A DNA stretch of 64,000 bases, from sequence record SRR31156797_6573, one strand, 5' to 3'. Each line of letters opens with the position of its first letter. Within the stretch, counting starts at the first letter, position 1. A program made the translations under genes and the position numbers. Below, in pieces: positions 1 through 64,000 of the stretch. A model generated the notes under the pieces. That model worked only from the letters and a program-made list of their open reading frames with translations, had not been told where the DNA came from and did not search any database.

Positions 1-2
1 AG

Positions 3-605
3 AATAATCCTGAAGGGGTTATCGTTAACGTCGGCTGTGGGTTAGACGCTAGGTTTGAGCGTATCACTAATAAAATGAAATGGCCTAAAACGGCTGTTTT
101 ATACAATTTTGACCTCCCTGAGGTGATAGCTCTAAGGAAACGGTTGCTAGGTGAAAAGGAATGTACCCGTAATTTAGAAGGCTCACTTTTCGATAATGAC
201 TGGTTGCAAAGTATTCGACAAAATCATGGTGATACGGCGATATTGTTTGTAATCGAAGGGGTGCTCATGTACTTCAATAATGACGATGTTGAAAAAGCGA
301 TCGTACAGATGGTGAACTCTTTTTCAAATTGTCAGATCGCATTTGATAGTTCAAGCAGCTTTATGTGTAAAACGTCAAACCGTCACGATGCTCTAAAACA
401 CACGAATGCAAGGTTTAAACTATGTTTGGACGACCCTAAAGACGTTGAGAATTGGCACCCTGCAATTCGCCTAAAATCAATAAAGCATTACAGTGATTTT
501 GAACGTTGGAGAGATGCAGGCTGGTTTAATTATTGGTCGCTCCGCTTATTACCTATGCTAAAGAATGCTTCATGTTTGCTTCATTTAAAGTCTGGTCGTA
601 ATTGA
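3..605 (+). CDS. Class I SAM-dependent methyltransferase, LCM/TcmP-like (5'-truncated by window edge)
   Basis: Frame is open from base 3 (NNPEGVIVNVGCGLDARFER) into the listed ORF; GCGLD motif I, NFDLPEVI and IEGVLMYF motifs typical of this family. Confidence 0.85.
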   Translation, partial: NNPEGVIVNVGCGLDARFERITNKMKWPKTAVLYNFDLPEVIALRKRLLGEKECTRNLEGSLFDNDWLQSIRQNHGDTAILFVIEGVLMYFNNDDVEKAIVQMVNSFSNCQIAFDSSSSFMCKTSNRHDALKHTNARFKLCLDDPKDVENWHPAIRLKSIKHYSDFERWRDAGWFNYWSLRLLPMLKNASCLLHLKSGRN

Positions 606-931
606 AACTCGTTATTCCAATAGTCGATCGTTGTTTTGAGGCCTGGGATGACAAACAATTGAAACAGATGCTCGAACATTCACAGCGATTGCAGGTTTGG
701 TTAGACGATAATCGAGATAGTTAGTGGGTATGTTTTTAACTCGGCTATATCCAATGATGTGTCAGCTCAGCTTTGGCTGACACGATTCTGCTCCTAAATG
801 TGTTTTGAACACAGTAGACCATCATAAGAATAATTTGTTTAAAGGCTGTTGCCTAAATTCCACTGCCCAATAGCGTTTAAGACAATGTAGAATGAAGCCT
901 TTTTAAAGGTGTTAAATAGGAAGTTTGCTTC

Positions 932-1249
932 ATGCGTAAATCAGATAAGAAGGTCGAGAACCTAATTAGAGAGGTGTTGACCGAAGTTTGTGAAGATACG
1001 TTAAAAGGCTACGATGGTTTTCTTTGGGTGACTCATAGGGTCAAATTCTCTTCTTTTCCACAAAGCTTAGAAATAGTCTGCGTATTTGAAACGAATCAAG
1101 ACAGAGCAATTTTTTTCGCGGGGGAAGGCCGCCAGCACGTCTCAACAACAATCCAAAAGGCGTTTAATAAGGTAGGGGTGCAACTAAAGAACGTAAGTAA
1201 GCAAATCAGTTACGAAACACAGCAAAAGCGTGCGTGCAGTCATCAATGA
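932..1249 (+). CDS. Conserved Vibrio small protein (often auto-annotated 'Fis family transcriptional regulator')
   Basis: MRKSDKKVENLIREVLTEVCE...GFLWVTH N-terminus recalled from Vibrionaceae; no clear Fis HTH visible. Confidence 0.6.
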   Translation: MRKSDKKVENLIREVLTEVCEDTLKGYDGFLWVTHRVKFSSFPQSLEIVCVFETNQDRAIFFAGEGRQHVSTTIQKAFNKVGVQLKNVSKQISYETQQKRACSHQ

Positions 1250-1526
1250 AAGTGAATTAGTGTTGCAGTGAGTATCTAAGACTTTAATCTACGAGTTTTG
1301 ATATAACTACTTTCTTAGTCAAGACGACTAATTCATGCTCACTTAAATCCAAGGCGATGCCTGAGTTTCTTTCACAAACTCATTTTTGCCCCTTTTCTTG
1401 CTAGAACTATCGCCTCCCTTAAACGCACAGGTCATCTTTTTGCTTAATCAATCTAATACCACTAGTATGAAATGAAGTGTCTATCTGTCTGGCAGATCTT
1501 CATTTATTTAACTATATGGAGTCAAT

Positions 1527-2069
1527 ATGAGTGATTGGGATTTTCTACATGATATGCATAATGAGGGGTATAATGCGGCTCAAATAGCAGATGCCGCTGC
1601 TTGTGGATATAACCCGTATGAAGTTGATCTATCAGATTTCGGCTTTTCTCCTGACGAATGGGAAGCGATTGATCACAATAATCAAAATGCTGCTCATATT
1701 GAGGCCCATCCTGAACTTGAAGTGATTTTTGAGAATTTGGTTACTAATGCAGAGTCTTTCTATAAATTGACAAATCGCTACTTACAGATTTGGGGAGAAC
1801 TGGGTGAGCTATTTGCCGAAATAGAATACGGAATAAAGCGGCATAAACCACATACTCAAGGCTCAGACGGCAAGCTTGGCAATGACTTTATTGAGATAAA
1901 AACTATCTCTCCAGAAAAAAATAAAGAACAAGTAAAAGTGAAACGTGCTGGGAATTTTAACAAGCTTTTAATTGTAAAAATATCCGAGGACTTTACTTTT
2001 CAGGGGAAATTGATTGCCCGAAAAGATTTACGGAAAGGCGAAGGAAAGCATGCAAAAGCATCATGGTAA
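1527..2069 (+). CDS. Hypothetical protein with PD-(D/E)xK-like nuclease motifs (DUF6998-like)
   Basis: GELGELFA...GSDG...IEIKT pattern; GGAG RBS upstream. Confidence 0.6.
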   Translation: MSDWDFLHDMHNEGYNAAQIADAAACGYNPYEVDLSDFGFSPDEWEAIDHNNQNAAHIEAHPELEVIFENLVTNAESFYKLTNRYLQIWGELGELFAEIEYGIKRHKPHTQGSDGKLGNDFIEIKTISPEKNKEQVKVKRAGNFNKLLIVKISEDFTFQGKLIARKDLRKGEGKHAKASW

Positions 2070-2291
2070 AGTGACAGTAATCATCAATGGTTAAAATATC
2101 TAACAAACGTAAATAAATCCCAAGCTTGCAAGGTTTTGCCTAGAACTTGTACGGCAGCCCCATTCTTTGTTAGCCACGGGGCAAAGAAGAGCTATGGACT
2201 GAATAGACAACTCTCTCTTAAACTATTTCTCTAGCGTACCTATCTACACTGTATATAACTTACGTTGATTGTGTTTAAGTAAGGCCTTCTA

Positions 2292-3731
2292 CTACTCTTT
2301 GTCCCTTAAGGATATAATCTCCATGATTATGTCAATTACGTTATTAGCATTAAATTTTTCAGTCCCTAATTTTCTGTATAGCTCTTTCATTCTCAACGAC
2401 AAGTCTGTTCTTTTTTGGATCTCAGAGTTTAACTCAGTCCAAAGCTCTTCAGCCATGTAACCTGTGGAGCCAACCGGAAGCAGAAGAAGTCCTTGCTTTT
2501 TTGCTATCTCATATTCTTCACGCATGCCGTTAGATAAAATAATCTCGTTTTCAGCTTGTTTGTTACCGAATAAAAATAAGGCAATGCCCGCATAATTAAT
2601 CATATCTTCTCGATACTTTGTCCATAAAGAGCTTAAAGGTTGTTCTCCTTCTGTGGATTGAGGAAAAGGCCGTAATACAAGATGGTCCTCAATTTTTGCC
2701 AATTTGTTATTAAAGGTTTCCTCAAGCACGCTAGAAATAACAGTACTACCAATTCCAACACCAAATCCAGAAACAATGCGTAAATTATTCTTCACTAGCA
2801 TTTTACTTAGATCATAGACAAACCTTAATGCTTCTTTTTCTTCTAAATCTCCATACTCGCAAGCAGCTCCAGAAATGAATATAGTTCTTGACTTGTATTT
2901 TATTTCTAGTTTTATAAGCAGATCCGTAATTTCTTGGTATTCATCAACAAGAATTGTCTTTATATTGAATCGCTCTAAATCCTTGATGAAAAAATTTTGT
3001 TTTCTTTTCCTGTATTCAAAGTCAGCTTCTTCCTCATTTTTGTCTTTCTTTATGTTTCTAATGAAACAATAATGTCTTCTTTGATTGTTTTCGTAAGCAA
3101 CTCTAACTCGACTAAGAATATAATCCAAGTTTGGATCGGTGAAGCTAAAACCTATGAATATAAATGTTTTAGAAATTAGATCACTTTTAAGATTGGCCAA
3201 ATACTGGTCCATCTTTACATGATAGCGTTCATAGTCATCTTTTGTTAATACAGCTTGGCTTGCATGTTCGACATCACCATGCATCTTATATACAACAGCA
3301 TCACGCTTTGGCTTTGTTGTTGATAAATGATCATTAGTGTGCTTCACATCAGAAACTTTTCCTGACTTTTCAAGCGAATTTTCGATTATTTTATCGTAAT
3401 TGGTTGTCCAGTAAGTTCGTATTGGTAATCGGCATAAAATTCGGTGATTTTCTGTTTCTATTGATTTACGTGAAAACTCATCTATCAGTCTTTGATTTAA
3501 TTGGCTTCTATTGTTAGCGTTATCGTTGCAATGATATTGAGCAAGAGCAACGAGATCATTCTCTTTATCAACATCTAAACCTAGCTCTTCGGCTATAGGA
3601 CGAAGAAGCTCTGCCCAATTAACAAAACCTGAACCAGCTGACATTCCAGCTCCAGCAAAAACTGCGACATTCTCTTCAGCTAGTTCTTTTTCCAAATCTC
3701 TTAGAAATGCCTTTTTCCGTAAGTCCATCAT
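2292..3731 (-). CDS. thsA: Thoeris ThsA effector: SIR2 NADase + SLOG/STALD domain
   Basis: VFAGAGMS, TTNYD, KMHGD, FIGFSFTDPN SIR2 motifs; C-terminal IFISG, IVSGFGVGIG, LRPFPQ, YREDMI, PVGSTG SLOG motifs; closely resembles B. cereus ThsA as recalled. Confidence 0.93.
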   Translation of the reverse strand: MMDLRKKAFLRDLEKELAEENVAVFAGAGMSAGSGFVNWAELLRPIAEELGLDVDKENDLVALAQYHCNDNANNRSQLNQRLIDEFSRKSIETENHRILCRLPIRTYWTTNYDKIIENSLEKSGKVSDVKHTNDHLSTTKPKRDAVVYKMHGDVEHASQAVLTKDDYERYHVKMDQYLANLKSDLISKTFIFIGFSFTDPNLDYILSRVRVAYENNQRRHYCFIRNIKKDKNEEEADFEYRKRKQNFFIKDLERFNIKTILVDEYQEITDLLIKLEIKYKSRTIFISGAACEYGDLEEKEALRFVYDLSKMLVKNNLRIVSGFGVGIGSTVISSVLEETFNNKLAKIEDHLVLRPFPQSTEGEQPLSSLWTKYREDMINYAGIALFLFGNKQAENEIILSNGMREEYEIAKKQGLLLLPVGSTGYMAEELWTELNSEIQKRTDLSLRMKELYRKLGTEKFNANNVIDIIMEIISLRDKE

Positions 3732-3790
3732 AAATATTCCATTTCACATTAATCTTAGAGTAGTTATTTATACAAAATAACAACCAAAAT

Positions 3791-4453
3791 TTAATAAAGC
3801 TCTCCAGTTCCTTGGTCCACTCTTTTATAAAAGTCAGAAAACTGACATGGGTCAGAAATAATAATATTTTTATCACTGTGAAATTTAATATCTATTTCTT
3901 CTATTATATTTTTAGCGGATTTTGATTTATCTAAAGAGATTTTTTTATAGTTTCTAATTCGATTATACCCTATTGATCCTAAATCTACTTCAATTGCCTT
4001 ATCACCGAAATAATAAAAGTGTTCTGAAATCAACACTTGGTTCGCTTTTGTATCACGATATAGATTGGTCATATTAAATGAACCATCAGGATTGCTATGA
4101 TGAGAGTCTTCTTGAACCCATTCACCATTTTTATCTTTATGATATATGTTATCACCTAAGACCTGAACACGACTCCCATTTCTTGCTGGTTTTTTTATAG
4201 AAAACCTATGATCATCCCAATAATCATCAAAGCTCATTTTTTCAGTAACTTTCATTAATAGAATACACTTCTTTTTCGCGTTCTTTAAGTTTGCTCCACC
4301 AACTCCTAATATCCAGTCGCCTATCTTAGCAGTGTTTCTAATGCCTGGTTTACATGTTGCTAAGGTACAAAAACCATGGAATGGGTTAGGGGCGAAACCA
4401 AAATCTCGCGTTATTGCATAAGCATAAAGATTAGATCTAGGTTCAATTAGCAT
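3791..4453 (-). CDS. Nmad2 (nucleotide-modification-associated domain 2) protein
   Basis: YAITRDFGFAPNPFHGFCTLATCKPGIR...GDWILG, GDNIY, VLISEHFYYFG signature. Confidence 0.8.
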   Translation of the reverse strand: MLIEPRSNLYAYAITRDFGFAPNPFHGFCTLATCKPGIRNTAKIGDWILGVGGANLKNAKKKCILLMKVTEKMSFDDYWDDHRFSIKKPARNGSRVQVLGDNIYHKDKNGEWVQEDSHHSNPDGSFNMTNLYRDTKANQVLISEHFYYFGDKAIEVDLGSIGYNRIRNYKKISLDKSKSAKNIIEEIDIKFHSDKNIIISDPCQFSDFYKRVDQGTGELY

Positions 4454-4938
4454 ACAACATTACCCCCTTGTACATTATCACGCTCTGTACCATCGGGTTC
4501 TTGAAAGCTAATTTTTCCTTCTAATGCGTTTATAATAGACTCGCTTCTCCAAGAAACGATAGATGTTGCATATTTTTCGAGGTTTTCTGGTAGTGTTACA
4601 TTTCCTGTTAAGCCATTTTCGTACACACCAATGATAGGTTTTCCAAGTTGATGAGCAGCTTGAATTTCCCAGTTTACCCACGGTCTAGTATGTGTTTCTT
4701 TCCCTATAACAACGATTACCTGACTTGCCCACCTCATTTTCATTCTAAGCAAGCGAGCTATAGTCCTATCACTAACCTTTTTTTCTTCAACACGTCTCTC
4801 GTTTTCAGGTTTCATTCTTACAGAACTATTTCGTAACTGGTAACCTTTTCCTGCTGCTAGACGTGATATTCCATCGACACTAGCATCATCTTTGTGATGA
4901 TGGCTCACAAAAACATTTTTCTTGACTTCTTTAACCAT
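4447..4938 (-). CDS. thsB: TIR-domain protein, ThsB/DUF1863-like
   Basis: VFVSHHHKD, VIVVIGKETHTRPWVNWEI (catalytic Glu), KPIIGV. Confidence 0.87.
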   Translation of the reverse strand: MVKEVKKNVFVSHHHKDDASVDGISRLAAGKGYQLRNSSVRMKPENERRVEEKKVSDRTIARLLRMKMRWASQVIVVIGKETHTRPWVNWEIQAAHQLGKPIIGVYENGLTGNVTLPENLEKYATSIVSWRSESIINALEGKISFQEPDGTERDNVQGGNVVC

Positions 4939-4968
4939 TAGACAACCCTTATTGGTTATTTATATTCA

Positions 4969-5994
4969 TTAAAATAATTTTAAATTATTATCGTGGTAAT
5001 AATATTTTTGCTTTGGTCTCTTATTATTAAACTTAGTTCGACATCTTTTATCGATCTCACATGCACCGCTATTTTCCATGTCCATTAATGTATATGTTCT
5101 TTCTTCTTTAGGTAGGAAGTGAAATATTTCATCCATATCCCATTTTTCTTTATACTCTTCTGATATTTTATTTTGATTTAAAGTAAACCAGAAAAGACAT
5201 TCTTCGCTATTCATTCCGTCTCTGTCGGAAAATATCCAATTTATTCCCCTTTCACATCCTGGACCTGATACGACAAAATTCATCTCTGTAAAAGGAAATT
5301 CATTTATATATGTTAAGTCTACGAAAATTTGGTAGGCGAGAAAATTACCAATTCCTGAAAATGACTTTAGGTGATTAAATACTTCTAGTTGGTTTGCAGA
5401 GATATTTACGCCATTTATTATTTTATCTTGGTTGTAAAACACAAATTTTATCATCCTTAAAATCATGTTTTTTTCAGTTTTACCTTCTATTTCCTCTAGA
5501 AATTTACCAAAGTTAACTTTGGGTCCTCCAAGTATGTAGGCTGCACTGAAAAAAACATAGTTTGGATTTTTTAAATATATATTATTGAGCTGTTCTTTGA
5601 TTGTTTCATTAATGTATTTAATGTTCATTTTTGAAAAATCAAATGGTGCATTGATTTCTCTTAAAGTATCACTTTTGTTTATAACTCGAAATAAAAATGA
5701 GTTAAGTATTTTGTTATCATAGCTTACTGAATGGTTGTTGATGATATTTTTTAACAACCATTTCGTTTCTCTATCCCAAGTTCTTTTTGTATTTACAAAT
5801 TTGTAATTCTTCAATATTTCATCATCTGTCCAATAAGGAGGAAGACAAAGTATTTCTTTTTTGTAATAGATTGATGTTCTCTCCCTTTGATGATAAAACC
5901 ATTCTCGAATAACACTATCATTTAAAACTGGTTTAGAGTTTTTTATCTTCCCTTCTCTTACATTACAAAAGAGCTGATCATTTTTAATATCCAC
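4969..5994 (-). CDS. 5-hmdU DNA kinase-like helical protein (aGPT-Pplase1 family)
   Basis: ERTSIYYKK...PPYWTDDEILKNYKFVNTKRTWDRET, LFRVINK, HhH-like GIGNFLAYQIFVDL, VVSGPGCERGI, MENSGACEIDK. Confidence 0.75.
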   Translation of the reverse strand: MDIKNDQLFCNVREGKIKNSKPVLNDSVIREWFYHQRERTSIYYKKEILCLPPYWTDDEILKNYKFVNTKRTWDRETKWLLKNIINNHSVSYDNKILNSFLFRVINKSDTLREINAPFDFSKMNIKYINETIKEQLNNIYLKNPNYVFFSAAYILGGPKVNFGKFLEEIEGKTEKNMILRMIKFVFYNQDKIINGVNISANQLEVFNHLKSFSGIGNFLAYQIFVDLTYINEFPFTEMNFVVSGPGCERGINWIFSDRDGMNSEECLFWFTLNQNKISEEYKEKWDMDEIFHFLPKEERTYTLMDMENSGACEIDKRCRTKFNNKRPKQKYYYHDNNLKLF

Positions 5995-6541
5995 TAGAGA
6001 ACACCTCTTCTATGAAGGTTTTAAAATCCCCCATTCCATCTTCATTATTTATAAACTGATAGTCCGATTTTGATTTATTCAAATTTATATATTTGTCAAT
6101 TTCATACTTTTCATAGTTATTGTTACTTCTTTCTATGTAAATCACTATGAATCCATTATTCTTACACCATATAAACTCTTCGTTAGATCTTATATCAGTA
6201 ATGATTACATTTTGATTTTCTTTGTTACTTTCCTCTAAGTTAATTAATTCATCTGATAGCATTCTGATGAATATTCTATCTTCTATTTCTCTGAGTTTAT
6301 TCAGATGTAGCCAAATGTCTCTTGGGGTGTGTTTGATTGACTCACCAGTGGACAATGTAATGTTTATTGGCAACGTTTTTTCTTCGGGGAAATAGTCCTT
6401 TTCCATCCATGGGTAAATGTGATTTGCTAGTTTTTTCAATTGATCACTGAAAGATAATCTAATGAAGTTATGTTCACCTATTAAATATCTAGCTAGAAAA
6501 TCTTTACCACTTCCGGACACACCCATGAATGCAATTTTCAT
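5984..6541 (-). CDS. P-loop deoxynucleoside monophosphate kinase-like protein (T4 gp1-like)
   Basis: IAFMGVSGSGKDF Walker A, LSFSDQLK, VIITDIRSNEE. Confidence 0.8.
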   Translation of the reverse strand: MKIAFMGVSGSGKDFLARYLIGEHNFIRLSFSDQLKKLANHIYPWMEKDYFPEEKTLPINITLSTGESIKHTPRDIWLHLNKLREIEDRIFIRMLSDELINLEESNKENQNVIITDIRSNEEFIWCKNNGFIVIYIERSNNNYEKYEIDKYINLNKSKSDYQFINNEDGMGDFKTFIEEVFSSGY

Positions 6542-7620
6542 ATATTTTCCTTATTGGTTTTATTGAAGTAATTTGAACTTATACTGAGATTAAAGTCATC
6601 ACTGAACTCATTTTTTATAACAATGGGTTGATTGAATTTTTCTTGATGTATATATGATAGAACTGCTTCTGCGTATCCCCAAAGCAAGTTTTTTTCTTTC
6701 TCTACGCAATATTTGTCAAAAAGACCTTCTAAAATATTAACTTTTTCCGGCATCCTTTCTTTATTATAGTTTTCGGTAATCAGAGTATTAAAAAACTCAA
6801 CTATATCAATGAATAATGATTTTATTTTAGGTAGTGAGTTGGGGAATTTTATTTCGTCATTGTTTAGTATCTTGGTTAGTTGATCTCCCTTGTTATTATA
6901 TATTTCTTTGGCTTGTTCTATTCTTTTTTTATATATATGTAGATTTGTTACTGATTGATGTAAATATCCAACTTCAATTTCACTATCTACTTCGTTTTGC
7001 AAAACTGATACTACTATTTCTTGAAGTAAACTAAATTCAAAAATATTAATGTTACTTATACCAAATATAAGATCTCCACTTCTTTGTATGATTTTTATAT
7101 TTAATTTTTTGTCCGGAGTAACGAAGAAATGTATTAAGTTATTGCAAGGAATATCTACGCTGTTTTGTAAGTTATATACATTCTTTAGACTTTCGTCTGT
7201 GTCTCTGTCAGGCATGTATAAACTAAGGACGGCTCGTCGTGTGAAAATGCCATCTTTTTTGAATTGATTTATGACATTCTCTAGTTGCCCATGAGCATAT
7301 AGCCTTTCTCCATAGGCTGCTCGCCAAACTACTCCGTCATCTGAATATTTAGGTGCTCTAGGGAGAAAAAACTTTAGATATGGTTCAATTCGGTTATCAC
7401 CAGCGAGAACCCACATAGCTTCAGCAAAAGTGGAAAAGATATTGTTTTTCCTGCCCAATAGACTTAGATGCCTTGATCTTGGATTATGTAAGATCAAGCT
7501 AGCATCATAGATGGTTAAAGCATCTCCGTTCCTCGTTGATAGGCAGGTACCTTCAGTTAGCACCTTTTCTAGGATTTTCATTATTACATCGTTAATAGTG
7601 TCTCCATAAACGATATGCAT
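6538..7620 (-). CDS. Thymidylate synthase-fold enzyme, probable dUMP hydroxymethylase
   Basis: AYGERL, TRRAV, DIPCNN (catalytic Cys), QRSGDLIFGISNINIFEF, NLHIY; start placed at ATG 7620 (GAGG RBS) although the frame is open to 7743. Confidence 0.82.
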   Translation of the reverse strand: MHIVYGDTINDVIMKILEKVLTEGTCLSTRNGDALTIYDASLILHNPRSRHLSLLGRKNNIFSTFAEAMWVLAGDNRIEPYLKFFLPRAPKYSDDGVVWRAAYGERLYAHGQLENVINQFKKDGIFTRRAVLSLYMPDRDTDESLKNVYNLQNSVDIPCNNLIHFFVTPDKKLNIKIIQRSGDLIFGISNINIFEFSLLQEIVVSVLQNEVDSEIEVGYLHQSVTNLHIYKKRIEQAKEIYNNKGDQLTKILNNDEIKFPNSLPKIKSLFIDIVEFFNTLITENYNKERMPEKVNILEGLFDKYCVEKEKNLLWGYAEAVLSYIHQEKFNQPIVIKNEFSDDFNLSISSNYFNKTNKENI

Positions 7621-8401
7621 AACCGGAACCTCATGCTTATAAGTTGGCATTATTAGATGATAAACTGCTTCAATAGTCTCCGTCGCATGACAATCTGGAT
7701 TAAAGGGGGCACAAATGGCTGGTGTATAAAATGTAACAGCCATTAAGGATCTCTAAGTCATACGATGTTTCCAGCTTATAATCTACTATTATCATATTGT
7801 GCGTTTTGTTAGGAGTGAAGTGATGAATTGCATATTTGTCTACGAGTTATCACAGAAATGCGATGGTATTACTCGGATTGCTCGGCAACGATATAACAGT
7901 TATCAAGACTTAGTGATTATTTATCAAATTACTGCTTTAGTTTTACATTTGACTATTGATACCAGTGTCGGCATTTTTAATAGAGGATAATGGCAAGGCC
8001 TGAGACGTATAGATACTTTTTATGGGAGTTTACCCTACGAGTTAGGCTTATCGGCTTCATTTGTTCAGACATATTTATTTTATCCGTAATTGTCGAGTTT
8101 AATATTTCATTCTCACACCTCCTATCCATCAACATATCAGATTGACTCTGAACACCTAACGCGAATTTGCCTCTTTTCGTGCTGGCAAAAGCAAACCATA
8201 TCGATCTCGTTAGAGTTCTAGTGCTTAAGACATAGCCCATTTTTCGTTTTTCTCGCTCCCACCGTTGATCGTTTTTCGTGATACCTTTATTTGGCGTTCG
8301 CCAGAAGCAGACAAAAACAAAATGGTGTATTTAATTAACCCATATTGGGTTCTAATAAATTGTTATCGAACATGCAGTTTTGTGCTCATCATGGAGGTGA
8401 T

Positions 8402-9004
8402 ATGGCATTATTTAACGAAAGTAATATTAGGGACCGTGCCAAATAAGAGCAACAACGAGCGGCAAATATATATAAGTCAAACAGTAAGATTCTTTCTGAA
8501 TCTTCTTCTGTTTTTAATAAATATAAAATGTATGATGTTTTCTTGTCTCACAGCTAAAGAGACGCTGAGTTAATACTTGGTGTTAAAGCTACACTGGAAG
8601 ATATAGGTTACTCTGTTTATGCCGACTGGGTAGAAGATGATCAATTTGATCGAAGTAATGTCAATGAGACTACAGCTGAATTACTCAGAGAGAGAATGGA
8701 TGCATCTAAGTCATTATTTTATGTCACAACTGAAAATGCGGAAGCTTCAAAGTGGATGCCTTGGGAGTGCGGTTACTTTGACGGTATAAAAGAGAAAATA
8801 GCTATATTGCCTATTACAAAATACTCATATGATAATGATTATAAAGGGCAAGAATACTTAGGTTTGTACCCGTACTACCTAAAGGCAAATGACACAGCAC
8901 AGAAACCGCGCTTGTGGATTCATAAAGATAAAGATCACTATCTCGTATATGAAGCGTGGTTGAAAACTTCGCGCAAAGAGCTTATGTGGAGAAAGGATGG
9001 ATGA
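8402..9004 (+). pseudogene. TIR-domain gene interrupted by two in-frame TAA codons
   Basis: GGAGGT RBS then ATG 8402; reads MALFNESNIRDRAK*...YDVFLSHS*RDAELILGVKATLEDIGYSVYADW...SKWMPWECGY; TAA at 8444-8446 and 8555-8557; same frame as ORF 8696-9004. Confidence 0.85.
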
Positions 9005-9405
9005 TAGAGCAAAAAATTGCGCATTTAACTTTTATACAGGGGGTCATTAATAGAATGGGGCAAAACTCCTTCTTGCTTAAAGGTTGGAGCGTAACCGTTG
9101 TCGCAGCTTTATTTGCGCTAGCTGCTAAAGATTCAAATAAAATGTTTGCTCTGATAGCATATTTTCCTGCATTTATGTTTTGGTTCATAGATTCCTTTTT
9201 CCTGTATCAAGAAAAGCTTTATCGAAAGCTTTACGAAAAAGTTGCTGAAGACAGTATAAAAAGTGATAGATATACTCTGAGTACGCAACCGCTGAAGACG
9301 GAAGTAGATAGCTATACCGCAGTAGTATTTTCTAAAACATTGTTGCCCTTTCATGGTTGTATTATAGGTGTATTACTAATCGCTATGTTTGGCATATTAA
9401 GTTAG
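9001..9405 (+). CDS. Small multi-TM membrane protein of a family often found next to TIR genes (putative effector)
   Basis: HLTFIQGVINRMGQNSFLLKGWSVT...FWFIDSFFLYQEKLYRKLY; ATGA overlap with the TIR stop; AAGGA RBS. Confidence 0.72.
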   Translation: MIEQKIAHLTFIQGVINRMGQNSFLLKGWSVTVVAALFALAAKDSNKMFALIAYFPAFMFWFIDSFFLYQEKLYRKLYEKVAEDSIKSDRYTLSTQPLKTEVDSYTAVVFSKTLLPFHGCIIGVLLIAMFGILS

Positions 9406-9570
9406 TTCGCATAACAAATATGGGGCCTTTCTGGTTAACAAGCAATAGCTTTGCTGTGTTAGCTACCAATGCTCTCGAACAGCAAAGTCATCTACTTTGT
9501 TTTCCCCAAACTCAACTTATCGGAAATGGGCGATAACGACGACAGTTGCCAACTCACTTCTGTCCACTTT

Positions 9571-9600
9571 CGTTTCAGCCAGCTCTGGCTGAAACGTTTT
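9571..9600 (+). terminator. Perfect inverted repeat plus T4, possible terminator
   Basis: CGTTTCAGCCAG-CT-CTGGCTGAAACG-TTTT. Confidence 0.4.
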
Positions 9601-9855
9601 GCCCCAAAATCGTTTAGCAACTGCTTCTTGACTACTTTTTCTTGCCATTTCTTGACCTAGTTTATCTAATAGCAGACTATGCCCCTAGTTGTGTATTTGG
9701 GATTTACAGACATGCTTTGCCATTTGTTCGGATTGAATAAGCCTGTGAGAGCAATGTGTGACAAGGTCTGTGTCTGCATTTCCTAAAAATATTTTAAAGA
9801 CAATGTCTGCTGAAAAGACACTGTTAGCTTTTAATTGGAGTCAACGCTGATACAT

Positions 9856-10842
9856 ATGAATCTACATGACCGAATACTTGAATTAAAACAAGAACACAGC
9901 GGATATGGGCACAATGGAATTTTATTTTCATTTTCGCTCGAAATGTGCAAAAAAATTGATGCTGCATCGGCGAGTGACTCTTTTGCTGAGAAAACAATTA
10001 GAGAGATATTGAAGCTACTTAAGGGGTATAATGTTGGGTATTCAGAAAAGTTGAAATCCGCATTTGAAGTTTATTCTGAGTTCGCAATATTTCATGAGAT
10101 CATGTCGAAAGGTATTCCTATAAAGAGAGTTCCAGAGGAAAAAGAAGCACGGCCTGATTTTAAAGTGTCAATCGATGGTGAAGACCTCTACCTAGAAGCT
10201 AAGGTGCTTGGCTGGGCTTCGGGCGGTATTCAGCACAATGCGGCTATTAATGACGGTATCGACGCGCAAATATCAATTGAAGAGCAATTAAGTGAGGGTA
10301 AAACTGTCGCTTTTGGTGAATCTGAAATTAGTCCGCTCGGGACCACTAAAGAATCAATTGAACATCCAGAGAAGTACTTTATCGAAGCTATTTCTGCAAA
10401 ATTAAACCAGAATGTAAAGCCAGCTCAGCTGAAGTTAGGCCCTACACTGCTGATTTGTGATCTGACATCCCTAAACCATCCATCAGACCACAGAAAATCA
10501 AGCGTTATCGTTCACAACGACAACATGTATGACAGTTTTTCTTCTGGTGAGCTGTGGCATATCGCATTTGGCGAATATGGCGATAGAATACTGAAGGCTA
10601 TAGAGTTCGAGGGGAAGTCGAATATCAGTGGAAAGCTCCAAAGAAATGGGGTTCTAGTCGAGCATGAAGAACTGATAGGTGTAATATTTAGAGTTTCGAA
10701 GCTTTCGGGGGAATGCTCATATTCTTGTCTTATAAAATCAGAGCACTTTGACAAATATGGTAGCTTGGTAACTCAGCTGAGTGACTTCTGGAATGATGAT
10801 GAAAACTCTAATGCTTGGGAACTTTTAAGTAATGAAAGCTAA
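9856..10842 (+). CDS. Cassette-encoded hypothetical protein with PD-(D/E)xK-like motif
   Basis: RPDF...YLEAK; stop codon lies inside the attC R'' box; alternative TTG start at 9835. Confidence 0.65.
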   Translation: MNLHDRILELKQEHSGYGHNGILFSFSLEMCKKIDAASASDSFAEKTIREILKLLKGYNVGYSEKLKSAFEVYSEFAIFHEIMSKGIPIKRVPEEKEARPDFKVSIDGEDLYLEAKVLGWASGGIQHNAAINDGIDAQISIEEQLSEGKTVAFGESEISPLGTTKESIEHPEKYFIEAISAKLNQNVKPAQLKLGPTLLICDLTSLNHPSDHRKSSVIVHNDNMYDSFSSGELWHIAFGEYGDRILKAIEFEGKSNISGKLQRNGVLVEHEELIGVIFRVSKLSGECSYSCLIKSEHFDKYGSLVTQLSDFWNDDENSNAWELLSNES

Positions 10843-10908
10843 CAAGGCGCTGCAGTCGGACAATTTTTCTGCGGCGCTTCAAAATTGCCGCTGAGCGCGG
10901 CGTTAGGC
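10837..10908 (+). repeat. attC recombination site (72 bp, intact)
   Basis: AGCTAAC-5bp-GCTGCAG...CGGACAATTTT/AAAATTGCCG...CTGAGC-5bp-GTTAGGC, imperfect palindrome with unpaired extra bases. Confidence 0.9.
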
Positions 10909-10928
10909 CCTTATCAGGATATTTACAC

Positions 10929-11522
10929 ATGGATTATTTAACCTTCATCAGCAAATTAATTGACTCGTTGTCGTGGCCAATTGTTACATTGGTTCTAGGT
11001 TTTGCGCTGCGAGTTAAATTAGGTGATTTACTACCTTCTCTGAAAAAAGTTAAAGCGGGTCCAGTTGAAGCTGAATTCAGCATTGAAGCGAGAAAAATAT
11101 ACGACAAATCGCAAAATCTATTAGCAGAGAAGCAAATAGATTCTGAAGGGGATGCTAGAGATACAAAAATTGCGCTCGCAAAAATTCATTCTGCCAGAAA
11201 GGATCCGGTCAAAATGGTGCTTGAGGCGTGGAAAAGTGTTGATGGAGCTCTATTTCGGCTTGGAAAAGATGCTGGAATTTTAATTGACCCGATGGATAGC
11301 TCTAGGAATGTTTACGAGAGAGTTATATCGAATAATTTATTAAAGCCACAAACTAAAGAATTGGTTATTGAAATATATGAAATGAAAAATCGAGTTTCTA
11401 TTGCAAATGTAAAACCTTCTTTAGACTCGGCGAAAGATTATTTAATTGCTGTCGAACAAGTTGTAAATCTTCTAGAAGAAGAGAGGAAAACAGTGGAAAA
11501 AGTTGGTAATGTGACTTGGTAA
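10929..11522 (+). CDS. Cassette-encoded hypothetical protein, N-terminal TM helix and helical C-terminal domain
   Basis: SLSWPIVTLVLGFAL...KAGPVEAEF N-terminal module; AGGA RBS. Confidence 0.7.
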   Translation: MDYLTFISKLIDSLSWPIVTLVLGFALRVKLGDLLPSLKKVKAGPVEAEFSIEARKIYDKSQNLLAEKQIDSEGDARDTKIALAKIHSARKDPVKMVLEAWKSVDGALFRLGKDAGILIDPMDSSRNVYERVISNNLLKPQTKELVIEIYEMKNRVSIANVKPSLDSAKDYLIAVEQVVNLLEEERKTVEKVGNVTW

Positions 11523-11525
11523 TTG

Positions 11526-11632
11526 GCCTAACAAGAAAATCAATGAATGCTTAACGCTTGTTGTAATGAGTTTTAGGTTGCACGGTATTTGTAGTGGCTG
11601 AGTGAATTTGGCCACTGAATTAGAGGTTGTGC
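11526..11632 (+). repeat. Degenerate long (VCR-like) attC site
   Basis: GCCTAACAAGAAAATCAA...GCCACTGAATTAGAGGTTGTGC; R'' matches cassette start, interior poorly paired. Confidence 0.5.
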
Positions 11633-11744
11633 AATACCTGAGATAATCCTTTAAATGCTAATTTAGCAAAATCACTGACTCATTTATGTCCAAAAGTGTT
11701 TCAGCCATTAGTAAAAGGCTTCCTGCTTCACTCATCATTCAAAT

Positions 11745-11771
11745 AAAAAGGCCAGCACCGAAGTGCTGGCC
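11745..11771 (-). terminator. Rho-independent terminator of CoA-disulfide reductase gene
   Basis: GGCCAGCAC-CGAA-GTGCTGGCC with A-tract on the + strand. Confidence 0.8.
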
Positions 11772-11800
11772 AATATCTAGCTAATAGAATATCTCTTGTA

Positions 11801-13498
11801 TTACGCTTTCGCAAACAGGTAAGTACGGTAACCACCAAGTAGGTTACGTGCTTTATAGCCGTTGTTTACTAGTTGACGGTATGCCACGTTTCCGCGTAGA
11901 CCAACTTGACAGTAAATGATGATCTCTTTGTCTTTTGGTAGCTCATCCATACGTTGACGCAACTGGTCAACTGGGATGTTAACCGCACCCGAGAGGAAGC
12001 CATTTTGTAGCTCACCCGGGTTACGTACATCAAGCAAGATTTGATCGTCAGTTAAGCTGTCTAGCTCATCAAAGTGAATCGCTTTGGTATCGCCTTTGAT
12101 AAGGTTGTTCGCAACAAACGCCGCTTGGTTGATGACATCTTTCGCACTGCCGTATGGTGGCGCGTAAGTTAGCTCTAAATGCTCAAGTTGATCAACAGTC
12201 ATACCTGCACGTTGAGCCACTGCCATTACGTCAATACGCTTGTCGATACCATCTTTACCTACGGCTTGTGCGCCGAAGATTTTACCGGTTTTAGGATCGA
12301 ACAGCATTTTAAACGAAACGACTTCAGCGCCAGGGTAGTAGCTAGCATGACTTGCTGTGTGGACATAAACCTTTTGGTATTCAACACCGTCACGTTTCAG
12401 TTGTTTCTCGTTCTTACCGGTTGATGCAACCGCTAAATCGAAAATCTTACAAATCGCCGTACCTTGCGTACCACGGTAAGTTTCTTTACGGCCAAGCATG
12501 TTGTCTGCTGCCATACGACCTTGACGGTTTGCAGGACCAGCCAGAGGAACCATCGTTTGCTGACCCGTCACGAAGTCTTTCTCTTCGATAGCATCGCCTA
12601 CTGCATAGATGGATGGATCGCTGGTTTGCATGTATTCGTTAGTGTAGATACCGCCTAGCTCACCAATTTGCAGGCCAGCTTCTGAAGCTAGTTTGGTTTC
12701 AGGGCGAACACCGATAGCCATGATTAGGATATCCGTTGTTAGTGTGTCACCATCGCTTAGAGTAAGTTCAAGCTCACCATTAATGTGTTGGTGCTCTGAT
12801 TGGCCTGAATCCATGCTTGCAAGTGCCGTTGTTGGCTTGAATTCAACCGATTGAAGAGCAGTGCTTAAACGCAAATCGATGCCTTTAGCTCGAATTTCTG
12901 CATGAGCAAAACCAGCCATTTCACGGTCAACGGGCGTCATTACCTGATCAGCCATTTCCAGCAATGTGGTTTTAATACCTAACTGGTGGAAGGCTTCCAT
13001 CATTTCCAAACCGATAAAACCACCACCCACAACCGTTGCGTGATCCACTTGGTTGGTATTAATGGTTTGGATAATCTTATCCATGTCTGGAATATTACGC
13101 AGTGAATGCGTTAATGGATTATCTAGACCTGGGATTGGCGGCACAACTGGGCCCGCACCAGGGCTTAACAATAGAAAATCATAGCTTTCTGTGTATTCAC
13201 TTTGGTCAAGAAGGTTACGAACTGTGATGGTTTTTTCTTCACGGTTGATGGTCAGAACTTCGTTCATCACGCGAACATCAACGTTAAAACGCGCTAGGAA
13301 ACTTTCAGGTGTTTGCAGTAGTAGATTACCGCGTTCCTTAATGTCTCCGCCGATGTGATATGGCAGTCCGCAGTTAGCAAATGAAACGAAAGGCCCGCGT
13401 TCAAACATAATAATTTGTGCATCTTCGCTTAAACGACGAGCACGAGCCGCAGCAGAAGCGCCACCTGCAACACCACCAATGATCACGATCTTAGTCAT
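11801..13498 (-). CDS. CoA-disulfide/persulfide reductase with C-terminal rhodanese domain (CoADR-RHD/Npsr-like)
   Basis: GGVAGG FAD motif, SFANCGLPY, VVGGGFIGLE, YAPPY, rhodanese YCQVGLRG. Confidence 0.92.
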   Translation of the reverse strand: MTKIVIIGGVAGGASAAARARRLSEDAQIIMFERGPFVSFANCGLPYHIGGDIKERGNLLLQTPESFLARFNVDVRVMNEVLTINREEKTITVRNLLDQSEYTESYDFLLLSPGAGPVVPPIPGLDNPLTHSLRNIPDMDKIIQTINTNQVDHATVVGGGFIGLEMMEAFHQLGIKTTLLEMADQVMTPVDREMAGFAHAEIRAKGIDLRLSTALQSVEFKPTTALASMDSGQSEHQHINGELELTLSDGDTLTTDILIMAIGVRPETKLASEAGLQIGELGGIYTNEYMQTSDPSIYAVGDAIEEKDFVTGQQTMVPLAGPANRQGRMAADNMLGRKETYRGTQGTAICKIFDLAVASTGKNEKQLKRDGVEYQKVYVHTASHASYYPGAEVVSFKMLFDPKTGKIFGAQAVGKDGIDKRIDVMAVAQRAGMTVDQLEHLELTYAPPYGSAKDVINQAAFVANNLIKGDTKAIHFDELDSLTDDQILLDVRNPGELQNGFLSGAVNIPVDQLRQRMDELPKDKEIIIYCQVGLRGNVAYRQLVNNGYKARNLLGGYRTYLFAKA

Positions 13499-13522
13499 AA
13501 TTTACTCCAAGTTTTGTTTCAA

Positions 13523-13563
13523 CTCGCAAAGCTATCAATGTTGATTGATAGCTTTATGGCGAG
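13523..13563. repeat. Intergenic inverted repeat / hairpin
   Basis: AAAGCTATCAAT-GTTG-ATTGATAGCTTT with flanking CTCGC/GCGAG. Confidence 0.55.
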
Positions 13564-13566
13564 CGA

Positions 13567-13752
13567 TTAACGTAAGCCTAATTTTTTCAGAAAATAAACT
13601 GCTGGACATATCCCTGTGAAGGCACTTTGAATCAGGTTGGCACCAACAAATACCGTCAACCAAACAAAGTTAGGGTGGACGAAAGCAGTCAAAATTACTG
13701 AGATCAGTATCATACTGCCAGCCAATACTCTTACACCGTTTTCAATAGTCAT
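13567..13752 (-). CDS. DUF2892 / YgaP-like membrane protein
   Basis: MTIENGVRVLAG...NLIQSAFTGICP; GGAGG RBS before ATG 13752. Confidence 0.85.
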   Translation of the reverse strand: MTIENGVRVLAGSMILISVILTAFVHPNFVWLTVFVGANLIQSAFTGICPAVYFLKKLGLR

Positions 13753-13797
13753 TGTTTTACCCTCCGTTGGATTAATGACCTCACTATAGAACCTTAA

Positions 13798-13882
13798 ATT
13801 AGAAAAGTCTAATGTTAAATTATCTAATTTTAAACTTACTAAATAAGCGTTGACTAATTTAGTTTTATTAGTAGAATCTAAT
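13798..13882. promoter_or_regulatory. Three ATTAG-N6-CTAAT palindromes, probable ArsR-family operators
   Basis: 13798-13813, 13843-13858 (one mismatch), 13867-13882 in the divergent promoter region. Confidence 0.6.
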
Positions 13883-13908
13883 TTATACATTCACAAGAGG
13901 ATTAGACG

Positions 13909-14211
13909 ATGGAAGCTGTCGACATTAATACGATGAAAAAAAATGCAGCAGAAGTCTCTGAACTTCTGAGAATTATGGCGCACCCTGAGCGTCTAATGGT
14001 TTTGTGCCAGCTTACTCAAGGTGAAGTAGGCGTAGGTATGTTACAGCAAGGCTCTTCGCTGAGTCAGTCTGCGTTTTCTCAACACTTAACGGTGCTTCGG
14101 AAACACGGGATCATTCAAGCCCGTAAAGAATCGCAACAAGTGTTTTATTCGCTTGCAGACACGCGCGTAACTCAATTGATTCAAAGCTTACAAACAACGT
14201 TTTGTGGCTAA
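13909..14211 (+). CDS. ArsR/SmtB family regulator (BigR/YgaV/SqrR-like)
   Basis: AHPERLMVLCQL, SQSAFSQHL, C-terminal FC (two Cys). Confidence 0.9.
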   Translation: MEAVDINTMKKNAAEVSELLRIMAHPERLMVLCQLTQGEVGVGMLQQGSSLSQSAFSQHLTVLRKHGIIQARKESQQVFYSLADTRVTQLIQSLQTTFCG

Positions 14212-14248
14212 CTTTTAATCTTTAAACTTTAAAAAAACAGAGGTAGTT

Positions 14249-14668
14249 ATGGCTTTTTCCATTCCATGGGAATCGTTGGCCGGAGGCATATTATTAGGAA
14301 TTTCAGCAACATTGATGTTGCTATTAAATGGAAAGGTAGCAGGCATTAGCGGTATTTTAACCGGCCTGATGACACCAAAAACCAAAGATTTTGCTTGGCG
14401 TTTACTGTTTGCTTTGGGCATGGTCTCAGGTGGTGTAATCGCAGCTTTGATGCTGGGTGGTAATGCACCTGTTCAGTTTGAAACAAGCAGTGCAATGCTC
14501 GCAGTTGCGGGCCTATTAGTTGGGATTGGTACGCGCTTAGGTAACGGTTGTACCAGTGGACATGGTATTTGTGGCATGGGACGTCTGTCTAAGCGTTCTA
14601 TTGTGGCCACCTGCGTATTTATGGCAGTTGCAGGCGTAACGGTGTTCGTTCGCTTCCATGTTCTTTAA
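14249..14668 (+). CDS. YeeE/YedE family sulfur transporter subunit
   Basis: GKVAGISG, GNGCTSGHGICG. Confidence 0.9.
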   Translation: MAFSIPWESLAGGILLGISATLMLLLNGKVAGISGILTGLMTPKTKDFAWRLLFALGMVSGGVIAALMLGGNAPVQFETSSAMLAVAGLLVGIGTRLGNGCTSGHGICGMGRLSKRSIVATCVFMAVAGVTVFVRFHVL

Positions 14669-14760
14669 TCCTCAATAAAAATTTGATTCTTTCTATTTGA
14701 AGCGACAGTAAAAGTTGCTCAGATTTTAAATACGAAGGAACAGCTAATAGGTGTAATAAA

Positions 14761-15219
14761 ATGAATAACATGTTGTTTCGATTAACGTCTTTGATGGCAG
14801 GTATGCTTTTTGGCATAGGTATGATTGTTTCTGGTATGGCAAACCCCGCTAAGGTGTTGGGTTTCCTTGATGTAGCCGGAAACTGGGATCCAAGTTTAAT
14901 GTTTGTAATGGGCGGTGCTTTGATGGTGTTCATGCCATCGTATTTTCTGCTTATTAAGCCGAAACAAAAACCATTAAACGCAGAAAAATTCTGTCTGGCG
15001 ACGAACAAGAAAATTGATAACCGCTTACTCACAGGCGCGGCAATTTTCGGCTTAGGCTGGGGTTTGGCTGGTATTTGTCCGGGGCCTGTTGTTTCAAGCC
15101 TGGCATTAGGTAATTCAGGTGCTTGGATCCTCTTCGCTACGATGATGGTGGGTCTGGGTGCAACGAACCTGTTTATTTGTATGCAAAACGAAAAACAGGC
15201 GCAATCACAAACGGCTTAA
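14761..15219 (+). CDS. YeeE/YedE family sulfur transporter subunit
   Basis: SGMANPAKVLGFLD, WDPSL, GWGLAGICPGP. Confidence 0.9.
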   Translation: MNNMLFRLTSLMAGMLFGIGMIVSGMANPAKVLGFLDVAGNWDPSLMFVMGGALMVFMPSYFLLIKPKQKPLNAEKFCLATNKKIDNRLLTGAAIFGLGWGLAGICPGPVVSSLALGNSGAWILFATMMVGLGATNLFICMQNEKQAQSQTA

Positions 15220-15273
15220 GCTTTCTATGTAACACATCTCGTTGGAATGGCTTAAGCACTAAGGAGAGTGACT

Positions 15274-16278
15274 ATGAGATGGTTAACTTTAAGTATTGCA
15301 ATGGCATTAGCCGCTACAGGCTATGCCAATGCAGAACAGGTCAGTGAACGTTACATCGTAAAAAGTGAGTCGCTCCCTCAAGTGGTTCAGCTTGATGGTG
15401 TGGTTCAACCGATTAATCAAGGTACGGTCGCTTCGCAAACCTCAGGTCGAATTGTTGGCTTAAACGTCGATGTCAATGACTATGTGAAGCAAGGAACGGT
15501 ATTGCTAGAAATCAGCGCCGTTCAGCAATCCGCATCATTTGATGCGGCTCAAGCTCAACTCGCAAGTGCGATTGCTCAAGATAGAGAAGCCCAAGCACAA
15601 GTTAAGCGTTACCGCTTGCTTTTCCCTAAGGGGGCAATCTCTCAAGATATTATGGATTCGGCTGAAGCGCGCGCTCGCAGTGCGGCCGCTGCGGTAAAAT
15701 CTGCTCGCGCATCAGTAGCGCAAGCCAAAGAGTCACTCGGTTATACCAGCGTGACTGCCCCTTATGATGGCGTTGTGACCCAAAGATTTGTCGAACTCGG
15801 CGAAACCGTTGCCCCTGGTACGCCACTGATTAGCGGTTTTTCTATCGATAAACTTCGCGTAGAAACCGAAATTCCCCAGCGTTATCAACCTAATGTCTCT
15901 GATGTTGCTCAGTTTGAAGTCGTATCACCACAGGGTGAGCGTGTACTGCCTATTGAGTACAGTTTGTTTAGCTACGCTGATCCACAATCGCACACGTTCA
16001 AAATTCGCCTTAATTTGCCAGAGCAAACCTCTGCGTTTGTGCCGGGAATGTGGGTCAAAACCGAATTCCATTTTGGCGACAGAGACACCATCTTAATTCC
16101 TAACAGCTCGGTTGTGCGAAGAGCTGAACTGAGTTCTGTTTTTCGTATACAAGGCGAAAGTCGCGTGCTAAACCCAGTGCGACTAGGCCAAACCTACGGT
16201 GAATACACAGAAGTGCTGTCAGGCCTTGAAGAAGGTGACGTCATTTCTACTACCGCTCTTAACGCAGAAGGTAAGTAA
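15274..16278 (+). CDS. RND efflux periplasmic adaptor (MFP)
   Basis: Signal peptide, SGRIVGLNVDVND and APYDGVV biotinyl-lipoyl motifs, coiled hairpin. Confidence 0.9.
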   Translation: MRWLTLSIAMALAATGYANAEQVSERYIVKSESLPQVVQLDGVVQPINQGTVASQTSGRIVGLNVDVNDYVKQGTVLLEISAVQQSASFDAAQAQLASAIAQDREAQAQVKRYRLLFPKGAISQDIMDSAEARARSAAAAVKSARASVAQAKESLGYTSVTAPYDGVVTQRFVELGETVAPGTPLISGFSIDKLRVETEIPQRYQPNVSDVAQFEVVSPQGERVLPIEYSLFSYADPQSHTFKIRLNLPEQTSAFVPGMWVKTEFHFGDRDTILIPNSSVVRRAELSSVFRIQGESRVLNPVRLGQTYGEYTEVLSGLEEGDVISTTALNAEGK

Positions 16279-16280
16279 TT

Positions 16281-19200
16281 ATGGACAAACGACTCGGTAT
16301 TTCGGGTCGCATTGCCGCGGCCTTCCAAAACTCTGCTATGACACCTTTGCTCGCTTTGGTCGGGTTATTGATGGGACTGTTTGCCGTCATTGTGACTCCG
16401 AAAGAAGAAGAGCCTCAAATCGATGTGACATTTGCAGATGTGTACATTCCTTTTCCTGGTGCCTCTCCGGCTGAAGTTGAAAGCCTGGTGACCACACCCG
16501 CTGAACAAGTGATCTCTGAAATTCAGGGCATTGATAAGATCTACTCATTTTCTCAGCCTGATGGCGCGATGATTGTGGCGATTTTTGATGTTGGTGTTAC
16601 TCGTAATGATGCCGTGGTCAGAATCTATAACAAGCTGTATTCCAATAAAGACTGGATGCCACAGGGCGTGGGTGTCGGTGAGCCGATCATTAAACCGAAA
16701 GGGATTGAAGATGTTCCGATTGTCACCATTACTTTGGCAGATAAAAGCGGTGAGTACGATCAGCAACAGCTCACACAAGTGGCTCATGGTCTGGAAACCG
16801 AATTGAAGCGTATTGATGGTACGCGAGATATCTATACGGTAGGTGGCCACAACACGATCGTCGACGTGCGTCTTGATCCGGTCAAAATGAACAGCTTTGG
16901 TATCACGCTCGATCAACTTAATCAGAGCTTGCCTTCGGCGAACTCCAGTTCGACCATGCTGTCATTGACACACGACAATCAGCAGTTCCCCGTTCAGGTG
17001 GGTCAATTCTTAACTCGGGTAGAAGAAGTCAAACAACTGGTGGTTGGTCTTCATAACAATACCCCTGTGTACCTTGAAGATATAGCAACGGTTAAGTTTG
17101 GTGTTGATACGCCAACACAGAATGTTTGGACCATTGATAAACAGGGTATCTACCCAGCAGTTACTCTGGCTATCGCTAAGAAGGGTGGCGAGAACGCGGT
17201 AAACGTGGCGAAAGCGGTTGAATCACGTTTGGTTGAGCTTGAAAACCAACTGATTCCACAAGGCATCGATGTTGAAATCACCCGTGACTACGGTAAAACT
17301 GCGGCAGATAAAAGTAATACGCTTATCGGTAAGTTAGCGTTTGCGACCACAGCAGTGGTTATTCTTGTGGTCTTGACGATGGGATGGCGAGAGGCTGCGG
17401 TTGTTGGTATCGCGATTGTAGTGACTTTATTGATAACGCTTTTTGCATCTTGGGCATGGGGATTCACTTTAAACCGTGTTTCACTGTTCGCCTTAATTTT
17501 CTCTATCGGGATTCTGGTTGATGATGCCATCGTGGTGGTGGAAAACATTCACCGACATATGGCGATGGGTAAACAGAAATTAAGCGAACTGATCCCGCCT
17601 GCGGTGGATGAAGTGGGTGGCCCTACGATTCTTGCTACGTTAACCGTAATTGCAGCTCTATTACCGATGGCATTTGTGTCAGGCTTGATGGGGCCTTACA
17701 TGAGCCCAATTCCAATCAATGCTTCGATGGGGATGCTGATCTCTTTGGCGGTCGCATTCGTACTTTCACCTTGGCTAGCTGGCCACTTCTTGAAACCCGC
17801 AGCGCATGGTCATAAAGAAAGTGAATCGGCAAATTCTGTGTTCCACCGCATTATGTCGCCATTTGTTACAGCTAAACATCAAGGTCGTAACCGCGTGATG
17901 CTGCTGTTAGCGATTCTTGCTTTGATTGCGGGCTCTGTGATGCTTCCCGTGTTCCAAGCCGTGGTGCTGAAAATGCTGCCTTTCGACAACAAGTCAGAGT
18001 TTCAGGTTGTGCTTGATATGCCAGAAGGTACTTCGCTTGAAAGAACGCAACGTGTGCTTTTCGAAATGGGAGAACAGCTAAACAAAGTGCCTGAGATGGA
18101 AAGCTACCAAATCTATGCCGGTACTGCGGCACCGATTAACTTTAATGGTTTAGTCCGTCACTACTTTATGCGCAATCAAGCTAACCAAGGTGATATTCAG
18201 GTTAACCTCGCAGGGCATAAAGATAGAGATCGTGATAGCCATGAAATTGCCAGTGCGGTACGTCCGATATTAAAAACCGTGGCGGACAAGTTTGGCGGCA
18301 AGGTGAAAGTGGTTGAAGTACCACCAGGCCCGCCAGTTTGGTCACCAATCTTAGCGGAAGTTTACGGCCCGACACCTGAAATTCGTAACGCAGCGGCAAG
18401 ACACGTACGTGAAGTGTTCCGCTCTACACAAGATATTGTTGATGTTGATATGTATCTACCAGAACTACACCAGAAATGGCAGGTTGTGATTGATCGAAGC
18501 AAAGCATCACACTATCAAGTGCCTTACGCGTCAATCGTCGATGCTCTGGCAACATCGATTGGTGGTAAGCCTGTGACTTACTTGCACAGTGAACACAGCA
18601 AGTACCCGATCCCGATTCAAATTCAGGCCAGTGAAACAGCGAAGGTCCGTTTAGAGCAAGTACTGAATATGAAAGTGGGTAGCATGACGGGTAGCGCTTA
18701 TCCGCTGTCTGATTTGGTATCCGTTCGCCAAACACCAATGGAAGATTACATTGTTCATAAGAACATGGTTCCTATGGTGATGGTGGTGGGTGATATGGCG
18801 GGCAGTGTGGATAGCCCACTGTATGGCATGTTCAATGTGGGCAGTGAGCTCGATCGAGCGATGAGTGTTGATCAGTACTACATCAATCAACCTGATGGTC
18901 TAAACGGTATTTCTATTTTATGGGATGGTGAGTGGACGATTACTTACGAAACGTTCCGTGATATGGGTATCGCTTATGCTGTAGGTATGATTCTGATTTA
19001 TCTATTGGTTGTGGCGCAGTTTAAATCGTATCTGGTACCGCTCATTATCATGGCACCAATCCCACTGACCATTATTGGTGTTATGCCGGGGCACGCTCTG
19101 CTTGGTGCGCAGTTTACCGCAACATCAATGATTGGGATGATAGCGTTAGCTGGGATTATCGTTCGTAACTCGATATTGCTGGTGGACTTCATTAACCAAC

Positions 19201-19442
19201 AAGTTGAAGCGGGTATTGAGTTCTCGGAAGCGGTGATTCAGTCCGCTGCCGTAAGGGCTAAACCGATTATGTTGACGGCATTAGCGGCGATGATTGGCGC
19301 AGTGTTTATTTTGAACGATCCAATCTTTAACGGTTTGGCTATTAGTTTGATTTTCGGAATATTTGTCTCAACAATTTTGACTCTGCTGGTTATCCCTGTC
19401 CTATACTATGTGGTAATGAAAAGACGCTTCGAAGCACATTAA
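16281..19442 (+). CDS. RND efflux permease (AcrB/AcrD/AcrF family)
   Basis: 1053 aa, GILVDDAIVVVEN, RAKPIMLT. Confidence 0.93.
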   Translation: MDKRLGISGRIAAAFQNSAMTPLLALVGLLMGLFAVIVTPKEEEPQIDVTFADVYIPFPGASPAEVESLVTTPAEQVISEIQGIDKIYSFSQPDGAMIVAIFDVGVTRNDAVVRIYNKLYSNKDWMPQGVGVGEPIIKPKGIEDVPIVTITLADKSGEYDQQQLTQVAHGLETELKRIDGTRDIYTVGGHNTIVDVRLDPVKMNSFGITLDQLNQSLPSANSSSTMLSLTHDNQQFPVQVGQFLTRVEEVKQLVVGLHNNTPVYLEDIATVKFGVDTPTQNVWTIDKQGIYPAVTLAIAKKGGENAVNVAKAVESRLVELENQLIPQGIDVEITRDYGKTAADKSNTLIGKLAFATTAVVILVVLTMGWREAAVVGIAIVVTLLITLFASWAWGFTLNRVSLFALIFSIGILVDDAIVVVENIHRHMAMGKQKLSELIPPAVDEVGGPTILATLTVIAALLPMAFVSGLMGPYMSPIPINASMGMLISLAVAFVLSPWLAGHFLKPAAHGHKESESANSVFHRIMSPFVTAKHQGRNRVMLLLAILALIAGSVMLPVFQAVVLKMLPFDNKSEFQVVLDMPEGTSLERTQRVLFEMGEQLNKVPEMESYQIYAGTAAPINFNGLVRHYFMRNQANQGDIQVNLAGHKDRDRDSHEIASAVRPILKTVADKFGGKVKVVEVPPGPPVWSPILAEVYGPTPEIRNAAARHVREVFRSTQDIVDVDMYLPELHQKWQVVIDRSKASHYQVPYASIVDALATSIGGKPVTYLHSEHSKYPIPIQIQASETAKVRLEQVLNMKVGSMTGSAYPLSDLVSVRQTPMEDYIVHKNMVPMVMVVGDMAGSVDSPLYGMFNVGSELDRAMSVDQYYINQPDGLNGISILWDGEWTITYETFRDMGIAYAVGMILIYLLVVAQFKSYLVPLIIMAPIPLTIIGVMPGHALLGAQFTATSMIGMIALAGIIVRNSILLVDFINQQVEAGIEFSEAVIQSAAVRAKPIMLTALAAMIGAVFILNDPIFNGLAISLIFGIFVSTILTLLVIPVLYYVVMKRRFEAH

Positions 19443-19477
19443 ATAGCGAAAAGTCATACAATTTAACTTGTGTCACT

Positions 19478-19507
19478 ATGCCCCGCAGTGCAGCGGGGCA
19501 TTTTTTA
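19478..19507 (+). terminator. Rho-independent terminator
   Basis: ATGCCCCGC-AGTGCA-GCGGGGCAT followed by a T-run. Confidence 0.85.
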
Positions 19508-19510
19508 TGC

Positions 19511-20407
19511 TTACCAACTCAACTGAGTCGAGATAGGGCAGTGGTCACTCAGATGATATTGCAGTACGTCTTGGTCGTTATAGACGGTTTGCTTCGCTGG
19601 TGAAGCTGAAAGCCCCTTGCTCACGATGATATGGTCGATGACAGTACGGAATTGATGTAGATTTTTAGCATCATTGCGTTTGCGAACTTTGCATTCAGAT
19701 TTGGTGTGGCGAGAAACCAGATCGGGTGCTTGCTTTAACTTTCTTGTTAGTTCTTTCCACAGCCAATCACCGTTGTAACTGAGGTTATGGTTGAAGTCTC
19801 CCATAATGACATACTCTTGTCGCAACGCTTCACGTTGCTTAATCCACTGATTGAGTTTTTTTCCTTGTGTAAGCAGCGATTGGCAAGCTTTCTTCGTTGA
19901 GTAGAATTTAGCGGTACAGCCGGCTTTCAGATGCAAAGACAATGTGTGAACCGGCGTCTTACCGTCAGGATTCAAGATAACGTAAGCGGCAAAACGAAGT
20001 TTATGATTTCCCTTTCCATAGAGGTCGATATCTTTAGGGTCGCTAAATGGCACATTGTTGCGAATAGCGAATCCGGTGAACTGGTTGATATCAGAAAACG
20101 TATGGTTGCTGTGCTGAGGGAGGTACCTGTCAGAAAAGACGATGTGGTAGTCAGCGCTGCTAATTTTTTGAATGGCTTTAAAGCTGTCAACTTCCTGAAA
20201 CGCAATGACGTCGGCGTTAAGGCCATCAAAGTAAGATTTTAGAGTCGTAAAGTCTTTAGAATCTCGCTTAGCTTCATACACTTTATGGTTAGGGTTGGTT
20301 GTTAACCACTCCATATTCCAAGCGCTCATTTTAAGCTCTTGAGCATGTATTTCTATTGATGTAATTGTTAGTACTAAAGTGATTGTGAGAGCAAAAAATA
20401 AGCGCAT
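19511..20407 (-). CDS. Secreted endonuclease/exonuclease/phosphatase family protein
   Basis: Signal peptide, WNMEW, AFQEV, GDFNH, IDHI, SDHCP. Confidence 0.9.
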   Translation of the reverse strand: MRLFFALTITLVLTITSIEIHAQELKMSAWNMEWLTTNPNHKVYEAKRDSKDFTTLKSYFDGLNADVIAFQEVDSFKAIQKISSADYHIVFSDRYLPQHSNHTFSDINQFTGFAIRNNVPFSDPKDIDLYGKGNHKLRFAAYVILNPDGKTPVHTLSLHLKAGCTAKFYSTKKACQSLLTQGKKLNQWIKQREALRQEYVIMGDFNHNLSYNGDWLWKELTRKLKQAPDLVSRHTKSECKVRKRNDAKNLHQFRTVIDHIIVSKGLSASPAKQTVYNDQDVLQYHLSDHCPISTQLSW

Positions 20408-20569
20408 ATTACTGAACCTTATCGTCCTCGTTGCCGGAGCTCTTAATCTATCAAGCTTCGTAAAAATTCAACAACAGATATCACAATTTTTGCGGTTTGC
20501 AGCATTTCTTACAAGTTTGAGATCCCATGCTATAAGATTGCATCAATTCTGCTCATTGCTCTAAATTTG

Positions 20570-20583
20570 TTGATCTATATCAA
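20570..20583. promoter_or_regulatory. FNR box upstream of nrdD
   Basis: TTGATCTATATCAA = TTGAT-N4-ATCAA. Confidence 0.85.
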
Positions 20584-20614
20584 TACCAAATGTCGGTGTC
20601 GGAGTTTAAATACG

Positions 20615-20661
20615 CCACAACATATAGTGTCAGTTGGATAATAAAAAGCCCTATATAGTGT
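20615..20661. promoter_or_regulatory. Tandem NrdR boxes
   Basis: CCACAACATATAGTGT (20615) and AAGCCCTATATAGTGT (20646), 31-bp period. Confidence 0.75.
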
Positions 20662-20704
20662 GTTTGTGGATAACTCTGTGAGTATGCTGGGGTAAGGAGA
20701 AATT

Positions 20705-22825
20705 TTGAAACCTATCGTGATCAAACGTGATGGCTCTAAAGCCCCGTTTAACAGGGATCGTATTCAATCTGCAGTTGAAAGTGCCGCAGACCAAGTGGAT
20801 AAAGAGTTGGCAATTTATGCCCTGAATGTTGCACTTGCGGTTGAACTCAAATTGAAAGATTACGATGAAGTTCATATCGCTGAAATTCAGACAATGGTAG
20901 AGAACGAGCTAATGCAAGGTCCATATAAAGCATTAGCTCGTTCATACATTGAGTATCGCCATGATCGTGATATCTCTCGTGAAAAACAGAGCGCATTGAC
21001 CAAAGAAATCGAAGGCTTAATCGAAGAAAGCAATGCGGATTTGTTGAACGAAAATGCCAATAAAGATGGCAAAGTTATCCCAACCCAGCGTGACTTGTTG
21101 GCAGGTATTGTCGCGAAGCACTACGCCAAAACACGTATTCTGCCACGCGATATCGTGCAAGCGCATGAAGAGGGTGACATTCACTACCACGATCTTGATT
21201 ACGCCCCGTTTTTCCCGATGTTTAACTGTATGCTTATTGATCTTCAGGGCATGTTAACGCATGGCTTTAAGATGGGTAACGCTGAAATTGATACACCAAA
21301 ATCCATCTCAACGGCGACAGCAGTAACCGCACAAATCATTGCTCAGGTTGCAAGCCACATCTACGGCGGCACAACCATCAACCGCATTGATGAAATTTTA
21401 GCGCCTTACGTGACAGCAAGCTTTGATAAACACTTAGAGATAGCGAAAGAGTGGGATATCCACAGTCCTGAAGAGTTTGCTAAAGCGCGCACTGAAAAAG
21501 AGTGCTACGACGCATTCCAGTCACTTGAATACGAAGTAAACACACTTCATACGGCAAATGGTCAAACACCGTTTGTTACCTTTGGTTTTGGTTTAGGAAC
21601 TACTTGGGAATCTCGTCTGATTCAACAATCTATTCTCAAGAACCGTATCGCTGGTTTAGGCAAAAACAGCAAAACAGCGGTATTCCCTAAATTGGTCTTT
21701 GCGATTAAAGACGGCTTAAACCACAAGAAAGCGGATCCAAGCTACGATATCAAACAGCTAGCGCTGGAATGTGCGTCAAAACGTATGTACCCAGATATCC
21801 TGAACTACGACAAAGTGGTTGAGGTGACAGGCTCATTCAAAACGCCGATGGGATGTCGTAGCTTCCTGAACACTTATGAAGAAAATGGCGAGCTGATTCA
21901 CGAAGGCCGTAATAACTTGGGTGTTGTTAGCTTGAACCTGCCGCGCATCGCGCTTAAAGCAGACGGCGATATCAATAAGTTCTATGAGCTGTTAGATGAC
22001 AAGTTGAAACTGGCTCGCCGCGCTTTGGAAACACGTATCAGTCGTTTAGAAAAAGTGAAAGCACGTGTTGCGCCAATCCTATATATGGAAGGTGCGTGTG
22101 GTGTTCGTCTGAAAGCAGACGATTCGATCACTGAAATCTTCAAAAATGGCCGTGCATCAATTTCATTGGGTTATATTGGTGTTCATGAAACCATCACTGC
22201 ACTGTTTGGCGCTGACGATCATGTGTATGACGATTCAACATTGCGTCAGAAAGCGTTGGATATTATTCAACGACTGCGTGATGCGGTTGACCAGTGGAAA
22301 GAAGAAACGGGGTATGCATTTAGCCTTTACGGCACGCCAAGTGAAAACTTATGTAGCCGCTTCTGCCGCATTGACACACAAGAGTTTGGCGTTATTGATG
22401 GTGTCACTGACAAAGGTTACTACACCAACAGCTTCCACTTAGACGTGCAAAAAACAGTAAACCCGTACGATAAGATCGATTTCGAAATGCCTTACCCTGA
22501 AATTTCGAGCGGTGGTTTTATCTGTTACGGTGAGTTCCCGAACATGCAACGCAATATTGAAGCGTTGGAAAATGTGTGGGATTACAGTTACTCACGCGTA
22601 CCGTATTACGGTACGAATACGCCAATTGATGAGTGTTACGATTGTGGCTTTACCGGTGAGTTTGATTGTACCAGCAAAGGCTTTGTTTGCCCGAAATGTG
22701 GTAACCATGACTCTTCAAAAGTGTCGGTAACTCGTCGTGTTTGTGGTTATTTAGGTAGCCCGGATGCACGTCCGTTTAACTTCGGAAAACAAGAAGAAGT
22801 TAAACGTCGAGTGAAACACCTATAG
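20705..22825 (+). CDS. nrdD: Anaerobic (class III) ribonucleoside-triphosphate reductase
   Basis: ATP cone VIKRDG, MGCRSFL, CxxC...CxxC, RVCGYL glycyl radical motif. Confidence 0.97.
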   Translation: MKPIVIKRDGSKAPFNRDRIQSAVESAADQVDKELAIYALNVALAVELKLKDYDEVHIAEIQTMVENELMQGPYKALARSYIEYRHDRDISREKQSALTKEIEGLIEESNADLLNENANKDGKVIPTQRDLLAGIVAKHYAKTRILPRDIVQAHEEGDIHYHDLDYAPFFPMFNCMLIDLQGMLTHGFKMGNAEIDTPKSISTATAVTAQIIAQVASHIYGGTTINRIDEILAPYVTASFDKHLEIAKEWDIHSPEEFAKARTEKECYDAFQSLEYEVNTLHTANGQTPFVTFGFGLGTTWESRLIQQSILKNRIAGLGKNSKTAVFPKLVFAIKDGLNHKKADPSYDIKQLALECASKRMYPDILNYDKVVEVTGSFKTPMGCRSFLNTYEENGELIHEGRNNLGVVSLNLPRIALKADGDINKFYELLDDKLKLARRALETRISRLEKVKARVAPILYMEGACGVRLKADDSITEIFKNGRASISLGYIGVHETITALFGADDHVYDDSTLRQKALDIIQRLRDAVDQWKEETGYAFSLYGTPSENLCSRFCRIDTQEFGVIDGVTDKGYYTNSFHLDVQKTVNPYDKIDFEMPYPEISSGGFICYGEFPNMQRNIEALENVWDYSYSRVPYYGTNTPIDECYDCGFTGEFDCTSKGFVCPKCGNHDSSKVSVTRRVCGYLGSPDARPFNFGKQEEVKRRVKHL

Positions 22826-22832
22826 GTAAGCA

Positions 22833-23300
22833 ATGAACTACCATCAATATCATCCTATTGATGTGGTCAACGGACCGGGGACGCGCTGTACGTTGTTTGT
22901 CTCCGGTTGTGAGCACCACTGTAAAGGCTGTTATAACCAGAGCACGTGGTCGTTGCGCTCTGGTCATCCTTACACTCAAGAGCTAGAAGACCGTATCATC
23001 GCTGATTTAAACGATGAGCGTATTCCTCGTCGTGGGTTATCCCTATCCGGTGGTGATCCTCTTCATCCGGCAAATGTTTCTGCTGTTCTTCAACTCGTAA
23101 AACGAGTGAAACAAGAATGTGCTGATAAAGATATTTGGCTTTGGACGGGCTACTTGCTTGCAGAATTGAGCGAAGAGCAAAGACACGTTGTTGAACATAT
23201 TGATGTACTGATTGATGGCAAATTTGAACAAGCTCTCGCCGATCCCAGTTTAGATTGGCGTGGCAGTAGCAACCAAGTCATTCACTGTATAAAACTGTAA
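22833..23300 (+). CDS. nrdG: Anaerobic RNR activating radical SAM protein
   Basis: NGPGTR, CEHHCKGC, GSSNQ. Confidence 0.96.
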   Translation: MNYHQYHPIDVVNGPGTRCTLFVSGCEHHCKGCYNQSTWSLRSGHPYTQELEDRIIADLNDERIPRRGLSLSGGDPLHPANVSAVLQLVKRVKQECADKDIWLWTGYLLAELSEEQRHVVEHIDVLIDGKFEQALADPSLDWRGSSNQVIHCIKL

Positions 23301-23415
23301 TCATCAGCCGCACTTTACGCGGCTGATTTTCTTTCTAAACAAGCATCTTGAGGTCACTTGGGTATAGTGATACTTTTGAAATACTTCACTTGAATTTCAA
23401 AAGGCTGTGACTTTC

Positions 23416-24597
23416 ATGTTTTCTCATTTAACGGCTCCAACCCTCGATCCAATTATCTCTTTGTCTGCGGCTTTTCGTAACGATCCTCGTCCTGAAAAAG
23501 TGGACTTAGGCATCGGCGTGTACAAAAACAGTTTAGGCGAAACGCCAATCATGCGCTCAATCCAGCAGGCACAAGAGCTGGTGATGCAAAGTCAGAGATC
23601 CAAATCCTATGTGGGCTTAGCTGGATGTGAAGAATTTAACCAGTGCATGGTCGATCTGGTGTTAGGTGACTCTTCCGTTCAGGATCGAGTTTCTGTGATT
23701 CAGACTCCTGGCGCGAGTGGCGCACTGCGTATGCTGGCAGATTTAATTCGATTTGCTCAGCCAGAAACCACAGTTTGGTTAACTGATCCGAGCTATGTGA
23801 ATCATAAACCGATCATGGAAGCGGCAGGCCTTAACGTTAAGTTTTACAGCTACTTTAGCCCTAAAACTAAAATGGTGAATGCTGACCGCATGCTGGCTGA
23901 TCTCGCCCATGCTGGCCCAAAAGATGTGGTGGTTCTCCATGGTTGTTGTCATAACCCTACGGGCGCGGATATTGACTTCTCGGCTTGGCAAGCAATAACC
24001 GAACTTGCACAAAAAAATGGCTTTACCCCTTTTGTTGATATCGCTTATCAAGGTTTCGGTGAAGGTTTACAGCAAGATGCTCAAGGTCTCCGCTACATGG
24101 CAGAACGCGTGGAAGAGATGCTTGTGACCACTTCTTGTTCTAAGAATTTTGGTCTTTATCGTGAGCGAACTGGGGCTGCGATCGTATTGGGGAAAAATGC
24201 GACTGATGCAGCGAATGCGAAAGGCAAACTACTCGGTTTGGCGCGCACTACGTACACCATGCCGCCAGATCATGGCGCGGCACTTGTCAGAACCGTGTTA
24301 CAAAACGAACAGCTGACCGCCATTTGGAAGTCAGAGTTATCTGAAATGCAGCAGCGTTTGTTAACTCTTCGTCAAAGCTTATGTAACCAGTTGAGAAATC
24401 AGTACAATACTTCACAATTTGATTTCATAGAAAGCCACAAAGGTATGTTTACTATGCTAGGCTTAACATCAGACCAAATGGTACGCTTACGTGAAGAGTT
24501 TGGCATTTACGGTGTGGCTGATAGCCGAATAAATATTGCAGGCTTAACGGAAAAAGACATTCCCTATGTGGCGGATGCAATAATCAAAGTTTTATAG
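23416..24597 (+). CDS. Aspartate/aromatic amino acid aminotransferase (AspC/TyrB family)
   Basis: DLGIGVY, HGCCHNPTG, DIAYQGF, SCSKNFGLYRER. Confidence 0.92.
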   Translation: MFSHLTAPTLDPIISLSAAFRNDPRPEKVDLGIGVYKNSLGETPIMRSIQQAQELVMQSQRSKSYVGLAGCEEFNQCMVDLVLGDSSVQDRVSVIQTPGASGALRMLADLIRFAQPETTVWLTDPSYVNHKPIMEAAGLNVKFYSYFSPKTKMVNADRMLADLAHAGPKDVVVLHGCCHNPTGADIDFSAWQAITELAQKNGFTPFVDIAYQGFGEGLQQDAQGLRYMAERVEEMLVTTSCSKNFGLYRERTGAAIVLGKNATDAANAKGKLLGLARTTYTMPPDHGAALVRTVLQNEQLTAIWKSELSEMQQRLLTLRQSLCNQLRNQYNTSQFDFIESHKGMFTMLGLTSDQMVRLREEFGIYGVADSRINIAGLTEKDIPYVADAIIKVL

Positions 24598-24626
24598 ATA
24601 ATTTTTCAGTTTGATTAGGTGAACGA

Positions 24627-25325
24627 ATGAAACAACAATGGAAACTTTTAATTCCTTTGCTTCTAAGCGGCGGCTTGATGGCATGCTCTTCAACCTCTAA
24701 CGACGGTGATGTGAAGGAAGAAACAGCACAAGTTGAACAACCTAAGTCAGAGGTTTCGGAGCCAGCCAGAGATCTTGATAAGTATGAGACACTGACCCCA
24801 GAGGTTGAACCGATCGCAGAGCCACCGAAACCTGAGGTTAAACCAGAACAGAAGCCGAAACCGGATCCGAAGCCGCCAGTTGTTGATGCGAAGAAAACAG
24901 CTGATGGTCGCTTGATTCTTGGTGAACAAGAGTGGGTCTATGTGACTGGGTTAAAAGAGAACTTCCGTGCACGTATTGATACTGGTGCAACAACATCATC
25001 CGTCAGTGCGGTCGATGTGATTCCATTTGAACGTGACGGACAAGATTGGGTGAAGTTCAAAATTGCCCATGATGAGATCACCAGTAAGGAATTTGCTTTA
25101 CCCGTAGAGCGTTGGGTTGATATTCGTCAGTCAAGCGCAGAAGGTACACAGCGTCGAGCCGTTGTACTGGCTTGGATTCAAATTGGTGATGTGAAGGAAA
25201 AAACCGAGTTTACGTTAACCGATAGAAGCCACTTAACTTTCCCTCTTCTTTTAGGCCGCAGTTTCTTTAAAGATATCGCCTTAGTTGATGTGAGCCGTAA
25301 GTACATTCAGCCAAAACATAAGTAA
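24627..25325 (+). CDS. Lipoprotein, putative ATP-dependent zinc protease family (retropepsin-like)
   Basis: Lipobox LMAC, Pro/Lys linker, ARIDTGA, LLGR. Confidence 0.85.
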   Translation: MKQQWKLLIPLLLSGGLMACSSTSNDGDVKEETAQVEQPKSEVSEPARDLDKYETLTPEVEPIAEPPKPEVKPEQKPKPDPKPPVVDAKKTADGRLILGEQEWVYVTGLKENFRARIDTGATTSSVSAVDVIPFERDGQDWVKFKIAHDEITSKEFALPVERWVDIRQSSAEGTQRRAVVLAWIQIGDVKEKTEFTLTDRSHLTFPLLLGRSFFKDIALVDVSRKYIQPKHK

Positions 25326-25341
25326 GTTTGGTTGATGAATC

Positions 25342-25368
25342 TAGAAGCCAGCAAAAGCTGGCTTTTTT
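25342..25368 (+). terminator. Rho-independent terminator
   Basis: AAGCCAGC-AAAA-GCTGGCTT followed by T-run. Confidence 0.8.
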
Positions 25369-25419
25369 GTGCCCGCAAGTCTTGGATTGGTAAAGGGATA
25401 AATCATTATGTTGAGGCGG

Positions 25420-25806
25420 TTATGAGCACTGCTTAAATAGATAAATCCAATCGTCTGAGGATATCTCGTTCTTCTTGATTTTCAGGCGGTGGTAGCCTGA
25501 TTTGGTTAAAGACGTTACCTGAATATAGGAACAGCCAAACAGTGATTGTTTGTATTTTAACTCGGCAGGAATCTGATGAAGATAGACAGTTTCATCGACC
25601 ACAGATAAATGGCTTTTTCTTATTCGATTCCCCATCATTGTGACGACAGTTAAAACGATGACAGTGGTGGCATACGTACTCAGAGACCGTTCTGTATCGA
25701 AAGCCAATGAAATTATAGTGCTGAATACTGTGAATATGAATATCGCCATTAATACCTCTTTCCAGAGATGAGAGGGTGTGTTGATAAACTCAATTTTTCT
25801 TTTCAT
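25420..25806 (-). CDS. Hypothetical 2-TM membrane protein
   Basis: 128-aa ORF with two hydrophobic segments. Confidence 0.6.
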   Translation of the reverse strand: MKRKIEFINTPSHLWKEVLMAIFIFTVFSTIISLAFDTERSLSTYATTVIVLTVVTMMGNRIRKSHLSVVDETVYLHQIPAELKYKQSLFGCSYIQVTSLTKSGYHRLKIKKNEISSDDWIYLFKQCS

Positions 25807-25868
25807 ATGAAGCTAGCCGTAGACATCAGAAAGTAATTTTTAATCAATGGTTTATTTTATGATTGTTT

Positions 25869-26102
25869 TTATTGTTCAATTCGTTTTTCGCCGCAATGGC
25901 TGCAAATCAGGTGACGTTCAAACTCGTCCATCGACGCGACAAAAGCCCCAAGCATGCAGGATTTAATAAAGCCCGCGAAAAAGTCCTTAAATTGACTGTT
26001 TTCTTGGTTCTTGAAAGGGCTTTGTTTTCTGACTAAAACGACAACATGTTCTGTGTCGCTTTGGCATTTGTGACAGCGTTGAATTTCCGTGCTATGAGCC
26101 AT
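25869..26102 (-). CDS. Small zinc-ribbon-like hypothetical protein
   Basis: CHKC and CSHC pairs; GAGGA RBS. Confidence 0.65.
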   Translation of the reverse strand: MAHSTEIQRCHKCQSDTEHVVVLVRKQSPFKNQENSQFKDFFAGFIKSCMLGAFVASMDEFERHLICSHCGEKRIEQ

Positions 26103-26385
26103 GAGGATCCTCTACAGCAATGTTGTTGTGTTTAATAACGCTTTTGTGAACTACCAATATCGTTCATACACGAGGGAGAAAGGTTAACTCTGCTCATCGA
26201 AATTAAGCCGCGTTAATGAGATATAACCACTCTCTTAGTAAGGTTTGTCGAGATTGTTCGCATTTCTCCAAGATATCAACAAGGAAATTTTAGAGATTTA
26301 ATGTTATTCGATGAGGTTCTCGAATTTCAGTCTTGCTAATAGGTTAGGTGTTAACAGTCGAGTTAAGAAAACAAAACCCACTCTT

Positions 26386-26457
26386 CCATTCGTCATCAAT
26401 ACAGTCACTTCATCGCTCGCATCGACCATTAGTCGCATCGTTAAGCGCAGTTCAAGC
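26386..26457 (+). promoter_or_regulatory. Imperfect direct repeats with ~20-bp period, candidate LytTR sites
   Basis: CCATTCGTCA (26386), CACTTCATCG (26406), CCATTAGTCG (26426), CAGTTCAAGC (26448). Confidence 0.5.
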
Positions 26458-26507
26458 CACTCAAATAGTCTGTAACCATCAAATTACACGATATAAAGGA
26501 CAGTAAG

Positions 26508-27176
26508 ATGGTGGTTTCGAATTTAGCATTGCGTAAGACAGTTAAAGTGGTGGTATTGAGCATAGTGACATGGGCGATGAGCGCTCATATGGCAATGGCG
26601 AATCCAAGCGAAGATATGCTTGACCAGTTCAACCAAGCGTCACAGGGCGACTCGGAACTCGTCGACAGGGTATATGAACAGTTGTCTAAACAGGTAAAAG
26701 AGCAGGGGGCGACGCCCGTTAGTTTGGTTTACCTTGGCAGCACACAAACTCTACAAGGCAGAGAAGCGTTCATGCCTTGGAATAAAATGAAGTTTACGGA
26801 AAGTGGTTTGGCAACCATTCAAAAAGGCTTGGATATGATGACGGATAGACCGATTCCGATTCAAGATCAACAACGTCTTCAAGGTTTGCCTGAGTATCAA
26901 CTCGCCACGGCAATGGCGGCAACCACTTATACTGCCCTCCCTGATCTGTTTAACCATTTTGAGCGTGGTTATGAACTGTACCTTTCACTGTTGGATGAAC
27001 CGAGTTTCAAACATCAACCTTTTGTTGCCTCTGCATGGATTTACCACTATGCGGTACAAGCCGCGATTCGAGCTGAAGATTTGTCACAAGCTAAAAAATG
27101 GCTGCACCAAATGGAGCGTTATGACGCTAATCACCCGGAAACAAAAGCCGCAAAGGACTTAGTGGAAAACTATTGA
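26508..27176 (+). CDS. Exported helical hypothetical protein
   Basis: Signal peptide ending AMA; first gene of the ABC cluster. Confidence 0.7.
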   Translation: MVVSNLALRKTVKVVVLSIVTWAMSAHMAMANPSEDMLDQFNQASQGDSELVDRVYEQLSKQVKEQGATPVSLVYLGSTQTLQGREAFMPWNKMKFTESGLATIQKGLDMMTDRPIPIQDQQRLQGLPEYQLATAMAATTYTALPDLFNHFERGYELYLSLLDEPSFKHQPFVASAWIYHYAVQAAIRAEDLSQAKKWLHQMERYDANHPETKAAKDLVENY

Positions 27177-27185
27177 GGTGCATGC

Positions 27186-27875
27186 ATGATCGCTTTTAAT
27201 CAAATCAGTCGTGACTACGCTTTGGGTAATCAAACCGTACCAGCGTTAAAAGAAGTGAGTGGACAAGTTGATGTAGGTGAAATGGTCGCGCTGTGCGGGC
27301 CATCGGGCTCAGGGAAGAGTACGCTGCTGAACGTGCTTGGCATGCTTGATACTCAATATCAAGGGCAGGTTACGTTAGCTGGGCAGCTTTATCCTACTAA
27401 GCCCCGTCAGGCCGCTCAAGTGCGTCGTAAACAGTTAGGTTTTGTGTTTCAGAAGTTCAATCTTGTCCCTGTAATGACGGCGTTAGAGAACGTTTCTTAT
27501 CCTCTACACCTCAACGGTTTCTCAAAAGCCGAACAAACAAAGCTGGCTACCGAGATGCTAAATCGTGTTGGTTTAGGTGATTTTGTTGATCATAGGCCGG
27601 ACAATTTATCGGGTGGACAGCAACAGCGCGTTGCTATCGCCCGAGCTTTAGTGCACAAACCGACATTGGTTATCGCTGATGAACCTACGGCCAGCCTTGA
27701 CAGCCAGACAGCGAACAATGTGATTGAAATTATGAAAGCACTAGGGCACGAGCTTGGTACCACTTTTATTGTCGCCACGCACGACCCTAGAATGGCATCA
27801 AGATGCGATCGAACCATTGAGTTGGTCGACGGTGTTATCGTATCGAGCCGAGCGTGCACGGAGAAACGACTATGA
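27186..27875 (+). CDS. ABC ATP-binding protein (LolD/MacB-like)
   Basis: GPSGSGKS, LSGGQQQRV, ADEPT. Confidence 0.92.
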   Translation: MIAFNQISRDYALGNQTVPALKEVSGQVDVGEMVALCGPSGSGKSTLLNVLGMLDTQYQGQVTLAGQLYPTKPRQAAQVRRKQLGFVFQKFNLVPVMTALENVSYPLHLNGFSKAEQTKLATEMLNRVGLGDFVDHRPDNLSGGQQQRVAIARALVHKPTLVIADEPTASLDSQTANNVIEIMKALGHELGTTFIVATHDPRMASRCDRTIELVDGVIVSSRACTEKRL

Positions 27876-29140
27876 GTAAATTGGTTCCCATTTCCCTTCG
27901 ATTAGCTTGGTTGAACTTACAGCGTAATGGCCGTCGCAGTATTCTTTCCATCCTGATAATTGCTATCGCTGTATTTGCGTTAACCAGCGCCGGAGGCTTT
28001 GGCTTATACACCTACGAAAGCCTCAAAGAATCCACTGCTCGTGATACGGGGCACCTGACGATCAGCACTCCTGGATACTTTGCCAAAGAAGAAGAGATGC
28101 CGTTAAGCAATGGTCTCAGCCATGCGAAAGAAATTACTCGCCAAATCATTGGTATTAATGACGTGCGCGGTGTTCAGCCTCGCGTGGAGTTTAGTGGCTT
28201 AATCTCCAATGGCAGTAAATCTGCAATCTTCATTGCGGTTGGGGTTAACGAACGTGAATTTGATATGAAAGGGCCATTTTTAGATGTACGTGAAGGCCAA
28301 ACCTTGTCCAACATTCATGCTTCGCGTTACGACCCGTCTGAACCTGAAGTGATGTTAGGTGTTGATTTGGCCAAAAACCTCAATGTGACCGTTGGTAACT
28401 GGATCACTTTGCTTTCGACCACAACCGATGGTGCTTTGAATGCCTACGATTTTAAGGTTCGAGGCATTTTCTCTACGGGTGTTCCAGAGTTAGACAAGCG
28501 TCAGTTGTATGTACATATCGATAGCGCACAGTCGTTACTGGGGTCGGATAAAGTCAGTACCTTGTCGGTGTTCTTATTTGACACTCAGTTGACGCAAGAC
28601 ATTCAGCAGCAAGTGGCGCAAATTTTAACGGCTCAACAACTTTCACTTGGAGGACAAGAGTTTGAAATTACCCCTTGGCAAGATCGTGCATTCTACTACT
28701 TAAAAGTAAAAGATCTGTACGACCGCATTTTTGGCATCTTAGGTGCGGTTATGTCATTGGTGGTCTTTGTTGCGTTGTTTAACACCATGACTATGTCTGT
28801 GACTGAGCGAATACGTGAAATTGGCACCTTGTCGGCTCTGGGATGTTATCCCAATGAAATCATTGCTGGTTTCTTGAGAGAGGCGGGGTTACTTGCGCTA
28901 ATTGGTAGTGCTATTGGTTCTTGTCTTACGGCTTTCGTCGCTTTGCTACTGATGGTCGTTGATGTTCAGATGCCGCCTCCGCCAGGAAGTACAGAAGGTT
29001 ATCCATTGATCATCTATTTCTCTTGGCAGTTAGCTGTGCTATCTGGCGTTGCAGTAATAACGATTTGTCTGGTTGCCGCGTTCTTTTCTGCACGCAAAGG
29101 TGTCAATAAGCCCATCACGGAGGCCTTAGTTTATGTTTAG
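27872..29140 (+). CDS. ABC permease (FtsX/LolC-E-like)
   Basis: NLQRNGRRS, NTMTMSVTERIREIGTL; ATGA overlap. Confidence 0.9.
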   Translation: MSKLVPISLRLAWLNLQRNGRRSILSILIIAIAVFALTSAGGFGLYTYESLKESTARDTGHLTISTPGYFAKEEEMPLSNGLSHAKEITRQIIGINDVRGVQPRVEFSGLISNGSKSAIFIAVGVNEREFDMKGPFLDVREGQTLSNIHASRYDPSEPEVMLGVDLAKNLNVTVGNWITLLSTTTDGALNAYDFKVRGIFSTGVPELDKRQLYVHIDSAQSLLGSDKVSTLSVFLFDTQLTQDIQQQVAQILTAQQLSLGGQEFEITPWQDRAFYYLKVKDLYDRIFGILGAVMSLVVFVALFNTMTMSVTERIREIGTLSALGCYPNEIIAGFLREAGLLALIGSAIGSCLTAFVALLLMVVDVQMPPPPGSTEGYPLIIYFSWQLAVLSGVAVITICLVAAFFSARKGVNKPITEALVYV

Positions 29141-29909
29141 CTTAAAACCGATTATCTGTGTGGCTTTACTGTTGATGATTAGTCCGTTTGTGATGTCGCA
29201 GCAAGCAACAATAGATGCACAGCAAGTTGCGTTGCTGATTGAAAAAGCAGACAGCTACCGCCTGCAAGATAGCTCTTCTAAAGTGGTGTCGATGATCAGT
29301 TTGTATCAAGACCAAAAACTCGATAAAACTCGGCGCTATCATGTTTACACTCGACCTAATCGCGAATCACTAGTGGTGTTTAAATCTGCGGTTGAAGCGG
29401 GGCAAAAAATGCTAATGATCGGCGATAACTACTGGCTACAAATGCCAAAGAGTCGCCGCCCGATTCGCATTACCCCAATGCAAAAGCTGCTTGGCGAAGC
29501 ATCTATAGGTGACATCTCGACACTCACCTGGAGTCAAGACTATCAGGGAGAATGGAAAGCGACGGATACGCTTGATGTTGATGGTGTAAGTGTTACCGCT
29601 CATCACATCGAATTGTCGGCTAAAACCAAAGGGGCAAGCTATCAAAAAATCGATTTGTGGCTTTCTACGCAGGATGCGTTTCCGATTAAAGCGGATCTTT
29701 ATTTGCGGTCAGGGAAGTTGGCGAAACAGGCATTCTACGACCGTTCATCACTCAATGAGAAAGGCTATATCGGTAAAATGACGTTGTTAGACAGTATTCA
29801 ACCGAATAAAAAAACTGTCATTGAGTATCTGGAAATCTCGCCGTGGCAACTGGACGCTAAGTTTTACAATCCGAGCTACTTACCTAAAGTGAACACTTCC
29901 CAGTTATAG
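29133..29909 (+). CDS. Outer-membrane lipoprotein-sorting protein (LolA-like)
   Basis: GQKMLM...RRPIRITPMQKLLG motif, signal peptide. Confidence 0.8.
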   Translation: MFSLKPIICVALLLMISPFVMSQQATIDAQQVALLIEKADSYRLQDSSSKVVSMISLYQDQKLDKTRRYHVYTRPNRESLVVFKSAVEAGQKMLMIGDNYWLQMPKSRRPIRITPMQKLLGEASIGDISTLTWSQDYQGEWKATDTLDVDGVSVTAHHIELSAKTKGASYQKIDLWLSTQDAFPIKADLYLRSGKLAKQAFYDRSSLNEKGYIGKMTLLDSIQPNKKTVIEYLEISPWQLDAKFYNPSYLPKVNTSQL

Positions 29910-29931
29910 CTTGTTCAGTTAAGGATTATTG

Positions 29932-31221
29932 ATGAAACGGTACGTCTTTGCAGTAGTGTTGAGCTTAGCCATATTCACCAGTACGAGAGTGGCAAGTGAA
30001 GAGCTGACCTTTGAGTGGGATTGGACATTAGGTTATCAAACCACTGAGCAACACGATACAGCGTTCTTCAACGGTGAAAGTGGTCATCATGATGTGGTTA
30101 ACGCCTTACTCGATGTTCAGGTCAACTATGAAAACTGGGTGGGGCTGTTTGCACTGTATAGCCGTGATTTGTACTCCTATCAGTATGGTGAGTCACAATG
30201 GTGGAACCAAGCTGACCATCAGTTTCTGGTGCGCGAGTTAGCCTGGTTAGGTGAGTGGCACTTCGGCGATACGACACTCGATGTCAGCGTAGGTAAACTG
30301 CGTGTAGACTGGGGCGTGGGCTACGGTTATCGGGTACTCGATCTGTTCAAACCTTACCGGCAAAATCCGGTTGGTATTGTTGCGGAAGAGGGCGCAGGGG
30401 TAATGTCGATTTCACATTATGATATGAGTGGAGAATGGACGTTTATCGCGACAGATTCAAGCTGGGGGCAAATGGAGCTGAGTAAGCTCGACCTAGCTGC
30501 AGAGCAGCAGGGTTTTGGAGTTCGGCGTTACATCTTGGTTGACGATAGTGAGTACCAGTGGGTTGGCTATTACGATAATGTACGACGAGGTTTGGTGGGG
30601 GGCAGTGTTGTCACCTTGCTGGACGAGTCTACCTCGCTCCACAGCTCTATGCTGTGGCAAAAGCGCAGTGTAGGTTATCAAATTAACGACCAATATCAGC
30701 CAGTTTCTGTCGTCGAACAAGATGACGCTTTTCAGGCATTACTTGGTATCAACTGGGCTAACCAAACTGGGCATAATCTTATTGCTGAGTACTGGTATGA
30801 CAGCCGGGCATGGTCTAATAGTCAATGGCAGCAAGCGATTAACCGTGGCAATGAACTTACTTTATCATCGGAGACTTCTTCTCTCGCCAATAGTTATGCG
30901 CAAGGCTTTCAGCATAGTAATTTAGTTCAACACAATTTGATGTTTCACTGGCGTTGGAATTTAGAAACTTGGGTTACAAGGCAATCTTCCGTAGATCTAA
31001 ATTGGATGAGTCAGTTACAGCCCAGTTTAGATGTGATGGTGGCAGCGCAAGATGGTGGGGCGATGATCACTCCAAGAATGAACTATCAGTGGCTTGATAC
31101 TGGGGACCAAAGTGCAGAAGTGGAAGTCGCCGCACGATTTTTAGCGGGAGACTCGCAATCTGCTTACGCTCAAATCAATGATAAGACTATGATAGTACTT
31201 AATATCAAAGGGAAATTTTAA
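29932..31221 (+). CDS. Putative outer-membrane beta-barrel protein
   Basis: Signal peptide, VGKLRVDWGVG, C-terminal Phe. Confidence 0.65.
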   Translation: MKRYVFAVVLSLAIFTSTRVASEELTFEWDWTLGYQTTEQHDTAFFNGESGHHDVVNALLDVQVNYENWVGLFALYSRDLYSYQYGESQWWNQADHQFLVRELAWLGEWHFGDTTLDVSVGKLRVDWGVGYGYRVLDLFKPYRQNPVGIVAEEGAGVMSISHYDMSGEWTFIATDSSWGQMELSKLDLAAEQQGFGVRRYILVDDSEYQWVGYYDNVRRGLVGGSVVTLLDESTSLHSSMLWQKRSVGYQINDQYQPVSVVEQDDAFQALLGINWANQTGHNLIAEYWYDSRAWSNSQWQQAINRGNELTLSSETSSLANSYAQGFQHSNLVQHNLMFHWRWNLETWVTRQSSVDLNWMSQLQPSLDVMVAAQDGGAMITPRMNYQWLDTGDQSAEVEVAARFLAGDSQSAYAQINDKTMIVLNIKGKF

Positions 31222-32244
31222 ATGTGTGCAACAACATCAACCGCTAAGAGTGGATTGCTACGCAGTTTTATCGTAACCACGGTCTTTTGTGTTTTTATCT
31301 CAGCAATGACATATTCCGTTTGGGGCGATGGGTTTTATTCTCATATGCTGGTCAGTTTCGGCTTTGGCTATTCGGCGATTTTCTTCTCGTGGCTGATTGA
31401 ACGTTTATTCCCGACCATTCCTCGAATGATAGAAATCGCAATTTCACTTTCTGCGTGTGTATTGTTCGGCATTCTCAACGCCCAATTTTGGCTGGGAGGA
31501 TACTTTGGTGTATCCGGTATTCTTCCTCTGTTTTTAATGGGAGTACTGTTCAGCGGTGTGTGCTTTTTCTATTTTTATTCACGTGAGAAGCAAGCTATCG
31601 CCCAACGTGAAATAGAAACCATTAAAAGAGAAAAAGCCGAACAGGAAAGAGCGCTGCTATTGAGTCAGCTTAAGCAACTCCAAAGTCAAATCGAGCCGCA
31701 CTTTTTGTTTAATACCCTCGCCAACATTAGCGCGTTAATGTCGCAAGATGTTGATAAAGCGAAAGTCATGCTGGAACAATTAACCGCATTACTTCGTGCG
31801 ACATTAAAAAATTCGCGTGAAGAACGTACAAATATCAACCATGAGGTTACTTTGATTGAAGCTTACTTAAGCATTCAAAAGATACGCCTTGATGGTCGTT
31901 TGAACTATCGCATTGATGTCGAGGAAGGGCTTGGTGATATTGAGCTACCGCCTATGATATTGCAGCCACTGATCGAAAATGCCATTGTTCATGGTATTGA
32001 GCCGAAACGAGAAGGCGGTGAAGTGACGCTGGCGATTAAACAGTCGCAACAGCAACTGAATATTGAAGTAAAAGATACTGGTGTTGGCTTGGCTCATATG
32101 AGCAGCCATTCTGGATTTGGTGTGGGTTTAAGTAACATCAAACAACGTATTGAAGCACTGTTTTCAGGCAAAGGAACGGTGGCAGTCAGTGAGCTTGTTG
32201 AAGGTGGTGTCAGCGTTAAATTAAGCTGGCCAATAAAGAGTTAA
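31222..32244 (+). CDS. LytS/YehU-type sensor histidine kinase
   Basis: [33 protein letters not shown]. Confidence 0.92.
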
Positions 32245-32264
32245 CCGCGAGTAGGTTGGAAGAA

Positions 32265-33056
32265 ATGAAAACAGAGTATACCGCTATTATTGCTGATGAT
32301 GAGCCGTTACTACGACGCCACCTTGACCTAAGCCTAGCGGAAGTCTGGCCACAACTTGAAGTGGTAGCAAAGGTGGCCGATGGTGAGCAAGCGCTAATCG
32401 CAATTGAACAGCATCAACCTGATATCGTTTTTCTTGATATTCGTATGCCAGTGTTAGATGGAATGGCATTGGCAAAAAAACTGAACACTTTAACTAAGCC
32501 GCCTCTGATTGTTTTCGTCACGGCTTACGATGATTATGCGATTAGCGCTTTTGAACAGAACGCGGTTGATTACATTCTTAAGCCTATCTCTGAACAGCGA
32601 TTACAAACGACTTGTGAACGTGTTAAAGCCCGTTTAGTGGATCACAACAAAGACAGAGACAATGTTCAGTTAGACAGTCTGCTACAACAGTTACAGCAGT
32701 TTTCTGCGCCGAAGCTCCCTCAATATCTTCAATGGATCAAAGCCATGCAGGCTGAAGATTTGCATCTCATTGCCGCGTCAGATGTGCTGTATTTTAAAGC
32801 TGAGGAAAAGTACGTTTCGGTTTACGCACAGCAAAATCAAGGCGTGGTACAGGAGTTTTTGATTCGTACTTCACTGAAAGAACTGATGACCCAACTCGAT
32901 CCGGAGCAGTTTTGGCAAGTACATCGTTCAACTGTGGTTCAAGTAAATAAGATTAATCGAGTTAGCAAGGATTTTACGGGACGAATGTTTGTCGATGTAG
33001 GCAACGCAAAACTGCCTGTCAGTCGTTCTTTTCAAAGCTTATTCAAAAGCATGTAA
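32265..33056 (+). CDS. LytTR family response regulator
   Basis: [26 protein letters not shown]. Confidence 0.93.
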
Positions 33057-33303
33057 ATTAAAGAGACTAGAAGTTAGCTCTTTGCTTTAAAGAGATTGAC
33101 CCAGTAGCAATTATTACGGATTAATTTAACTCGTCGATTACCCCCCACTTAGTTTAAATTGCAGTTTTCTTCGTTTGTCTTAAACACTGCTTTTCTTCGC
33201 TTTCCCTAGATCAAACGTCTCCCCAATAGTGATCATCTTGCGACATTTGAGTGCACTACCTTATACATTTCTTTGATGTTTTTGTTCTAAATGCATGTAT
33301 TTC

Positions 33304-33334
33304 TTGTATACAACTTCGTGGCATGAAATCTGCA
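33304..33334 (+). promoter_or_regulatory. GntR-type palindrome followed by sigma54 -24/-12 promoter
   Basis: TTGTATACAA (33304-33313); TGGCATGAAATCTGCA with GG-N10-GC (33319-33334). Confidence 0.6.
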
Positions 33335-33496
33335 TTTCATGAATTGCACACCAAGAAAAATATTTTTCCTTGATGTCGTTATGTTACTAAAGCCGGAAGC
33401 AGCATGTTGTTCCATTGATGTCTTGGAGCTGCTTATTTGGCGAAAAGGCGCGATTTGCGCTGAATATGGATTGAATTGAAAATTAAGGGAACACTC

Positions 33497-34750
33497 ATGA
33501 AAACACGATTACGTAGTTATCTTTCCACCGCAGTAAAATCAAGCTTATTGGTGGCTAGTCTGGCTGGCTTTCAGTCAACTGCATTAGCTAATGATAATGA
33601 AGCGACACTGACTATTCTTAACTCACAGTGGTTAGATGCGTTACGTGGTGAATCGTTGTGGGGCGCGATGAAAAAGTTTGAGGCAACAGATCCAGCTGTA
33701 ACCCTTGAACGTGAAATGATTTCTTCATCAGAAATGTATACAAAAATGATGACGCAGTTGGCTGGTGGTCAAGGTGCTGACTTGTTGATTCTGCAAGAAG
33801 GCCTATTCTATTCTGCGGCTAATGCCGGATTTTTAACCGATATTAGCGAAGCTGTGGAAGGTGTCGATAATCTAAACACAACTAACAGCAACGGTGTTAT
33901 TGATGGTAAGCGTCTGGGTATTGCATGGCAGCGTGCACCTTATGCTCTTATCTACAACAAAACTCTTACGGATGGTGCGGGTGTTTCTGCTCCGACAACG
34001 CTTGATGACTTAATTGATGCAGCTAAAACAGTCCATGATAAATCTGATGTGATTGGTTTCACTGCTCGTCACCGCATGGCTGACGTTGGTTCTTGGTCAA
34101 TGGATTTCCAAAACTGGGCGTTTGGTTACGGTGTTGACTGGGTGAATGCTGATGGTGAACTGACCGTAAATACGCCAGAGGCTGTTAAAGCCGTTGAAGC
34201 ATTCAAAAAATTGTATGACGCGGACATCATTCCAAAAGGTGATGATATGCCGACTCAGCGTACTCGCTTTAAACAAAACCAAGTTGCATTCAGTATAGAT
34301 AACAGTGGCGGCACTTTGAACATTGCTAATGGTGGTGAGTTAGATTCTAAAAATCTGGCGGCGGCATTATTACCATTCCCTAACCCAGGCGCACACCAGC
34401 AGTTGTTTATTGCACTTAACGCGAAAAGCGAGCACAAAGCTGAAGCGATTAAATTCCTGAATTGGTTGGTCTCAGCAGAAGGTCAAAATGCTTTACGTCA
34501 GGCATCAGGCCCTGATGCACTAGCAACTGATGTTCCTGTTACTCCAGAATTCCTTGCTGCAAACCCTTGGGCGGCATCATTTGCCGAAGCGGGCAAGCAC
34601 TCACGCAGTACTTTGATTCCTGGATATGAAAATGAAACTCCAGCAATCATGCGTACCGTTATGGGCGCAGTAGAAAAAGTGATTGTTGCGAATGAAGATG
34701 CTAAAGACGCGTTAGATTTCGCTCAAAAACGTATTGCAATGAAATACTAA
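33497..34750 (+). CDS. CUT1-type ABC transporter substrate-binding protein
   Basis: Signal peptide, ALIYNK, AIKFLNWL. Confidence 0.88.
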   Translation: MKTRLRSYLSTAVKSSLLVASLAGFQSTALANDNEATLTILNSQWLDALRGESLWGAMKKFEATDPAVTLEREMISSSEMYTKMMTQLAGGQGADLLILQEGLFYSAANAGFLTDISEAVEGVDNLNTTNSNGVIDGKRLGIAWQRAPYALIYNKTLTDGAGVSAPTTLDDLIDAAKTVHDKSDVIGFTARHRMADVGSWSMDFQNWAFGYGVDWVNADGELTVNTPEAVKAVEAFKKLYDADIIPKGDDMPTQRTRFKQNQVAFSIDNSGGTLNIANGGELDSKNLAAALLPFPNPGAHQQLFIALNAKSEHKAEAIKFLNWLVSAEGQNALRQASGPDALATDVPVTPEFLAANPWAASFAEAGKHSRSTLIPGYENETPAIMRTVMGAVEKVIVANEDAKDALDFAQKRIAMKY

Positions 34751-34780
34751 ACCAGAGACCTATCGATTAAGAGAGTCCTC

Positions 34781-35680
34781 ATGGAAGCAATTTTAACACA
34801 ACGCTCGCGTAAGGCGCGAGCGTCCTTTCTGCCTTATTATTTCGTTGCTTTGCCGATGATTTATTTGGCGGTATTTATGTACTGGCCGCTGATTAAAGAG
34901 ATGTATATGAGTTTAACATCTGCGATGTTAACCAATCCATCGGGTGGTAAGTTTATTGGACTAGGGAACTATGAACTGATGTTCCAGGACCCTACGTTCT
35001 TTAAAACGGTCAGAGTCACCATTGTTTACTCACTGTTGTCAGTGGTGTTTAGTGTGGCGTTAGGTGTGGTGGCAGCACTGGCTATCAACCGTCCTTTCCC
35101 CGGTCGCGCAATCGTACGTGCAATCCTGTTGTTTGGATGGGCAGTGCCGAGTGTGGCTGCAGCACTAATTTGGTTGTGGATGTATAACGAGCGATCAGGT
35201 GTATTTAACCAGATTGCACTGATGCTAGGCTTTGATGCTCAAACTTGGTTGACCAGTACAGACATGGCGATGACATCGATTGTACTGGTAACCGTTTGGC
35301 AAGCGGTTCCTTTTGTTATGTTGGTTGTGCTGGCGGCGTTGCAGTCAGTGCCTGATGAAGTAAGGGAAGCGGCACGCATAGATGGCGCTGATGCGTTGAA
35401 CGTTTACCGCAATGTGACCTGGCCACATATCCGTCCCGCGGTTCAGTTGGTCGCTCTGCTCATCACGGTATGGTCAATTCGTCGCTACGATCTGATTTAC
35501 CTGCTCACCGGTGGTGGTCCGTTAGATAGTACTGGTACTTTGGTTATCCAGCTAAAACAAATCGCGTTCCGCGACTACGAATTAGGTGTGGCGAGTGCCT
35601 ACGGGGTTGTTGGTTTGGTATTGGCTATGTTAGTTGCAGCCTTCCACCAATATGTAGAACGTCGTCAAGCAAGGAAATAA
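34781..35680 (+). CDS. CUT1 ABC permease
   Basis: FIGLGNY, EAARIDGA, LLTGGGP. Confidence 0.92.
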   Translation: MEAILTQRSRKARASFLPYYFVALPMIYLAVFMYWPLIKEMYMSLTSAMLTNPSGGKFIGLGNYELMFQDPTFFKTVRVTIVYSLLSVVFSVALGVVAALAINRPFPGRAIVRAILLFGWAVPSVAAALIWLWMYNERSGVFNQIALMLGFDAQTWLTSTDMAMTSIVLVTVWQAVPFVMLVVLAALQSVPDEVREAARIDGADALNVYRNVTWPHIRPAVQLVALLITVWSIRRYDLIYLLTGGGPLDSTGTLVIQLKQIAFRDYELGVASAYGVVGLVLAMLVAAFHQYVERRQARK

Positions 35681-35682
35681 GT

Positions 35683-36513
35683 ATGTTGATAAGGAAAACA
35701 CCAGCGTTATTACGTTACGTATTAATCGCAATATTACTGGTTTTCAGTGGATTCCCTATCTACTGGATGCTGAATACTGGGCTTTCAGCTGAAGCTCAGC
35801 TATACAATGAAGGTCAGAGTTTTTGGCTCCAGCTAGCAAACCTGCCGACTATGTTAGCATCGCTAAGTAGCGTTCCTGTGATGCACTGGTTATTTAATAC
35901 CTTCTTTATCGCTGCTGGTACAACAGTGTTAAGTTTGGTTTTGGGCGCTTTACTGGGTTATGCGCTAAGCCGACTTAAGTTCCACGGTAAAGGCTTAATT
36001 GGGTTCTTACTTTTCACTACTCAGGTTGTGCCTGAAGCGCTACTGGTAGTCCCTCTGTACTCAATGTTTATTACGATGGGTCTTTTAAACAGTATGTTTG
36101 GTCTGATATTGGCCAATGTCGGTTTTGCTTTGCCTGTCTCGGCTTTCATTATCAAAGGTGCGATTGATCAGGTTCCATATGAAATTGAAGAATCCGCTGC
36201 GGTTGATAACTGCCCGCGTTATGGCATTTTTTCAACCATCATTCTGCCATTGATCGCTCCAAGCCTGTCGGCAGCAGCGGTTATTTCATTCTTCTCTGGA
36301 TGGAATGAGTTCCTGTTTGCATCAACATTCATCAATGACGATGATTTGTGGCCTGCGAGTGTTGGTCTGGCTTCTTTCATTGGTCAATACGACACACCGT
36401 TATCAACCGTTATGACGGCGGCACTGATTTTCAGTATCCCAGCCATTGTCTTTTTCTTAATTATTCAACGTAGAATTGTAGCTGGTTTAACTGCTGGCTC
36501 TGTTAAGGGGTAA
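35683..36513 (+). CDS. CUT1 ABC permease
   Basis: EIEESAAVD, WNEFLFA, GLTAGSVKG. Confidence 0.92.
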   Translation: MLIRKTPALLRYVLIAILLVFSGFPIYWMLNTGLSAEAQLYNEGQSFWLQLANLPTMLASLSSVPVMHWLFNTFFIAAGTTVLSLVLGALLGYALSRLKFHGKGLIGFLLFTTQVVPEALLVVPLYSMFITMGLLNSMFGLILANVGFALPVSAFIIKGAIDQVPYEIEESAAVDNCPRYGIFSTIILPLIAPSLSAAAVISFFSGWNEFLFASTFINDDDLWPASVGLASFIGQYDTPLSTVMTAALIFSIPAIVFFLIIQRRIVAGLTAGSVKG

Positions 36514-36516
36514 ATC

Positions 36517-37725
36517 ATGCCTAAACTTAATTTTCATAATGTATCTAAGTCTTTTGGTGATCATACCGTCATTAGCGAGTTCAATGCAGAAGTCAATGAT
36601 CGTGAGTTCTTAGTGTTGTTGGGACCATCAGGCTGTGGTAAATCCACGCTACTGCGCATGATTGCGGGTTTGTCTGATATTTCTGGTGGTGATTTCCTGA
36701 TTGATGATCAGGTGGCAAACGACTGGACGCCTAAAGAGCGAGGTATTGCGTTTGTATTCCAGACCTATGCGCTATACCCACATCTAACGGTACGTGAAAA
36801 CATTGCGTTTCCGTTAATGATGAACCGATTTAACTGGTGGCATCACCTTCCAATGATCAACACTCTAAAGCGTTGGTCTCTGATGAATGATGCTTCTATC
36901 ATCCAGGCAACGGATAAAATCGCGGAGCAACTTGAGCTGACTCCGTTACTTGACCGTCGTCCAGCGGCGCTTTCTGGTGGTCAACGTCAACGTGTGGCAC
37001 TCGCGCGTTCATTGGTTCGTGATCCATCGATTTATCTGTTAGATGAACCGTTATCTAACCTTGATGCGAAACTGCGTACGCAAATGCGTTCTGAGATTTC
37101 AGCGCTGCACAAAAAGGTACAAAAAACCTTTGTTTATGTAACGCATGATCAGGTTGAAGCGATGACTATGGCTACGCGTATTATCATCATGAATCAGGGT
37201 GAGATTCAGCAAGTGGATACGCCAGAAAATATCTATAACAACCCACGTAATACATTTGTTGCCCGCTTTATTGGTGCACCAGCTATGAACCTGATTACCG
37301 TGGATATTGATGGTGGTGAGCTAAATGCATCGGGACGCGAAAGCTGGAAGCACCCTGGCGCATTACCGGAAGTTAAAAAAGCCATTATTGGTGTTCGTCC
37401 TGAGAAAATGATTCTGTCTGAGGCGCTGGAAGGCTTGATTAAAGGCTATGTCGTCGCGGTAGAAAAATTAGGGGCGGAGACGATTATTGGTTTGAATATT
37501 GGGCTTGAAGTGGATGAGGAAGAAGAGAGCTTAATTGAAAAAGACACCATTTTTATTCGTGTTCCGGGTAACGTGCACCTCGATATTGGTCAACCAGCGT
37601 CATTTAGCTACGAAGTGGAAGATTGCTACTGGTTTGACGAGCAAACAGGGGAGCGTATCGAAAACCCTGTGGGAAAGCTTTATGAGTTGGATAGCTGCAC
37701 CGAAGAACGAGTAAAACAAGCATAA
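36517..37725 (+). CDS. MalK-like ABC ATP-binding protein
   Basis: GPSGCGKS, LSGGQRQRV, DEPLSNLDAKLR. Confidence 0.93.
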   Translation: MPKLNFHNVSKSFGDHTVISEFNAEVNDREFLVLLGPSGCGKSTLLRMIAGLSDISGGDFLIDDQVANDWTPKERGIAFVFQTYALYPHLTVRENIAFPLMMNRFNWWHHLPMINTLKRWSLMNDASIIQATDKIAEQLELTPLLDRRPAALSGGQRQRVALARSLVRDPSIYLLDEPLSNLDAKLRTQMRSEISALHKKVQKTFVYVTHDQVEAMTMATRIIIMNQGEIQQVDTPENIYNNPRNTFVARFIGAPAMNLITVDIDGGELNASGRESWKHPGALPEVKKAIIGVRPEKMILSEALEGLIKGYVVAVEKLGAETIIGLNIGLEVDEEEESLIEKDTIFIRVPGNVHLDIGQPASFSYEVEDCYWFDEQTGERIENPVGKLYELDSCTEERVKQA

Positions 37726-37755
37726 AAATAGAGGCTATTGAGTTTGGGTATAGAC

Positions 37756-38616
37756 ATGTCTGATACGAATAATACTAAAGTAGTTAAAGACTCATTTATC
37801 TCACGTGTGAAAGAGTTTTATCCGTCGTTGCATCCTGTTGAGAAACAGTTGGCGGGTTTTATCTTAGATTTTCCGGGTGAACTAGCAAGTTATACAGCGT
37901 CAGAACTGGCTTCATTAGCTGGTGTATCTAACGCAACCGTATCTCGCTTTATTCGCCATATTGGGTATCAAAATTTTGATGAAGCCAGACGCCAGGTTCG
38001 AGAGGAACGTAAATCGGGTGTTCCTTTGTTTCAAGCAGAGCGAAAGACCGCCATGACTGGCGAAAAGGCTTCAGATAACACGGTTCTGTACGGAAATAAC
38101 ATTGTTGAGACATTTAAGCAGCTTGGCGAATCAAGAGTTAATGCCATAACGGATAAGATGCTCAACTCTCGCAGAGTGTGGGTGTTTGGTTTCAGGGCAA
38201 GTCAGGCTTTAGCGACATATTTTCAACTTCAACTATACCAACTCAATGATGACGCTCGTTTAGTTCAGACTGGTGATGGTGGCTTAGGTGAGTTTCTCAG
38301 TGCCATTAATGATCAGGACCTCATCGTATTGTATGGCTTGCGTCGACGTCCAACCATCTGGCACCAACTGCTTAGCCAATGCATAGGAACCGGAGCTGAG
38401 ATATTGCTCATCAGTGACAATCACTTAGCGTTTGATCAGGATGTCACCTGGCACATTCGCTGCTGTTGCGATAATGCGGGTCCACTGGACGATCACACAT
38501 CAGTCATGGCCCTAAATCACCTGTTACTGAATTCAGCGTTTGAGCGCGCCGGTCCTGATGAACGACGTAGGCTTGCGGATTCATATAATCAGCATCAGCA
38601 ATTGGATGAACTGTAA
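37756..38616 (+). CDS. MurR/RpiR family regulator (HTH + SIS)
   Basis: ELASLAGVSNATVSRFIRHIGY, VFGFRAS. Confidence 0.88.
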   Translation: MSDTNNTKVVKDSFISRVKEFYPSLHPVEKQLAGFILDFPGELASYTASELASLAGVSNATVSRFIRHIGYQNFDEARRQVREERKSGVPLFQAERKTAMTGEKASDNTVLYGNNIVETFKQLGESRVNAITDKMLNSRRVWVFGFRASQALATYFQLQLYQLNDDARLVQTGDGGLGEFLSAINDQDLIVLYGLRRRPTIWHQLLSQCIGTGAEILLISDNHLAFDQDVTWHIRCCCDNAGPLDDHTSVMALNHLLLNSAFERAGPDERRRLADSYNQHQQLDEL

Positions 38617-38666
38617 AGCAGCCAATTATTAATTATGGAAGTCATACTTGAAGGAGTATTAAAGAG

Positions 38667-40067
38667 ATGGCGACTAGTCAGTTTGAAAAATTATTAGAAG
38701 GGTTTGAACCTAGCTTTGAATTTGTGCCGCCGATGGCCATTCCTCAAGCAGAATTTTATTCCCGAGTTGAGCAAATTCGTCGTGAAGCGATGATTGCTGA
38801 GCTGGATGTCATTATTGTTAACGCCAATGGAGCCAGTGGCTTCAATACGACAAACAAATATCTGCGTTACTTATGTGACTGGATTCGTGAAGGGATTTTA
38901 ATCATCCCGACAGACAGCAGCAAAGGTCTGCAATTGTATTCTTTCTATACCCAGTCAGTGTTGTTGCCACCTTCTTTAGGTGAAGCGGTAGGTGTAGAAA
39001 AAATGTATCAGGTTGGTGCATTGGGTCGTGAATACTCAGGACGTCAGGGGGACTCTGGTCGTCAATTAGTTGAAGGTGTGGTGAAGTCACTGGCTCACCT
39101 TGGCTACAGCACGGCAAATATCGGTTTGATCGGCGATTCGACGTCAGTTAAACACTGGCATGGTATTCAAAGCTTGCTGCCGAAAGCAACATACAAAGAG
39201 ATGACTCACGTTATTCTTAACATGCAACGCATTCGTTCCAAAAACGAAGTTGATCAAATTCGTGCATCAGCGCAATTGATGGATATTGGTTTTGAAGCAG
39301 CGGTTCATGCCTGCAAGCCGGGTGTGACAGACTTTGAGCTGTACGCAGCATTCAGCTTTGCACAACTTGCCCGTGGTGGTGAAAATGCCGATGCATACCA
39401 AATTGGTGTGAATCAATACGGTACTCATTGTGGTAAGCCATACGGTCACCGTATTGTTTCTGGCGATCTAATCAACTTCTATGTATCGGGTATCTCTTTC
39501 CGCGGTTATTCAGCACAAATGGCACGTATGATTGCGGTTGGTGATATTACCGATAAGCAGGAACAGACACTCGAAGTGTGTACAGAAGCCTTACGCCGTG
39601 CAGAAAAAGCGATTCATCCGGGCGCTCGAGCGTGTGACATTAACAAAGCGGCATTTTCTGCTTATGTTGAGCAAGGCTATGTTGAAGACGATATCACTGC
39701 GACTATGCCTTATAACTGGGCACCGAACGATGACCTTTCAGCGGTTGAAATTCCTGAGCAATATGTACCGGACGTTGATTTTGAAGCGACTGGTCGCAAA
39801 TTGATGCACGTTTATCCTGCCGTTGCTGGCCCTCATAACCCAAATGTGGGCCACAGTGTCGGTATGCACGGTAACCCGGATAAGTTTAACCTAACTTCAC
39901 ATAATACTGACATCTGTCGTCCGGGCTTAACGTTTGTATTGCATCCGCAATGGTTAGCACCACAAGAATCTGGTGCCAATATCGGTAACAGCTATGCCGT
40001 AACCGAAGATGGATACGAAAACCTAAACTGCCACACTCCAATCGAAACGATTCGTATCAAAGCGTGA
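38667..40067 (+). CDS. M24 (pita-bread) family hydrolase, creatinase/EutD-like
   Basis: RSKNEVDQIR, KPGVTDFEL, GHSVG, AVTEDGYENL. Confidence 0.8.
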   Translation: MATSQFEKLLEGFEPSFEFVPPMAIPQAEFYSRVEQIRREAMIAELDVIIVNANGASGFNTTNKYLRYLCDWIREGILIIPTDSSKGLQLYSFYTQSVLLPPSLGEAVGVEKMYQVGALGREYSGRQGDSGRQLVEGVVKSLAHLGYSTANIGLIGDSTSVKHWHGIQSLLPKATYKEMTHVILNMQRIRSKNEVDQIRASAQLMDIGFEAAVHACKPGVTDFELYAAFSFAQLARGGENADAYQIGVNQYGTHCGKPYGHRIVSGDLINFYVSGISFRGYSAQMARMIAVGDITDKQEQTLEVCTEALRRAEKAIHPGARACDINKAAFSAYVEQGYVEDDITATMPYNWAPNDDLSAVEIPEQYVPDVDFEATGRKLMHVYPAVAGPHNPNVGHSVGMHGNPDKFNLTSHNTDICRPGLTFVLHPQWLAPQESGANIGNSYAVTEDGYENLNCHTPIETIRIKA

Positions 40068-40172
40068 TTTTATAAGTTAACAATTAACTCGCTCAGTATT
40101 TAACTGAATAAATTCGTTCGACCTGCATTTGTTGAATACTGAGTTATATCGGCATGATTGCCAGAGGATTTT

Positions 40173-41072
40173 ATGGAAAAAATTCAAGTTGCTGCAACCG
40201 GGCATAGTCTTAATTACCTGCCAGAATATCTGGCTCTGGAAAATGGCTACTTTGCAGAAGAAGGTATTGAACTGAATGCTATTGTTCCCAGCCCTTGGGA
40301 CAAAGTCATCACCGAAATCGAGCAAAGCACTTCAAACTATGCGCTAGGCGGTATTTGGGTCCCTGCTATGTATCATGGTAATGGAAAGCAACTGGTTCCT
40401 TTCGCACAACTTGCAGCGCGATGCCCTATGGCTATTGTTGGCAGGAAAGAAGCTGAATTTAAGTTCGAAGACTTAGTGGGGAAAACCATTTTGGTACCGG
40501 GTGGTAATGGTGCCAGCCCGGGTATGTTCTTGGAACTGTTGCTAAAAGAACATGGTATAGATTTGACTCAGGTTAACATGGCGCGTTGTTTATCCGGTGC
40601 GATGATGAAAGATTTGTTTGTCGGCGGGCTGGGTGACTATCTTTTAATTGATCCCATCTCTGCGTTGAAACTGAGCCGCGAAACGGACAGTGTGATCCTT
40701 ACTCATTTAAGTCAGACTGGGGGGGGTATTCCCTGGAGCGTTTACTACAGCACACCAGAAACTTTAGGTGCTGATGAGGAGATTCAAATTAAGTTTACTC
40801 GCGCACTAGCTAAAGGTATGAAACTGGTCAATGACACGCCTGCAGAAGAAATAAGCGATTTGTTAGCTAAATTATTCCCAGCCAACGAACTGAGCGACTT
40901 AATCTCACTGGTTAATGCTTATCGGGAGTGGGGGATGTGGACCTCACCAGAGATCGACCGTCCTTCTTGTGAACGATGGTTACAAGGTATTTCAGATGGA
41001 AACTTATCTGCCCAGCCGATTCCTTATGATGAACTGGTAAATTATAACATTGCCAATACTGCTTTAAGTTAG
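40173..41072 (+). CDS. NMT1/THI5/SsuA-like periplasmic-binding-fold protein lacking a signal peptide
   Basis: YLPEYLALENGYFAEEGIEL, EDLVGKTI. Confidence 0.78.
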   Translation: MEKIQVAATGHSLNYLPEYLALENGYFAEEGIELNAIVPSPWDKVITEIEQSTSNYALGGIWVPAMYHGNGKQLVPFAQLAARCPMAIVGRKEAEFKFEDLVGKTILVPGGNGASPGMFLELLLKEHGIDLTQVNMARCLSGAMMKDLFVGGLGDYLLIDPISALKLSRETDSVILTHLSQTGGGIPWSVYYSTPETLGADEEIQIKFTRALAKGMKLVNDTPAEEISDLLAKLFPANELSDLISLVNAYREWGMWTSPEIDRPSCERWLQGISDGNLSAQPIPYDELVNYNIANTALS

Positions 41073-41252
41073 CCTACGCAATGGTAAAACTAACTTAGAA
41101 CTTCAATCCTTTATTTGAGTGAAATTTCTCGTTTCATCAAAGTATACCCGTCCCTGAACTGTCGTTTCTCGTTACAGGGGCGAGTCCTTTCTTTATATGG
41201 TAATTAGCACTCGGGTAAAGAATGGATCGTTAACCAATTTGAGAGCCTAGCA

Positions 41253-41918
41253 ATGTCGAGTGATGATAAAATATACAATCAGTTGTTAAAGACCATCGTA
41301 GCTCATGAGTTACCACCGGGTTCCAGATTACCGGAAGATAAGCTTTCTGATGCCTTTAATGTCAGCAGAACTGGTATTCGTAAAGTTTTACAAAGATTAG
41401 CAATAGAACAATTTGTCTTAATACGGCCAAATAAAGGTGCTGAAGTCTATGCACCGGATAAGCAAGAAGCCAAAGAGGTTTTTGATTCAAGAATATTGAT
41501 TGAAACCCAACTGATCCCTAATCTAATCAACAACTGGAACACGATGCACTCCGCTCGATTTAGACAGCTTGTTGTACAGGAAAAGCAGGCGGAGCTGGCG
41601 CATGATTTGTCTGCTTCTATTCTACTAACATCTCAGTTTCATTATGAGTTAGCGAAATTGGCTGGCAATTCCGTGTTAGCAGGCTTTGTCGAAAAACTCT
41701 GCTATCGTTCATCGTTAGTGATTGCATCGTATGGCTCAATCAATAGTGTTGGTTGTGATTGTGGTGACCATAGCCATTTGATTGATTTATTGGATGATAG
41801 GGATATGCAAGGCTCAATAGTATGGATGAAGCATCATTTAATTCAGATTAAGTCGTCACTGAATATCGATAGGAAGCGGAACAGAGACATCGATTTTCGA
41901 CAATTGTTCGCCAACTAA
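41253..41918 (+). CDS. GntR/FadR family regulator
   Basis: PGSRLPEDKLSDAFNVSRTGIR, FCD-type C-terminus. Confidence 0.9.
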   Translation: MSSDDKIYNQLLKTIVAHELPPGSRLPEDKLSDAFNVSRTGIRKVLQRLAIEQFVLIRPNKGAEVYAPDKQEAKEVFDSRILIETQLIPNLINNWNTMHSARFRQLVVQEKQAELAHDLSASILLTSQFHYELAKLAGNSVLAGFVEKLCYRSSLVIASYGSINSVGCDCGDHSHLIDLLDDRDMQGSIVWMKHHLIQIKSSLNIDRKRNRDIDFRQLFAN

Positions 41919-42113
41919 GGTTATCAGGCTTTACGTGAGCGCGTTGATTCAGCTCTGAGTCCTGCATCATATATGTCTATTTTGATAAATACTGAGCGTT
42001 CGAATATCAAAAAAGCCAGTGAGCAAAGTCAACTGGCAATAGCTTGAGGGCAAATAATTAGGTTAAAAAAGGACCTAAGCTTGAGGGGGCTTAGATCCTA
42101 TAAACAGTGAACC

Positions 42114-43859
42114 TTAAGATGCAGTTACTGCTGTTTTATCAGTAGAGCGAGCTTTAAAGAACGCGTAACCGAAGCCTGTTACTGCTGTACCTGCCGCGAT
42201 AGCCACCAAGTACATGAACACAGGAGTAATAGCACCTGGAATTGCTAGTACAAACAAGCCGCCGTGTGGAGCCATCAGTTTCGCACCGAATAGCATTGAT
42301 AGAGCACCTGTTAGTGCGCCACCTGCCATACAAGCTGGGATAACGCGCATTGGATCTTTCGCTGCAAATGGAATCGCACCTTCAGAGATGAAACATAGAC
42401 CCAGTACGAATGATGCTTTACCCGCTTCACGTTCGTTGGCTTCGAACTTGTCTTTAGCAAGGAAAGTTGCCAGACCCATACCCAAAGCTGGAACCATACC
42501 TGCTGCCATGATTGCTGCCATTGGAGCGTATGTTTGTGAAGCTAACAGACCAACACCGAATGTGTAAGCGGCTTTGTTTACCGGGCCACCAAGGTCGAAA
42601 CACATCATTGCGCCAAGGATGATACCAAGTAGAACTGCGTTAGCTGAACCCATATCGTTAAGGAAGGTTGTCATCGCATTCATGATGCTTGAGACAGGGC
42701 CGCCCACAACGTAGATCATGATCAAACCAGTCACTAAGCTAGCAATGAAAGGAATGATAAGAATCGGTTTCAGCGCTTCCATTGACTGAGGCAGAGAAAC
42801 TTTATCCGCAAGGAATTTAGCAGTGTAACCCGCTAAGAAACCAGCAACGATACCGCCAAGGAAACCAGCACCCGTTGAGCTAGCAAGCATACCGCCGATT
42901 AGACCTGGTGCAAGTCCAGGACGGTCCGCGATTGAGAATGCAATGAAACCAGCCAGAACAGGAATCATCAGAGCAAATGCAGAACCACCACCAATAGTCA
43001 TCAGTGCCGCTGCCAATGTGCCTTCTTCTTTAAACGCTTCGATACCGAACACGAAAGAGAGAGCGATGATCAAACCACCCGCAACAACCACAGGTAGCAT
43101 GTGAGATACACCGGTCATCAAGTGTTTGTAGACACCTTTTTTCTCACCTGTACTTTCAGATTTGTTTGCAGACTCTGCTTGAGTGAATACCGTTGCTTTT
43201 TCAAATGCGTTACTGATTTCTTGCTCGGTTTTCTTAAGAGCAAGACCAGTACTGGTTTTGTAAAGTTTTTTGCCGTTAAAGCGCTCTAGAGGAACTTCGA
43301 TATCAGCGGCGATAATGACTAAGTCAGCATCAGCGATTTCTTGATCAGTCAGTTGGTTTTTCGCACCGACTGAGCCACGAGTTTCCACTTTGATTTGGTG
43401 ACCGAGGCGAGTCCCTGTTTCTTCAAGCGCTTCAGCGGCCATGAAAGTATGAGCAACACCAGTAGGGCATGCAGTAATCGCAACAATTCTCTTCGCAGCG
43501 GCTGCTGGAGCAGCAGAAGGCGCTTCGTATGTTGTTGCTGTTGCAGCGCTGAGTTCGCTTGCTTGTTCAACAGCTGCTTTTAGGTACGCCGCAGGATCAC
43601 TGGTGCATGCAGAGATATCGCTTTGGTAAACTTTCTTACCAATAAAGCGAGTGGTATCTACTGGAGTATTTGCTGCAACAATCACAACTTCAGCGTTGCT
43701 AATGTCGGCATCTGTAAGCGTATAACCATCAATAACTGAAGAGTGACATTCCACAACGGAAGTCCAGTTTAATGATTTAGCCGCTTGCTCTAGTAGTCCG
43801 GCAGCGATAATGCTGTTTGCAACGCCGCTAGGGCATGCAGTAATAATAGCAATATTCAT
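42114..43859 (-). CDS. fruA: PTS fructose EIIB'BC
   Basis: Duplicated EIIB (ACPSG, ACPTGVAHT), DLGGPVNKAA, ISEGAIPF. Confidence 0.96.
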   Translation of the reverse strand: MNIAIITACPSGVANSIIAAGLLEQAAKSLNWTSVVECHSSVIDGYTLTDADISNAEVVIVAANTPVDTTRFIGKKVYQSDISACTSDPAAYLKAAVEQASELSAATATTYEAPSAAPAAAAKRIVAITACPTGVAHTFMAAEALEETGTRLGHQIKVETRGSVGAKNQLTDQEIADADLVIIAADIEVPLERFNGKKLYKTSTGLALKKTEQEISNAFEKATVFTQAESANKSESTGEKKGVYKHLMTGVSHMLPVVVAGGLIIALSFVFGIEAFKEEGTLAAALMTIGGGSAFALMIPVLAGFIAFSIADRPGLAPGLIGGMLASSTGAGFLGGIVAGFLAGYTAKFLADKVSLPQSMEALKPILIIPFIASLVTGLIMIYVVGGPVSSIMNAMTTFLNDMGSANAVLLGIILGAMMCFDLGGPVNKAAYTFGVGLLASQTYAPMAAIMAAGMVPALGMGLATFLAKDKFEANEREAGKASFVLGLCFISEGAIPFAAKDPMRVIPACMAGGALTGALSMLFGAKLMAPHGGLFVLAIPGAITPVFMYLVAIAAGTAVTGFGYAFFKARSTDKTAVTAS

Positions 43860-43876
43860 AGTACGACCTTCTGTCC

Positions 43877-44854
43877 TTAATTGTTAGATACTTCAAAAGT
43901 ACCAACTGGTTGTAATTGGATTTCTTTTTGTAGGGTGGTTAATTGAGATTCTGAAGTCACACCCACGCCAACCTGCGTTACAGCAAGTGCTGACAAGGCT
44001 GTTGCGAATGTGATTAAAGATTCTTTATCCATGTTTTGCATATGACCCCAGCAGAAACCTGCTACTAGGGTGTCGCCAGCACCAACGGTACTTACAACGC
44101 TCATACGTGGTGGCTGAGCGTGAAGCCATTGACCTTCGTTTAGCCACATGGTTCCGTTGGCTCCCATAGAGACAACGATGTTTTCGATACCTTTTCCTGC
44201 CAGTTCAGCGGCTGCTGTACGGCATTCTTGTGGTGATTCAAGCTCACGGCCGACAAACTGAGACAGCTCTTCATCATTTGGCTTAATCAGCCAAGGATGA
44301 GCGTCTAAGCCAGCGGCAAGCGCGTCACGGCTGCTGTCGAATAGCACTCTCTTACCAAGAGAATGTAGTTTTTCAATCCAAGAAGCACATAGAGTTGCTG
44401 AAACACCCGTTGGGAGGCTGCCTGCAAGAACGAAGTAGTCATGGTCTTCAGCCAGACGCAGCAACGTTGTTTCAAAAGCGGCAATATCATCGTTGGTTAC
44501 GTTGATACCCGGGAAGTTGATGTCACTGACTTCACCACTCGCTTCAACCAGCTTTACGTTAATGCGTGTTGAGCCATGAATGCGGATGAACTCATCTTTC
44601 GCGCCCATTTCTTCAAACAGCTGACAAAACATCTCTTGGTTATCGCGGCCAAGGAAACCTGTAACCGTGACTTCCGCACCAAGGTCACTTAGCACTTTAG
44701 CCACGTTCACACCTTTACCCGCGGCGTGAAGAGAGCCTTGATTCACTAAACTAACAGTACCAACATTTAGCGTATCCAAGCTGCCGGTCAGATCCAGCGC
44801 AGGGTTTAGGGTAATGGTGACGACTTTTTTCGTTGTCATGGCGTTAGTTTGCAT
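43877..44854 (-). CDS. fruK: 1-phosphofructokinase
   Basis: TLNPALD, GKGVNVA, KPNDEE, STVGAGD; start at 44854 or 44839. Confidence 0.95.
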   Translation of the reverse strand: MQTNAMTTKKVVTITLNPALDLTGSLDTLNVGTVSLVNQGSLHAAGKGVNVAKVLSDLGAEVTVTGFLGRDNQEMFCQLFEEMGAKDEFIRIHGSTRINVKLVEASGEVSDINFPGINVTNDDIAAFETTLLRLAEDHDYFVLAGSLPTGVSATLCASWIEKLHSLGKRVLFDSSRDALAAGLDAHPWLIKPNDEELSQFVGRELESPQECRTAAAELAGKGIENIVVSMGANGTMWLNEGQWLHAQPPRMSVVSTVGAGDTLVAGFCWGHMQNMDKESLITFATALSALAVTQVGVGVTSESQLTTLQKEIQLQPVGTFEVSNN

Positions 44855-44864
44855 AAATTGCCCC

Positions 44865-46004
44865 TTAACCTTCACCAAGGCCTGCATTGATAGCCGCACC
44901 TATTGAAGCCAGTGCTTTTTCTGCGTCAGGGCCATCTGCCGTAAATTGAAGCTGGTGGCCGTGTTTAACGCCAAGCGCGATAACTTTCATTAAGCTCTTC
45001 GCATTCACGGTTTTACCATCACCATCGAGGTTAGAAACCTTGATAGCTGATTCGAATTTCTTCGCTTCTGCAACCAACATTGCGCCTGGGCGGGCGTGTA
45101 AGCCGTGTGAGTTTTTAATCTTAAATACTGCTACGTTGTCATTATTTTCCGCAGCCGGTTCTTCTTGTTCCGCTTCATTACTGAATAGTGCAAGAAGCTG
45201 GTCAGTATTGGCTTTCAAGAAGGTTTCTTGTTCGCCAGCAAATACTTTTTGCGTCAGTTTGCTCAGCATGTTTTGGTGTGCGTTATTGCACGCAGCGAAT
45301 GCCACTAGCGCTTTCACAGGCTGACCTTCGTACTCACAGTGATTCGCTGTTGAAACAAATGACATACCAGTACGTTTAACTGACTTGTCGCTACTTACAA
45401 CCCATAGACCTTTGCCAAGGTGAGTCGGTGTTTTAGTCACTAAGTCAGCGACGAATTCTGAATCTGCGCAACCGGTGTTTTTCAGTAAACCGCCAGCTAC
45501 AGCGCTCATTTGAACCATGTCGCTTGCTGGGAAAAGTAATTGAATCAGAGAAGCGTCGAAATCTGCTTCGAACTGAACTTCACCATTTAATAAAGCGATA
45601 ATGTCGTTTGCAGATTTTGCTTGTTTGAGTTTCTCTTCTACACCGTCAGCAGAAAGCACTTTAGTTAACTGTTTAAGAATACCTAAGTGTTCATCTGACT
45701 TAGCGGCAATACCGATAGCAACGTAAACTGTGTTGTCGTCGCCCCAGTTAACACCGTTAGGGAAGTGGTGAACGGCTACGCCAGTTTGTTTTACTAAGTC
45801 ACGGGTGTCTGTAGTGCCGTGAGGGATCGCAATACCGTTACCTAAAAATGTTGAGTTTTGCGCTTCGCGGTTGAGCATGCCATCAACGTAGCCGGTATCC
45901 ACTAGACCTTTAGCAGTGAGGTCAGCAGCGATAGCACGTATAGCATCTAACTTGTTAGGCTGTGATTGCCCAAGTTGTATATTTTGAGTGGTTAATTGCA
46001 GCAT
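44865..46004 (-). CDS. fruB: Fused PTS fructose EIIA/HPr (FPr)
   Basis: GIAIPHG, GLHARP, NAKSLM. Confidence 0.95.
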   Translation of the reverse strand: MLQLTTQNIQLGQSQPNKLDAIRAIAADLTAKGLVDTGYVDGMLNREAQNSTFLGNGIAIPHGTTDTRDLVKQTGVAVHHFPNGVNWGDDNTVYVAIGIAAKSDEHLGILKQLTKVLSADGVEEKLKQAKSANDIIALLNGEVQFEADFDASLIQLLFPASDMVQMSAVAGGLLKNTGCADSEFVADLVTKTPTHLGKGLWVVSSDKSVKRTGMSFVSTANHCEYEGQPVKALVAFAACNNAHQNMLSKLTQKVFAGEQETFLKANTDQLLALFSNEAEQEEPAAENNDNVAVFKIKNSHGLHARPGAMLVAEAKKFESAIKVSNLDGDGKTVNAKSLMKVIALGVKHGHQLQFTADGPDAEKALASIGAAINAGLGEG

Positions 46005-46085
46005 TTGTTTGCCCCTTCTTTTTGTCGCTGTTCGACAAGATTATTTCTATTTATTTTTATTGTAGTTAACTTTTACTTAACATCA

Positions 46086-46267
46086 GCTGAAACGATTCAG
46101 CTTTCAGTCCAAAAAAATTCAGCAAAGTTGCCAATTCGCCTTTTTAAGAGCAGGTGGCATACCTACTGATTTGTGAGAATTTACATCAAAAATTGATATT
46201 CCTAACAATTTTCAGCCTTTCTCAACTTTGCTGAATCCTTTCAGCTTTAATACTGAATCGATTCAGC
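46086..46267. promoter_or_regulatory. Three Cra/FruR operators
   Basis: GCTGAAACGATTCAGC (46086), GCTGAATCCTTTCAGC (46230), ACTGAATCGATTCAGC (46252). Confidence 0.88.
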
Positions 46268-46338
46268 GTATAATTCAACTCCATAGCGGATCAAAAAATT
46301 GTTTCTATGATCCGGAGCACATAAATAGAGCAGTTGAT

Positions 46339-47319
46339 ATGACACTAGATGAAATCGCGAAATTGGCTGGCGTTTCAAAAACCACCGCGAGCTATGTGAT
46401 TAATGGCAAAGCGCAGAAGTACCGGATTAGCGAGAAAACTCAAAAAAAAGTGATGACGGTAGTCAATGAACATAACTATCGTCCCGATCATGCAGCTTCA
46501 GCGTTGAGAGCCGGTAACAGTCGCTCATTTGGTTTGATTATCCCTGATCTGGAAAACACCAGTTATGCAAGATTGGCGAAGTTGCTTGAACAGAATTCAC
46601 GTCAAGCGGGTTACCAAATACTGATCGCGTGTTCGGATGATGACCCTACTATTGAGATGACGGCAGCAGAGGCGCTGGTTTCACGCCGTATTGATGCTCT
46701 GTTTGTCGCCAGCTCAATTCCTAACGCCAGTGAGTATTACCTGAAAATGCAAAACTTGGGTACGCCAGTTATTGCTATTGACCGTCCGTTAGATGATGAG
46801 TATTTCGCTTGTGTGATCAGTGAAGATTATGGAGCAGCTTATGACCTGACATCTTCATTGCTTACTGAAGACGTGAAAACGGTGGGCTTGGTTGGAGCTC
46901 TCCCTGAGTTAAGCATCTCTTTAGAGCGTCAACTGGGTTTTGAGTCAGCGGTTAAATCAAATCAACGCGATTTTATTCTTGGTTATGGTGAGCACTTTAA
47001 CCGTGAACAAGGGCGTAAAGTTTTTGAGCAATGGATAGAAAAGGACACCTTACCTGATGCGGTTGTCGCAACGTCTTATACTTTGCTTGAAGGCATTTTG
47101 GATGTGCTAATGGAGCATCCTGAGTTAGTGAAGAATATTCATATCGCTACGTTTGGTGACAATCGATTATTGGATTTTCTACCGGTGAAAATTAACTCCT
47201 TGCCACAGCAGTTTGAACTGATAGCAGATAGCGCGTTGGCATTAGCGTTAAACGCCTCAGCAAAACGTTATCAAGCTGGCGTGGAGCTTGTTCCAAGAAG
47301 ATTAAAAGTCAGGACTTAA
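46339..47319 (+). CDS. cra: Catabolite repressor/activator Cra (FruR)
   Basis: MTLDEIAKLAGVSKTTASYVINGKA LacI HTH; divergent from fruBKA. Confidence 0.95.
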   Translation: MTLDEIAKLAGVSKTTASYVINGKAQKYRISEKTQKKVMTVVNEHNYRPDHAASALRAGNSRSFGLIIPDLENTSYARLAKLLEQNSRQAGYQILIACSDDDPTIEMTAAEALVSRRIDALFVASSIPNASEYYLKMQNLGTPVIAIDRPLDDEYFACVISEDYGAAYDLTSSLLTEDVKTVGLVGALPELSISLERQLGFESAVKSNQRDFILGYGEHFNREQGRKVFEQWIEKDTLPDAVVATSYTLLEGILDVLMEHPELVKNIHIATFGDNRLLDFLPVKINSLPQQFELIADSALALALNASAKRYQAGVELVPRRLKVRT

Positions 47320-47402
47320 TATTGCGCTATACCTGAGTGACTTCAAGTATAAGCAAGTGTTAGACTGCGTCCCTAGATAATTTTGTTGTTAAAGGTAATG
47401 TA

Positions 47403-47669
47403 ATGAACCCAATTATTGCGATGTTAAAAGAGAACAATGTTAGTGATGAGCAAATTAATGATGTATTCCAAGCTCTGACTCAAAATCCTCTTGCAGCAAT
47501 GATGACTATCGGTCAGCTTGGTCTGCCTCAAGAGCAGCTACAACTGCTAATGGGTCAGGTAATGCAAAACCCAGCTTTGATTAAAGAAGCAGTAGAAGAA
47601 CTTGGTTTAGACTTCTCTAAAGTTGAAGAAGCAAAACAGCGCATGCAAGAGCAGCAACAGCAACAGTAA
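47403..47669 (+). CDS. DUF2999-like small protein
   Basis: MNPIIAMLKE...LGLDFSKVE recalled family. Confidence 0.75.
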   Translation: MNPIIAMLKENNVSDEQINDVFQALTQNPLAAMMTIGQLGLPQEQLQLLMGQVMQNPALIKEAVEELGLDFSKVEEAKQRMQEQQQQQ

Positions 47670-47706
47670 TTCTGCGTTTTAATACTAATATTTATTACTA
47701 ATATTT

Positions 47707-47738
47707 AAAATGCCGACCAGTCAGGGTCGGCATTTTTT
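47707..47738 (+). terminator. Rho-independent terminator
   Basis: AAAATGCCGACC...GGTCGGCATTTTTT. Confidence 0.85.
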
Positions 47739-47852
47739 ATTCTACTTTTCAATCTTTTCCTGCTCGCTCATCGCAATTATGAGCAAATTGGGTATTATAT
47801 CGAAGTAACCTCTTTTTTATTCTTCCATTATTGCTCGAAGCACAGGAAAGGC

Positions 47853-48995
47853 ATGAAGTTTCTCCATACTTCCGATTGGCATCTAGGCCGTCAGTTTCAC
47901 AATGTGTCATTGCTTGAAGATCAAAGACACGTACTTATCCAACTTATTGACTACATCAAAATGAATTCCGTCGATGCGGTGGTATTGGCCGGTGATGTGT
48001 ACGATCGCTCTGTACCGCCTACGCTTGCCATTGAGTTACTTGATGAAGTTGTGGAGCAGATATGTGGTGAATTGGGTGTTCCACTGATTGTTATCCCTGG
48101 TAATCATGACGGAGCCAAGCGGCTTGGTTTTGCTGCCAAGCAAATGAAACAGTCAGGGTTGCATATTATTGCTGACTTTGAACATATGCTGGATCCTGTA
48201 GTTCTTAATACAGCGCAAGCTGGCGAGGTCGCGTTTTATGGTATGCCATATAACGACCCGGAGCTTGTGCGCCATCATTATCAAGTATCAGTAAGCACTC
48301 ACGATGAAGCGCATCAGCATCTGTGTGAGCTAATTACGGCGCAATTCCAATCATCTCAACGCAATGTGCTTATCAGCCATTGTTTTGTTGATGGAGCAAT
48401 AGAATCTGAGTCTGAACGTCCTCTCTCTATCGGTGGTTCTGATCGTGTGAGTCATGAACACTTTTTGCCTTTTGATTACGTAGCGCTTGGACACCTGCAT
48501 CAGCCACAAAAGAAGGGCGAAGAGTTTATTCGTTATTCAGGCTCAATAATGAAATACAGCTTTAGTGAGCAGCATCATAAAAAAGCGATGACTCTTGTTG
48601 ATCTAAACGACCAAGGCTTTATTTCTGCAACGCAAATACCGCTAGAAGCTCCACACAATATGAGAATTGTGGAAGGTGAGTTAGACCAAATCATAGAGCA
48701 GGGTAAAACTGACCCGAACAGCCATGATTACTTGCTCGTTAGACTTCAGGATAAACACGCCATTTTAGACCCAATGGAAAAACTGCGTAAGGTTTATCCC
48801 AATGTACTGCATTTGGAAAAGCCGGGAATGTTAATTGGTGTTGATCAGGAGATGGGTAAGGCGCGTTTAGCCAGAGGTGAAATGGATATGTTTAAAGATT
48901 TCTTCCAAGAAGCCAAGATGGAAGCGTTAACCGACGAACAAGAACAGGCGGTGAGTGCAGTGATCCAGTCTTTGAAGCATAAGGAAGAGAACTAA
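47853..48995 (+). CDS. sbcD: Exonuclease SbcCD subunit D
   Basis: HTSDWHLG, AGDVYD, GNHD, ALGHLH, RYSGS. Confidence 0.95.
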   Translation: MKFLHTSDWHLGRQFHNVSLLEDQRHVLIQLIDYIKMNSVDAVVLAGDVYDRSVPPTLAIELLDEVVEQICGELGVPLIVIPGNHDGAKRLGFAAKQMKQSGLHIIADFEHMLDPVVLNTAQAGEVAFYGMPYNDPELVRHHYQVSVSTHDEAHQHLCELITAQFQSSQRNVLISHCFVDGAIESESERPLSIGGSDRVSHEHFLPFDYVALGHLHQPQKKGEEFIRYSGSIMKYSFSEQHHKKAMTLVDLNDQGFISATQIPLEAPHNMRIVEGELDQIIEQGKTDPNSHDYLLVRLQDKHAILDPMEKLRKVYPNVLHLEKPGMLIGVDQEMGKARLARGEMDMFKDFFQEAKMEALTDEQEQAVSAVIQSLKHKEEN

Positions 48996-48996
48996 G

Positions 48997-51900
48997 ATGC
49001 GTCCTATTCGATTATCGATTCAAGCGTTTGGCCCTTTTGCGACGAAAGAAGTGGTGGATTTTACTTGTTTGGGTTCTTCTCCCCTGTTTTTGATTAATGG
49101 CCCAACAGGAGCTGGTAAAAGTTCTATCCTCGATGCGATCTGTTTTGCCCTTTATGGTGAAACCACGGGCAGCGAGCGTACCGGCGATCAAATGCGTTGT
49201 GACTATGCAGATGCAGAGTTGCTGACAGAGATCGAGTTTGAGTTTGAGCTCTCAGGTAAAACTTACCTTGTTACACGTAGTCCAGATCAGGAAGTACCGA
49301 AGAAACGTGGTGAAGGCACTACCAAGAAAACCCATGCAGCAACGCTGGTGGAACTAATTGATGGTGAAGAAAAACTGCTGGCAAACAGGCCCAACCCTGT
49401 AGCAAAAGCGATGGTTGAACTGATTGGTTTGGATGTTAAACAGTTCCGTCAGGTAATGGTGATCCCACAAGGAAAGTTCCGTGAACTTTTGGTTGCTAAC
49501 TCAAAAGAGCGTGAGCAGATCTTTGGTCAATTGTTTCAAACTCAGATATATACCCAAATTGAGCGTGCGCTGTTTGAAAAAGCAGCTGGAATCCGAAAAG
49601 AAAAAGACGAGTTTGATAACCAAATCAAAGGTGCTTTGAATGTTGTTTCTGTGACTACGGAAGAAGAACTTCATTTAGAGCAGGAAAAACTACAACCTGA
49701 ACTTAAAGAGAGTGAGCAGACCTATCAATCACTTCAACAGTCTCTTGAACAAGTGAAAAAGCAACACAGTTTAGCAGTTGAGTTAAAACAGAAGTTCGCC
49801 AAACAGGCAGAAATAGAGAAAGCGTATTCGGAACATCAGGCTCAACTTCCAAATATCGAACTACTGAGGCAAAAACGCGCGAATGCTCGTCAGGCATCGG
49901 TTCTAGATCTACCGTTTAATCAGCTTTCCAGTGCCAATAAGCATGTGGAACAGGTTAACCAAGCAGTGCAAGAGAAGCAGGCTTTAGTTGCTAAAACTAA
50001 GGTTCAGGTCGCTGAGCTAGAAAATAACTGTAAGCAATCGGTGACTAATGCTCAAGCGGTACCTGAGCTGACACAAAAGCTTTATCTGATTGAAGAAACC
50101 GGTAAGAAATACCGCGCCTTGGATGATAAACAAAAGGCACTAGACATCGCCAAGCAAGCCTTCGGCAAAGCAAAGACAAATGAAGAGCAGTTAGAAAAGC
50201 AGCTTAAGATTTTGGAAGCCGATATTCAGGTGAAGCGAGTTGATTATGAGAAAACAACTCAGGCAGTATCAACTCTGGAAGCAAAAAAGCTCTCTCTGAA
50301 TAATATCAATGAACAGATAAAAATCAGACAAAATAGTGCTCTGCTGATGGATCAGCAAGAGAAGATTAAGCGTCAACTCGTCCTGGTTGAAAAAGAGTAT
50401 TCCGATGCACAAGCTGCGACCATTAAAGCTAAGCTGGATGCCGATAAATTAGAGTATATATGGCATACCAATCAGGCAGCTGAGTTAGCGAAGTCACTCA
50501 ATTCAGGTGACGCTTGTCCTGTGTGCGGAAGCTTAGATCATCCTCAGTTAGCCAGTTTCACTGGCGATGTTGTCACTCGGGCTGATGTGAAAGCCGCGCG
50601 CGATGTTCAGCAAAATTATGCGACGAAAGAACTTCAAGCGATGAAAGCTCAGCAAGCTACGGATTCGCAACTACAACAGGTAGAGCGAGAGTTGAAGCAA
50701 CATTTTGAACGTATCGCGGAACAAGCTATTGATGAGTTGGTAAACCTAGAACAGGTTAAATCTAGTTTAGACCAAGAGATTCAAACGTTAGCTGCAATGC
50801 AGCCGCTTGTTTTGAAGCAACAGCTTGAAGAGTTGGAAAGTCGACTACTTAAGAATAAAGCAAATCTGGAAGCCAGCATTGCGTTGACGGCTGAAAGTAA
50901 ACAAGCCTTAACGGTGTTGGATACTGAGGTATCTACTTTAATAAGTGGTATTTCTGAAGAATTTGCCAATGTTGAGCAAGTCAGAGAGAAGTACGTTCAG
51001 ATTAAAAATCAGATTGAAGGTTTGCAAAAAGCTGAACAACTGGCTCAACAACAGTTTGCCGAGGTGCAAAAGCAATTCTCAGCAGCAGAGTCATCGCTCA
51101 ATGATGCATTGAAGCATCAGAGTCAATGGGTAGAAGAGCAAAAGTCAGCGGCTAAATCATGGGCTGAGGCATTAGAACAAAGTGCATTTGATACAGAGCA
51201 AAACTACTTAGAATCTAAGCTACCGGAGTCTTCAATTACGGAATTAGAAGCAACGATCCGTCAATACGAAGATAAAAGTGCAACACTGAAAACTCAGCTC
51301 GAATCCATAACTATTGAACTGAAAGACCAACAATTACCTGAGATTGAACCATTAGCCCAGGCTGTTAATGACAAGCAACAAGAAGTTGCTCAAGCGTTTC
51401 AAAGTTATACTCAGCTTCGTTCGAGAATGGACAGCCTGAATCAGGTTCAGCAAAAGCTGAAGAGTCTCTATGAAAAGAACGCCGAGTTAGAAAAAGCGTA
51501 TCAAGTATTCGGAACCTTGAGTGATATTGCCAATGGCCGTACAGGCGCGAAAGTAAGTTTACACCGCTTTGTATTAGGGGTACTGCTTGATGACGTGTTG
51601 ATTCAGGCTTCCCAACGATTACAACTGATGAGCAAAGGTCGTTACCTGCTTAAGCGTAAAGAAGAGCGAGCGAAAGGGAATGCAGGCTCAGGCCTAGAAC
51701 TGATGGTTGAAGATGGCTATACCGGTAAGTGGCGCGACGTAGCTACGTTATCCGGCGGTGAATCCTTTATGGCAGCTTTGTCTCTGGCTCTTGGTTTGTC
51801 GGACGTGGTGCAGTCGTACAGTGGTGGTATTCGACTCGATACACTGTTTATCGATGAAGGTTTTGGCAGCTTAGACCCTGAATCTTTGGATCTGGCTATT

Positions 51901-52038
51901 CAAACATTGATTGATTTGCAGCAAGGAGGCCGAACTATTGGCATTATTTCTCATGTTAGCGAGTTGAAGGAACAGATAGCACTAAGGTTGGATGTTGAGT
52001 CAGCGAGAACGGGAAGTTCGATTAAGCTGGTGGCCTAA
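48997..52038 (+). CDS. sbcC: Exonuclease SbcCD subunit C (SMC-like)
   Basis: GPTGAGKS, CPVCGS zinc hook, LSGGE, IDEGFGSLD. Confidence 0.95.
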   Translation: MRPIRLSIQAFGPFATKEVVDFTCLGSSPLFLINGPTGAGKSSILDAICFALYGETTGSERTGDQMRCDYADAELLTEIEFEFELSGKTYLVTRSPDQEVPKKRGEGTTKKTHAATLVELIDGEEKLLANRPNPVAKAMVELIGLDVKQFRQVMVIPQGKFRELLVANSKEREQIFGQLFQTQIYTQIERALFEKAAGIRKEKDEFDNQIKGALNVVSVTTEEELHLEQEKLQPELKESEQTYQSLQQSLEQVKKQHSLAVELKQKFAKQAEIEKAYSEHQAQLPNIELLRQKRANARQASVLDLPFNQLSSANKHVEQVNQAVQEKQALVAKTKVQVAELENNCKQSVTNAQAVPELTQKLYLIEETGKKYRALDDKQKALDIAKQAFGKAKTNEEQLEKQLKILEADIQVKRVDYEKTTQAVSTLEAKKLSLNNINEQIKIRQNSALLMDQQEKIKRQLVLVEKEYSDAQAATIKAKLDADKLEYIWHTNQAAELAKSLNSGDACPVCGSLDHPQLASFTGDVVTRADVKAARDVQQNYATKELQAMKAQQATDSQLQQVERELKQHFERIAEQAIDELVNLEQVKSSLDQEIQTLAAMQPLVLKQQLEELESRLLKNKANLEASIALTAESKQALTVLDTEVSTLISGISEEFANVEQVREKYVQIKNQIEGLQKAEQLAQQQFAEVQKQFSAAESSLNDALKHQSQWVEEQKSAAKSWAEALEQSAFDTEQNYLESKLPESSITELEATIRQYEDKSATLKTQLESITIELKDQQLPEIEPLAQAVNDKQQEVAQAFQSYTQLRSRMDSLNQVQQKLKSLYEKNAELEKAYQVFGTLSDIANGRTGAKVSLHRFVLGVLLDDVLIQASQRLQLMSKGRYLLKRKEERAKGNAGSGLELMVEDGYTGKWRDVATLSGGESFMAALSLALGLSDVVQSYSGGIRLDTLFIDEGFGSLDPESLDLAIQTLIDLQQGGRTIGIISHVSELKEQIALRLDVESARTGSSIKLVA

Positions 52039-52221
52039 TATCGAATTAGATTATGAAGGGGTGAGGTAACGGTCGTTTCTCATCCATTTAGATTAAAACA
52101 CGTCTTAACCATTAATTGATATAGGCCTCAGATTAGAGTAGTACAGTGAGATATTCATCGCGTGTAAATACTCAAAATTGTCTATGCTTATATAGAGAGC
52201 AACTACAGATACTAGCCTGAC

Positions 52222-54735
52222 ATGACGCAACTGAATGATCGAAAATTGCTGAATATTATTCGCTACGCGCCTGTGGTGCTGATTAGTATTTTCGCTATCG
52301 TCGTCAACATCATCTTAATTCAAAACAACCGTATTGAATCTGCTGAAAAGGTCGAGTTTATTCGTGAGAATTTAATCGCCCAACAAAAGCAAATCGTTCA
52401 AGAGCAGATTAAACAAGTCGCTTCACAAATTGAGGGGCAAAAACAGCTTACTGAGGACACGTTAAAGCAACAATTAATCGGCAGAGTGAATGAAGCTTAC
52501 AATATTGCTTCAAATATCTATGGCAAGTTCTCAGATAAATCCAAACCAGAATTAACTAGCATTATTGTTGAGGCTTTACGACCGATTCGTTTCAATGATG
52601 GTCGAGGATACTTGTTTATCTATGATAAGGATGGGGTAAATGTTCTTCATGGATTATTCCCAAGCCTAGAAGGGCAATCAGTATGGAACACAAGAGATGT
52701 TCGAGGAAAGTTAATTGTTCAGGAGCATATCGCTAAAATTGATGCGTCCGGCGGGGAGGCATTTTATCGTTGGTGGTATAAACGACCGAATTCTGGCACC
52801 GACAAAGATTTTGAAAAAATCGGTTTTGGTAAATATTTTGAGCCGCTTGGTTGGTACATAGGTACAGGTGACTATGTCGCCGATATGGAAAAGGATATCC
52901 AGAAACAAGTACTAAAGTTGCTTGATCAATGGCGATACGGTGAAAATGATTACATATTTGCCATCGATAAAAACCAAAAAATTATTTCTCATCCTGAGCC
53001 TTCGATGAAGGGGCATTTGATCAATGAAGAGCTCGCTTCTCAGTTATCGGATTATTTAGAGAATCCAGACGTTACTGGCCGTTTTACCAGCTATATGGCG
53101 AGCTATATGCCAGGAAGTGTCATTGGAGGAGAGAAGATCAGTTACCTGCAGTTTATTGAGGGGTGGGACTGGGTAATTGGCACAGGTTTTTATGTAGAAC
53201 GTTTCGAAGCTTATCTTGATAAAAACGTTCAAGCTCTTGAAGAAAGTAACCGCGAAGAGTTGAGATTAGTTTCTCTTGCTAGCATCATTTCTACTCTGAT
53301 TATTGTCGGTTTATCGCTGAGACTTGGCAGTGTGATTGGTGGTCGCTTCAATCGATTTCAGGACCGTATTAACAAAGATTTCCATGAGCTGACTCAGGTT
53401 CGGGATAAGCTCCGCTATCTCGCTGAACACGATGCTTTAACAGAGCTCCCCAACCGACTAGTGTTGACGGGGTTAATTCATACAGGAATCGACTATGCAC
53501 ACAAGAATGATCGTTGTGGTGCTGTGATGTTGCTTGACCTGGATGATTTTAAAAAGATCAATGACCTGCATGGACATTCATCGGGGGACCAGCTGTTAAG
53601 CATTATCAGTCGTAAATTTGAAACCTTGCTAGGGTCTCACGATACGGTTTCTCGATTTGGTGGTGATGAGTTTATTTTTTGCTTTCCAGATCTGGCAGAT
53701 CAAAATGAGGCTCGTCAAAAAGTTGAGAAGATTCGTCAGGTGTTTTCTGACAAGTTCATTATTGACGGAAAAGTAATGACCACCGATTGCAGTATCGGTG
53801 TGAGTATGTTCCCGAATGATGATAACGAACCTGAAGCATTGATTCGAAAAGCAGACATTGTGTTGTACAAGTCAAAGGCCCTTAAAAAAGGGCATTCAAT
53901 GTTTTATAGTCATGATATCAATGAAGAAATCCAAATGGATTACATGATTGAGGAAGCGCTGCAAACGGCATTGAAAGTCAATGAAATTAGTGTCTTGTAT
54001 CAGCCGCAAATCAATGTCAAAACGGGTCAACCCTACGGTGTTGAGGCTTTGGCTCGCTGGACAAGTGCTAAGTTAGGCGTTATTTCTCCAGCTAAATTTA
54101 TCTCTGTTGCTGAAGAGATAGGCTTGATTTATGACATCGGTTTGTTCGTATTCCGCAAAGCCTGTGAAGATATCTATTCAGTGTCGCCAAACGGTAATGA
54201 TGCTTTGTGTGTTTCTATCAATATTTCGCCGAAACAATTAATGGAGTGGGACTTCACCAAATCGCTGCTTGATATCGTTGATGATATAGGGATAGACGTT
54301 AATCGCATAACATTAGAAATCACAGAGAATGTGTTACTTGAGGATCTGGATACTGTATCTGAGCGTCTCAATGAGATGCGCGGCCACGGGTTTGGCGTCT
54401 CTTTGGATGACTTTGGTACCGGCTACTCTTCACTCAGTTATTTAAACAATCTACCGATAACAGAAATCAAAATTGATCGCTCGTTTGTAGACAAAATGCT
54501 CTACAGTTCGCAAACGACTACCTTGGTTAAGTCGATCATTGCCATTGGCGTTTCCAGTCAAATGAAGGTGGTCGCTGAAGGCGTTGAAACGAGTGAACAA
54601 CTGAAAGCACTCTCTGGGTATGGTTGTGACGTGGTTCAGGGGTACTATTTTGATCCCCCATTAGCCGTTGAGGTTTTAAAGGAGAAATATCTATATTGCT
54701 CACTATCAGCTCAATCTAATTTAGATCATAGCTAA
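52222..54735 (+). CDS. Cache-domain GGDEF-EAL c-di-GMP enzyme
   Basis: Two TM segments, Cache region, GGDEF, EAL, DDFGTGYSS. Confidence 0.92.
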   Translation: MTQLNDRKLLNIIRYAPVVLISIFAIVVNIILIQNNRIESAEKVEFIRENLIAQQKQIVQEQIKQVASQIEGQKQLTEDTLKQQLIGRVNEAYNIASNIYGKFSDKSKPELTSIIVEALRPIRFNDGRGYLFIYDKDGVNVLHGLFPSLEGQSVWNTRDVRGKLIVQEHIAKIDASGGEAFYRWWYKRPNSGTDKDFEKIGFGKYFEPLGWYIGTGDYVADMEKDIQKQVLKLLDQWRYGENDYIFAIDKNQKIISHPEPSMKGHLINEELASQLSDYLENPDVTGRFTSYMASYMPGSVIGGEKISYLQFIEGWDWVIGTGFYVERFEAYLDKNVQALEESNREELRLVSLASIISTLIIVGLSLRLGSVIGGRFNRFQDRINKDFHELTQVRDKLRYLAEHDALTELPNRLVLTGLIHTGIDYAHKNDRCGAVMLLDLDDFKKINDLHGHSSGDQLLSIISRKFETLLGSHDTVSRFGGDEFIFCFPDLADQNEARQKVEKIRQVFSDKFIIDGKVMTTDCSIGVSMFPNDDNEPEALIRKADIVLYKSKALKKGHSMFYSHDINEEIQMDYMIEEALQTALKVNEISVLYQPQINVKTGQPYGVEALARWTSAKLGVISPAKFISVAEEIGLIYDIGLFVFRKACEDIYSVSPNGNDALCVSINISPKQLMEWDFTKSLLDIVDDIGIDVNRITLEITENVLLEDLDTVSERLNEMRGHGFGVSLDDFGTGYSSLSYLNNLPITEIKIDRSFVDKMLYSSQTTTLVKSIIAIGVSSQMKVVAEGVETSEQLKALSGYGCDVVQGYYFDPPLAVEVLKEKYLYCSLSAQSNLDHS

Positions 54736-54809
54736 ACCTCAAACGAAGTTTGATATCTTGAGTAAAATCGAGAATACTGCACAGCCCTATCATTGTTTTA
54801 ATACTCATT

Positions 54810-55223
54810 ATGCTGAAAATCTCCAACACTGTAGAGCTTGCTGATTGGGAAATAGAGCTTTCTGCGATTCGCTCAATGGGCAGTGGAGGGCAGAATGTCA
54901 ATAAAGTATCGAGTGCGATTCACCTACGTTTTGACATCAAGCGTTCAACCTTACCAGCAATCTATAAAGAAAAGCTTCTTGCGCTTTCTGATTCTCGAAT
55001 CAGTAAAGAGGGCGTTATCATCATCAAAGCGCAAAGTTTTCGAACCCAAGAGCAAAATAAGGAAGATGCGTTAAACCGCCTTAAAGAATTGATTACTTCA
55101 GCAATGGTGGTTGTTAAGAAACGTCGTCCAACTAAACCGACTAAAGCGTCTCAACGCAGACGTGTCGAAGCGAAAAAACGCAACGGGGCAAATAAGTCTC
55201 TGAGAGGTAAAGTGTCGTTTTAA
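54810..55223 (+). CDS. arfB: Alternative ribosome rescue factor B
   Basis: GGQNVNK, RTQEQNK, basic tail. Confidence 0.95.
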   Translation: MLKISNTVELADWEIELSAIRSMGSGGQNVNKVSSAIHLRFDIKRSTLPAIYKEKLLALSDSRISKEGVIIIKAQSFRTQEQNKEDALNRLKELITSAMVVVKKRRPTKPTKASQRRRVEAKKRNGANKSLRGKVSF

Positions 55224-55333
55224 GCTTTTGAGTCTAAAGGGTAAATGATCTTTAGAATATGCGAACTTGGTGGCACCTTTTTTTTGACAAAAAGCTATGA
55301 TTTTAGCAGTCATATAGACATAAGGGCATAGCG

Positions 55334-55771
55334 ATGACATACCAGCATATTTTAGTTGCACTTGAGTTAACTGAAGAGAACAAAGTCTTAATTAACAAAG
55401 CGGTTGCTATGGCGAATACATTTGGCGCCGATGTCTCTTTTATTCATGTCGATGGGGCGGTAGGGGAGATATACCCAGAGCTGTTAGATATTCAGCAACA
55501 CCCTGACCAAAAGCCGTTAAATCAGCATGGCAACGACCTACTTCATCAATTCCAAAACTACGTGAGTGACACCTATCCTGATTTCTCAGTTAAGCACTTT
55601 TGGGTGGGTACAGGTAACTTAGGCTCGAAACTCAAAATAATGATTGAAGAACACGACTACGATTTGTTGATTTGTGGTCACCATCATGACTTCTGGAACA
55701 ATCTCGTCTCTTACTCTAGAGATCTGATTAATAAGTCGTCGGTCGATATTTTGGTTGTCCCTATTAAATAA
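55334..55771 (+). CDS. Universal stress protein (UspA family)
   Basis: YQHILVA, DLLICGHH, DILVVP. Confidence 0.9.
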   Translation: MTYQHILVALELTEENKVLINKAVAMANTFGADVSFIHVDGAVGEIYPELLDIQQHPDQKPLNQHGNDLLHQFQNYVSDTYPDFSVKHFWVGTGNLGSKLKIMIEEHDYDLLICGHHHDFWNNLVSYSRDLINKSSVDILVVPIK

Positions 55772-55789
55772 GGTTATGTCGATTCAGAC

Positions 55790-55823
55790 AAAAAGAGTGT
55801 GGCTTATCAACCACACTCTTTTT
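55790..55823. terminator. Bidirectional terminator
   Basis: AAAAAGAGTGTGG...CCACACTCTTTTT between convergent genes. Confidence 0.85.
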
Positions 55824-55825
55824 AT

Positions 55826-57295
55826 TTATGCTGATTGCGCAGGCTTTCTATTGCGCTGATTGGGGCGTTTATTACCGCTTGGTTTATTATTACCACTTGG
55901 TTTAGCGCCGCCTTGCTTATTCGCCGACGGCTTTGAAGACGGGTGCGACTTACCTTTGTCTTGAGGCTTTTTACCGTCAGTACCCGTTTTTTGAGCGTTT
56001 GTTTTTGGGCCATTACCAAAGCGGCGTTTCGGTTTGCTGTTTGCCTTTTGCTCTTCCTTTGCAGCTGAACTCTCTTCCGCTTGTGGCGCTTTAGGTTTTT
56101 TCGGTTTCTTTGGTTTTTTCGGTTTAATCGGACGCGTATTTAAAACAGACTCTGGCACTTTATTGGTCGGTGCAAAGCCTTGTAGTTCCATTCTTGGTAA
56201 GAGCTGTTGAATCAAACGTTCGATAGCAAACAGCTCTGGAGCTTCAATTGCAGAGACCAGCGTGATTGCTTTGCCGACTTCACCCGCGCGGCCTGTTCGT
56301 CCGATACGGTGGACATAATCTTCAGCCACTTTTGGTAGTTCAAAGTTCACCACTTGAGGCAATTGAGGAATATCGATACCGCGAGCGGCGATGTCAGTGG
56401 CAACCAATACGCGAACCGCGCCTGATTTAAAATCGGCTAACGCTTTAGTTCTTGCGCTCTGGCTCTTGTTACCGTGAATTGGCGCGGCAGTAATACCTTG
56501 CTCATTTAAGAACGCCGATAGCTTATTTGCTCCGTGTTTGGTTTTACTAAAGACCAACACTTGCTGCCAGTCGCCATCTTTAATGAGCTTAACCAGCATT
56601 GGAGCTTTCTTTTTCACATCTGCAGGGTAGATACATTGTTCTACAGTTCTGGCCGTCGAGTTTGCTGGGTTGACCGAAATCTCAACAGGGTTGTTGACCA
56701 TGGTCTTTGCTAAAGCGCGGATTTCATCAGAGAAAGTCGCTGAGAATAGTAGATTCTGACGTTTCTTAGGCAGTAACTCTAAGATCTTACGGATATCGCG
56801 AATGAAGCCCATATCCAGCATGCGGTCTGCTTCGTCCAGTACCAGTACTTCTAGTTGATCAAACTTAACTGCGTTTTGGTTGTATAAATCGAGCAATCGG
56901 CCAGGAGTCGCAACTAACACGTCCGCACCTTTGCGCAGTCGCAACATTTGAGGGTTGATTTTTACGCCACCAAATACCACCGCACTGGATAATCGCATAT
57001 GGCGACTATAGGTAACGACGTTTTCTTCTACTTGTGCTGCAAGTTCGCGCGTTGGCGTTAGAACTAAAGCGCGGACCTGATTACCACGAACTTTAGGGCC
57101 TTGCGATAAACGCTCAAGAATAGGCAATGTAAAGCCTGCGGTTTTACCTGTTCCCGTTTGCGCTGCTGCCATAACATCTTTGCCTTCTAATACAGCAGGG
57201 ATTGCTTGAAGCTGTATTGGTGATGGTGTGGAATATCCTTTTTCTTGGATAGCTTTCAGGATTGGAGCAGACAGACCTAACGAGGTAAAACCCAT
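55826..57295 (-). CDS. DEAD-box RNA helicase (RhlE-like)
   Basis: [29 protein letters not shown]. Confidence 0.95.
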
Positions 57296-57540
57296 ATGTG
57301 ATTCTCAGTTGTTAACGTATAAGAGCAACACCTTTCGGATACGAATTGGTGTGCGAAAAGTGCGACATTCTGAGGCTTTCAACCCTTCCTAGCAACTTAT
57401 TATTTGCTTTTGTGGCATTTTAGTTAATTAAGTTTGCATATGATTGGTTATGTTTTGGGGTTAAATATTGCCCTTATCTATTGATCTAATTTAAAACTAT
57501 GGCAAGTTAGTTAAACAATACACTAAACGTATTAGATTGG

Positions 57541-58494
57541 ATGGACGAGCTCATAAAAAGAATTAGGCAGTTAGAGGATCAAGTTGAGCAGCTAACTCGC
57601 GAAAATCGACGCTTAGAAGAGAAATTAAATGTTGCCTTAGACGGAAATGGGCTCTGTCTTTGGGAGCAACATTTGCCTACCGGAAAACTCACAATATTCA
57701 ATATGGAGTGGGGCAAGATGCTCGGGTTCCAGCCTCATGAGCTTGAGGCGACGGTTGATATTTGGAAAAGTCGTTTACACCCAGAAGATTATGATTTGGC
57801 AGTAGGGGCGTTTGAAGACCATATCAACGGCAAAGTGGATACTTATCAGGTTGTCCATCGAATGATTCATAATGATGGCAGCAGTAGTTGGGTCTCTGAC
57901 CGTGGTCGTATCGTAGAGTACGATGAAGATGGTAAACCACTGCGTATGATGGGAACACATATCGATATCACCAACGAAAAACGTTATGAAATGGAGCTCG
58001 CTAAACTTGCAACGCTCGATCCATTAACGAATTTACTCAATCGAAAAGTATTGGTAGAAAAGTGCGATGAGCTGTTTACGAACACGGAACAATCATCGGC
58101 TTGTTTGGTTTTTATTGATCTTGATAATTTTAAAACCGTGAATGATCACCTCGGCCACAAAGCGGGTGATTCGGTGCTTATGAAAGTGGCGGATTGGCTT
58201 AGACAGTATGCGCCCAATGATTCTATTATTGCCCGTTTAGGCGGCGATGAATTTGTTTTGTTGTGTCTTGAGCAAAGCCAGCAAGAGATTACTGCGTTCA
58301 TCGATAAGGTGTTATCTGAGGTCAGTGAGCCAATGAGGTTGGATAATGGTTTAGCTGAAATCGGGCTCAGTATTGGGGTATGCGAATTTAACGCGGCGAA
58401 TTATCATTTTGAGACACTCTACGAGTTGGCGGACAGAGCCATGTATCAGGTCAAACGCAGTGGCAAAAATGGGGTGAAATTTGTCACTGCATAA
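57541..58494 (+). CDS. PAS-GGDEF diguanylate cyclase
   Basis: LHPED PAS motif, DLDNFK, RLGGDEF. Confidence 0.92.
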   Translation: MDELIKRIRQLEDQVEQLTRENRRLEEKLNVALDGNGLCLWEQHLPTGKLTIFNMEWGKMLGFQPHELEATVDIWKSRLHPEDYDLAVGAFEDHINGKVDTYQVVHRMIHNDGSSSWVSDRGRIVEYDEDGKPLRMMGTHIDITNEKRYEMELAKLATLDPLTNLLNRKVLVEKCDELFTNTEQSSACLVFIDLDNFKTVNDHLGHKAGDSVLMKVADWLRQYAPNDSIIARLGGDEFVLLCLEQSQQEITAFIDKVLSEVSEPMRLDNGLAEIGLSIGVCEFNAANYHFETLYELADRAMYQVKRSGKNGVKFVTA

Positions 58495-58500
58495 TCCAGC

Positions 58501-59475
58501 TTAATTTGCTTGACTGCTCTTATTCTGGTTTGGAAAAAACTCTGGCCAGTACATTCTCACGTAGCCAGCCGAAACCCAAACAACCAGCAGAGTTGCGATT
58601 GTGAGTTCCAAAAATCCAAAATTATGCAGCCAGTGCCAGTGAGGATGTTCTTCAGCAAAGAAACTGGTCAGCCTGTGCATCGCAATCGCACTGATAACCG
58701 AAGGGAAGGTAACAGCTGCAATAGAGGGTTGAAATCTCAGCCGTAGCAGACGGATATAGCAAAGGTAGATCAACAGTGTCATGGTGATCGCAGTTCCCGC
58801 TAATGCACCTGTCAGTATCGGATCTGGAGTGGGAAAGTTCACCAAATAAGTCGCAAGAGTTAAGTTAATTGGCGCTGCCATGATGGCAAGAGTGGGTCTT
58901 GACCGGCGTGGAAGCGTGCCAAAAAACACCAGCCGATATAATACGACCGGTAACATGATGAAATAGATGGCTACGCACACCTGCACTAAGGTTTCAGAAA
59001 ACAAGTTGTGGCCAAATTGAGTACCAGCCAAAGAGCTACTAATCACACCAACGGGATACAGAAACCAACTGGGCACAATACTCGCCATTTTAAAGTTTGT
59101 GAGTTGAAAGCTGAAGAACAGAACCATCATGGTTAGGTGTAAGAGTAACGATAATGCCCACAGAGGGTAGGCGATAAATGGGGAGATAATCGCTAAATAG
59201 TCACAAAGGATTAAAAGCGCCATACTCATTGGCGCCATTAAGCTTCCTGAGAGCGGGTGACGGATATCCGCCATAAACGTTTTATAACTGGTGAGGTAAC
59301 GAGCCAGAACGGGGATAAGAAGGATTGCGCCCGCCGCTGCAAGATAAGGACGAATAGCTTCCCCAATTATTGGAAAATATAGGGCCCATGCCTGGCCTAA
59401 GCCAATCATACCGAGAGCAAGGGCTGCTTGAGAGGGTGGGACGCTTTGTACTTGAAGAAACCTTTTCCAGTTCAA
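58501..59475 (-). CDS. TDT (SLAC1/TehA) family transporter
   Basis: Multiple TM helices, VPSWF, AIMAAP, AAVTFP. Confidence 0.85.
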   Translation of the reverse strand: MNWKRFLQVQSVPPSQAALALGMIGLGQAWALYFPIIGEAIRPYLAAAGAILLIPVLARYLTSYKTFMADIRHPLSGSLMAPMSMALLILCDYLAIISPFIAYPLWALSLLLHLTMMVLFFSFQLTNFKMASIVPSWFLYPVGVISSSLAGTQFGHNLFSETLVQVCVAIYFIMLPVVLYRLVFFGTLPRRSRPTLAIMAAPINLTLATYLVNFPTPDPILTGALAGTAITMTLLIYLCYIRLLRLRFQPSIAAVTFPSVISAIAMHRLTSFFAEEHPHWHWLHNFGFLELTIATLLVVWVSAGYVRMYWPEFFPNQNKSSQAN

Positions 59476-59638
59476 CGATGACTCCGTATCACGACGTTAA
59501 ACAGTGGTAAAAGGGAGCGAAAGTTGCCATTTAATCTGACATCGAGACCACTGTCTTAATGGCTGGCGATATTAACAAGTTTCCCGAACAGATGTATGAA
59601 AATATTCGTACAGTTGTCACAAATTACACAGCAAGTCG

Positions 59639-61036
59639 TTACTCTTGCTGTGGTAGATCTTGTTGTTGTAACTTGGCGTTTTTCAGCGTTCGGTTCAGTA
59701 ATTGGCTGTAAATTGGTTTTCCACCGAGTAACTGAGCAAAAATTACGGCCCCAAGGCAGGTGATGATCAACGGCAAAATTAAGTTGTAGTTATTGGTCAT
59801 TTCTATCACCAATAAAATACCGGTAATCGGTGCTCGAACAGTAGCAGCAAACAGTGCCCCCATACCTGCGATGGCAAACATGCCTGGTTCGATTTCTAGT
59901 TCAGGGAAAAGATTTTTCATTGTTAAGCCAAACGCATAACCAAATAGTGTTCCTAGCGCTAGCATTGGCGCAAAAATACCACCAGGAGCACCTGAACCGA
60001 AACAAACAATCGTTGTGAAAATACGACCGATGAACAACAGCAGTAATAGCGCTGCGCCATAGCTGCCATTGGTGATATCTGGAATGAGGTTGATCCCCCC
60101 ACCAGTAAGTTGTGGAACGTACAACAGCGTTAATCCAAAACAGCCACCGAGTAATGAACCGGTAATTAAATAACGTTTACGCTGGTTTTTATGGATTCGC
60201 ACAAATACATCTTGCGATAAGGTAATCAGGCGATTGAAAACCACGCCAAAGATACCAAACAAAACACCAAGCAATAGAAAAAGCCCTAAAGCAACAATTT
60301 CAGGTGCTTCATAAGTTGGCATAGTAATAACGGCTTCTTGACCGTTAATGAGACGAAAAACAATGTTCGCTGAGACAGCAGAGATGATGACTGCTTTAAT
60401 GGAAATTAATGAGTAGCGGAATTGAGGACGCATCTCTTCAACAACAAACATGATGCCTGCCAGAGGAGCATTGAATGCAGCCGCTAAACCGCCGGCAGCC
60501 CCTGAAGCGAGTAGAGAGTGTCTTGAGTCGTCGTTTTTCAGTCGAAATACATCAGAAATCATACGACCAATAGCACCACCCATTTGTACCGTTGGTCCTT
60601 CACGCCCAAGAACCATACCCGAACCTAACGCCCCCATACCACCAAAGAATTTAACAGGTAATACACGCCACCATCGTACTGGGCGTATGCCATCCATTGC
60701 CCCTTCAATTTCTGGAATACCAGAACCGGCAGCTTCAGGAGCGAAACGGTGAACAAGAAAATAACCGATAAAGGCAAGGCCAGCACTAATCAGGAAAGCC
60801 GCAAGCCATAATGGCAATACATTACCAATTTCGCTTTTTAACCACTCTGTTCGGGTTTCTGAAACTAAATGTACAGCTTTTTCAAAATAAGTCCCTGCAA
60901 TCCCAGCTAGAATGCCAACTATAAGGGATAGAAAAAGCACTGAAATGGGCGTTTTATCCAAAGAGAGAAACTGGTTAATAGCATCTTTTGGTACTTTAGC
61001 TAATAAACTTTTCTTTAACTTCTCTTTTGGGGACAT
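59639..61036 (-). CDS. clcA: H+/Cl- exchange transporter ClcA
   Basis: GSGIP, GREGP, GIFAP, PIY. Confidence 0.95.
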   Translation of the reverse strand: MSPKEKLKKSLLAKVPKDAINQFLSLDKTPISVLFLSLIVGILAGIAGTYFEKAVHLVSETRTEWLKSEIGNVLPLWLAAFLISAGLAFIGYFLVHRFAPEAAGSGIPEIEGAMDGIRPVRWWRVLPVKFFGGMGALGSGMVLGREGPTVQMGGAIGRMISDVFRLKNDDSRHSLLASGAAGGLAAAFNAPLAGIMFVVEEMRPQFRYSLISIKAVIISAVSANIVFRLINGQEAVITMPTYEAPEIVALGLFLLLGVLFGIFGVVFNRLITLSQDVFVRIHKNQRKRYLITGSLLGGCFGLTLLYVPQLTGGGINLIPDITNGSYGAALLLLLFIGRIFTTIVCFGSGAPGGIFAPMLALGTLFGYAFGLTMKNLFPELEIEPGMFAIAGMGALFAATVRAPITGILLVIEMTNNYNLILPLIITCLGAVIFAQLLGGKPIYSQLLNRTLKNAKLQQQDLPQQE

Positions 61037-61418
61037 TTAAAAGGGCCTCATTTTTGGCATGCTAGGGAGATGACGATTATACGCGCCACATAGCTCAACT
61101 ATAGTTGTAAAGTTGCAAATTAGAATTGCAGATATGATTTTCGTGTTGTTCGTATAGGAGACAATGCCGTTGTCATAAAAGTGATCTAGGTAAAAATTTA
61201 ACCAATATTATTACTAGCAAAACTTGTATTTCTCTGGGATTGGACCATATTTAAAGGGTAAGGCATTTATCGAAATTTCTTACGGAGGATGTGAAAGGCC
61301 TTACAGACAATTTGGAAGGAATCAAACAACATTCTACTCGATTTGCCTCGTATTTGATTCTGATTCGCCTAGCTACAGGTGATAGAATCCGCAAACTCAC
61401 GATTGAGTAACGAGGAAT

Positions 61419-61444
61419 AAGGCGCGCTCATGCAGTGCGCCTTT
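61419..61444 (+). terminator. Hairpin/terminator after a possible small transcript
   Basis: AAGGCGC...GCGCCTTT. Confidence 0.5.
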
Positions 61445-61604
61445 ATACATTCTGATGTTCCTATTTTTATCCGCTTACTCTTTCTTTTCCGCTATTAAAG
61501 TCGTATCAACATTCCGTCTAAACATCTGCTCATAGTTTATCGATTGCGAGTATGTAGCAAGCAGTGTGGCTCCTAGGTATACTCCTTGGAAAAGGAGTAG
61601 CACT

Positions 61605-62591
61605 ATGACAAATAAAGTCCCAACCAATATTATTACTGGTTTTCTTGGCGTAGGGAAAACCACAACGATATTGAATCTATTAAAGAATAAGCCAGAAAAT
61701 GAAAAATGGGCTGTTCTGGTTAATGAATTTGGTGAAATTGGTATTGATGGGGCAATGATGTCTGATCAAGGTGCTTTGATTAAAGAAGTACCGGGTGGAT
61801 GTATGTGTTGTACCGCTGGAGTACCTATGTCTGTGGGCATCAATGCCTTGTTACGTCAGAAGCCAGATCGCTTAATCATCGAACCGACAGGTCTTGGACA
61901 TCCTAAGCAGGTTATTGCAACGTTAACTTCTGAACAATACATACCCTACGTGAACCTAAAAGCGACGGTTGGCTTAGTTGATCCACGCAATCTGAGCAAT
62001 GAGAAGTATACTAGCAACCAAAACTTCAATGATCAGTTAGGTGTTGCAGATGTCATCATTGGTAATAAGATTGATGAGTGCACCTCACACGACATTGATG
62101 TATTCAATGACTGGGTTACCGATCAAACGCCTGCGAAGGTGTTCCACAAGTTGGTGACACAAGGGCTGCTACCAATCGAAGTCTTGGACATTGAACGAGT
62201 TCATGGTGGTGCCTCTTCGCATGTTGAATCACATCATCACCATCATGCTGAGATGGAGCCGGAGTTCCAGCTTGATCCTAACCAAGCTTATGCTCGTAAA
62301 GAGAATAAAGGACAGGGCTACTTCAGTTGTGGTTGGTTGTTTGGTGCGGAACACAGTTTTGACTTTGATGAGCTGTTTTCGCTTATCAATGATCTCACTG
62401 CCGAGCGTATTAAAGCGGTGATTAATACCAGTAAAGGTTGTTACGCTTTCAATAAAGCCAATGGTGTGGTGTCAGTCAATGAGTTGAGTTTGGAAGGTTT
62501 TGAATCACGTTTAGAAGTGATCGATTCACAACTTATGCCTTGGGACCAACTTGAAGGTATCTTGCTTAAGCTAGCGGGAATTTCTCAGTAG
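61605..62591 (+). CDS. CobW/COG0523 family metallochaperone GTPase
   Basis: GFLGVGKTT, NEFGE, GCMCC, EPTG, His-rich stretch; AAGGAG RBS. Confidence 0.92.
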   Translation: MTNKVPTNIITGFLGVGKTTTILNLLKNKPENEKWAVLVNEFGEIGIDGAMMSDQGALIKEVPGGCMCCTAGVPMSVGINALLRQKPDRLIIEPTGLGHPKQVIATLTSEQYIPYVNLKATVGLVDPRNLSNEKYTSNQNFNDQLGVADVIIGNKIDECTSHDIDVFNDWVTDQTPAKVFHKLVTQGLLPIEVLDIERVHGGASSHVESHHHHHAEMEPEFQLDPNQAYARKENKGQGYFSCGWLFGAEHSFDFDELFSLINDLTAERIKAVINTSKGCYAFNKANGVVSVNELSLEGFESRLEVIDSQLMPWDQLEGILLKLAGISQ

Positions 62592-62612
62592 TGGCTGCTG
62601 AGGTTGGAACTG

Positions 62613-62645
62613 AAAAGGGCGACATGAGTCGCCCTTAGTTTTTTA
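62613..62645. terminator. Bidirectional terminator
   Basis: AAGGGCGAC-ATGA-GTCGCCCTT flanked by A- and T-runs. Confidence 0.8.
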
Positions 62646-62657
62646 AACAAGAAGATA

Positions 62658-63602
62658 TTAACGCTTGTTACGCAGGTAACGCTTACGACGTTCTTCTTTG
62701 TGTTTGGCTTTTTCTTCTGCTTTACGAGTTTCTTCGATTTCGACATCAATCAGCTCTTGAGTAATCATTTCCGGGTGCTCAAGTGTGATTTGACCGATGA
62801 TTCCTTGACGTAACTCGTGAAGAAGAATTTCGGAAGCTTTGTGCAGATCGACACGACCGCCAGCACGTAACGCGCCACGTTTGCGACCGATCTCTTCCAT
62901 CCACTCTAAATCTGATTCTGGTGATTCTTCAATGTTGTAACGTGCTTTTAATAGCTCAGGATAGCGCTCAGCAAGATACTCAACCGTATAGAATGCCACT
63001 TCGTCGTATTCCATTGCTGTGTCTTTTATCGCCCCAGTTGCCGCTAATCGGAAACCGCTGTGTGGATTTTCCACTTTTGGCCACAAAATTCCAGGGGTGT
63101 CAGAAAGTACAATGCCGTTTTGCAGATTGATACGTTGCTGGCGGCGAGTCACCGCTGGCTGGTTACCCGTTTGTGCAATAGTACGACCGGCTAAGCAGTT
63201 GATAATGGTTGATTTACCAACATTTGGAATGCCCATGATCATGGTGCGAATGTTCTTGCCAAGCGTTTCGCGATTCGGAGCCAGCTTGCGGCACAGTTCC
63301 ATAATCTGCATCACTTCATTTTGGTTTGAAGTGGTAATCGCCATCGCTTTCACACCTTGTTCTTTTTCTAGGTGCTCTATCCAAACCTGAGTCATTTCTG
63401 GGTCAGCTAAGTCACGCTTGTTCAGCACTTTGACACAAGGCTTTTCCTTACGAAGTTTGGAGATCAGAGGGTTTTCACTACTAAAAGGAATGCGAGCATC
63501 CAAGACTTCAATGATGACATCAACTTGAGGGATGACTTCTTCGATTTCCTTACGTGCTTTATGCATATGCCCAGGAAACCACTGAATTTTGTTGTTAACC
63601 AT
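62658..63602 (-). CDS. ylqF: Ribosome biogenesis GTPase YlqF/RbgA
   Basis: IQWFPGHM, DARIP, NKRD, GIPNVGKS, DTPG. Confidence 0.95.
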   Translation of the reverse strand: MVNNKIQWFPGHMHKARKEIEEVIPQVDVIIEVLDARIPFSSENPLISKLRKEKPCVKVLNKRDLADPEMTQVWIEHLEKEQGVKAMAITTSNQNEVMQIMELCRKLAPNRETLGKNIRTMIMGIPNVGKSTIINCLAGRTIAQTGNQPAVTRRQQRINLQNGIVLSDTPGILWPKVENPHSGFRLAATGAIKDTAMEYDEVAFYTVEYLAERYPELLKARYNIEESPESDLEWMEEIGRKRGALRAGGRVDLHKASEILLHELRQGIIGQITLEHPEMITQELIDVEIEETRKAEEKAKHKEERRKRYLRNKR

Positions 63603-63843
63603 TTGAATTTATTGCCTTAATATTCATCCAAATCTACACAATCCAAATTTAGATGATTATTGGTTAATTTAATGGCCGACATTGTACGCGAGATCGCTAG
63701 TTGTATCCAATTTGTCAGTATTCCAGGGGGACTGATAGTTTGGACCTTGGCTAACAGTTATTAACCAAGGCAGGGTTATTGAAGGTTACGATCGACAAAC
63801 GAAATTAGTTTGCCTTTAGGGGCATTTTTAATCGATTTCTAGC

Positions 63844-63999
63844 CTACTCAGCATCTTTAGCTAGTCGGAAACCAAGATCTGCCATCACGACGGATTGGCT
63901 GACACTATCGCGACGGAAATTTTCGGATTCGTCCGCGCCAAAAGAGTAGCTTCCTCCGCGTACTGCTTTTTGAGCTAGCGTTGCCTTTTCATCTTTGGC
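63844..63999 (-). CDS. C-terminus of a formylglycine-generating enzyme (SUMF1/FGE-sulfatase) family protein, truncated by the window edge
   Basis: Manual translation ...KAVRGGSYSF...DLGFRLAKDAE*; not in the ORF track. Confidence 0.75.
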   Translation of the reverse strand, partial: AKDEKATLAQKAVRGGSYSFGADESENFRRDSVSQSVVMADLGFRLAKDAE

Positions 64000-64000
64000 G

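What the first reader, a model, noticed from the sequence alone, without database searches (positions are those of the whole stretch)
2292..7743. Candidate new anti-phage system: a 5-hmdU thymine-modification pathway joined in one operon to Thoeris TIR and SIR2-SLOG genes
Seen: six co-oriented AT-rich genes, tightly coupled (4-nt ATGA overlap TS/kinase, 11-nt overlap kinase/HMUDK-like, 30-nt gap, 7-nt overlap TIR/Nmad2, 59-nt gap to thsA), with the expected catalytic motifs intact. Established: dUMP hydroxymethylase, dNMP kinase and 5-hmdU DNA kinase are the early steps phages such as ViI, M6 and PhiW-14 use to make hypermodified thymidines. Type I Thoeris needs only ThsB TIR (makes 3'cADPR) and ThsA (NAD+ depletion). 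Kongming shows that a base-modified nucleotide can act as an immune signal for a SIR2 effector. Inference, three models: (a) the enzymes make hmdUMP/hmdUTP that marks replicating phage DNA, which is phosphorylated and read by Nmad2/TIR to fire ThsA; (b) a modified pyrimidine nucleotide is itself a signal or co-signal; (c) the enzymes are a decoy guarded by the TIR, detecting phage nucleotide-metabolism proteins or hmdU phage DNA. I do not recognise this six-gene arrangement as a characterised system, though computational surveys may have noted parts of it.
Basis: partly seen in the sequence, partly recalled or inferred. Interest (0 to 1): 0.93.

Follow-up and report, generated by a model that had tools for sequence, protein, structure and literature searches.

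The report
Thoeris effector joined to TIR-Nmad2 defence operon
Six co-transcribed-looking genes in a Vibrio-type genome join a recently validated but mechanistically unsolved anti-phage operon (pyrimidine-modifying enzymes plus a TIR/Nmad2 pair) to a textbook Thoeris NAD-destroying effector, which suggests how that operon may signal.

Summary
The six genes, their domains, overlaps and catalytic motifs are as described.

It is not a wholly new system. The first five genes (TS-like, P-loop dNMP kinase, HMUDK_hel, TIR, Nmad2) recur at 77% nucleotide identity in 16 of 5426 E. coli genomes. Their domain set matches a unit shown to protect E. coli in DefensePredictor (PMC13092281), with no mechanism given.

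What is specific here is ThsA directly behind Nmad2:
- One contig in each of four other sequencing runs covers all six genes at about 96% identity.
- A distant metagenome contig has the same order (L111).

Across 160 related loci, TIR-Nmad2 is the constant core. The uracil-nucleotide enzymes vary, and so do the effectors: TIR-SLOG2, TIR+SLOG3, patatin-like or ThsA.

Structure-based findings:
- Nmad2 models as a YTH/EVE/ASCH-type fold.
- "HMUDK-like" is an HhH-glycosylase fold with an invariant Cys-Glu pair, not a kinase.
- TIR and Nmad2 are predicted to bind: score 0.86 against 0.02 for the best control.
- ThsA keeps a 3'cADPR-type pocket.

Best reading: the TIR-Nmad2 sensor signals to ThsA. 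This is a new variant of a known kind, and the scan has met the five-gene operon before on other DNA.

The parts
6538..7743 (-). Thymidylate-synthase-fold enzyme, probably a uracil-nucleotide C5 hydroxymethylase. The likely true start is the in-frame ATG at 7650.
   Evidence: PF00303 at 6.8e-18. Best solved relative is MilA CMP 5-hydroxymethylase at 2.2e-14, against 2.2e-08 for the best ThyA. ThyA equivalog models score 58 bits against a cut-off of 325. phrog_3676 at 2.4e-82. Cys200 and Asn233 are each present in 27 of 27 homologues.
5984..6541 (-). P-loop (deoxy)nucleoside monophosphate kinase of the T4 DNMK type.
   Evidence: PF21448 at 1.9e-08. phrog_139 dNMP kinase at 1.6e-31. Walker A SGSGKD is present in 10 of 10 homologues. 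It overlaps the TS stop by 4 nt.
4969..5994 (-). HMUDK_hel protein: an all-helical HhH-glycosylase-type fold with invariant adjacent Cys312-Glu313. It has no kinase domain.
   Evidence: PF18723 at 1.3e-52 covers residues 28-324 of 341. AF2 model pLDDT 85.9. The top 23 structural matches are HhH-GPD enzymes, including QNG1 (Z 9.6) and the PaMx11 5-PmdU glycinyltransferase (Z 8.4). Invariant residues from alignment A3.
4447..4938 (-). ThsB-type TIR protein with catalytic Glu91 and an invariant C-terminal Cys163.
   Evidence: PF08937 at 4.6e-20 and PADLOC ThsB PDLC00418 at 2e-69. Aligns to BcThsB 6lhy. E91 and C163 are invariant in 30 of 30 sequences.
3791..4453 (-). Nmad2: a PUA-like (YTH/EVE/ASCH-type) fold and the predicted binding partner of the TIR.
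   Evidence: PF18753 at 1.4e-65. AF2 pLDDT 95.2. The top 21 VIA matches are YTH/EVE/ASCH, Z up to 7.7. Complex score 0.86 against a best control of 0.02.
3732..3790 (-). 59-nt spacer between Nmad2 and thsA.
   Evidence: No promoter-like or terminator-like site was reported inside it. All four laid runs have one extra T here, behind 3741.
2292..3731 (-). ThsA: the SIR2-SLOG(STALD) NADase effector of type I Thoeris.
   Evidence: PADLOC ThsA1 at 2.4e-205. BcThsA 6lhx at 3.9e-171. Equivalents of N112 and H152 are present, and 6 of 8 3'cADPR pocket residues are identical.
7744..7876 (-). Upstream region that belongs to the conserved block, with one promoter-like site at 7819-7791.
   Evidence: Contigs of four other runs align up to 7876. 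The site TTCACT-17-TATGAT scores 9 of 12. This is a consensus match only.

Best explanation
The six genes are one mobile anti-phage operon. It consists of the five-gene TS / dNMP-kinase / HMUDK_hel / TIR / Nmad2 module, a family already shown to protect E. coli, with a canonical type I Thoeris effector, ThsA, appended as its output.

Shown:
- The gene set and its recurrence as a unit.
- TIR-Nmad2 as the invariant core of a widespread modular family.
- The catalytic residues are intact.
- ThsA has a 3'cADPR-type pocket.

Inferred:
1. The TS-like enzyme and the kinase turn dUMP into a 5-hydroxymethyl-dU nucleotide, which the HhH-fold Cys-Glu protein processes further. This may happen on the free nucleotide or after incorporation into replicating DNA.
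2. Nmad2, a modified-base-reader-type domain bound to the TIR, recognises that product.
3. The TIR then makes 3'cADPR from NAD+.
4. ThsA binds the 3'cADPR and destroys NAD+, aborting the infection.

In relatives, ThsA's place is taken by TIR-SLOG2, TIR+SLOG3 or patatin-like genes.
For: One unit:
- Same strand, overlaps and a 59-nt spacer with no reported terminator-like site inside it.
- One contig in each of 4 of 4 laid runs (4 studies) spans all six genes at about 96% identity.
- 29 of the 37 listed thsA differences are synonymous.
- 16 non-source runs hold 0.29-0.38 of the sampled words.
- ThsA also follows Nmad2 on L111, where Nmad2 is 49% identical, and lies co-directionally in L021.
- The only other TIR-like ORF my HMMs found in the 64-kb window is interrupted by a stop codon.

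Core and modules:
- TIR sits directly upstream of Nmad2 in 52 of 80 genome loci, and in 61 of the 63 metagenome loci that have at least 600 nt upstream.
- Of 36 genome loci with at least 4 kb on both sides, 31 have a uracil-nucleotide enzyme gene, 32 an effector-type gene (20 of them a SLOG gene) and 28 both.
- Natural fusions join Nmad2 to TIR, SLOG2, MazG_C, HMUDK_hel+TIR and UDG.

TIR-Nmad2 binding: score 0.86 in three runs against a best control of 0.02. That mark was reached by 51 of 78 solved complexes and 2 of 108 mismatched pairs. The runs agree in at least 81% of contacts and the partner's pLDDT is at least 88. The model supports binding but does not show it.

Reader role for Nmad2: the YTH/EVE/ASCH matches, and TIR-less homologues translationally coupled to GmrSD and Mrr.

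ThsA ligand: 3.9e-171 to BcThsA. Pocket residues are G, A, V, Q, R, K, G, E against G289, S290, L326, Q359, R371, K388, G399, E403.

Defence role: the DefensePredictor text and legends list TS, dNMPk, 5hmdUk and NMAD in a validated unit.
Against: - The closest relatives of the module lack ThsA in line. L001, L003, L004 and the 16 E. coli copies have none behind Nmad2, and Citrobacter-type loci have ThsA 3-4 kb away on the other strand with its own TIR genes.
- True ThsA is near only 3 of 36 well-flanked genome loci.
- According to the paper, a unit with these domains protects E. coli MG1655 on its own, so ThsA is not required for defence by the module. I could not see whether the TIR was part of the cloned unit, because the figure and supplements are not held.
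- No chemistry is shown: hydroxymethylase versus synthase, free nucleotide versus DNA substrate, and the TIR product are all inferred.
- The fold matches are middling (Z 7.7 and 9.6), and Foldseek gave no match at E <= 0.001 for either model.
- ThsA has Ala where BcThsA has the diphosphate-contacting S290.
Confidence: 0.5

Rival explanations
1. Two independent systems share a defence island. The five-gene module works alone by its own effector chemistry. ThsA is a separate Thoeris remnant that uses the module's TIR only incidentally, or is inactive.
For: - The module occurs without ThsA in Buttiauxella, Xenorhabdus and Serratia, and in 16 of 5426 E. coli genomes.
- A unit with the same domains protects E. 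coli by itself.
- The island holds another TIR system, PDC-M50-like, next door.
- Defence genes cluster generally (established knowledge).
Against: - thsA is co-oriented, 59 nt behind Nmad2, and travels with the module in four other runs under purifying selection.
- No other intact TIR was found in the window.
- SLOG-type effector genes accompany TIR-Nmad2 in 20 of 36 and 10 of 12 well-flanked loci, often inside the same gene array.
- An Nmad2-SLOG2 fusion exists.
Confidence: 0.2
2. A self-marking DNA-modification system. The enzymes install a hypermodified thymine in the host's own DNA, as phages do, and TIR/ThsA act against unmodified or wrongly modified invading DNA, in the manner of a restriction-modification system.
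For: - HMUDK_hel homologues occur in 398 phage records, mostly Ackermannviridae and other clades known for thymidine hypermodification (the clade attribution rests on Lee 2021 passages, and on recall).
- The protein has an HhH motif and a glycosylase-like fold.
- Nmad2 has a reader-type fold.
Against: - None of the six ORFs carries an aGPT-Pplase2, PLP-decarboxylase or radical-SAM domain, so the later steps of the phage pathways are missing.
- There is no nuclease in the operon.
- Nmad2 was found in 0 of 50,697 phage records and in 1 locus from the scan of the 2.9-million-contig viral collection.
- The module is carried on mobile DNA into naive hosts and protects E. coli from a plasmid, which is awkward for a whole-genome mark.
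Confidence: 0.1
3. Nucleotide-pool sabotage. The TS-like enzyme and the kinase divert dUMP into a useless or toxic 5-substituted dU nucleotide, which starves or poisons phage DNA synthesis. TIR-Nmad2 and ThsA would then be regulators or a second layer.
For: - All the alternative enzyme sets in relatives (TS, MazG+MazG_C, dCTP-deaminase-like, UDG-like) act on uracil or cytosine deoxynucleotides.
- The five genes suffice for some protection.
- Precedents of nucleotide-depleting and chain-terminating defences exist (recalled, not checked here).
Against: - It does not explain why TIR-Nmad2 is the invariant core while the enzymes vary.
- It does not explain why the TIR keeps its catalytic Glu in 30 of 30 sequences.
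- It does not explain why SLOG sensors are recruited so often.
Confidence: 0.1

Closest known systems
The TS-dNMPk-5hmdUk-NMAD unit validated in DefensePredictor (DeWeirdt et al., Science 2026, PMC13092281). Earlier notes of this scan call it DS-4.
   Same: - Same domain set in the first five genes.
- An operon with the same five genes and order occurs in 16 of 5426 E. coli genomes at 77% nucleotide identity to the window.
   Different: - Here a ThsA gene follows Nmad2 in the same operon.
- The paper gives no mechanism. Its held text does not name a TIR and does not contain the label 'DS-4'.
- Its figure and supplements, which I could not see, would show whether the cloned unit is this operon.
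Type I Thoeris (ThsA SIR2-SLOG + ThsB TIR, signal 3'cADPR)
   Same: - ThsA matches BcThsA at 3.9e-171 and has the catalytic Asn and His and a conserved ligand pocket.
- A ThsB-family TIR with the catalytic Glu lies in the same operon.
   Different: - The TIR belongs to a subfamily locked to Nmad2, with a C-terminal tail ending in an invariant Cys.
- Nmad2 lies between thsB and thsA.
- Three nucleotide-enzyme genes precede them.
- Most members of this TIR subfamily have no ThsA nearby.
Phage thymidine-hypermodification pathways (ViI, M6, PaMx11, SP10, PhiW-14; Lee et al. 2018 and 2021)
   Same: - A TS-fold enzyme plus an HMUDK_hel protein that is 31-32% identical to proteins of 398 phage records.
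- An HhH-glycosylase-type fold shared with the 5-PmdU glycinyltransferase.
- An adjacent Cys-Glu pair, like the essential pair of clade 2 aGPT-Pplases.
   Different: - The system is cellular, not viral.
- No match to the aGPT-Pplase2, PLP or rSAM families.
- The kinase is a T4-type dNMP kinase. I did not compare it with the characterised phage P-loop 5-HMUDKs.
- The context is immune signalling rather than genome protection.
Nucleotide-centric TIR/SLOG conflict systems predicted by Burroughs et al. 2015 (NAR 43:10633)
   Same: The Pfam families found here and in the relatives (STALD, SLOG cluster 2 and 3, MazG_C, Nmad2, HMUDK_hel) are, as far as I recall, the families of that survey. DefensePredictor cites it for predicting such domains in defence.
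   Different: The paper is not held, so I could not check whether this six-gene order, or any ThsA-Nmad2 link, is described there.
Kongming (a SIR2 effector activated by a modified deoxynucleotide)
   Same: It works in a similar way only in outline: nucleotide-converting enzymes upstream of a SIR2 NADase. KomC appears as a weak SIR2 match at 4.4e-15.
   Different: - ThsA here has a SLOG sensor with a cADPR-type pocket.
- There is no KomA/KomB counterpart.
- The Kongming mechanism itself is recalled, not checked here.

Membership tests
Type I Thoeris | Effector with an N-terminal SIR2 and a C-terminal SLOG (STALD) domain | tested here: met
   PF13289 at 1.9e-29 plus PF18185 at 1.3e-73. PADLOC ThsA1 at 2.4e-205. 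6lhx at 3.9e-171.
Type I Thoeris | SIR2 catalytic Asn and His (BcThsA N112, H152) | tested here: met
   Window N111 and H151 align to them.
Type I Thoeris | SLOG pocket residues that contact 3'cADPR (G289, S290, L326, Q359, R371, K388, G399, E403; Manik et al. 2022 preprint, section 12) | tested here: inconclusive
   6 of 8 are identical. S290 is Ala and L326 is Val.
Type I Thoeris | A TIR-domain ThsB gene with the catalytic Glu beside thsA | tested here: met
   PF08937 and PADLOC ThsB at 2e-69. Glu91 aligns with the Glu of BcThsB in the WVRYEI stretch. It is one gene away from thsA, with Nmad2 between them.
Type I Thoeris | The TIR makes 3'cADPR on infection, and ThsA then depletes NAD+ | not testable with these tools
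   This needs lysate assays and LC-MS.
DefensePredictor TS/dNMPk/5hmdUk/NMAD system | Domain set: thymidylate synthase, dNMP kinase, 5-hmdU-kinase family and NMAD in one transcription unit | tested here: met
   One search compared with the Fig. 3C legend and section 5 of PMC13092281.
DefensePredictor TS/dNMPk/5hmdUk/NMAD system | Sequence homology to the cloned E. coli unit | tested here: inconclusive
   A five-gene E. coli operon at 77% identity exists in 16 of 5426 genomes. The identity of the cloned unit is given only in a figure and supplements that I could not see.
DefensePredictor TS/dNMPk/5hmdUk/NMAD system | Protects against phage when cloned | not testable with these tools
   This needs plaque assays.
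Phage thymidine-hypermodification pathway | dUMP hydroxymethylase | tested here: inconclusive
   The enzyme has the TS fold with the Cys nucleophile and a uracil-type Asn. It is closer to MilA hydroxymethylase than to ThyA. The activity itself cannot be read from sequence.
Phage thymidine-hypermodification pathway | P-loop 5-hmdU DNA kinase | not tested
   The P-loop protein matches the T4-type dNMP kinase families. I made no direct comparison with M6 gp54 or ViI gp67.
Phage thymidine-hypermodification pathway | Clade 2 aGPT-Pplase (amino acid:DNA transferase) and tailoring enzymes (PLP, rSAM, FAD) | tested here: not met
   None of the six ORFs matches such a Pfam family at E <= 0.01. Only a fold-level likeness of HMUDK_hel to PaMx11 gp46 was found, at Z 8.4.
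Phage thymidine-hypermodification pathway | Encoded by a phage | tested here: not met
   Nmad2 was found in 0 of 50,697 phage records and in 1 locus from the scan of the 2.9-million-contig viral collection. No phage genes flank the block.

The most novel reading that the evidence does not exclude
The host makes its own alarm molecule. A 5-(phospho)hydroxymethyl-dU nucleotide is produced by the TS-like enzyme and the kinase. The HhH-fold Cys-Glu protein converts it into a reactive C5-methylene species. That species is captured in the Nmad2 pocket, possibly by covalent attachment to the invariant C-terminal cysteine of the TIR, which the complex model places against Nmad2's conserved residues. 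This nucleotide-protein switch then licenses 3'cADPR synthesis and ThsA firing. Such a pathway would link pyrimidine base modification directly to TIR immune signalling.
Probability: 0.1. Interest if true: 0.9.

Novelty: new variant of a known kind. Interest (0 to 1): 0.6.

Why it matters
The five-gene TS/kinase/HMUDK_hel/TIR/Nmad2 system has been shown to protect E. coli, but nobody has said how it works. In this variant a textbook, ligand-specific effector (ThsA, 3'cADPR) is joined to it in one conserved operon.

This gives a direct and cheap prediction: the system's TIR is a 3'cADPR synthase controlled by Nmad2 and by a self-made modified dU nucleotide. Purified ThsA then becomes a ready reporter for dissecting the upstream steps.

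It would also place a large modular family under one logic. More than 7000 Nmad2 proteins were found, with TIR-SLOG2, SLOG3 and patatin-type partners. The shared scheme would be: nucleotide-modifying enzymes, then a reader-TIR pair, then an exchangeable effector.

Tried and rejected
- **Integron cassette array.** No tRNA and no family of attC-like direct or inverted repeats was found in 1-14000. There is only one short attC-like inverted repeat at about 2096-2168.
- **Prophage origin.** The flanking ORFs have no phage Pfam hits.
- **Whole-genome and relatives searches.** No genome is held for this window, so Vibrionaceae could not be surveyed.
- **'The kinase and HMUDK_hel are two halves of a split 5-HMUDK.'** Fused Tmk-like+HMUDK_hel proteins do exist (L023, L029, L046). 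However, the window's kinase shows no similarity to that Tmk-like part beyond the P-loop, and it matches T4-type dNMP kinases. I kept this only as a possibility.
- **Sequence-level link of HMUDK_hel to solved structures.** None was found, either with the single sequence or with the profile.
- **Foldseek on both models.** No match at E <= 0.001.
- **Transcription evidence.** The only RNA library laid is held as contigs. Its single contig across all six genes cannot show a transcript.
- **Flanks of the block in other runs.** At first these looked unlike the window. On reading the loose ends, they are diverged versions of the window's flanks, so they do not show a different insertion site.
- **Mechanistic papers on this system.** None was found in searches. 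The TIR survey of Yirmiya et al. 2025 (sections 3 and 5 read, plus term searches) does not mention Nmad2, thymidylate, kinase or MazG.
- **Papers not held.** Burroughs 2015 and Iyer 2013.

Full report
**What is there**

In order of transcription they are:

| Gene (window coordinates) | Size | Main evidence |
|---|---|---|
| TS-fold protein (6538-7743) | 401 aa | PF00303 at 6.8e-18 |
| T4-type dNMP kinase (5984-6541) | 185 aa | PF21448; phrog_139 at 1.6e-31 |
| HMUDK_hel protein (4969-5994) | 341 aa | PF18723 at 1.3e-52, covering residues 28-324 |
| ThsB-type TIR (4447-4938) | 163 aa | PF08937; PADLOC ThsB at 2e-69 |
| Nmad2 (3791-4453) | 220 aa | PF18753 at 1.4e-65 |
| ThsA (2292-3731) | 479 aa | SIR2_2 + STALD; PADLOC ThsA1 at 2.4e-205 |

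- The block is more AT-rich (GC 0.28-0.36) than its flanks.
- An Rfam match to a Vibrio sRNA at 13308-13476 suggests a Vibrio genome.
- No genome is held for the window.
- The TS gene probably starts at the in-frame ATG at 7650. Similarity to the E. coli homologue begins near there, and one related contig has indels at 7705-7721 that are not multiples of three.

**The six genes recur as a unit**

- 17 sequencing runs from 11 studies hold part or all of the stretch. One of them is probably the source.
- I laid four of the others, from four studies. Each has a single contig covering 2254/2259/2288 to 7876 at about 96% identity, with 202-234 differences.
- A word share of 0.29-0.38 in the other runs is about what 96-97% identity over the whole stretch would leave (my arithmetic).
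- Of the 37 single-base differences listed inside thsA, 27 fall on third codon positions and 29 are synonymous. So thsA is maintained by selection within this block.
- The contigs' ends continue into diverged versions of the window's own flanks. They therefore show co-inheritance of the six genes, not a new insertion site.

**The wider family**

With Nmad2 as the probe I fetched 80 loci from species genomes (104 relatives were found and the best 80 kept). I fetched a further 80 from metagenomes (199 relatives, best 80 kept). I annotated them with the six window proteins and with HMMs built from recurrent neighbour clusters. The clusters were named from Pfam hits of their representatives.

A TIR gene lies directly upstream of Nmad2 in 52 of 80 genome loci. 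The same holds in 61 of the 63 metagenome loci with at least 600 nt upstream. Among the 36 genome loci with at least 4 kb on both sides:

| Neighbouring gene type | Loci of 36 |
|---|---|
| HMUDK_hel | 27 |
| MazG_C | 20 |
| TS | 11 |
| dCTP-deaminase-like | 7 |
| UDG-like | 2 |
| Any SLOG-domain gene (TIR-SLOG2 11, SLOG3 8, ThsA 3) | 20 |
| Weakly patatin-like | 15 |
| Any effector-type gene | 32 |
| Any enzyme gene | 31 |
| Both an effector-type and an enzyme gene | 28 |

- The closest relatives (Buttiauxella, Citrobacter, Xenorhabdus, Serratia; Nmad2 74-78% identical) have TS-kinase-HMUDK_hel-TIR-Nmad2 in the window's order. None of them has ThsA in line.
- Most of them have SLOG3 plus a 386-aa TIR protein convergently downstream. 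Citrobacter-type loci also have ThsA with its own TIR genes 3-4 kb away.
- True ThsA, 46-56% identical to the window's, is near TIR-Nmad2 in four other settings:
  - L002 and L085-087, which are one lineage;
  - L021, where ThsA-TIR-MazG_C-HMUDK_hel-TIR-Nmad2 all run co-directionally;
  - L027;
  - L111, where HMUDK_hel-TIR-Nmad2-ThsA has the window's order although Nmad2 is only 49% identical.
- The SIR2 genes in L076 and L146 are not ThsA (24-26% identity).
- Long proteins in the 5.8-billion-sequence collection fuse Nmad2 to SLOG2, TIR, MazG_C, HMUDK_hel+TIR, UDG and Nmad3. Only 14 such proteins were found, so fusions are rare.
- The family is cellular. No Nmad2 was found in 50,697 phage records, the scan of the 2.9-million-contig viral collection returned one locus, and 17 plasmids carry it.
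- In E. coli the five-gene module is in 16 of 5426 complete genomes at 77% nucleotide identity. In the copy I inspected it lies on a conjugative element beside IS elements, a restriction enzyme and a SLOG2 + TIR_2 gene pair.

**What the parts look like**

*TS-like enzyme*
- It scores far below every ThyA equivalog cut-off (58 bits against 325).
- Its best solved relative is the CMP hydroxymethylase MilA (2.2e-14, against 2.2e-08 for the best ThyA).
- It keeps the Cys nucleophile, and an Asn at the position where MilA has Asp, in 27 of 27 homologues.
- I read this as a uracil-nucleotide hydroxymethylase, but sequence cannot prove it.

*HMUDK_hel*
- It has no kinase domain.
- Its model (pLDDT 85.9) matches only HhH-GPD enzymes in the top 23 rows: queuine salvage enzyme Z 9.6, PaMx11 5-PmdU glycinyltransferase Z 8.4, then Mag1, AlkA, EndoIII, OGG and MutY.
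- The tool warns that such Z values are middling for helical proteins, and Foldseek found nothing at E <= 0.001. The family coherence of the matches is the argument here.
- It has an HhH-like SGIGNFLAYQ..D stretch and an invariant adjacent Cys312-Glu313.
- Lee et al. 2021 (passages read) show that clade 2 aGPT-Pplases need a conserved Cys and a neighbouring Glu. These attack C6 of 5-phosphomethyl-dU, generating an exocyclic methylene that nucleophiles, including thiols, capture.
- In some relatives a Tmk-like P-loop domain is fused to the N-terminus of HMUDK_hel.

*Nmad2*
- It models with pLDDT 95.2.
- The top 21 structure matches are YTH, EVE and ASCH domains, Z up to 7.7. Foldseek shows the same families weakly. 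These domains bind modified bases (established knowledge).
- Distant Nmad2 homologues without a TIR are translationally coupled to GmrSD plus Nmad3, to Mrr, and to a reverse transcriptase.

*TIR*
- It keeps the catalytic Glu91 in 30 of 30 sequences and ends in an invariant Cys163.

*TIR-Nmad2 complex*
- The model scores 0.86 in all three runs against 0.02 for the best control. That mark was reached by 51 of 78 solved complexes and 2 of 108 mismatched pairs. The runs agree in at least 81% of contacts and the partner's pLDDT is at least 88.
- The interface includes the TIR tail (152-163) and many invariant Nmad2 residues.
- This supports binding but does not show it.

*ThsA*
- It matches BcThsA at 3.9e-171 and has the catalytic Asn and His.
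- It shares 6 of the 8 residues that contact 3'cADPR. The two differences are S290 to Ala and L326 to Val.

**Literature**

- DefensePredictor (PMC13092281; I read sections 5 and 8, figure legends and reference passages, and passages of its preprint) reports 42 validated units. One contains a thymidylate synthase, a dNMP kinase, a 5-hmdU kinase family protein and an NMAD. It gives no mechanism.
- The label DS-4 used by earlier notes of this scan is not in the held text. The figure and supplements are closed.
- I found no paper on the mechanism.
- Burroughs et al. 2015, which as far as I recall defined these families, is not held.

**Reading**

- The best-supported explanation is a two-layer system: enzymes, then a reader-TIR pair, then ThsA. 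I put it at about 0.5.
- The main rival is plain neighbourhood of two systems (0.2). It is favoured by the module's independence from ThsA in the closest relatives and in the published assay.
- A self-marking DNA-modification system and nucleotide-pool sabotage each get about 0.1.
Model (b) is disfavoured for ThsA's own ligand, although a modified nucleotide may still be Nmad2's ligand. Model (c) is untested.

**Verdict**

This is a real, conserved operon. It is a new variant of a known kind and is of moderate to high interest, because it offers a handle on an unsolved defence system. The scan has met the five-gene operon before on other DNA. The in-line ThsA is what this window adds.

Noticed in passing
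window 8528-9405 (+): A second TIR system lies divergently upstream of the operon. It is a ThsB1-like TIR gene (PADLOC PDLC00437 at 9e-31) that starts at ATG 8528 and is interrupted by an in-frame TAA at 8555-8557 (codon 10). It overlaps a PDC-M50A-like gene at about 9001-9405 (3.5e-48). This is either a pseudogene or a sequencing error.
   Followed up: partly
window 2096-2168 (+): A short attC-like inverted repeat (ATCTAAC ... GTTAGCC, about 70 nt) lies just after ORF 1527-2069. No array of similar repeats was found in 1-14000.
   Followed up: partly
window 875-1209, 9461-9501, 11619-11696: Short stretches are shared at 90% identity or more with many unrelated contigs in other runs, with loose ends on both sides, as if they were small repeated elements or junctions of a mosaic region.
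   Followed up: no
L073 4815-8493; L077 3593-5157; L080 5427-7645; L075 6998-8891: Distant Nmad2 genes without a TIR are coupled to GmrSD + Nmad3, to Mrr, or to a reverse transcriptase. One Dehalococcoidia locus has three Nmad2 paralogues in tandem.
   Followed up: partly
L081 (E. coli NZ_CM194533.1) 1-17845: The five-gene module sits on a conjugative element (VirB11, MobC, ArdC) between IS3- and IS30-family elements. It is followed by a restriction endonuclease and a split SLOG2 + TIR_2 pair with further TIR genes.
   Followed up: partly
L163 (Yersinia phage CAU_YEP3) 3054-5230: In an Ackermannviridae phage the HMUDK_hel homologue is annotated 'aGPT-Pplase clade 1' and lies next to an NTP pyrophosphohydrolase. 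This echoes the MazG + HMUDK_hel pairing seen in the bacterial loci.
   Followed up: no
window 13308-13476 (+): A Vibrio sRNA, V_AS7 (135 bits), lies antisense to the 5' part of a pyridine nucleotide-disulphide oxidoreductase-rhodanese gene at 11801-13498.
   Followed up: no
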